DNA from: a virus | Taxonomy: Duplodnaviria; Caudoviricetes | Virus record (IMG/VR): IMGVR_UViG_3300032330_000150 | Coordinates: 1-26,828 of that record | Length of the DNA: 26,828 nucleotides | Strand: one strand, 5' to 3' | Shown here: in pieces, positions 1 to 26,828 of the stretch | Numbering within the stretch: position 1 is the stretch's first letter | How the letters are laid out: each line of letters begins with the position of its first letter | Position numbers and translations under genes: made by a program | Notes under the pieces: generated by a model | What the model was told of the DNA's origin: nothing | What the model saw: the letters and a program-made list of their open reading frames with translations, nothing else | The model's database searches: none

Positions 1-188
1 ATATCCAAAAATTTACAAACTTGCAAACCTAATTCAAAGCATAAGGTATGTTTACCTCTTACCCATTGTCTTACGCAAGTTAAAGTAACATCAAGTTCTT
101 CAGCTAAATCTTGATTAGATAATTTCCTTTCTTGCATTCTTTGAATTATCATCATCTGCAAGTTTTTTTTAAATCTTTCAATTGTCAT
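1..188 (-). CDS. XRE/Cro-CI family helix-turn-helix protein (3' end runs off the window; not in ORF track)
   Basis: Manual translation from ATG at 188: MTIERFKKNLQMMIIQRMQERKLSNQDLAEELDVTLTCVRQWVRGKHTLCFELGLQVCKFLD..., matching the XRE pattern LSxxDLAxxLxVTxxxVxxWxRG. Start overlaps the end of the upstream ORF. Confidence 0.85.
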   Translation of the reverse strand, partial: MTIERFKKNLQMMIIQRMQERKLSNQDLAEELDVTLTCVRQWVRGKHTLCFELGLQVCKFLD

Positions 189-948
189 CTTCTATCGGTT
201 TAATTTTTCCTTCACTATTTATTCTTGCATCAAAATCAGCCAACTGATTAGCCAATAAAATATAAGACTGCATTCGGCAATGGTTCTTGCGTTCTTCTTC
301 GTTTTCAATCCCCGCATTTTTTCGCCAAATCTCTAGCATTTCTTCCTTAGATATTGTCTGGATACCAAATTTCACAAGCATTTTGTAAAGTTCACTTAAT
401 CCTCCAGTCATCCAATTAAATGTTTTACCGGTATCTTTTGCCTTCTTCACCTTATCAGCAAAATCATTAATAATTTCAATAGCTTGAAGTTTTAATACTT
501 CATCGCTTGGCTTTGGCAATGGTTCATCTTCAACTACTCGCTGGCTAATAATCCTTGTTTCCTGTGCTGAAAACTCTAAGTACTTTGCCATTATTCTACC
601 AAAAAATTCACAAGAAAAGTTCTCATAGCATTTAGCATCAACTTGAAGCTTTCCAGCTACTGCCATATCAAAAGCTAATTTGATTTGAGCAATCGTTACA
701 TTTGCAAAATTTGTTTTTATAAAATTAATCAATACAAACTTCTCTTCTTCAGTTGGCATATTATTTGCTCGTAATCCAACTAAAAGCATCGAATAGCGTA
801 ACACTTGCTTTAAATCATTTTCATCGCTTAAACGTAAAGTCTGACCCTTGCTTGCAAGCATTAACTGCTCAGCCAAAGCATTACCAGTTCCGTAAGGCTT
901 CCATTCTTGCGGCAGATGTTCCGAGCGGTTTGTTGTTGTCAGTTCCAT
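178..948 (-). CDS. Replication-associated protein, possible helicase loader partner of the initiator
   Basis: 256-aa ORF overlapping the 3' end of the initiator gene (lambda O-P-like position). Function is inferred from position only. Confidence 0.45.
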   Translation of the reverse strand: MELTTTNRSEHLPQEWKPYGTGNALAEQLMLASKGQTLRLSDENDLKQVLRYSMLLVGLRANNMPTEEEKFVLINFIKTNFANVTIAQIKLAFDMAVAGKLQVDAKCYENFSCEFFGRIMAKYLEFSAQETRIISQRVVEDEPLPKPSDEVLKLQAIEIINDFADKVKKAKDTGKTFNWMTGGLSELYKMLVKFGIQTISKEEMLEIWRKNAGIENEEERKNHCRMQSYILLANQLADFDARINSEGKIKPIEDDN

Positions 949-1549
949 TAGTTTTAAATTTAGTTGAGTTAGTGATCCAAGTTTTTATTCTTCTTTCAAT
1001 ATTAAAAAATTTTTCCATTTCCCATCGCTCTTTGCCTTTGTTATTTTTTTCAGTCCAGTAAGAATAGAAATTTTCATATTCATTATTTAAGTCAGCAATG
1101 AATGGCGAAAGCATTTCGCTAAACTCTTCTTTACTTTCTTTTACTTTATTTACTTTACTTTCTTTTACTTTATCAGCATTACGAACAAGTTCTGAACGCG
1201 TTACATTTTCGGTAACTGCTTGATTATCACGCCATTCGGAAATGCGTTTTGCGTTTTTTTCTTTAGAAACTTGATACTTTTTACTAAAGTTTAGCAGTTG
1301 TTTGTTAAAAGTTTCTCCATTATTTGTAGAAATCAAATCAATTTCTTCTAAAAACTTCCAAACTTTCTCTAATTTTTTGCCAACATTAAGCTGGTGTTTA
1401 AGAACATTTGTCTTAATTGGCTTCTCTTGAAGAGCAAGTTTTTCAAGGATCGTGTAGAACAATCCAAGTCCTTCATAACCAAACTCAAGATATAGTTCAG
1501 TTATTTTTTCATCGTTAAACGAATTTGAATCGTGTAGGTAATACTTCAT
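881..1549 (-). CDS. Phage replication initiator-like protein (Lin1244/Lin1753-like, DUF4373-type N-terminus)
   Basis: N-terminal KYYLHDSNSFNDEKI..L..EFGYEGLGLFYTILEKL motif, a low-complexity K/E/S/V linker with DNA repeats, and a C-terminal FYSYW...W..RIKTW domain typical of phage replisome organisers. Confidence 0.7.
   Translation of the reverse strand: MKYYLHDSNSFNDEKITELYLEFGYEGLGLFYTILEKLALQEKPIKTNVLKHQLNVGKKLEKVWKFLEEIDLISTNNGETFNKQLLNFSKKYQVSKEKNAKRISEWRDNQAVTENVTRSELVRNADKVKESKVNKVKESKEEFSEMLSPFIADLNNEYENFYSYWTEKNNKGKERWEMEKFFNIERRIKTWITNSTKFKTNGTDNNKPLGTSAARMEALRNW
1129..1217. repeat. Candidate replication origin inside the initiator gene
   Basis: 21-bp direct repeat CTTTACTTTCTTTTACTTTAT at 1129-1149 and 1153-1173, next to GTTAC/GTAAC/ATTAC elements at about 1178-1217. 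Confidence 0.5.
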
Positions 1550-1558
1550 TTATATAAT

Positions 1559-1598
1559 AAAAAAAGCCAGACAATGCGTGGTAGAGCAAAGCTGGCTT
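1559..1598 (-). terminator. Intrinsic terminator/attenuator immediately upstream of the initiator ATG
   Basis: AAGCCAG...CTGGCTT stem (1598-1564) running into a U7 tract on the minus strand, about 10 nt before ATG 1549. Confidence 0.7.
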
Positions 1599-1651
1599 CG
1601 GTTTTTTAAACCATTAAAATAACCCAAGTGCTACCACCCGCTTGGCTTATT
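1559..1651 (-). ncRNA. Putative structured leader RNA with three hairpins and complementary loops
   Basis: Hairpin 1 (1651-1618, loop GGUGGUAG), hairpin 2 (1612-1600), hairpin 3 (1598-1564, loop UCUACCAC). The loops of 1 and 3 are complementary over 7 nt. Confidence 0.6.
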
Positions 1652-1656
1652 GTATT

Positions 1657-1687
1657 ACAATATACTAATCCTCTATTAACTTCACAA
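1657..1687 (-). promoter_or_regulatory. Bacteroidetes-type sigma promoter, variant -7 box
   Basis: TATATTGT (1664-1657) resembles TAnnTTTG, with TTG 20 nt upstream. It overlaps the inverted repeat TATTGTA-T-TACAATA (1648-1662). Confidence 0.5.
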
Positions 1688-1934
1688 GTCTTTTGCGAAA
1701 TATTCCAGCATATAATGGAAAGTCTTTCTCAAATAATCTGGCATAGTCAGAAGTGTAAGTGTTATTAACTTTAAATCCATCGTTACCACTTACCATTGTT
1801 TGCCAACGGATAACTTCGAAGATTTGCTTTGCTCCAATGTGCTTATAGCCTCGATTGATTAATTGGAATGCCAAACGCTTAAACTCTGTATAGACGCTTG
1901 GGTTGTTTTGATGGTACTGCTTGAAGCTTTTCAT
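1665..1934 (-). CDS. Conserved hypothetical phage protein
   Basis: 89 aa with FxxYHxxNPxVY...IFEVIRW...FKVNN...YARLF pattern that I recall from other phages; function unknown. Confidence 0.7.
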   Translation of the reverse strand: MKSFKQYHQNNPSVYTEFKRLAFQLINRGYKHIGAKQIFEVIRWQTMVSGNDGFKVNNTYTSDYARLFEKDFPLYAGIFRKRLVKLIED

Positions 1935-2019
1935 CTTTAATTAATTTAAGTTTACGATAGTTTTTTTCAAGTTCCTTAGCAAGATGCTCTTGCCATTGGT
2001 TAAAGGTTAGTTCTTTCAT
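1879..2019 (-). CDS. Small hypothetical protein, 46 aa (not in ORF track)
   Basis: MKELTFNQWQEHLAKELEKNYRKLKLIKDEKLQAVPSKQPKRLYRV; ATGA overlap with the upstream ORF; fills the gap in the operon. Confidence 0.65.
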   Translation of the reverse strand: MKELTFNQWQEHLAKELEKNYRKLKLIKDEKLQAVPSKQPKRLYRV

Positions 2020-2135
2020 AGGTTGAATAGATAAACGATTAGATAAATGATCCACATGGAAATCATTCCATATACTCCAAAGAAAGCCAGAACCTCGCTG
2101 GCCTTCTCGTGTTGTTTATTCTTACCTTGAGCCAT
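2016..2135 (-). CDS. Small membrane protein, 39 aa (not in ORF track)
   Basis: MAQGKNKQHEKASEVLAFFGVYGMISMWIIYLIVYLFNL; one hydrophobic helix; overlaps both neighbours. Confidence 0.65.
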   Translation of the reverse strand: MAQGKNKQHEKASEVLAFFGVYGMISMWIIYLIVYLFNL

Positions 2136-2313
2136 GTAATTTCTCGAGCATTAACTCTTTGATTTCTTGCATAACATCTTCGTTCTTGACCTTGCCATAT
2201 ACCACTTGTTGAACTAATGGCATATTGAACTCCCTTGCTGAAAATGGCTTAACTCCTTTTGAGTTTAGTCTATTAGCCACTTCTTGATATAAATCTAACT
2301 TTCTGATTTTCAT
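2122..2313 (-). CDS. Small putative DNA-binding protein (recombinase-domain-like HTH)
   Basis: YQEVANRLNSKGVKPFSAREFNMPLVQQVV resembles the 'IAxxLNxxGIxxxxGxxWxxxxVxxIL' helix motif. Confidence 0.5.
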   Translation of the reverse strand: MKIRKLDLYQEVANRLNSKGVKPFSAREFNMPLVQQVVYGKVKNEDVMQEIKELMLEKLHGSR

Positions 2314-2570
2314 AATGTAAATTCTTTTAACTCTCTAAATTCTTCTATTTTATCTCCATCACAAGATTCTAAAATCTTATCGTATTCTGGAGTTAATTCT
2401 AAAACTCCCAAGCATCTATTACCGGCTAACATATTAGTAACGTACTCATTTGCTTGCTCTTGCGAATCAAATTTCTTGCATTGATAGAAACTTCTTGCAA
2501 ACCATTTATCATCTCCTACGAAGTGATCCTCCCATCTAAATTCGTAGTAATTTGTTAAACTCCAAATCAT
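2310..2570 (-). CDS. Hypothetical protein
   Basis: 86-aa ORF with start/stop overlaps at both ends. Confidence 0.7.
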   Translation of the reverse strand: MIWSLTNYYEFRWEDHFVGDDKWFARSFYQCKKFDSQEQANEYVTNMLAGNRCLGVLELTPEYDKILESCDGDKIEEFRELKEFTL

Positions 2571-2863
2571 TAGAACTCCAAATCTGAATTATTAAACTCA
2601 TTAGCCATATCTCCGTTTAACGCTGGAGTTTCAGTATAAGTTGGCTTGGTATCGGTAGCTTCCCAAGTATCTAACTCGATATAGGCTTTACCATTTTGTG
2701 ACTTATTAACTTTTAGATTCACCCATCCTTTTTTAGAATGCTTTTGGATAAATGCAATCGCATCTTCTGATTTGATTGAGATGTTTCCGATTACAAAATC
2801 TGGTGCGTTATCTGAACGCTTGAAGATGAAACCATCTGCGAATACTTTTTCTTTCTTTTCCAT
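2570..2863 (-). CDS. Putative single-stranded DNA-binding protein
   Basis: Small beta-rich core, flexible tail and an acidic-aromatic C-terminus (NSDLEF, like the SSB DDxPF tip); located near the ERF gene. Confidence 0.6.
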   Translation of the reverse strand: MEKKEKVFADGFIFKRSDNAPDFVIGNISIKSEDAIAFIQKHSKKGWVNLKVNKSQNGKAYIELDTWEATDTKPTYTETPALNGDMANEFNNSDLEF

Positions 2864-3027
2864 TACTTTTTAAGTTGTTGTTTACGGTTATTGATTAAGT
2901 TTAATACTTCTGGTTTTTCTGCTATTTCGGTTTCGTGAGCAAAAAATAAATCATTAAGATTTGAAAGCGTAGTACATTCATTAATTTTTTCTTGCCAATT
3001 AAAAACTAGAGTTATATTAGATTCCAT
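2863..3027 (-). CDS. 54-aa paralogue of the ERF C-terminal helical domain (not in ORF track)
   Basis: MESNITLVFNWQEKINECTTLSNLNDLFFAHETEIAEKPEVLNLINNRKQQLKK; TAATG overlaps at both ends; 12 identities in an ungapped 39-aa alignment to the ERF C-terminus. Confidence 0.75.
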   Translation of the reverse strand: MESNITLVFNWQEKINECTTLSNLNDLFFAHETEIAEKPEVLNLINNRKQQLKK

Positions 3028-3569
3028 TATTTTAAAAATGATTTACGGTTTGAAAATAATTTGATTTGCTCTGGAGTTAATTCATAATCAGAACTTACTT
3101 GCTTATAATAAGCATTTAGCTTCTCAATAGATGATGTAGCATTAATGCTTGATGCAATGATAACATCATCAATCTTTGGTTTTGCTTGAACTGATTCTTT
3201 AACTTGAGTACCAGAAGCATCTGTATCTTTGTCTGTAATAATACCAAGCATTGAACTCAAAGCATATCTTCTAAAGTAAGTTACTCCCGATCCATACGCT
3301 TGATAATCATTCATATTCCCAAGTTTTACTTTTGGAATCTGAGTGAAGCTTTCAAGTTGCTCGCCACTATCAACATGAAATAAGATAGTCTTAATGCCAT
3401 CGTTCTCCAGTAATTGTGTGAAGCAAAGCTTGTGTTTCTTTAGCAATGGATTAATAACGCTAAAGATTTGAGGAAGGTCAGCATAAGTATAGTTATGACC
3501 TTTTGTATCCTTGTGGATAATTGGACATTCATTTTGGAAGTCCGAGAGAGATTTGATTAGGTTTTTCAT
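3027..3569 (-). CDS. erf: ERF-family single-strand annealing protein
   Basis: YTYADLPQI...INPLLKKHKL and QAYGSGVTYFRRYALSSMLGIITDKDTD, matching the ERF signature GSxxTYxRRYxLxxxxGIxxxxDxD. Confidence 0.9.
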   Translation of the reverse strand: MKNLIKSLSDFQNECPIIHKDTKGHNYTYADLPQIFSVINPLLKKHKLCFTQLLENDGIKTILFHVDSGEQLESFTQIPKVKLGNMNDYQAYGSGVTYFRRYALSSMLGIITDKDTDASGTQVKESVQAKPKIDDVIIASSINATSSIEKLNAYYKQVSSDYELTPEQIKLFSNRKSFLK

Positions 3570-3574
3570 ATTGA

Positions 3575-3805
3575 TTAAGTTAAAGTGATTTTAAAATTAA
3601 CTGATTGATATTCAAAATTAAAGACAATCCAGCTTTTTGTTATAATTGCTTCATCTACAAATTTGAATCCAATATCTTTTGGATGCTTGTTATCATATCC
3701 TTGTAAGCTGATATGGTCTGACATAATGTGAATTGAATAGAAGTAGTTAATATCTACTTTGTGTTCTTCAATAAAGTTTTTTAATACTGCAAATTTAGTT
3801 TCCAT
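3575..3805 (-). CDS. Hypothetical protein
   Basis: 76-aa ORF in the early operon with an A-rich leader. Confidence 0.7.
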   Translation of the reverse strand: METKFAVLKNFIEEHKVDINYFYSIHIMSDHISLQGYDNKHPKDIGFKFVDEAIITKSWIVFNFEYQSVNFKITLT

Positions 3806-3950
3806 TGTTTAAAAATTTAATAAAGATTGATTTTGATTTTTGACACTCGTGTTGGATAATATCCTTGATAGTCCAAAGTTCGTGATTGAAAGACCAGGTC
3901 ATTGTGTAATAACCGGCTTCATCCTTGAATTGTGCTTTGATAATTTTCAT
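3795..3950 (-). CDS. Small hypothetical protein, 51 aa (not in ORF track)
   Basis: MKIIKAQFKDEAGYYTMTWSFNHELWTIKDIIQHECQKSKSIFIKFLNNGN; ATGA overlap with the upstream ORF. Confidence 0.65.
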   Translation of the reverse strand: MKIIKAQFKDEAGYYTMTWSFNHELWTIKDIIQHECQKSKSIFIKFLNNGN

Positions 3951-4072
3951 AGGTTTTCAATGATTGAAACGATTGATAATAATAAGATTAATCCAGCGAA
4001 AGTTTTAATTGCTGGAATGATGTCGGCTGATGTGAAATCTTCGCCTAACATTAGTGAGATAAAGTTTTTCAT
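3947..4072 (-). CDS. Small membrane protein, 41 aa, first gene of the early operon (not in ORF track)
   Basis: MKNFISLMLGEDFTSADIIPAIKTFAGLILLLSIVSIIENL; C-terminal hydrophobic helix; leader AATAAACCTTATCAAAATG. Confidence 0.65.
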   Translation of the reverse strand: MKNFISLMLGEDFTSADIIPAIKTFAGLILLLSIVSIIENL

Positions 4073-4111
4073 TTTGATAAGGTTTATTCGATTGCTTCGT
4101 TGCTTTCGATG

Positions 4112-4123
4112 TGTAATATTACA
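4112..4123. promoter_or_regulatory. Perfect 12-bp palindrome, candidate operator or early promoter
   Basis: TGTAATATTACA, about 40 nt upstream of ATG 4072 and downstream of a terminator. Confidence 0.45.
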
Positions 4124-4173
4124 AAGAAGATTCTAAATAAAAAAACTTTTTTAAATATTTTTTATCAATCAAC

Positions 4174-4205
4174 AAAAAAGGACATCAGTAAAACCGACAT
4201 CCTTT
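4174..4205 (-). terminator. Intrinsic terminator
   Basis: AAAGGAUGUCGGU-UUU-ACUGAUGUCCUUU stem (G.U pairs work only on the minus strand) ending in a U6 tract. Confidence 0.8.
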
Positions 4206-4241
4206 CCTTTTAACTAAACCTATTATCACTATGAAAACTCT
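4174..4241 (-). ncRNA. Putative approx. 65-nt antisense small RNA
   Basis: Lies between a perfect TATATTTG box and a terminator. Its 5' half is complementary to the start region of the gene at 4072. Confidence 0.55.
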
Positions 4242-4243
4242 TA

Positions 4244-4251
4244 CAAATATA
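4244..4251 (-). promoter_or_regulatory. Bacteroidetes -7 promoter element
   Basis: TATATTTG is an exact TAnnTTTG match directly after the stop codon at 4252; TTG lies 23 nt upstream (4277-4275). Confidence 0.65.
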
Positions 4252-5406
4252 TTAAAATATATGAGAAAGCCTTGCAACTTGTCCAAATTCTTTATGATGA
4301 ATAAATCCTTCAACTGCTTTGGTAGCATGTTGGTATCCGTTACGATGATGCCAAGAATCAGTTCCAGATGGTGATCTAAGTGATTCAATTGTAACTCCTA
4401 TATAATCCTTGCTTACTTTGTGATGTAGGTGATGGCTATAAACATATTTATGCTCCGTATTAGCCCATAATTCTTTTGCTTCAACTGCCATAAGTAAAGG
4501 CAAGTCTTGTGGCTTTGCTCCATCGCCGTGAGTGCTACCAATTAAATTGCTACCATACCGGTAGTATTTACGATGTGCAATTGAACAATCAAAGGTAATA
4601 TTGCCATTTAATCTAAACCAACTTTGAATAACATCTGCAAGAAAGAATCCACTTTGATAATCGTGATTACTTGGATTAAAAACAAAATGAATATCTGCTA
4701 CTTGTAAAAGCAATTCAATTACTTCAACATATAGCTTCTTGGCACATAAGAAATTCTCATAAAACATCCCATCAGTGTCTTGTGGTGTACCACTCGTAGT
4801 TGTTCGCTTGGCTGAATCAGTATGTAATATATCATTACCAGCTATAAATAAAATTTGGTCAATATTGAACCCTTGTGCTTTTTGAATGATTCCACGAACT
4901 CCATCCAATACTCTTTTTGTAGCAATCTCCACATTGTATGAATCACCAGTTTCGTAAGCAGTAGCAAGCTTCCCAATGTGTATATCAGCAGGATCAACAA
5001 CAAGTAAATGACCATCACTAATATTTGTCCTAATAATATTAGGATAAACTGGGGAGTATTCTTGCATGCTCGCAATAACCTCATCTCTGATTTCCTCATA
5101 GGTTTTAGCTTTATCGCCTTTAACATGAACTGAATATTGCTTTCCCTTATACCAGTAGTTTGAAACATTCTCTACCGGTAAGCCAACTGCCTCGCATTCT
5201 GTTGTAAGTGCTGGATGATTATTAGTTTTCTTATACCTTTGAACTCTACGAAGCAAAGCTATTCTTAAACGTTCCTTGTCGGTATCGGGATATAAACTTA
5301 CTAAATGCCGAACAATAGCACCTTGAGTTTGAAATTTACCAGACTTATATAATTCCAAAGCCTCTTGGCTTATTTCTTCAGAAGTCTTATTTTCTTCCTT
5401 GCTCAT
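4252..5406 (-). CDS. Calcineurin-like metallophosphoesterase with N-terminal extension
   Basis: Motifs ADIHIG, GNDILH, SNHD, HGD and HHLHH in canonical order. Confidence 0.8.
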   Translation of the reverse strand: MSKEENKTSEEISQEALELYKSGKFQTQGAIVRHLVSLYPDTDKERLRIALLRRVQRYKKTNNHPALTTECEAVGLPVENVSNYWYKGKQYSVHVKGDKAKTYEEIRDEVIASMQEYSPVYPNIIRTNISDGHLLVVDPADIHIGKLATAYETGDSYNVEIATKRVLDGVRGIIQKAQGFNIDQILFIAGNDILHTDSAKRTTTSGTPQDTDGMFYENFLCAKKLYVEVIELLLQVADIHFVFNPSNHDYQSGFFLADVIQSWFRLNGNITFDCSIAHRKYYRYGSNLIGSTHGDGAKPQDLPLLMAVEAKELWANTEHKYVYSHHLHHKVSKDYIGVTIESLRSPSGTDSWHHRNGYQHATKAVEGFIHHKEFGQVARLSHIF

Positions 5407-5638
5407 ATTCAGTCATTAATTGATCCACCAAAAATTCAATATTATTATTTAATTTCATTTTTAAAACAAAGGTTGAATCATCAGAATCTTTTACGGATTC
5501 TAAGACATCAAGCATCGTTCCGAGCATTACCGATGTAGTTAATCTATCTGGTTCGTGCTTTTCCATTGGTTCAACTCTTATTTCGTACATAGTATTATTA
5601 AAATTGTAGTAGACAATATAAAGAAATTTCTTTGCCAT
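5387..5638 (-). CDS. Hypothetical protein (true start may be the internal MYEIR or MEKHE)
   Basis: ORF bridges the lysis cassette and the phosphoesterase, overlapping both. Confidence 0.55.
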   Translation of the reverse strand: MAKKFLYIVYYNFNNTMYEIRVEPMEKHEPDRLTTSVMLGTMLDVLESVKDSDDSTFVLKMKLNNNIEFLVDQLMTEYEQGRK

Positions 5639-5934
5639 CCATTTCTTTTACGTTTACTTTCGCTTATAATAAACGACTTTTCTGTTTCGTATATCTTTGT
5701 TTGTCTATTAGCGTTATCGTTGTTTAAAATCGAAATATAAGCCGTATTAAGGCTATCTTTTCTTAATAATAACTTGCGCTCTTTTAAATCGTGAATTATT
5801 GTATCCATTAAAGTAACTGGAATACAAATTTGTTTACCTGTATGACCTGTAATTTTGTATGAAACTTGTCCTTTGGCTATCTGAATAAGTAAAAGGAATC
5901 CGATTAATAAAGGAATCGATTTTAATGATTTCAT
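5578..5934 (-). CDS. Putative spanin-like lysis accessory protein
   Basis: N-terminal signal peptide (..IAKG|Q), central coiled coil, C-terminal hydrophobic helix; overlaps the upstream ORF by 101 nt; follows the endolysin. Confidence 0.5.
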   Translation of the reverse strand: MKSLKSIPLLIGFLLLIQIAKGQVSYKITGHTGKQICIPVTLMDTIIHDLKERKLLLRKDSLNTAYISILNNDNANRQTKIYETEKSFIISESKRKRNGWQRNFFILSTTILIILCTK

Positions 5935-6070
5935 TCTTTGTAGTTATTTGTTGTGAGATTGGCAATGAATTAGGCTTTTTATTGTAGGATTTATAAATAA
6001 ATGCTACAAAAAACAAAAGCAGTAAACTTGTTACTGCCTTTATTAGATTAGAGTATTGGTCAAGATTCAT
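5834..6070 (-). CDS. Putative i-spanin-like membrane protein
   Basis: Single N-terminal TM (AVTSLLLLFFVAFIY) directly after the endolysin. Confidence 0.5.
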   Translation of the reverse strand: MNLDQYSNLIKAVTSLLLLFFVAFIYKSYNKKPNSLPISQQITTKNEIIKIDSFINRIPFTYSDSQRTSFIQNYRSYR

Positions 6071-6515
6071 ATAAATCAGCTTCTGCCGTTCTTCTTTTTG
6101 TTAATCCAGCTAATACTTTGCCTCCTCCTTTATTCCATTTTAAAAACTCTTGTCGAATTGTAGCATCGTTAGGATTAGCATTAACTTTCTTTAATAGTGT
6201 TGAACTTTTAAGATTACTAACTCCACAATTATAAGCGAAAGAAACTAAAGCATCGAATTGTCCTTGAGTAATGTCATCTCGTGTATAACTATCAACTGAT
6301 TGCTCATAATGTTTAAGTACATGACTTAACATTGATGAAGCCTCAAATTCTGAAATTGGCTTATCAGTCATTTTAACTTTTCTACCATCTGGATAGTAAG
6401 TTAATCCGTAAGAAATTGTGGGAATGCCAGCTGGGCAAAGATATGGTTTAAGACTTAATCCTTCAAATGTCTTGATTAGGTTTAGTCCTTTTGCGCTTGA
6501 TTGGTTGATTTTCAT
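6060..6515 (-). CDS. Endolysin, GH24 phage lysozyme
   Basis: FEGLSLKPYLCPAGIPTISYG (E-x8-C-x5-T triad), QGQFDALVSFAYNCG, and WNKGGGKVLAGLTKRRTAE. Confidence 0.95.
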   Translation of the reverse strand: MKINQSSAKGLNLIKTFEGLSLKPYLCPAGIPTISYGLTYYPDGRKVKMTDKPISEFEASSMLSHVLKHYEQSVDSYTRDDITQGQFDALVSFAYNCGVSNLKSSTLLKKVNANPNDATIRQEFLKWNKGGGKVLAGLTKRRTAEADLYES

Positions 6516-6783
6516 CTAATCCGAGTTTGTGCTTTAAATCGCTATTCTCTGTGCGTAATGAATGTACTTCTTGCGTTAGCGCATCGACCTTGTCGCTCAA
6601 CTCTTTTACTTTGTCCGACATATCCTGTGCCATCTCTCGCCAAATTTTGATTGCTTCTTGTGTGTTAGTTATTTCAGTTCCTTGAACTTCTACGTTCTCC
6701 TTCTTTCTACCGAAAAACCATGTAACTAATGCTCCAAAAAAGGCTGTAAGAGATGGCACTAATATATCAGAAAAATTAAACAT
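6463..6783 (-). CDS. Putative holin (N-terminal TM plus cytoplasmic coiled coil)
   Basis: ILVPSLTAFFGALVTWFFG followed by RKK and heptad repeats; directly upstream of the lysozyme. Confidence 0.6.
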   Translation of the reverse strand: MFNFSDILVPSLTAFFGALVTWFFGRKKENVEVQGTEITNTQEAIKIWREMAQDMSDKVKELSDKVDALTQEVHSLRTENSDLKHKLGLDENQPIKRKRTKPNQDI

Positions 6784-6784
6784 A

Positions 6785-7057
6785 TTACAATGAACCTTCA
6801 GTTAAAACTTCTTCTTTTTTAGTTAAGCCTAAAGTGTCCAATGCCCAATCAATAATAATTGAATCATCAACTCCCCATTCAGCAACTACCGGTTCTGGAA
6901 TAATTAGATTGCCTTCCTCAATCATTTTATTGAATTGAGATTGTAAACAAAAGTAAAGCGTTTGTTCTGCTCCTTGTAGAACATAATTAACAACTTTAAT
7001 CTCGATGCGATCCGCAATCTCTCTTACTCCTTTTACTGGTTCAATGAATACAATCAT
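6785..7057 (-). CDS. Hypothetical acidic protein, possibly fibre-associated
   Basis: 90 aa with a ...WGVDDSIIIDWALDTLGL motif; follows the fibre genes. Confidence 0.65.
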   Translation of the reverse strand: MIVFIEPVKGVREIADRIEIKVVNYVLQGAEQTLYFCLQSQFNKMIEEGNLIIPEPVVAEWGVDDSIIIDWALDTLGLTKKEEVLTEGSL

Positions 7058-7058
7058 T

Positions 7059-7328
7059 TTAGTCTTGAATAAATGTTTCTAAAAGTTGAGCCTTTGCAAG
7101 TACAGTAAAGCTATCTGATTCTTTGACAAATGTCTTTAAGGTTTCTTGGTCTGATTTGTCTAAATCTAAAACCTCACCTTTAAATAATTTTTTTGCCCAA
7201 TCCCAAAACTTTAGTGCATCTCCTTTTGATGCTCCAGCTAATGCACTTGCTAATGTTTTTCCAGCGTTACCACCTTCAAACGCTACTTCATCTAACCCGA
7301 TAAAGTTAAAGTTAAAATCTAATTTCAT
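7059..7328 (-). CDS. Hypothetical protein, possible tail fibre assembly chaperone
   Basis: 89-aa helical ORF after the fibre genes; function inferred from position. Confidence 0.6.
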   Translation of the reverse strand: MKLDFNFNFIGLDEVAFEGGNAGKTLASALAGASKGDALKFWDWAKKLFKGEVLDLDKSDQETLKTFVKESDSFTVLAKAQLLETFIQD

Positions 7329-7368
7329 TTGGTTGTATTTAAGTTTAACAATAATAAATAGCTAATCT

Positions 7369-9483
7369 TTAAGAATTTATAAAATTACCTCCCGAATCTA
7401 CTGAAATTGTTAAGTTAATATCTCGTAAAAAAGGATCGTTGTATCTTGAATTTATTTTGATTCCAGTATTGGCAGAAGAATCAATATCGTTTCTATTTGT
7501 ACTAAATGCAATGCTTGTATTGTTATATAACAAAGTCAAATAAGTGTACATTCCAAAGTATTGCTCGCCTCCAATATCATAAATTAATGGATAGGATAGA
7601 GATACATATCCATTGTTTCTTGTTGGATTTAAATACCAAATACCAAATGAACCTAATGAATTTCCAATAGAAACTAAGTTAATAGTTGTAGGGCTTCCAA
7701 GATATACATGGCGATAGCGTAATTGCATATTCGTAGTAGTATTTGGAGTATTGGTAAAATTAAATGAATAATATTCCAAATAATTACTTGCCCAAGTTAT
7801 TGAAGTAGTACCTTGAGATTGATACGAACTATTTTTATAAAAATAATAGGTAGCATTTTGCAATGATGAAATCATTGTATTAGACGATGTAATTACTAAA
7901 CCACTTTGAGAACTATTATTTGCTCTAAAATAGTCAATATTCATCGGTAATTTAATACGAAAATAATATTGTCCAACAGGTACATTATTCACTTTATTGG
8001 TAATTTCCATTCTTTGTTGAAGCGCATTCCATGTAGCTTGGAAATAATTCGAATCCAATGAAACTTGTGCTTGATTGCCGGGATAAAATGATGGAATAAT
8101 ACAAGTTATCAATAATCCATCTGCTCCACTATTTCCATTAGTAATATTTAAGAAAGAAGAATAATAAGCATCATCTGTCGGAACTGCTACAATAGAAGCA
8201 TTAGGATTTTTCTCTTTTGAATTAAAACTATAATTTTCAGATAAAACTCCGAATGAATAAGTAGGTTCAGCAGTTACATCAAAATAAACATAATTAGATT
8301 CTGTATAATTATTTTGCATATTGCCTCCGCTTCCTGTCGCTTTAAATGAATAGCTTCCTACCGTATTAGTATAAATACTAAATATTAAAGTAGCTGAATA
8401 TCCATTTGCTAAAGATTGGCTTGTTGTAAAAGATACTATCTGACCATTTACGCTAATTGAATAAATATTAGGAACAGATATTACTCCATTGTAACTGATT
8501 CCAGCTGGCAATGCAATCTGAAAAGTTATGTTTCCATTTGTGGCAACTACTTGATTAGTTACTTGAAGCGTTACCGTTCCTGTTGATCCTTTATTTATAA
8601 CGCTAGGCGATTCAAATAAAGTAAGCTGAACAACTGGATATTGGTAAACACAAGAACCTTGAGTATTTGCTTGATTTTGCCCATTATAATCAAGCCAAGT
8701 TGAAGCTTGAGAATAACTCATTTGATAAGCATTTGAATCAGCATCCGCTTGACTTATATAACTTGTATAGGTATTCGTATAATATGGCGAATAAATTTGC
8801 TCATAGGTACCGGTACCATAACCTCCACAATTATTCTTTTGATAGGTTCTATCTAATCTAAGTGTTTGAGTTGATGTCCAAGTCTGAGTTATTACCGAAG
8901 TTGTAGTTGTATTTGAGTATCGAACTACTGAATCGCCACCACCAGTAACCGAAGCATAGTTATTATATGTCGCATTGTAAACCGTTTTAACTACAATCGT
9001 TACTTGAGTAGATTGACCAATTCCTAAAGTACCATTGAACTGCAAAGCAACAACATTATTCGCCACGCTACCACTCCAATTCGTACCACTTACTGATTGG
9101 TAAACTAAATTAGTTTGTAGTGTATCCGTTACATAAATAATACCACTTGTTGAAGCTTGACCATTGTTGGTAATGGTAATAATAAAGTTAAAATTCTGGT
9201 TGTTATATGCTTGTGATGGTGCTGATTTACTGATTGTCAAGAATGGCTTTGAAACATTGCAGATTTGGCAATACTTGTACCATTCCGTTGGAAATACCGT
9301 TGGTAAAGTACCATCTGGTTTAAACTCCGAAAACTGATTTAATGGAATAGTCTGCCCTTGAGCATTTTGTAATTGCCCAAGTTCGGCAGCCGTAATAGAA
9401 ATAGGGGGATTCGTTAATGATTCCCCCGTTATTTCATTGTAAACATCTGCAAAGGACATTTGTCCCGAAGCTTGTAAAGCCAT
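7369..9483 (-). CDS. Virion adhesin-like protein with DUF11-type Ig-like domains and a DUF5977-like domain
   Basis: N-terminal MALQASGQMSFADVYNE motif; LTISKSA...FIITITNNGQAST..IYVTDTL (DUF11-like); YQKNNCG...YTSYISQADAD...GQNQANTQGSC (DUF5977-like); a second Ig-like repeat follows. Confidence 0.65.
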   Translation of the reverse strand: MALQASGQMSFADVYNEITGESLTNPPISITAAELGQLQNAQGQTIPLNQFSEFKPDGTLPTVFPTEWYKYCQICNVSKPFLTISKSAPSQAYNNQNFNFIITITNNGQASTSGIIYVTDTLQTNLVYQSVSGTNWSGSVANNVVALQFNGTLGIGQSTQVTIVVKTVYNATYNNYASVTGGGDSVVRYSNTTTTSVITQTWTSTQTLRLDRTYQKNNCGGYGTGTYEQIYSPYYTNTYTSYISQADADSNAYQMSYSQASTWLDYNGQNQANTQGSCVYQYPVVQLTLFESPSVINKGSTGTVTLQVTNQVVATNGNITFQIALPAGISYNGVISVPNIYSISVNGQIVSFTTSQSLANGYSATLIFSIYTNTVGSYSFKATGSGGNMQNNYTESNYVYFDVTAEPTYSFGVLSENYSFNSKEKNPNASIVAVPTDDAYYSSFLNITNGNSGADGLLITCIIPSFYPGNQAQVSLDSNYFQATWNALQQRMEITNKVNNVPVGQYYFRIKLPMNIDYFRANNSSQSGLVITSSNTMISSLQNATYYFYKNSSYQSQGTTSITWASNYLEYYSFNFTNTPNTTTNMQLRYRHVYLGSPTTINLVSIGNSLGSFGIWYLNPTRNNGYVSLSYPLIYDIGGEQYFGMYTYLTLLYNNTSIAFSTNRNDIDSSANTGIKINSRYNDPFLRDINLTISVDSGGNFINS

Positions 9484-11148
9484 TTATTTATTCAATAATG
9501 CTTTTAACTCGTTGATTTGTGTTTGTTGCTCTTTGATAGCCTCAATTAGTAAAGCCGATATATTACCATATTCAACTCCAAGAATGCCATCGTTTCCTTT
9601 GTTTACAATTTCTGGTAATACTCCTTGAATCTCTTGAGCAATTACCCCAGCGTGTCGCTTAGAATCATCTTCTTTGAACTCGTATGTATATCCGTTGATT
9701 TGCTCTACTTTTTCAAGCGCATTCTCAATCTTTAATAGATTCTTTTTTAAGATAATATCAGAGTTTGCTGTGATTGTTCCTGTTGCTCTTATTGCACCAC
9801 TAACATAAAGCTTTTCTCCATTATCTGTTAAAGTACCAATTAAAAAATTTCCACCATATGGAAGAGATGCAAATCCTTTATATGATGAACCAGCAGAATT
9901 TCTTCCTTCAAATACGAATAAATTACTATAATTATAAAAATAATAACCAGCATCTCCACTTGTATCGTAAAAATGTGAAATCACATTCCCAGCAGTTGAT
10001 TGATAAACTTGAAATTTTGAATTAAATATAGTCCCTGTTGTTCCGATTGCAACTCTACCATCTGAAAGAATTCGCATCCTTTCCCCAGAACCAGAATCGT
10101 TTCTTGTATTAAAAACTAAATGACCACCTAAATCTGAAGCAACAAGCATTCCAATGGTTGCTCTTGGCTGCATACTTGCAGTAGAATTAAATGCGCTAAA
10201 CATAATTGAAGCATCGTTTCCTACTGCATAAGTGCTTCGAGTATTTACAATATTTAAAGCACCATGATTTAAATCAGCTTGGTTAGTATCATTTTCAATT
10301 CTGACAACTCCCCAAATATTTGTACTCCCAGTTATTGCTAATTTTTCATTACTTACTGCTGAAGTTTTATTTATTCCAATAAAAGTACCTGTATCATAAA
10401 TTAAACCATTTCCTAATGCACTTGATGAAGTCCATTTTGCATGGTATCCACTTGTTCCTGTACCAGTTACTGGATTTGTTAATACTGCTTGATATTGAGG
10501 AATATTTAAAGTACCAGCTGAAAAAGTTGCTGCACCCGAAGTTCCTGTAGTTGTTAAGGTAATTGTACTTTGTTTTCCATTAAATGTATTCCAATCAGTA
10601 GAACTTAAATACCCATTTGTAGATGTATTTGCTTGACTTATACTTATCGCTCCGGTAGTTGAATTATAACCAATTGGCGCAGTTCCACTAAGTGATGCTC
10701 TTGCTAAAGCATCTGTATATTGAGTAATAGTTGTAGCAATAACTCCAGTTCCACTATTATAAGTAATTCCAGTACCAGCACTTAAAAAAGTAGCAGTAAT
10801 ACCACCAAGTCCAGCAAGCGTATATGTTGGAACATTTAAAACACCAGTTGAAGATGAATAAGTTGATGCTCCACTCGATCCTGTAGTTGTTAAGCTAATC
10901 GCACCTCTTGCTCTTGTATTAGTAAAGTATAAGTTTGTAGGACTAACTGCTTCGGCAACATCATCCGTATTTAATACTACCGTTCCAACTTTACCATTAA
11001 CTGATACAACTGCACCACCAATCGCAGCTTGAAGTTCTGCAATAGTTTTCTTATAAAGCGTACCTGTTGTAGCATCGCCAATCGGAAATAAATCCGTTGA
11101 TAATACTGAACTCTTGCTCGCAAGTTGCGTTATTTTTTTATTCGCCAT
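9484..11148 (-). CDS. Tail fibre/spike with C-terminal intramolecular chaperone (peptidase S74)
   Basis: T/G/S-rich shaft, VVSVNGKVGTVVL motif, and C-terminal SDIILKKN...GVIAQE...LPEIV...Y..I..LLIEAIKE plus coiled coil. Confidence 0.85.
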   Translation of the reverse strand: MANKKITQLASKSSVLSTDLFPIGDATTGTLYKKTIAELQAAIGGAVVSVNGKVGTVVLNTDDVAEAVSPTNLYFTNTRARGAISLTTTGSSGASTYSSSTGVLNVPTYTLAGLGGITATFLSAGTGITYNSGTGVIATTITQYTDALARASLSGTAPIGYNSTTGAISISQANTSTNGYLSSTDWNTFNGKQSTITLTTTGTSGAATFSAGTLNIPQYQAVLTNPVTGTGTSGYHAKWTSSSALGNGLIYDTGTFIGINKTSAVSNEKLAITGSTNIWGVVRIENDTNQADLNHGALNIVNTRSTYAVGNDASIMFSAFNSTASMQPRATIGMLVASDLGGHLVFNTRNDSGSGERMRILSDGRVAIGTTGTIFNSKFQVYQSTAGNVISHFYDTSGDAGYYFYNYSNLFVFEGRNSAGSSYKGFASLPYGGNFLIGTLTDNGEKLYVSGAIRATGTITANSDIILKKNLLKIENALEKVEQINGYTYEFKEDDSKRHAGVIAQEIQGVLPEIVNKGNDGILGVEYGNISALLIEAIKEQQTQINELKALLNK

Positions 11149-11153
11149 TCTTT

Positions 11154-11480
11154 TTAGTTATTAGATGCCCAAGGCAAAGGAAGTACAATTACTGGAGGAT
11201 TTATTAAAGTATCTAATTTTGTATTTAATTCTTCATCTATTGCTTCCATATCAAGTCCAGATTCTAGCCAAGCTTCTACATCTGCTTGAGTTAAATCAGC
11301 ATAAGCAGTAAAGTCTATTTCGCTTGGTGATGGGCATCCCATAATGCCATAAGTTTCGGCAATGTATGTGCCATCCGTTATGCTTCTTCGCCAGTGAACT
11401 ACTGAAACTACATCCGTTAATCCATCTATTGATGGGATTGTATCCATTGCACTAATAATCCAAGAGTATATTAAAGCCAT
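11154..11480 (-). CDS. Small acidic fibre-associated phage protein
   Basis: YSWII..MD....DGLTDVV..VHW...FTAYADLTQADVEAWL...LPW pattern; sits between two fibre genes. Confidence 0.65.
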   Translation of the reverse strand: MALIYSWIISAMDTIPSIDGLTDVVSVVHWRRSITDGTYIAETYGIMGCPSPSEIDFTAYADLTQADVEAWLESGLDMEAIDEELNTKLDTLINPPVIVLPLPWASNN

Positions 11481-11489
11481 TTTATTTAA

Positions 11490-14400
11490 TTAAATAGAAG
11501 TTATCGTTTGCCAAGTAGTTGAAAATACGCATAATTTACCAAGTGTAGAATCAAATACAACTAATCCTGTCGCTGGTGATGATATTGCATTCTTCTGAGT
11601 AGTTGTCATTACAGGAGGCAAAAAGCCTTTTGTCGTAGAACTCATTGACAATAATGCTGATGCAGTAGTCGAGGTTGTACCTAAAAGTAAATTCCCGTAA
11701 ATAGCCGTAGTAACAGTTGATGAGTTACCTAATACAGTAGTGTTTGAGCCTAAGCCTGTGGAATTTATTCCTATTACTATTGAATTATCATTACCTTGAG
11801 AAAGTGGTTTTGTACTAGCACCAATTAAAATACCATTAGTGAATGATGTTGTCTGAGTTATTCCATCAGCAATAAATCTTCCTGCTTGGTTTCCTAATGT
11901 AGTATTTGACCCACCCGTTGTTATACCAGATAATGATTGAAATCCGACTATGACATTACTACTTGTAGCAGTATTAGTACTATATGTTTGATTACCAATT
12001 ATTATGTTTTGTGTTCCTGTTGTATTAGCTAAAAAAGTATTTACTCCAATAGCAATATTATTAGTAGCAGTTGAATTACCAGAACCTGCACTTGCACCTA
12101 TAAAAGTGTTGCTACCTCCAGTTGTATTATTTTGTCCTGCACCTGCACCTAAAAATGTATTAGTATTACCTATTGATGTATTCTGACCTGCTGCTTGCCC
12201 AACAAATGTATTTGCTTGCCCAGTTGTATTAGATTGTCCTGCTTGATATGAAATGAATGTATTATTTTGCCCTGTTGTATTTCTTCTACCTGCGTTTTGT
12301 CCAATAAATGTATTACTAATAATACTGCTTGCCCTTATTCCTATACTTTCTGTACCTGCACTATTTGCAAATATTGATGAAGCAGAACTTGTTCCAATAG
12401 ATTTAATACTCAATACAACCGTTCCATCAAAATCAGTTGTTGGAGTTATTGTAAGAACTGCCGTAGATGATGATAAAGGTCCAGTTGCTCCTGTTGCCGT
12501 TGTACTTGTAGAAGTACCTCCAAAATCAATTTGAATTGAACCAGCCGTTCTACCTGTAATGGTATAGGTAATCTGATAATATGTTCCACTAACCGCAGCT
12601 AATGATGTAGTCAAAGGAACTATTGAACCTACCGTATGCGTATAACCACCAACGTTTAAGTTAGTTCCTGCTAAAGTCCAGTTAGTACCTGTTCCAGTAA
12701 CCGCAGCTAATTCTGCTCCTAAAGGTGCAGTATCTGAAGCAGTAGTTCCTGTGAAACGAGTTAATCCAAATACATCTAAACGGTATCCAGCGTCGGTAAA
12801 GGTTCCTCCGTTTTGGAGAATAAAGTTTCCAGTAGTACCTTTAAATTGAGCCATTAAAATACTACTATTATTAAATGACATATCTGAACCTACTCCACAA
12901 CGCAAATCTAATCTAGTAATACCTCTAAATGTTTGCCCCCAAACTGTAAGAAATTCACTTGTAAATGTTCCTAAATTATAAACATCATTAAAAGTAGGAA
13001 TTATATCTCCTTTTACTCTTAATCCAATATTACTAACACCTGTAAACGCACCATTCGTAAAAGTTGGATTAATATCCAACCCTACTAATACATCACTATT
13101 CGCTGAAGCTACTAATGTTGGAGTATAATTTACACCTCTTGCTATTGCTGAAGAAGCAGTAATTGAACCTGTAACGTTAAACAATCCTGTACCAGCAGTT
13201 CCGTTAATCGTTACGTTTGTACCATTGTCATAGATTAAGCTATTACCTATCGCTGATGTTCCTGTGAACTTTGGAACATAGTTTATTGTGCCTGTACCTG
13301 TAATAGGATTTGTTAATGCAGCTTGCTTTCCGTTAAATGTATTCCAATCGGTACTACTTAAATAACCGTTAGTTGTTGTTGTAGCTTGCGCAATGCCTAT
13401 TGCTCCTGTTGTATTATTGTAAGTAATAGGAGCAGTTCCACTTAAAGCAGTTAAACCGATACCACCTAAATTAGTTAAAGCCCCACTTGCAGTTGATGCC
13501 CCAGTTCCTCCTCTATTAATTGCAACTACATTTCCATTCCAAGTAGCCGAAGTAATTGAACCTGCGTAATCGAATGTATTTGTACTCCAACTTACGTTAG
13601 AAGGTGCTTGAAAATGTCTATCCCAAGTACCAGCAGCACTTGTATTATCAAGTAATTCTACTTGAGCATAGCCACCACTTGGCACTGATACTACTAATGT
13701 ATTACTATTATTATTAATTGTAATAGCACCACTACTTTGGTTATTATTAAAGATGTAAACTGCTCCATTGGGAATAGTAGTAGCATTTGGCAATTTAAAT
13801 GTTTGTCCTCCAGAACCATTAACTAAATAAGAAGAAACGGAATCAATTGTTAAAACTATTTGAGTACCAGATGCAGTAATAGACGAAAAACCATCAAATA
13901 TATTATTGACTATTAAATTCTTAGAGCCTAAATTTAAATTTTGTGATGCTCCTGTATATGGAACATAATTAGATAACGCAGATGAAGTAATAAATCCAGA
14001 AGGATTACTAGTATCATACTTAGCGTTTAAAGCCGTTTGAGTTGCTGAACTAATTGGCTTATTAACATCACTTGTATTATCAATGTTGCCTAAACCTACC
14101 ATTGATTTAGTAATTCCACTAACCGTTCCGGTAAATGTTGGAGATGCTAATGGTGCTTTTGTATTTAAAGCATTTTGTAAATCAGTTTGATTTGTAATGT
14201 TACCGGTAATTGATCCCCAACTTGTAGAAGTTGTAGGAGAAATTTCAATATATGCGCTATCTACAAAACGATACAATTTATTCGTATCATTCGTTACATA
14301 GATTTTACCAACTTCTCCAATCGTTGGAAAGTCTGCATAAGTAGGATAATCTAAAAGGAATTTAATATAATTAATTGAGCCACCACTTGCGCCACTTCCA

Positions 14401-14867
14401 CTTCCAATCCATTCGGGATAAGTATAATCATCTGGGATTTGACATCTATCAGTAAGCATTGGATAGTTAATAGTAATATCAAGCTTTACTCCCGATAAAT
14501 AATCCTTTTCGTTTTCAGTAAAAAATTCGATGCTAACATCTTCATCAAGTTTCCAATCAAACTTTGGATAACGCATCATTGAAAAGATGTCTTGACCGAT
14601 TAATAATTGGTCTGAAAGTACATCCGTTTCATTTGATTCATCTTGTAATTGACGATCTAAAAAGAATAGGCTAAAATCCATTGCCAAATTCTTTCCAGAA
14701 ATTTGAGAACCAGTCAATGAATAGAACATTGCTGGATAAGTATTATCAGTTTGAGCAAGAAATTCCCAAACATCTCCAAAATAAACAGTATTTATTTGGT
14801 CATGGCTTAATGCTATGTCCCGAATTAATTTGACCGTTTGGTTTAATGTTAGTTGTTGTACTGCCAT
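11490..14867 (-). CDS. Long fibre protein with an N-terminal tail-terminator/neck-like domain
   Basis: First approx. 150 aa are acidic and globular, ending in DRCQIP, followed by a GSGSGASGGS linker, fibre modules (WGSITG..QTDL, ASPTFTG, VGLGNIDNTSD, GYLSSTDWNTFN) and 14-aa beta-roll repeats. Confidence 0.75.
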   Translation of the reverse strand: MAVQQLTLNQTVKLIRDIALSHDQINTVYFGDVWEFLAQTDNTYPAMFYSLTGSQISGKNLAMDFSLFFLDRQLQDESNETDVLSDQLLIGQDIFSMMRYPKFDWKLDEDVSIEFFTENEKDYLSGVKLDITINYPMLTDRCQIPDDYTYPEWIGSGSGASGGSINYIKFLLDYPTYADFPTIGEVGKIYVTNDTNKLYRFVDSAYIEISPTTSTSWGSITGNITNQTDLQNALNTKAPLASPTFTGTVSGITKSMVGLGNIDNTSDVNKPISSATQTALNAKYDTSNPSGFITSSALSNYVPYTGASQNLNLGSKNLIVNNIFDGFSSITASGTQIVLTIDSVSSYLVNGSGGQTFKLPNATTIPNGAVYIFNNNQSSGAITINNNSNTLVVSVPSGGYAQVELLDNTSAAGTWDRHFQAPSNVSWSTNTFDYAGSITSATWNGNVVAINRGGTGASTASGALTNLGGIGLTALSGTAPITYNNTTGAIGIAQATTTTNGYLSSTDWNTFNGKQAALTNPITGTGTINYVPKFTGTSAIGNSLIYDNGTNVTINGTAGTGLFNVTGSITASSAIARGVNYTPTLVASANSDVLVGLDINPTFTNGAFTGVSNIGLRVKGDIIPTFNDVYNLGTFTSEFLTVWGQTFRGITRLDLRCGVGSDMSFNNSSILMAQFKGTTGNFILQNGGTFTDAGYRLDVFGLTRFTGTTASDTAPLGAELAAVTGTGTNWTLAGTNLNVGGYTHTVGSIVPLTTSLAAVSGTYYQITYTITGRTAGSIQIDFGGTSTSTTATGATGPLSSSTAVLTITPTTDFDGTVVLSIKSIGTSSASSIFANSAGTESIGIRASSIISNTFIGQNAGRRNTTGQNNTFISYQAGQSNTTGQANTFVGQAAGQNTSIGNTNTFLGAGAGQNNTTGGSNTFIGASAGSGNSTATNNIAIGVNTFLANTTGTQNIIIGNQTYSTNTATSSNVIVGFQSLSGITTGGSNTTLGNQAGRFIADGITQTTSFTNGILIGASTKPLSQGNDNSIVIGINSTGLGSNTTVLGNSSTVTTAIYGNLLLGTTSTTASALLSMSSTTKGFLPPVMTTTQKNAISSPATGLVVFDSTLGKLCVFSTTWQTITSI
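11875..12314 (-). repeat. Tandem 14-aa (42-bp) coding repeats NTF(I/V/L)GxxAGxxNTTG
   Basis: About 10 degenerate copies visible in the translation, resembling YadA-head-like beta-roll repeats. Confidence 0.8.
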
Positions 14868-14928
14868 TTTGTTTTGATAAATAAACCTTTAGTTTATTGA
14901 TGTTTTTAATTGAGTATGCTTTAGGCAT
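14800..14928 (-). CDS. Small basic peptide, 42 aa (not in ORF track)
   Basis: MPKAYSIKNINKLKVYLSKQNG...; ATG 4 nt after the adaptor stop; fills the intergenic gap and overlaps the next gene. Confidence 0.45.
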   Translation of the reverse strand: MPKAYSIKNINKLKVYLSKQNGSTTTNIKPNGQINSGHSIKP

Positions 14929-14932
14929 ATTA

Positions 14933-15529
14933 TTAACAAGTTAAACAAATACCAAATGCTCCTTGATATTTTTCTTCGAAACTTAAAGGTCTATCGGGAT
15001 TATAAGTATAATCTCCACCAAGCCACATTGAAGCTGAATAAGAATCTCTATCTGGTCGAATCTTATCTACACCAATACCAAAGTTTAAATATTGCGGATA
15101 TTTTCCTTGTGCAGCGTTTTGACGCAAGTATTTAATCGTTCTTTGGCGATAAAATTCTGCTCTTGACCGATACCGATTAGCCACATCAATCAATTCTTGC
15201 ATATCGGGATTAATCGTATTATCACTTGACTTGCGAACTAATCCTTTATTGTAAAATTGGAAGCTTAAACCTACCGGTAACTCTGACAATACAAAGTAAA
15301 CTAAAGTTGTTGTAATGAAATCATCTAATAAAGTAACCTCATCAGCGTTTAAATCATTGGCAACAATACCAGCTTGAAGTCTTTCGTAAAGATTTGTTCC
15401 AAGCAAAGGCAAAATATACATATCTTGAGCAGTTGCGATTTCGGGCATTATCAATTTATCATCAATATTTGCATGAAGTCCAGTTCTCTCCTTGATTGTA
15501 TTAACCGAAATAAATAAAGTATTCTTCAT
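14933..15529 (-). CDS. Putative head-tail adaptor/connector
   Basis: 198 aa directly after the portal; LFIS...IK..T.L..NID..LI.P.I..AQD.YI.PLLGT.LY pattern typical of adaptor proteins. Confidence 0.65.
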   Translation of the reverse strand: MKNTLFISVNTIKERTGLHANIDDKLIMPEIATAQDMYILPLLGTNLYERLQAGIVANDLNADEVTLLDDFITTTLVYFVLSELPVGLSFQFYNKGLVRKSSDNTINPDMQELIDVANRYRSRAEFYRQRTIKYLRQNAAQGKYPQYLNFGIGVDKIRPDRDSYSASMWLGGDYTYNPDRPLSFEEKYQGAFGICLTC

Positions 15530-15532
15530 CTC

Positions 15533-17509
15533 TTAATCCTTTTTAATAATTACATTCGACATCCAGATATGGCGGCAACTTGGTGAATGATCTCCGTTAG
15601 GTTGTGTCCACCATCCACCCCTTCTATCAAATACTGAATATCCTAATCTTGCGCTGATTGTTTCAATCTCTGCTCTTGAATAAACCCTATTTAATTGCAT
15701 CATACGATGACAAAAGTATCTTGATGGATGTGCGCTTGAATCTCTTTGATTTGATGGCACAGATGGCTTCCATTCATACGAATACTTAATCATTACCGAT
15801 TTAGTTTCTGCCTTTGGCGCATTCAATTCGCTTAAAGGTTTAGGCAAAACTCTATTTGTAGTTCCTTTTACATCGGTAGATTTAATGTAGCCATTAGATT
15901 CCAAGCTATTTAATCTTCTATTAATTACTGAAATATCAGTTTTTAAAGTTGATGCAATAACCTCTGGAGTAATTCGTTTATCTTTTTGAATTAAATCTAA
16001 AATTGAAGCATCCATTGAAGTCAATTCATTAACTGCAAATTCAAGATTCATCGCCTCCTCTTCATCACTTGGATTCATTCCAAATACTTGTCGCTTTTGA
16101 AGTGAAACATATTCTTCGGCAGATTCACCAAATTGAGCAAATAAACTAATCACTTCATCTTCTGAAAATTGAAGATGTGATGACATTCCAACTACTCCAG
16201 AATCGGGAATAATTTGATTGCCTTCTTGTGTGCTTACTAAACCGGCAAGTCCACGAATCTCATTTGCAGTCATTGAGTTTAATACCTTAGTTGCAACAAT
16301 AGGAGATAGGCTATTAATTGCATCAACTACATCTTGACTTGTTGAAGTTGTTTTTGCTTCTAATTTTGGTAATCCAAGTTTCTCACGAATCTCATCTTTA
16401 GTCAAATTGTTTGCAATAGTTTGCTCACTAAATTCAATACCAATCGGTTCGACTGGTGCTATTTTAATTTCAGATGTAGAACCTCGTAATTTGGCAAGTA
16501 CATTGAATATTTGTTCAATAAATATTTGCTTATCATTGACATAAGTATTTTTAAATATCTCGTAAGAATCTCGCATCTGTTGGCGAGAACCTAATTGACC
16601 GGGAGTAGAAATTCCAAATAAGTCTGGCGCAGTAATTTGATGACCAGCATATAAGTTTTGTTGAATGATTTTATCAACATTGCTGAAATCTTCTTTTGTA
16701 ATATCACTTGCTCCTAAATCCTCAATGATTGGCTTGCGAGAAGCATCATTAGTAAATGAAAGAATAAATTTCTTGCCATCAGAACCTGTAAAACGATCCG
16801 TGAACTTACGCTCTACTTGACGCTTTTCTTCATCAGTTGGTTCGCCATTAGGCAAAGTAATTAACTTGCTTGCAGAAAATCCTGTTTGAGCATTACCAAG
16901 AATATGTTTTGAAACCTCAATGTCGGATTCAATGTAATTTAAAGCACCGAAATAACCTGGTAAAGCGTAAGCCTTTAAGTCTGGACGATATTCTTTTAGA
17001 TAAAGAATTTGCTTACCTGTTCTTAATTGTGTATTGAAAGCATTGTAAACTTCACGCTTGTATTTCTTATCTGACCAATCTTCTGAAAACCAAAACTGAG
17101 TATTATCAGCATTAGTACGAATCTTGGTATAATCAACATGGTAAACTTCTGCAATATTATCGCCAGACAATGACCAAATAACTTCGACATAAGCACCACC
17201 GAATAATTCAATATCAGTAGAAACTTTTCGAGTAATTTCATCTAAAGATTCATATTGATTTGGTTGCTCAATAAATTGGTCAGCAATAGGATCGGGATTC
17301 TCAGCTTTAAATCCGTTACCTGTAATATAATTTACCTTGCCTTTAATGATAGCATTATGCTTTGCTGACTTATTGTATAATTCAACAAGGTAATTAGGAT
17401 AATCATTACGATAACCAAATTCAATATAGCCCCCTCCTTCGCCTTTTTTCTCCTTATATTCTGGTTGTTTGGCCTCTTGGAATGAAAGTACCATTAATTC
17501 ATTACTCAT
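15533..17509 (-). CDS. Portal protein with C-terminal winged-HTH and MuF-like extensions
   Basis: FG.RNDYPNYL.ELYNKSAKHNAII.GKV.YI.G.G, D.ELFGGAY.EVIW, FTGS.G, AGHQIT.P.LFGI, and T.DEIRE.LGL motifs; 658 aa. Confidence 0.85.
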   Translation of the reverse strand: MSNELMVLSFQEAKQPEYKEKKGEGGGYIEFGYRNDYPNYLVELYNKSAKHNAIIKGKVNYITGNGFKAENPDPIADQFIEQPNQYESLDEITRKVSTDIELFGGAYVEVIWSLSGDNIAEVYHVDYTKIRTNADNTQFWFSEDWSDKKYKREVYNAFNTQLRTGKQILYLKEYRPDLKAYALPGYFGALNYIESDIEVSKHILGNAQTGFSASKLITLPNGEPTDEEKRQVERKFTDRFTGSDGKKFILSFTNDASRKPIIEDLGASDITKEDFSNVDKIIQQNLYAGHQITAPDLFGISTPGQLGSRQQMRDSYEIFKNTYVNDKQIFIEQIFNVLAKLRGSTSEIKIAPVEPIGIEFSEQTIANNLTKDEIREKLGLPKLEAKTTSTSQDVVDAINSLSPIVATKVLNSMTANEIRGLAGLVSTQEGNQIIPDSGVVGMSSHLQFSEDEVISLFAQFGESAEEYVSLQKRQVFGMNPSDEEEAMNLEFAVNELTSMDASILDLIQKDKRITPEVIASTLKTDISVINRRLNSLESNGYIKSTDVKGTTNRVLPKPLSELNAPKAETKSVMIKYSYEWKPSVPSNQRDSSAHPSRYFCHRMMQLNRVYSRAEIETISARLGYSVFDRRGGWWTQPNGDHSPSCRHIWMSNVIIKKD

Positions 17510-17892
17510 ATATCTCGTACTTTATATGTATTACTTACTGAAGTATAGGTATTAAATGAGAATTGTGAAGAATCATTTAATGTAAATTGCCCTTTTTCTA
17601 CGATTCCAGTTGCTAAACTTGGATTTAAATTGCTTGTTGATGCTTGCTCGTACACAATATATGACCATTCGCCATTGGTTGATGAAGCAAAGTAATTAGA
17701 AGTGATGATACTGAACTTATTATATCTTGATTTGAAACTTGATGTATCTGCTCCATTCAAAATAACGAATGAAACTTGCTCATTTGTATTCCTTGAAGTG
17801 CATACAAATAAGTAATTAGGCGAATTTAAAGTGCATTTTTCGCTTAATGTTAATACTACGGAATTGGTTTGACCTTTAATTAAGTGTATCAT
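17506..17892 (-). CDS. Hypothetical virion structural protein (beta-rich)
   Basis: 128 aa between the tail tube and portal genes; ATGA overlap with the portal. Confidence 0.65.
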   Translation of the reverse strand: MIHLIKGQTNSVVLTLSEKCTLNSPNYLFVCTSRNTNEQVSFVILNGADTSSFKSRYNKFSIITSNYFASSTNGEWSYIVYEQASTSNLNPSLATGIVEKGQFTLNDSSQFSFNTYTSVSNTYKVRDI

Positions 17893-17926
17893 CTTTTATA
17901 AATAGCAAATAATTCAATATTACTAT

Positions 17927-17955
17927 AAAAAAGAAAAGGAGGAACTCTGTCCTCC
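17927..17955 (-). terminator. Intrinsic terminator after the tail tube gene
   Basis: GGAGGA-CAGAGU-UCCUCC followed by UUUUCUUUUUU. Confidence 0.85.
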
Positions 17956-17983
17956 AATTCTAACCTAATCAACCAAACTATCT

Positions 17984-18496
17984 TTAAGCTATTAAGCCAG
18001 CAATGATAGAAGATGAAACTTCCGGTGCCATATTGGCTTCCATTGCAGAGAAAGTAAGCGTATAACCAGAACGATCTCCTTGAGCCGTTCCTGTTGCACC
18101 ACTTCCACCTGTAACATTGATTCCGTTAGTTTTACCAAGTAACCAATATTTACCATTATTATCAGTTACAACTGCAACTAATACATTCTTAGCAAGCAAT
18201 AGAATCTCATTTCGAGTATTCGCTTGAAGCTTATTTAAAATGATTGATAATTCTTGACCGTAATATACCGTTCCGTTTGCAACATTTGCATTGATGTTTT
18301 CAGTCAAAGAAGAAGTAGCTGGTACTAATTCATATTTACGGAAAACTTTACCAGCACCTTTAGTGATTGCAGTTACAACACCAGAAGCTTCAGTAATTGC
18401 TGATAAGTTTTTAAATTCAATGAAGTAAACTTCGGTAATACCACCTAAAGAATCACGGCAATCAAGAGCGTAACCTTGTGTTAATGCGCAAGCCAT
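17984..18496 (-). CDS. Putative major tail tube protein
   Basis: 170 aa; MACALTQGYALDCRDSLGGI..VYF...TGTAQGDRSGYTLTF pattern; flanked by terminators, consistent with high expression. Confidence 0.7.
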   Translation of the reverse strand: MACALTQGYALDCRDSLGGITEVYFIEFKNLSAITEASGVVTAITKGAGKVFRKYELVPATSSLTENINANVANGTVYYGQELSIILNKLQANTRNEILLLAKNVLVAVVTDNNGKYWLLGKTNGINVTGGSGATGTAQGDRSGYTLTFSAMEANMAPEVSSSIIAGLIA

Positions 18497-18517
18497 ATTA
18501 TTTTCTTTTAAAGTGTT

Positions 18518-18550
18518 AAAATAGGGCAGATTAACTTAATAACCTGCCCA
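18518..18550 (-). terminator. Intrinsic terminator after the major capsid gene
   Basis: GGGCAGGUUA...UAAUCUGCCC followed by UAUUUU; the short U tract suggests it is leaky. Confidence 0.7.
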
Positions 18551-18556
18551 ATTAAA

Positions 18557-19519
18557 TTATGCTAAAATGAAATCAACAATTTCAGCTGGGAAAGCGAAGT
18601 TTACACCCATTTTGAACTCAGATACAAAACGTACTTGGTCTGCTTCTTTAGCGTAGAACAATTCGAATTTCTCTTCTTCGTTCAACAAGTCAGTACCTAA
18701 GAATAAGTTGCTCAAACGTGCTGCATAGATTTTAGAAGTACCATTCAAACCTTGAACTGCAATTACCTTGATAGTTGTACCCGGTAATACAAATTCTGAA
18801 TCTGCTTTACCATCGAAGTTGTAAGCAAATAAGTTAGCATTTTTCAATGCGATTTGATAAGTACGGAATACATCCATACCAACAAAGATAGCTACATCAT
18901 CGTAAGAAACGATTTGCGCTGGAATTGCTTTGTAAACTGCATCAACTACTGCAATAACATTTGAAGTTGTGATACCAGCAGAAGCAGCTAATGGAGTACC
19001 ATAGTATCCAGAAGTGTTAGCGTGAATTACTGAAGCAGAAGCAGCGTTAACCAACTTAACAAAACCATCGAATTTGTTCAAGTTCACATTCGCAGAACCT
19101 GTATCTCCTTGCCAGATTGTTTCTTCTAATTGCTTTGCGATTGTAGCAGCTTTCTTTTGAGAGAATTGCTCTGCAAATACGATTGAATCATAAGTTGATC
19201 CAGCTGGTAATGCTTGTTGTAAATACTTTGCATTTAAATCTTTAGGGCAAAGAGCTTCGTTTACTTTGATTTTACCAACTGTTACTGAACGCTGAGTAAA
19301 AGTAGTTGAGCCAGATGCAGTGAAACCACAAGAAGAACCATCTTGGAAGATAGCATCTGTATCCATAATGTTGATAGTTTCAGATGACTTAACTCCTACC
19401 ATCACATTACCTTGAGCCTTGATTAATGAAGCAGTCTTTGCTCCCAATACTGAAGATGTTACTAATTCTTGTGCGTTTTGGATAGTATAGTCCGATAACG
19501 CAGATACATTGAATGACAT
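18557..19519 (-). CDS. Major capsid protein
   Basis: 320 aa after protease and scaffold, followed by a terminator; IAKQLEETIWQGD...KFDGF motif of HK97-fold capsids. Confidence 0.85.
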   Translation of the reverse strand: MSFNVSALSDYTIQNAQELVTSSVLGAKTASLIKAQGNVMVGVKSSETINIMDTDAIFQDGSSCGFTASGSTTFTQRSVTVGKIKVNEALCPKDLNAKYLQQALPAGSTYDSIVFAEQFSQKKAATIAKQLEETIWQGDTGSANVNLNKFDGFVKLVNAASASVIHANTSGYYGTPLAASAGITTSNVIAVVDAVYKAIPAQIVSYDDVAIFVGMDVFRTYQIALKNANLFAYNFDGKADSEFVLPGTTIKVIAVQGLNGTSKIYAARLSNLFLGTDLLNEEEKFELFYAKEADQVRFVSEFKMGVNFAFPAEIVDFILA

Positions 19520-19530
19520 ATTATTTTAAT

Positions 19531-20121
19531 TTAAGATTTTAATGATTTAATTCTGTCTAAAAAACGGCTTTCTTTGTCAGCTTTCTTTTCAACATTTGCA
19601 AAAGTAGATTTTGGAACTTGTGTAGGTTCTGCGCTTGGTGCTTTAGCCAAATCGCTAACTAAATCCAATACTTGCTCAAATGCAGAATTGAACTTGCCTT
19701 CCATTTCTTCCAACTTAATTTTTAAAGCATCGTTTTCAGCTTTCAATTCAGAGATACCTAACTCAACTGCCTCGAATTTATCTTCGGACATTGTAGCTGG
19801 TTGCATCTCATCTTGTGGCATTTCACCTTCAACTGCATCCGATTCTGGAAGTGCAATTTCAGATATTTTACCACCTGTTACAACAATGGAAGTACCATCT
19901 GCTAATTCGTATTCCCCATCTGGGCAAACGGCAGAGTTTCCAGTTGCATCCACTAACATCGCATCTGCACCAATCTCCAATGAAGTTAAATCAATCTTAC
20001 TACCATCTTTAAGGTCATAAGTTTCAAAGTTCATTGCAGTAGGTACATCTGGCGCAACAACAGTTCCCTCTTGTGTATTAAGGAGAACTTTGATTTTGTC
20101 AATCGCTTCGTTTACTGTCAT
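19531..20121 (-). CDS. Putative capsid scaffolding protein
   Basis: Acidic; PDGEYELADG motif, coiled coil and basic C-terminal helix; between protease and capsid genes. Confidence 0.7.
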   Translation of the reverse strand: MTVNEAIDKIKVLLNTQEGTVVAPDVPTAMNFETYDLKDGSKIDLTSLEIGADAMLVDATGNSAVCPDGEYELADGTSIVVTGGKISEIALPESDAVEGEMPQDEMQPATMSEDKFEAVELGISELKAENDALKIKLEEMEGKFNSAFEQVLDLVSDLAKAPSAEPTQVPKSTFANVEKKADKESRFLDRIKSLKS

Positions 20122-20177
20122 TTTAAAAATTTTGTTTGTACTCGTTTATAAATAATTTAATTGTAATTCTTTATCTT

Positions 20178-20762
20178 TTAAACTTGCTCAAGGATTTCGC
20201 AGATTTGCTCCCACATCTTTTGATTACTATCAACTTGCTTCTTATAATTGAATAATCCTTCAACACTAAAGCCACTAAATTTGCCAGCTTTTACATCTGC
20301 CCAAACTTGTGGATTATCAATCTTGAAAGAGCCAAACCAACTACCAGTTGGCGCATCTTCAAATCCTTTCATTGGCATAATTCCTCTTGATGGATCGCAG
20401 ATAAAAGATTCAAACATTGTAACTCCTTGCACTTGCTGATTTGTATCGTGCATCAAGTTTACATTGTTTTGGAATCCCTTTTGAAAGAATTTCTGAACGA
20501 TTTGCTCAATAGTTTGCGGAGAGAATGTTACATAATACTCGCCATTCTTATCATTACGATAGATAGGAGTATCTGCAATCATTAACGGACCGGAAATAAT
20601 CTGCTTTTCCTCTGATTGAATCTCAAACTTAAATTCCTTATTCTCATTAAATGCAAGGAAGTTTCGTTGAATAGCTGGATTATCTACTAATGCAACAAAA
20701 TCTACTTCTGATTGGTCATCTAAATCTGTTGAGATTTCTAAAGCGTAAACTGGTAAATTCAT
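20178..20762 (-). CDS. Prohead protease (XkdF-like serine peptidase)
   Basis: VALVDNPAIQ, NVNLMH, GSWF, and VWADVKAGKFSGFSVEG motifs. Confidence 0.85.
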   Translation of the reverse strand: MNLPVYALEISTDLDDQSEVDFVALVDNPAIQRNFLAFNENKEFKFEIQSEEKQIISGPLMIADTPIYRNDKNGEYYVTFSPQTIEQIVQKFFQKGFQNNVNLMHDTNQQVQGVTMFESFICDPSRGIMPMKGFEDAPTGSWFGSFKIDNPQVWADVKAGKFSGFSVEGLFNYKKQVDSNQKMWEQICEILEQV

Positions 20763-20765
20763 ATT

Positions 20766-22406
20766 TTAAAACCTTGCGGCATTTTGGATTCTTTGGATTC
20801 TATTTTGTGAGTTTGAAATATCAGATTCAACTACATACGCTCTAGCCACTACATTTTGAATTGCATTTAATGAAGTAGAATTTAATTGAGTTGGTACCGG
20901 CATTTGAATTTGTGGAATAACTGGTGCAGATGTATCAATACTTGGCGCACTTGTTGCTCCACCACTTCCACTTGAAGAAGCTGATTGGATAATGTTTTTA
21001 GCTTGAGCAATGTTGGCTAAAATCTTAATTATACCAACTGCATATTTTGCAAATCCAGATAAACCTCCTGTTGCCAAGTTGTCGGCAGATGGTGCAGAAG
21101 TTGATGCAGTTAAACCCGAAATTGCAAGTCCTGTATCAACTGCAACTTGAGCCAATGCTAACCCCTTTTGCAAATCTGTTCCTTGCTCTGCCATTCCAGA
21201 AAGAATACCAAATACATCTCCAGCTAAAGCAATTTTTTGTTTTGATGTAGCTTCGGCAATTTTTACTTCTTTAGTACCAGCATTCTCGATTTTTTTACCA
21301 AGTTTATCCATTCGGATTTCTTGGTTTTTAGCAGTCTGTTCTGCAATCTTTTCTAAAATAGATTTAGCATTATGCGCTTCTTGAATCCTATCATCATAAA
21401 GTTGCTTATCTGCTCTTTCATATTCAAGATATTTGCCGTGCATATATGAAGCATACTCTTGCTCCGCTTGTTGCTTAATCTTATTTAACTCGTCTTGATG
21501 TGCTTTTTCTTGCTTTTGCTTTGAAACATTATCTTGAGCAATAATAATTGCTTTATTTGTATTTAAATCTTGAAGCTTCTGTAGTTCTTCATCGGTATAT
21601 TTACCATTTAATTTAGCTTTCTCATTAATTAGCTTTTTCTCATTCTCAATTTGCTCAATCTTCTTTTTATTAATCTTATCGGATGTGCTACCTCCAGCCT
21701 CTAATAATTTAATCTCATTTTCAAGTTCAGCATTTCTATTTTTAGTTTGCTTTGCTAATTTATCAACTGACCTCTCTGCTTGAGATGTTATTCCAACAAA
21801 ATCGGTAAACTTTTCTACTAATGCTCCTACCGTATCTACTAATCCTTTAAATCCCGGAATGGCTTTATAAATAGCTTCCTTTACTGCCTCAAAATTTGCT
21901 ATAACTAAGCCTAAACCAATGGCTAATACACCAATACCTGTTGCAATAATAGCACCTCTTAGAGTAGAAAATGCAGATAATACTTGTGTTTTAATTACTA
22001 AAGCTAAGTTCTTAAAACCATCAATCGAACCCATGATTGAGTTTAATCCTTCAGATAAAGCTAATGCAGCTTGTACTTTGAGTAATTGCTTTTGTACATT
22101 CTCTGATTCAACACCAAATAAAGCTAATGCTCCTTGAGCAGCAGAAAAAGCACCAGCAACACCAGCAATAGATTGACCGAATGCTTTAAATTTAGCATCT
22201 GGATTAAATGCTTCAATAGTAGCTTTTGCATCGCCAATTCTGTCCTTTAATTCGGCTGCTCTTTTTGCAGCAGTAGCAATCTCTTTTGCAGATGCTCCAG
22301 CTTTATTCTGTAAATTTGCTAATTCAGCAACTGCCTCCTTTAATTGGGAGCGCAGACTTTTGGTATCTGCTACAAGATTAATCCCTACCGTTTCATTTAC
22401 TGCCAT
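20766..22406 (-). CDS. Tape measure protein (short)
   Basis: 546 aa, Ala/Lys/Gln-rich helical with amphipathic and hydrophobic segments; C-terminal RAYVVESDI motif. Confidence 0.75.
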   Translation of the reverse strand: MAVNETVGINLVADTKSLRSQLKEAVAELANLQNKAGASAKEIATAAKRAAELKDRIGDAKATIEAFNPDAKFKAFGQSIAGVAGAFSAAQGALALFGVESENVQKQLLKVQAALALSEGLNSIMGSIDGFKNLALVIKTQVLSAFSTLRGAIIATGIGVLAIGLGLVIANFEAVKEAIYKAIPGFKGLVDTVGALVEKFTDFVGITSQAERSVDKLAKQTKNRNAELENEIKLLEAGGSTSDKINKKKIEQIENEKKLINEKAKLNGKYTDEELQKLQDLNTNKAIIIAQDNVSKQKQEKAHQDELNKIKQQAEQEYASYMHGKYLEYERADKQLYDDRIQEAHNAKSILEKIAEQTAKNQEIRMDKLGKKIENAGTKEVKIAEATSKQKIALAGDVFGILSGMAEQGTDLQKGLALAQVAVDTGLAISGLTASTSAPSADNLATGGLSGFAKYAVGIIKILANIAQAKNIIQSASSSGSGGATSAPSIDTSAPVIPQIQMPVPTQLNSTSLNAIQNVVARAYVVESDISNSQNRIQRIQNAARF

Positions 22407-24559
22407 TATGCGTATGTGGTTTCAAGCACTTTTAATAATTCAACCTTTGTAGTTTGGAATAGATTAGGATTGAAATCAACTATCTTATTTAATCTCCACA
22501 ATGCTCCATTCAAATAAATTAATTGAGCAAAATCAAGTGAATAAATATCTTGGATAGTCAAATATAAATAGCAAGTAAGTAGTTTTGAATCCTTGCCAGT
22601 AATCTCTGCCAAGTAATCTCCCCAAAATGCCGTAAATAAATTGGCAGTTGGATAATCTGTTGATAGACTAAATAACGTTTCATTTGGAACTCCAAAATTA
22701 ATATCATTTGTTGGAGTTATCGGATTATCAATATGACCAGCATAGCCATAAGTTGTTATTAAACTTGATTTATTGCCATTACCAGCTTCGCTTGGTTCTT
22801 GAATATGATATGATTGACTTAATCCTGTAATCTTAGCAAACTGCATTATTCGAAGCTTATGGTCTTTGCGTTCCTCAGTTCCGTTATTAGATTTATAAAT
22901 ATTAACTGCAAACTTTGGATCGACTGAACGCTTGACTAATACTCCGGGAGCAAAGATTAATTTGGTTTCAAATCTATCAGATGCAAATTCATAGTTTGTA
23001 TCTTCCTTTCTATCTCCATAATTAAGATTGTATTTCTTTTGATAAGCTTCAGTTAAAAAGTCATCATCATCATCATAAAAGAAATCATAATATCGAGCAT
23101 TTAATTCGCTCATTGGTTTTATTGTAATAGGCTGACCATAATCAAGCTTCTCATTCCAATTAATTGAATTTGCTACTGGATCGGAAAGCAAAAGCAAACC
23201 TGTTGAATCTCCCGATTCCCCATGCAAGAATAATTCGCCTAAATCGTTAATCTTTAGAAATCCAGCACCTGTATTATAGAAATCAATATAAGGCTCAATA
23301 TTTAAATGATTACTTTTATTTGCATCCTCCCATACATAGAGATTGAACATTCTACAAATGGAGATAAAGAAATCCTTTTGCTGAATATTCTTTGGAAGCA
23401 AATCATTCATTATTAAACTATCACCATATACTGCTTTGATTAATGTCTTGGTATCCAAATCAAAATCAAATTCAATATTATCAGTATGAAAATTATAATT
23501 TGAGTTACCAGTAGCTGATGCAGTTACTGCAATTTGAATTGTATCTCCGTTATTTAAAGTAGTGCTTATTAATTGGTCTAAATCAAAAGCACTTGTAGCA
23601 GTTCCATTCTTGGCTAAAATGCCAGACCAAATCGTTGTTGAATTTTGAATTAAAGCAATGGTAATATCCTTAGTTGAGGAATATGTACCACTTCCGAATA
23701 TTTTAAATTTACCTATTGATCCATTTGAGCCTGTGAATGTAAATACATTGCCAGCCGTATTTGTGAATTGATATTGATTAATTGAATTGAATACTATTGC
23801 ATAATCTGTTGATGTTGTAGTTTGATTGGCTGATTGTGCATTTAATAAATTTGAACGCAGAATATTCATATCTCCACTATTATTCGGAATAATAAGAGAT
23901 TTGAAGAATGTTGAATCAAAGAAAGCCGATGAATAAGTATATTTTGCTTTAGTAATAATGGCATTTACCAATTCTTTTACAAAGAAAGCTGGTCGAAAAG
24001 CGTTCATGTGATAGTCATGGTCGCCACTTTTACATTGCCCATAATCAATTAAAGGGAATACAATACCACTACCACCACTTACATTCCAAGAATTGATAAT
24101 ATTAGTTTCAGTCCATACGGTATTATAAGAAGAAAATACCTTTAAATCTTCTAATAATGAGTTTCCAATAGCTGAAGAAAAGCCTCCAAGTTCTCCAAAT
24201 ACGCTACATTCATACTCAATAAAGCCTTTATCAATATTGACTTGCATCAATCTGATTACACCTTTAAATATTTGTATTTTATTATGATATATCTTACAAG
24301 ATGCCGAACGCGTAGGATCGAAGTTATAACCAACATTTGCGCCAGTAGAATGATAACCATAATTATTGCCAGCACCAAAATCGTATATGTGGCCAAATAC
24401 CTTATTATTATTTGCATTGCCTGGTATAGTTATAGTCTTTGAATAATTTGTATTCCTTGAAGCAAAATCTTTGACATCATCAATAGCGTAATTTAATTCT
24501 GCACCAATGTCAGAAAATAAATCAAGCCTTTGCCCTTCAACATATATCTCTGTAATCAT
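22406..24559 (-). CDS. Tail tip/baseplate hub-like structural protein
   Basis: 717 aa; N-terminal LDL...I.DVKD..SR.TNYSKTITIPG..NNNK.F motif; next to the tape measure gene. Confidence 0.65.
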   Translation of the reverse strand: MITEIYVEGQRLDLFSDIGAELNYAIDDVKDFASRNTNYSKTITIPGNANNNKVFGHIYDFGAGNNYGYHSTGANVGYNFDPTRSASCKIYHNKIQIFKGVIRLMQVNIDKGFIEYECSVFGELGGFSSAIGNSLLEDLKVFSSYNTVWTETNIINSWNVSGGSGIVFPLIDYGQCKSGDHDYHMNAFRPAFFVKELVNAIITKAKYTYSSAFFDSTFFKSLIIPNNSGDMNILRSNLLNAQSANQTTTSTDYAIVFNSINQYQFTNTAGNVFTFTGSNGSIGKFKIFGSGTYSSTKDITIALIQNSTTIWSGILAKNGTATSAFDLDQLISTTLNNGDTIQIAVTASATGNSNYNFHTDNIEFDFDLDTKTLIKAVYGDSLIMNDLLPKNIQQKDFFISICRMFNLYVWEDANKSNHLNIEPYIDFYNTGAGFLKINDLGELFLHGESGDSTGLLLLSDPVANSINWNEKLDYGQPITIKPMSELNARYYDFFYDDDDDFLTEAYQKKYNLNYGDRKEDTNYEFASDRFETKLIFAPGVLVKRSVDPKFAVNIYKSNNGTEERKDHKLRIMQFAKITGLSQSYHIQEPSEAGNGNKSSLITTYGYAGHIDNPITPTNDINFGVPNETLFSLSTDYPTANLFTAFWGDYLAEITGKDSKLLTCYLYLTIQDIYSLDFAQLIYLNGALWRLNKIVDFNPNLFQTTKVELLKVLETTYA

Positions 24560-25696
24560 CTATCTAAATTGAGCGTAAGTAGTTTTACCTAAATCAAATG
24601 TCAATTCAAAATTGAACATCTTATCTGAATTATAATTCTTTTCCTCCCAGTTTTGAGTTTGGAAGGTGATTGGATAATAATCGCCATTGATGCAATAGTA
24701 AACCTCATTACTTGCAAGCAATTCAGAACCCCAATTATAATCAGTAACAGATAAGTAATCTGAAACTATTTTATATGAGTTATCAATGCTTGTAGCAAAG
24801 TTTGTCATACCTCCATAATAACGATTATAAGAATCTTTATAACTCATTGAGCCACCACTTCGAACATAATCAACTGAATCATAATTCTTGTGGTTGAATT
24901 TCTTCATGTTTCTTGATAGCAATCTCGAAGCAAAAGTATCATAACCACCAAAAGCATTTTGGAAAACTAAATAAACTGGAGTAAATCTTGGTGCGCAAGT
25001 CTGCGATAGTTTGATTGTATCGCTTCCAATTGTTACCGAATAGGCAAATGTACTATCTGATATAAAAGAACTTCCTAAATAGCTATTAATCGCAGTAGGA
25101 GATATGTCTAAAAGTAATGATTGACTTGTTGATATTCCAGAACCTATTGAAGATGAGCCGTTATTTGTTCCATCTTCATTCAATTTTTGAATCGTTGCAG
25201 TTACATTGGCTGCATCAGCATTAAAATAAGTGATAAAGAACTTCTCGCCACTCATTACTTTTGCTTGTGTCTTATCTCTTGTTGTCAAAAATTTATTGGC
25301 AAATGTTGATAAGCTTGTACGATAAGGATTTAAGATGTATTGCCAAGCTGAATAATTACCAGAAGTTAAATTTGTGTAAGTAGTTCCACCATATTCTTCT
25401 CCGAAATTAACTGTGTAGTCAATGTGCAATCCATCAGATGCGCCTTGTAGCAATCCACTTCCGGTAGGGATAAATGTGCTACTAAAGTAGTTTCTGATAA
25501 TAGGAGCCGTATCGAATACTCCGTAGCCTCCCGAATCTGGGAATATTTTAATTGTGGCGATTGTGATGCCACCAAATGATACATCAAATACATATTTGAA
25601 AGATGATTGATTTGAATTGGTTGAAGAGCATACAATCCACATCGAATCAGATGCTGATGAATATGCTCCCGGACTACTTGTTATTGTTATTGCCAT
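24560..25696 (-). CDS. Tail structural protein (distal-tail-like)
   Basis: 378 aa, S/T/Y-rich, with FQNAFGGYDTF and L..S.EVY motifs; in the tail module. Confidence 0.6.
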   Translation of the reverse strand: MAITITSSPGAYSSASDSMWIVCSSTNSNQSSFKYVFDVSFGGITIATIKIFPDSGGYGVFDTAPIIRNYFSSTFIPTGSGLLQGASDGLHIDYTVNFGEEYGGTTYTNLTSGNYSAWQYILNPYRTSLSTFANKFLTTRDKTQAKVMSGEKFFITYFNADAANVTATIQKLNEDGTNNGSSSIGSGISTSQSLLLDISPTAINSYLGSSFISDSTFAYSVTIGSDTIKLSQTCAPRFTPVYLVFQNAFGGYDTFASRLLSRNMKKFNHKNYDSVDYVRSGGSMSYKDSYNRYYGGMTNFATSIDNSYKIVSDYLSVTDYNWGSELLASNEVYYCINGDYYPITFQTQNWEEKNYNSDKMFNFELTFDLGKTTYAQFR

Positions 25697-26360
25697 TACC
25701 TTTAAATTGTTGCTTTATGCTTATTGCTACATCTGTTCCTAATGCGTGAGCCATTTGTTGCTGAAACTCCGTTCCAAATACTTTTAAATTATCCTCAAAG
25801 AAACCTATTCTTTTTAATCCTTTTTTCTTAATGCTTTTAGCCGTTGCCTCTGCTAATGATTTAATCTTGGTAGTTTTACTTACTATTTTTGCAATAGATT
25901 TTCGTTTGGCTTGTAATCCTGTTAAACCTTTTCGTTGATCCTCATTCCGAATATAATTTGGATGTCTTAAATACCAAGCCATAATAGCCGAAACAAACTT
26001 TGGCGAAATGCTTAATGTTCTAAATTTATAAGGAGAATTAGGTTGATTACTTTTAATTCCTTTTACTCCTTTATTTTGGAAATCATAATACTCAGAAGCT
26101 GGATTGCTTTTATCATATCCAATAGTCAAAAAGTATTTAGTTCCTTCTTGAACTAATGTTCCAACTTTAATATCTGATAAATGTCCAGTATCAATCTTCC
26201 CTTTTTTTGTAATAGTTGCTTTTGCTTTCTCAATAAATGCAACTGCATATTTAATCATTACAGATTCAACACTATCCAAAGCAATTTCGCCTTGTTGTGC
26301 GCTACCACCAACAGTAAAACCTTTTCCTAAACTTGCTTGAGCTTGATTAATGCTTGGCAT
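25674..26360 (-). CDS. HK97 gp10-like tail completion/neck protein
   Basis: Basic protein with IDTGHL (compare the family motif DTGxL), Y.DFQNKGV.G and IKKKGLK..GFF. Confidence 0.5.
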   Translation of the reverse strand: MPSINQAQASLGKGFTVGGSAQQGEIALDSVESVMIKYAVAFIEKAKATITKKGKIDTGHLSDIKVGTLVQEGTKYFLTIGYDKSNPASEYYDFQNKGVKGIKSNQPNSPYKFRTLSISPKFVSAIMAWYLRHPNYIRNEDQRKGLTGLQAKRKSIAKIVSKTTKIKSLAEATAKSIKKKGLKRIGFFEDNLKVFGTEFQQQMAHALGTDVAISIKQQFKGNGNNNNK

Positions 26361-26628
26361 ATATCTGTTTCATTTGTTCGCTATCGTGCGCTTGTTTAGA
26401 TTTAATATAACTCAAATCGTTTAATGCTTGAATTGTTGGAAGTTCGTAGGCTTCTTCAAGTCTAATTTTTTCGTGTTCTGCGATGATGGTAACTTGATAA
26501 ATCCATCCATACTTGCGCATAAAATTTCCACTTGTATCTCTGCCTCCTCTTGTGTCATCCCCTTCTTTATCATCTCCATTTTGAAATAATCCGCCAAACT
26601 CTTTATCGAGTCGGTGAATACTTGACAA
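26347..26628 (-). CDS. Frameshift extension (T-like part) of the tail assembly chaperone
   Basis: The -1 frame ORF has only a TTG start, located exactly at the U9 run; F..KYGW...I...A and LP..QALN.LSY motifs. Confidence 0.65.
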   Translation of the reverse strand: MSSIHRLDKEFGGLFQNGDDKEGDDTRGGRDTSGNFMRKYGWIYQVTIIAEHEKIRLEEAYELPTIQALNDLSYIKSKQAHDSEQMKQIYAKH

Positions 26629-26828
26629 AAAAAAACCACGCTACCAAAAACTTGTTCAAATGGAGCAGACAATAAATCTTGTGCATATTCCTCGTGTTTA
26701 CTTGCATCATATTTATCAAGTTTCCAGCCTCTCCAAGTTTTCTTCATTGGCCGAATCATTGATGCGCCAATCTTATGCAAGTTGTTTAATGTATCTTCAG
26801 CAAAATATTTGCTTTCGATATATCTTGA
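26421..26828 (-). CDS. Putative tail assembly chaperone (G-like), 5'-truncated by the window edge
   Basis: The frame stays open to the window end (SRYIESKYFAEDTLNNLHKIGASM...) and contains GTG GTT TTT TTT TGT. Confidence 0.65.
   Translation of the reverse strand, partial: SRYIESKYFAEDTLNNLHKIGASMIRPMKKTWRGWKLDKYDASKHEEYAQDLLSAPFEQVFGSVVFFCQVFTDSIKSLADYFKMEMIKKGMTQEEAEIQVEILCASMDGFIKLPSSQNTKKLDLKKPTNFQQFKH
26627..26635 (-). other. Candidate programmed -1 ribosomal frameshift site U_UUU_UUU
   Basis: U9 run; the heptamer 26634-26628 is phased X XXY YYZ in the upstream frame, and a -1 slip gives VVFF-LSSIHRL. Confidence 0.7.

Follow-up and report, generated by a model that had tools for sequence, protein, structure and literature searches.

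The window, the whole stretch of DNA that was analysed (26,828 nt), is a 26.8-kb virus record in which nearly all genes lie on the minus strand. A minus-strand leader of about 95 nt heads the predicted replication operon of this uncultured phage. The first gene behind the leader (881-1549, minus) encodes a 222-aa protein with a Lin1244_N/DUF4373-like N-terminus, likely the replication initiator. Matches were borderline, PF14297 being found at E 3.4e-5 with 24.9 bits, just short of the cut-off of 25, and phrog_2562, replication initiation protein, at E 3.1e-5; homologues of the protein exceed the Pfam cut-off. The structural model was poor (pLDDT 58.7) and gave no Foldseek match, and a wide structure search produced weak winged-helix matches with Z up to 5.5. 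Two 19-nt A-rich direct repeats inside the gene (1129-1171, minus) are iteron-like and constitute a candidate origin, lambda-type origins being located inside the initiator gene. A 256-aa gene (178-948, minus) overlaps the end of the initiator gene and occupies the helicase-loader slot. It is conserved behind the initiator in most loci, and its product had no Pfam and no Foldseek match. At locus L096 this slot is occupied by a DnaB-like helicase, again behind a homologous leader. Upstream of the leader is an 89-aa gene (1665-1934, minus; phrog_13625), a usual but dispensable neighbour. It was rejected as a dedicated regulator because no match to it was found in L019, L029, L060, L061 and L062, all of which carry the leader. 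A weak HTH gene lies at 3-188.

The sequence-only reading had described a 115-nt gap before the initiator gene, containing a promoter-like box, three hairpins and a terminal run of seven U. These features were recovered on the minus strand. The gap extends from a stop at 1665 to the AUG at 1549 (115 nt), the box TATATTGT is present at 1664-1657, and hairpins P1, P2 and P3 occupy 1651-1618, 1612-1600 and 1598-1564. The two 8-nt loops are at 1638-1631 (P1) and 1585-1578 (P3), and the loop-1 heptamer GUGGUAG (1631-1637) and the terminator-loop heptamer CUACCAC (1578-1584) are exact complements, as had been claimed. Seven U follow at 1565-1559. The distance from the U-tract to the AUG, given earlier as 10 nt, was corrected to 9 nt. 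P1 (1618-1651, minus) has 12 paired columns, a conserved purine-purine mismatch and the 8-nt loop. P2 (1600-1612, minus) is a small linker hairpin, GGUU...AACC, present in the minimum-energy fold and visible in most alignment rows; its conservation is partly the result of selection, since the AACC arm was part of the search patterns. P3 with its U7 (1559-1598, minus) is a predicted intrinsic terminator with a 7-pair base stem, an internal loop, a 3-pair upper stem and an 8-nt loop.

A Bacteroidota sigma-A-type promoter was predicted at 1657-1687 (minus). It consists of the TTG at 1685-1687, which we take to be the upstream element, a 20-nt spacer and the -7 box. In Flavobacterium, a -7 box variant TAnnTTGY is placed at -12 to -5 (PMC9723704, as far as the text available extends). 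The window box fits this variant, and transcription is therefore predicted to start at about 1652 (1652-1651). A host phylum of Bacteroidota was inferred from the type of the box.

Relatives were collected by searching viral contigs with the 222-aa protein, which yielded 151 relatives, of which 80 were kept. Scanning was done with a covariance model built without the loop-loop pairs. This recovered the leader family in the window and in 54 of the 80 kept initiator-homologue loci, with scores of 66-108 bits. Leaders of like design but unrelated sequence are present in another 23 of the 80. Twenty-one of these are near-identical loci (among L050-L077) with loops AUGGUAC/GUACCAU, and L045 and L048 carry two further ones, unrelated in sequence and with complementary loops. 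In all of them the 7-nt loops are fully complementary and lie 110-130 nt before the initiator. Among the 26 loci unmatched by the model, two were without upstream DNA and one (L070) had no such leader. In additional pattern scans with unconstrained loops the same leader family was found before other initiator types. These were HTH_36 proteins, another Lin1244_N group and a protein with a DnaB-like helicase behind it. At least three initiator types are preceded by the leader, which opens the replication module regardless of the initiator family found there. Where HNH or other genes are inserted before the initiator, the leader remains with its promoter and precedes the inserted gene. An automatic leader caller was crude, making no call in 18 of 98 loci and a wrong call in 2 of 45 leaders, and family counts were taken from the other analyses.

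A mirror-image family (L455-L473), added by a search with an HTH_36 initiator (23 loci), lies about 120 nt before the initiator. Its first loop has CUCAC-type words, the GUGAG-type words being at the apex of a long terminator. It has an 8-nt complement and at least four codes. Some code words are common to this and the main family but occupy the opposite loops; on the reading that the released RNA is a repressor acting in trans, this would hint at cross-talk between co-infecting phages. In all leader families seen, one kissing strand begins 5'-GU and its partner ends AC-3', with words picked by eye; these ends may be a structural rule of the kiss. HNH-type genes (Pfam-confirmed in L001 and L024) and other small genes were seen inserted directly behind the U-tract, taking the start-codon position (L001, L024, L037, L463, L464), and this slot looks like an insertion hot spot. 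Four unrelated contigs (L409, L421, L424, L433) have a similar small hairpin and terminator with no first-loop complement; these 24-bit matches are look-alikes without a kiss. In GTDB genomes the terminator pattern gave 120 loci, and none of the 100 that were model-scanned gave a family-level match (best 35.5 bits against 70-108 for members). None of five Bacteroidota genomes matched, a sample too small to show absence from prophages.

G002 and G003 (L445-L448) are complete 33-kb relatives in which all called genes are on one strand. Genes for DNA methyltransferases and a glycosyltransferase precede the terminase, and nothing matching a polymerase, helicase, integrase or repressor was found. 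At E 1e-5, none of 98 script-chosen ORFs of two complete relatives matched an integrase or repressor, many of these ORFs being without any match. A separate unit was noticed in the window at 4170-4251 (minus), behind a phosphoesterase-like gene. There the roughly 75 nt behind a -7 box contain an anti-start-codon word (UUUCAUAG...GGUUUA) and a hairpin resembling a terminator, both of which are conserved in five of five genomes (the window and G001-G004). The unit may encode a small RNA directed at translation starts, or alternatively be the start of a short opposite-strand gene; its best duplexes with phage gene starts pointed to no single conserved target.

Fifty distinct leaders were aligned. 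The -7 box lies 4-7 nt 5' of P1 in 48 of them (28 TAnnTTTG, 14 TAnnTTG, 6 TAnnTTTH), and the spacing from U-tract to AUG is 14-20 nt in 49, whatever gene comes next. An ATG occurs inside the leader in 7 of 50; in the window it opens a 2-codon frame. The alignment rows were picked partly on complementarity and many are near-copies. Applied to the protein-selected and specific-pattern loci, the complementarity filter removed only a truncated member and an unrelated terminator. The kissing helix was paired in 350 of 350 cells. Three of its seven pairs are changed on both sides, in 27, 17 and 6 rows; the other four are invariant and hence uninformative. At least eight compensatory changes were counted in this helix. 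Each full-length homologue examined thus preserves the loop complementarity seen in the window, compensatory changes maintaining it, and the loss of complementarity that the sequence-only reading had named as refuting was not observed. All 48 distinct full-length model matches in two later alignments paired 7/7, among them 12 of 12 held-out leaders absent from the first set; the count of 48 omits two truncated matches and four weak 24-bit matches without loop 1. In P1, two-sided change was found in 10 of 12 pairs, with 98.5% of cells paired; in P3 it was found in 5 of 12 pairs. The P1 mismatch was G-G in 41, A-G in 8 and U-G in 1 of the 50. None of the shuffled or slid controls came near the observed covariation. 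By this comparative measure the leader is a real, strongly covarying RNA element.

Six loop codes were found: GUAGGAG (23 leaders), GUGAGAG (16), GUGGUAG (5), GUCGGAG (4), GUCAGAG (1) and GUCGUAG (1). Steps of one base pair connect them. A tree from which the loop columns were excluded (80 columns, with many unresolved forks) requires 5 switches between codes. The three variable kissing columns change 5, 2 and 1 times on this tree, and their partner columns likewise 5, 2 and 1 times. One complete relative is 87-94% identical to the window over most of the genome; its leader is 71% identical and has another code with the same fold, and the replication region around the leader is also more diverged (about 70-85%). 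Against the initiator tree the codes reassort, with 17 changes where 5 would be possible and a shuffled mean of 24. Nine locus pairs have identical Rep residues 1-110 and different heptamers. The heptamer-to-heptamer spacing is 43-48 nt in 50 of 50 leaders and 40-49 nt in 11 unrelated-sequence leaders, a constancy that speaks for pairing in cis. From the second heptamer to the U-tract that follows it the distance is 9-12 nt in all 50 leaders and 16-21 nt in other families.

Folding of the transcript from 1651 gave a minimum-energy structure of exactly three hairpins (-29.8 kcal/mol), with both heptamers in closed loops. A loop-loop complement of at least 7 nt arose in 11 of 3000 dinucleotide shuffles of the window leader. 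The sense strand of the 129-nt stretch folded no better than shuffles (z -1.55), whereas the antisense strand folded better than shuffles (z -3.25), and strand was for this reason settled by comparison and not by single-sequence energy. In stem columns, G-U occurred in 101 cells (11 columns) versus 11 cells (2 columns) for A-C. This excess, of which two columns supply 78 of the 101 G-U, favours the sense strand as the RNA. The energy of P3 was -14.4 kcal/mol in the window, and the median over 50 leaders was -15.3 kcal/mol. Pair probability of the P3 base stem exceeded 0.9 in 47 of 50 leaders, meaning that the terminator is formed at equilibrium. P3 was absent from the output of a simple terminator scan, whose rule permits a loop of 3-8 nt only. 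An extension of the kissing duplex into the terminator stem had also been suggested; it was peculiar to the window sequence and not conserved, and one extra pair only, a U-A in 27 of 50 leaders, recurs beyond the 7-bp kiss. The window leader is the single one of 50 in which a long 'rod' fold lies within 2 kcal/mol of the optimum. For prefixes cut off at the second heptamer, and provided that P1 could melt, the rod was the favoured form in 40 of 50. As a conserved form, the extended rod antiterminator was rejected, because in full-length leaders it is less stable than the best fold by a median of 7.9 kcal/mol.

The catalogue of Fremin et al. 2023 (PMC10690425) contains, in the parts available, four anonymous RNA candidates before DUF4373 genes; DNAVirus_4859, _704 and _187 are the candidates nearest to the leader. 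DNAVirus_4859 is listed there as 106 nt long, from 40 mostly freshwater phage sequences, and no more than 25 nt from genes of the HTH_36, Phage_rep_O and DUF4373 types. In the same portions it has one covarying pair and no terminator call, and is not discussed in the main text. The leader family may be DNAVirus_4859, catalogued without kiss or terminator; length, habitat and gene types agree. No match for the initiator protein or the leader was found in an annotated phage collection. A search of sequencing runs brought up no RNA run with the leader, which weighs neither way. A literature search, with subscription journals mostly outside its reach, found no description of the leader. In the parts available of PMC2864571, PMC5737381 and the preprint 10.64898/2026.09.22.753630 the leader is not mentioned. 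A search of Rfam 15, which the sequence-only reading had proposed, gave no family at gathering score; five chance hits appeared at E 5-10, none of them guanidine. The C4 and c4-2 Rfam models had no match to the leader. Judged from its sequence, the leader appears to be a variant of the kissing-loop attenuator type.

An analogy had been drawn with the plasmid rep genes of IncI and pT181. This fits loosely: a consensus scan found no conserved antisense promoter (a box in 12 of 50, at scattered distances), and there was no conserved leader ORF. Available sections of PMC8383071 describe IncI-alpha/IncB repZ, in which a pseudoknot formed in cis switches expression on unless a competing RNA blocks it, and the attenuators of pT181 and pIP501; in these an RNA structure gates the initiator gene, as is predicted for the leader and its likely initiator. 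The leader differs in having no conserved antisense promoter, leader peptide or Shine-Dalgarno hairpin, and control is apparently exerted at the phage terminator. The guanidine-IV riboswitch is the closer structural precedent. There a kiss between the 5' hairpin and the terminator competes with closure and raises read-through in a narrow transcription window (PMC11611296, PMC9788692, in the parts available). Guanidine-IV (mepA) and Gd4v, as presented in these parts, have two hairpins, a loop-loop pseudoknot and a 3' hairpin that is the terminator, like the leader, in which pairing of the 5' hairpin loop with the terminator loop is indicated by covariation. Unlike guanidine-IV, the pairing code of the leader varies between phages, unrelated leaders occur in the same slot and no ligand is suggested. 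The downstream genes also differ, being initiators, HNH and small genes and not a guanidine exporter, GNAT or MATE. Sense-strand leader RNAs of the kind of P4 CI and Gifsy-1 IsrK, to which the c4 RNA of P1 also belongs, form a further comparison. P4 CI RNA (seqA/seqB/seqC) and IsrK resemble the leader in being sense-strand RNAs with internal complementarity and premature termination before phage replication or control genes, and their short form can act on its own long transcript (PMC4825925, text available in part); P1 c4 is a table row in the available part of PMC2864571. The leader differs from CI and c4 in its length of about 95 nt with one 7-nt seed pair, versus a processed RNA with two targets (seqA and seqC), and in its complete relatives without integrase or repressor match. 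The analogy with immunity RNAs is therefore a loose one as well.

From these comparisons the leader likely sets whether transcription continues into the replication genes, and we infer an RNA switch that would control the level of the initiator. The reading we favour, with somewhat better than even confidence and partly by analogy, is that the leader acts as a co-transcriptional attenuator in which loop-loop pairing in cis lets polymerase read through the terminator, the paired form being the on state. P3 by itself already makes a strong terminator, and a conserved additional pairing is therefore more readily understood as working against termination. Against this reading, the terminator is the form found at equilibrium in 47 of 50 leaders, and the second heptamer sits in the P3 loop and not in the stem; there would thus be no strand competition with the terminator, and any block must be steric or kinetic. 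Host polymerase would start at about 1652, and P1 would fold first. With a polymerase footprint of about 14 nt, the second heptamer, 9-12 nt plus the U-tract behind the RNA 3' end, would be just outside polymerase during the U-tract pause. If the P1 loop captures this heptamer first, the resulting pseudoknot would hinder closure of the terminator stem, and read-through would allow transcription of the initiator, the partner gene and the iteron-like repeats. Otherwise P3 would close and an RNA of about 95 nt would be released. The race between capture and closure would then set the dose and timing of the initiator. Elongation speed is the simplest candidate for an input that shifts the race, and the released RNA would be the most interesting one.

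That released RNA gives rise to a sub-case of the attenuator reading, which we regard as possible but doubtful. The RNA of about 95 nt, or a cut terminator half, would act in trans, its CUACCAC loop blocking loop 1 of new transcripts, with the result that replication would be repressed in a code-specific way and phages of the same code excluded, as by P4 CI RNA or a sense-strand version of an Inc RNA. Six codes in strict Watson-Crick pairing without wobble fit such a role, as does their free reassortment relative to the initiator tree, with 17 changes when as few as 5 would be enough. A promoter-terminator unit must also release a short RNA at each termination, and precedents exist in IsrK acting on its own read-through mRNA and CI RNA acting on seqA/seqC (PMC4825925, available part). 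However, the released molecule has both loops and could self-pair, and the fixed spacing points to cis. The two complete relatives (98 ORFs) gave no integrase or repressor match, hence no evident lysogeny that would need immunity, and no second leader copy was found in the window or in four whole relatives. Five GTGGTAG copies in the window (about 1 expected) were rejected as trans targets, since three are Gly-Gly-Ser codons and are equally frequent in phages of other codes; the extra heptamer copies are thus codon-level. In a specific form that we hold only tentatively and consider rather unlikely, repression would come from the released RNA, whose terminator loop would compete in trans against the kiss formed in cis; this widespread control would be protein-free and ligand-free, and the 7-nt code would be an incompatibility type swapped independently of the initiator. 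It is similarly unlikely, in our view, that the kiss forms in the finished short RNA or aids termination, either compacting and stabilising a small RNA with a function of its own or locking the off state until a factor of phage or host breaks the kiss. The closed loops of the minimum-energy fold and the covariation of both stems agree with this, and helix geometry suggests that intact-stem pairing would fit the 17-21-nt linker if P2 or the weak P1 base opens. At a median of -15.3 kcal/mol, though, the terminator needs no such help; the 14-20-nt distance from U-tract to AUG, kept in 49 of 50 whatever gene follows, is in keeping with a 5' leader that regulates in cis, and no protein partner is fixed beside the leader.

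A ligand-sensing riboswitch of guanidine-IV architecture with another ligand is improbable. In its favour are the matching two-hairpin layout with a pseudoknot on the terminator, the invariant loop ends GU...AG and the invariant G at the P1 mismatch; against this stand the outcome of the Rfam search, in which even a threshold of E 10 brought only chance hits, downstream genes for replication and HNH proteins and not for metabolism, and the interchange of unrelated-sequence leaders in the slot. Plasmid-type counter-transcript control at loop 1, in the style of pT181 or Inc plasmids, is given still less weight. The hairpins also fold on the antisense strand and the target would be an initiator gene, but a consensus scan found an opposite-strand -7 box within 150 nt in 12 of 50 leaders, at scattered distances, and none in the window. 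The G-U pairs favour the sense strand, and antisense control needs no complementarity within one strand. Least probable of all is that the heptamers are inverted DNA operator half-sites for a phage protein and the hairpins incidental. Inverted 7-mers at a fixed spacing of 43-48 bp would also covary if one protein read both. Yet the flanking stems covary with strand-specific wobble pairs, the heptamers are exactly in loops, and no neighbour gene tracks the leader. The nine locus pairs with identical Rep N-domains and different codes argue that the leader is not a Rep operator.

On the co-transcriptional attenuator reading, the leader would be a control element of under 100 nt that can be read from sequence, with six natural codes separated by single base-pair steps. 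Whether it acts in cis or in trans, in which direction, and with what code specificity are directly testable with oligonucleotides and one polymerase. Because the design recurs in unrelated sequence, family-based searches such as Rfam miss it. If the leader is a ligand-free guanidine-IV architecture, it would represent a riboswitch scaffold put to another use and may provide orthogonal RNA switches for Bacteroidota. For small, apparently non-integrating phages, the timing and dosing of an initiator without an evident repressor have been little studied outside lambda-type models, and it is to this aspect of their biology that the leader would speak.

Follow-up and report, generated by a model that had tools for sequence, protein, structure and literature searches.

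The FopS RNAs of Bacteroides thetaiotaomicron are about 70 nt long, are transcribed from sigma-A promoters, carry a 5′ seed that starts with UUUUCAU and end in a Rho-independent terminator (PMC11697453). RNAs of this type have been characterised in gut Bacteroides as regulators of host metabolism; they are multicopy in host chromosomes, target SusC mRNAs and block translation by pairing with start codons, as FopS-10 does in vitro, and their 5′ ends bind the protein RbpB (PMC11697453). One FopS copy lies in a Bacteroides phage, which the part of that report drawn on here presents as no more than a means by which the RNA may spread (PMC11697453). GibS likewise pairs with the region of the start codon through a long unpaired 5′ seed; its phylum lacks Shine–Dalgarno sequences and uses an A-rich initiation window in their place (PMC7366714). 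Among phages, PreS (LPR1) of lambda and VpdS are short RNAs with a terminator and several mRNA partners (10.1101/2024.10.31.621285).

We analysed one stretch of viral DNA, here called the window, which is a linear record of 26.8 kb (26,828 nucleotides) that is 75% complete. It contains a predicted 66-nt RNA gene that resembles the RNAs above, although several differences set it apart. With respect to FopS, it scores 25 bits against a cut-off of 56, the second block of its seed differs, and its relatives are found in Cytophagales, whereas those of FopS are found in Bacteroidaceae; moreover, it is present here as a single copy in an apparently lytic phage and its seed covaries with phage early leaders. 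GibS, by contrast, is 145 nt long, has two seeds and a PM2 promoter, and acts on host metabolic targets (PMC7366714). PreS depends on Hfq and has mainly host targets, PreS and VpdS both belong to temperate phages of Proteobacteria, and a captured host sRNA family is not described in the part of that work considered here (10.1101/2024.10.31.621285). What is new at the present locus is a closely matched pair of host and phage RNAs, together with a covariation that would aim the phage copy at the phage's own early genes. A literature search, with most subscription papers outside its scope, turned up no description either of the Cytophagales branch or of seed–leader covariation in phages.

Layout of the locus and the predicted RNA

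All genes of the window lie on the minus strand. The late/lysis block ends with an exonuclease/phosphoesterase-like gene (4252–5406; phrog_704, E = 3e-75), and one base past its stop codon lies a -7 box of the Bacteroidota sigma-A type, TATATTTG (4251–4244). The box is followed by an unpaired stretch complementary to a leader and its AUG (4241–4215) and by an intrinsic terminator (4205–4174; hairpin 4202–4180, U6 tail 4179–4174), which is recognised from its fold and from covariation; the general terminator scan of the window did not list hairpin 4202–4180. These minus-strand elements agree with the first-pass annotation, which had proposed the same box, anti-start stretch and terminator. Since a TAnnTTTG box occupies positions -12 to -5 (PMC9723704), the predicted transcription start is about 4239, which gives an RNA of 66 nt (4239–4174). 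The transcript of about 65 nt proposed earlier stands in size and in its lack of an open reading frame, but its predicted start has moved.

The first 33 nt of the predicted RNA are unpaired in the fold, and the 70-nt region is more stable (-17.3 kcal/mol, z -3.67) than every one of 200 shuffles, in line with the earlier description of an unstructured stretch followed by a strong terminator. The single-stranded seed (4237–4214) consists of block 1, UUUUCAU (4237–4231, complementary to AUGAAAA), a variable spacer and block 2, AUAGGUUUAG (4223–4214, complementary to CUAAACCUAU). Opening the seed costs about 1 kcal/mol, as does opening the main target. That predicted target comprises the first early gene's leader together with its AUG (4086–4066), chosen on duplex formation and on covariation across phage types; the gene itself (3947–4072, ATG at 4072) encodes a 41-residue product of unassigned function with no match in PHROG or Pfam. 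The start of an Erf-like single-stranded DNA annealing protein gene (3027–3569; phrog_155, E = 5e-33) is a secondary predicted target.

Two further features of the window are recorded here. A 12-bp palindrome, TGTAATATTACA (4112–4123, minus strand), occupies the spot that in many relatives is taken by the early promoter box TACCTTTG, and may be a promoter variant or an operator. A structured non-coding stretch ahead of the replication gene (1550–1665, minus strand) carries a TATATTGT box at 1664–1657 and a hairpin with GTGGTAG (1637–1631), the complement of which, CTACCAC (1584–1578), lies in the loop of a terminator-like hairpin; judged by its predicted folding, this stretch looks like an attenuator or antisense switch, and similar leaders precede HNH genes in three relatives (L008, L011 and L013).

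Conservation among phages and chromosomal relatives

We gathered 80 loci by means of the upstream protein; the 29 nearest, with identities from about 69% upwards, were then examined. The two seed blocks lie downstream of the phosphoesterase gene in 27 of these; of the exceptions, L015 ends without downstream DNA and L040 lacks the blocks. Among the remaining 51 loci, the pattern occurs anywhere in L032 only. In the three relatives that have acquired an HNH gene upstream, the element is displaced downstream by about 600 nt and still precedes the early promoter, with which it has moved. A pattern scan of viral contigs found at least 120 loci (about 310 estimated), some of them in phages of other organisation (L096, L143 and L192), and a terminator follows the motif in 32 of 107 distinct viral hits against 13 of 1500 random places. 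Each of ten records examined holds one strong copy. Two variant arrangements were seen: in L014 (4169–4260) the hairpin is truncated and runs into inverted sequence from the lysis region, perhaps through chimeric assembly, and in L021, L024, L025 and L100 the first seed block is tandemly duplicated upstream of the full seed.

In an alignment of 45 copies, partly selected by the pattern itself (A1), the seed blocks are 98% conserved against 58% for the spacer, 46% for the linker and about 60% for the stem; the U-tail is 97% conserved. The terminator stem pairs in 93% of cells, with two-sided changes at 10 of 11 pairs (45 sequences), whereas slid controls pair at 41–62%. A strict TAnnTTTG box lies upstream of 26 of 47 phage copies (3.5% of random windows), and a strict or TAnnTTG box upstream of 35 of 47 (6.6% of random windows), an enrichment that is somewhat inflated because the TA is frequently supplied by a stop codon. 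TAnnTTGY is a flavobacterial promoter variant (PMC9723704).

The first-pass annotation did not recognise the RNA as a described family and suggested an Rfam search. None of the Rfam families reached its cut-off in the window; the best of six weak matches was FopS (RF04319), over its full length, with 25.2 bits and E = 0.077 against a gathering cut-off of 56. The phage RNA has the architecture of FopS, namely a single-stranded 5′ stretch and a Rho-independent terminator within about 70 nt, and a promoter predicted from the sequence directly upstream. The UUUUCAU of the R1-type FopS seed is common to both, and the downstream UAG(A/G)UUUA aligns in part only. FopS is multicopy; the phages carry a single copy, and the chromosomal relatives described below are multicopy. 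Because the score test failed, we file the phage RNA as a FopS-like variant rather than as a family member. Nevertheless, the architecture, the related seed and the close chromosomal relatives in the family of Aquirufa run counter to the view that it resembles no described family.

These relatives were found with a model, R2, built from phage copies only, with which the window copy scores 73.8 bits by construction. Within the family of G001, an uncultured Aquirufa sp. genome (Cytophagales) that holds locus L222, copies scoring at least 50 bits (50–69) turned up in 19 of 61 genomes; this GTDB family we take to be Spirosomaceae. A blastn search with window positions 1–19900 matched the element in 15 of 301 genomes of the same family. 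The chromosomal copies stand in tandem arrays of two to six units with a nearly invariant seed, both blocks of which are identical to those of the phage, and several are preceded by the -7 box of the window at equal spacing. The pair in G001 is flanked by pth and metG in a neighbourhood of housekeeping genes and is therefore chromosomal rather than part of a prophage. Such tandem genes (L322:7740-7931, which is G001:C13:16740-16929, and L327–L349) apparently form a so far undescribed FopS-like chromosomal family; none of 41 genomes of Aquirufa's family passes the RF04319 cut-off, with 36.5 bits as the best score. An RRM_1 domain was found in one of four host-family genomes searched, the other three being small and maybe incomplete.

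Outside this family, no score of 50 bits or more was found in 51 Flavobacterium, 101 Chitinophaga-family, 15 G003-family and 51 control genomes, where 49–150 candidates were scored per genome, so that a miss means not found rather than absent. Lower scores occurred in 13 of 51 Flavobacterium genomes (at most 45 bits), in one of the 15 and in one of the 101 (43 bits), and we take them as noise or as ambiguous, since AT-rich non-Bacteroidota genomes of Halarcobacter's family reach up to 42 bits in 20 of 51 cases. A Prolixibacteraceae genome has three copies (L323:4737-4991, L324:4250-4315), two of which score about 40 bits with FopS and 45 with R2; on these scores they are a possible bridge between FopS and the phage model.

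Other approaches to the host said little. The capsid protein gave one match among 401 genomes of the phylum (24%) and, among phages, matched only Nonlabens phages (24%); CRISPR spacers gave no clear match in 301 genomes of Aquirufa's family, and the intergenic region gave no informative match in GenBank phages. From the shared RNA, we infer an Aquirufa-type host and capture of the RNA gene from host to phage. Separately, window positions 14020–14170, within a 1125-residue tail-region gene, match repeated stretches of 70–80% identity in Aquirufa's family, mostly in small genomes (2.3–2.8 Mb), and by this similarity may be a host-derived module.

Pairing with early start regions

Duplex energies were calculated with ViennaRNA duplexfold. 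The 23-bp duplex with 4086–4061 described in the first-pass annotation was reproduced (-18.7 kcal/mol, in blocks of 11, 5 and 7 bp), but the corrected start reduces it to 19 bp and -16.4 kcal/mol. The shorter duplex beats 1990 of 2000 shuffles of the seed and 1999 of 2000 shuffles of the target, so that 10 and 1, respectively, do as well; however, 33 of 5350 genome windows pair equally well, and the target ranks joint third among 569 minus-strand ATGs, so this single duplex proves little alone. The secondary matches at 3950, 3569, 2313 and 2019 are all present, but they are individually weak (-11.6 to -14.9 kcal/mol, shuffle p = 0.01–0.09), the best being the Erf-like start at 3569 (-14.9 kcal/mol, p = 0.01).

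Taken as sets, the start regions are more informative. The 13 early starts of the window average -11.9 against -6.8 for 23 upstream or late starts (p = 8e-5), and early starts pair better than late ones by 2.2–5.9 kcal/mol in all of nine genomes, a gap equalled by 0–2 of 60 seed shuffles in each; per-genome p values range from 0.0003 to 0.11, without significance in G136 (0.11) and G137 (0.086). Part of this signal is generic Bacteroidota start context, since the host seed also gives a gap of 1.6 or more in seven of the nine genomes.

We treated own-versus-cross pairing as the decisive target test. Own seeds prefer their own early sets (p = 0.005), also when the first gene is left out (p = 0.013), but show no such preference for late genes (p = 0.76). 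On the first leader, the mean over 39 loci is -16.8 with own seeds and -11.7 with the host seed (L096, L137 and L192, which have another gene context, and loci short of downstream DNA were left out), and the values for the window are -18.1 and -11.9. With eight clusters defined by the upstream protein, some of which share a seed type and one of which is built on the HNH protein, the diagonal has p = 4e-5. With seven sequence types, grouped by eye, the exact p for own-leader preference is 7/5040, compared with 3852/5040 for promoter-side, 479/5040 for coding and 162/5040 for reverse-complement controls, the last being weakly non-random; types A, E and G are mutually interchangeable. The changes can be read directly: after GUUUAG, the RNAs of types B, C and D read AUG, AAUUG and GUUU, and their leaders carry CATCTAA, ATTCTAA and AACCTAA, respectively. 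In four genomes of types B and C, three to four early leaders, as distant as 4.7 kb, contain CATCTAA or ATTCTAA and none of the late leaders does, a distribution that speaks against inverted copying at close range. The type-specific 7-mer is missing from the early leaders of four of the nine genomes, the window included. Covariation between the RNA and the first leader, suggested earlier as a check, thus holds across phage types but not inside the window's own cluster (p = 0.79), and the seed of the window ranks 22nd of 39 on its own leader. Together, conservation, promoter enrichment, seed–leader covariation and the early-over-late pairing argue for the RNA proposed at first pass, a predicted stand-alone, ORF-less, multi-target antagonist of early start codons.

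The accompanying suggestion of a role in immunity fared less well. P1 C4 and P4 CI, to which the RNA had been likened, are immunity functions of temperate phages and are processed, structured RNAs. The likeness is that they too are small and silence downstream genes of their own region by pairing; it is a loose one, since here no Rfam family is matched at its cut-off, neither RNA is among the six weak Rfam matches, and no integrase was found. Tyrosine integrase (PF00589) and resolvase (PF00239) are absent from five of five relatives that are 93–100% complete, so damping or shut-off of early genes fits better than immunity. Nor did the ORFs scanned in G143 (30 of 48) and G137 (13 of 46) match an integrase or repressor. 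On this gene content a lytic cycle is likely, although a plasmid-type lysogeny may be compatible with the missing integrase.

Readings of the element and its meaning

The reading that we favour, with moderate confidence, is that the element is a FopS-like 66-nt RNA gene derived from the multicopy family of Aquirufa-type hosts, the unpaired 5′ half of which would block early translation at the start of the first gene and at other early starts. Host polymerase would transcribe it from the -7 box, possibly topped up by the 3′ ends of late mRNA, and, on the first and several further early genes, the open seed would mask the AUG and the A-rich window where initiation takes place. Accumulation of the RNA during infection would lower early protein synthesis, acting in the lytic cycle as a timer or as negative feedback, and the terminator hairpin would shield the early promoter from transcripts running through from the late genes. 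Some pairing with host exported-protein mRNAs is probably retained by the invariant seed blocks. We put forward a broader version only tentatively: a widespread lytic aquatic phage group may have captured a host anti-start-codon RNA and repeatedly re-tuned it with its early-leader motifs into an RNA-only early-to-late switch, with the invariant blocks also silencing host surface-protein mRNAs.

It is unlikely, in our view, that host messages are instead the principal targets, such that the RNA mimics host FopS-like RNAs and represses mRNAs of exported or outer-membrane proteins, for nutrient redirection or for receptor loss and hence superinfection exclusion, with phage-leader pairing secondary; the first-pass annotation had left host mRNAs out of consideration. 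The identity of both seed blocks with those of the host agrees with this, and SusC mRNAs are FopS targets (PMC11697453). The 120 exact complements of the seed examined in bacterial genomes include 45 true gene starts; 35 of the 45 have hydrophobic N-termini, and those scanned (34) include TonB-dependent receptors and glycoside hydrolases. Across 590 genes of G001 (about 800 kb of 2.6 Mb), the phage seed pairs preferentially with genes that encode a signal peptide (p = 1e-4; gap -1.05 against -0.01 to -0.68 for shuffles) and has 19 strong targets, at or below -16, against 1–15 for shuffles. The host seed, however, has 33, its exact form occurs in one viral contig only, and the variable positions of the phage seed follow the phage leaders. 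Pairing models thus leave host export-protein mRNAs as possible additional targets. Among the predicted host targets, the phage seed pairs most strongly (-24.2) with L473:13633-14526 (plus strand), a gene with a twin-arginine-like signal start, and several other top targets share such N-termini.

We judge it improbable that the pairing acts in cis, within late transcripts that read through the terminator: the anti-start stretch would there fold onto the leader of the first early gene, some 150 nt downstream, and block early translation from late mRNA. As one molecule, 4241–4040 does fold in this way (-47.8), the genes lie on a single strand and the promoter TA comes from a stop codon in many copies. 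Against this, the U-tail is almost invariant, host copies stand alone in tandem arrays, and complements occur in leaders kilobases distant. We give very little weight to the view that only a host terminator was captured, with complementarity arising from AT-rich start context or inverted-repeat copying, or that the RNA titrates a host RNA-binding protein: the 33 genome windows that equal the main target, and the binding of RbpB by FopS 5′ ends (PMC11697453), are what it would explain, but conservation is much higher in the seed blocks than in the stem sequence (0.98 versus 0.6), promoter enrichment and covariation at a distance speak against a bare terminator, and RRM_1 was not found in those three small, maybe incomplete genomes of Aquirufa's family. 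Finally, a plus-strand sponge for host RNA or small gene is highly improbable, and the peptide gene was rejected, since the 47-codon frame from 4231, despite its good leader and ATGAAA, varies from 0 to 87 codons in relatives, mostly below 30, and both promoter and U-tail are oriented along the minus strand.

The favoured reading, a FopS-like RNA directed at early start codons, places a Cytophagales branch of such RNAs in both host chromosomes and phages, and it draws on seed–target covariation, a kind of evidence rarely obtainable for trans-acting RNAs. Since named Aquirufa species exist, the phage itself is not needed to test the RNA. If confirmed, this reading would mean that a lytic phage can shut off its early genes without a protein and that a host regulator has been redirected to viral mRNAs, and the RNA would serve as a marker for predicting the hosts of a phage group that is uncultured. 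Were the broader version also true, a single host-derived RNA would set the timing of the phage programme and reshape the host envelope as well.
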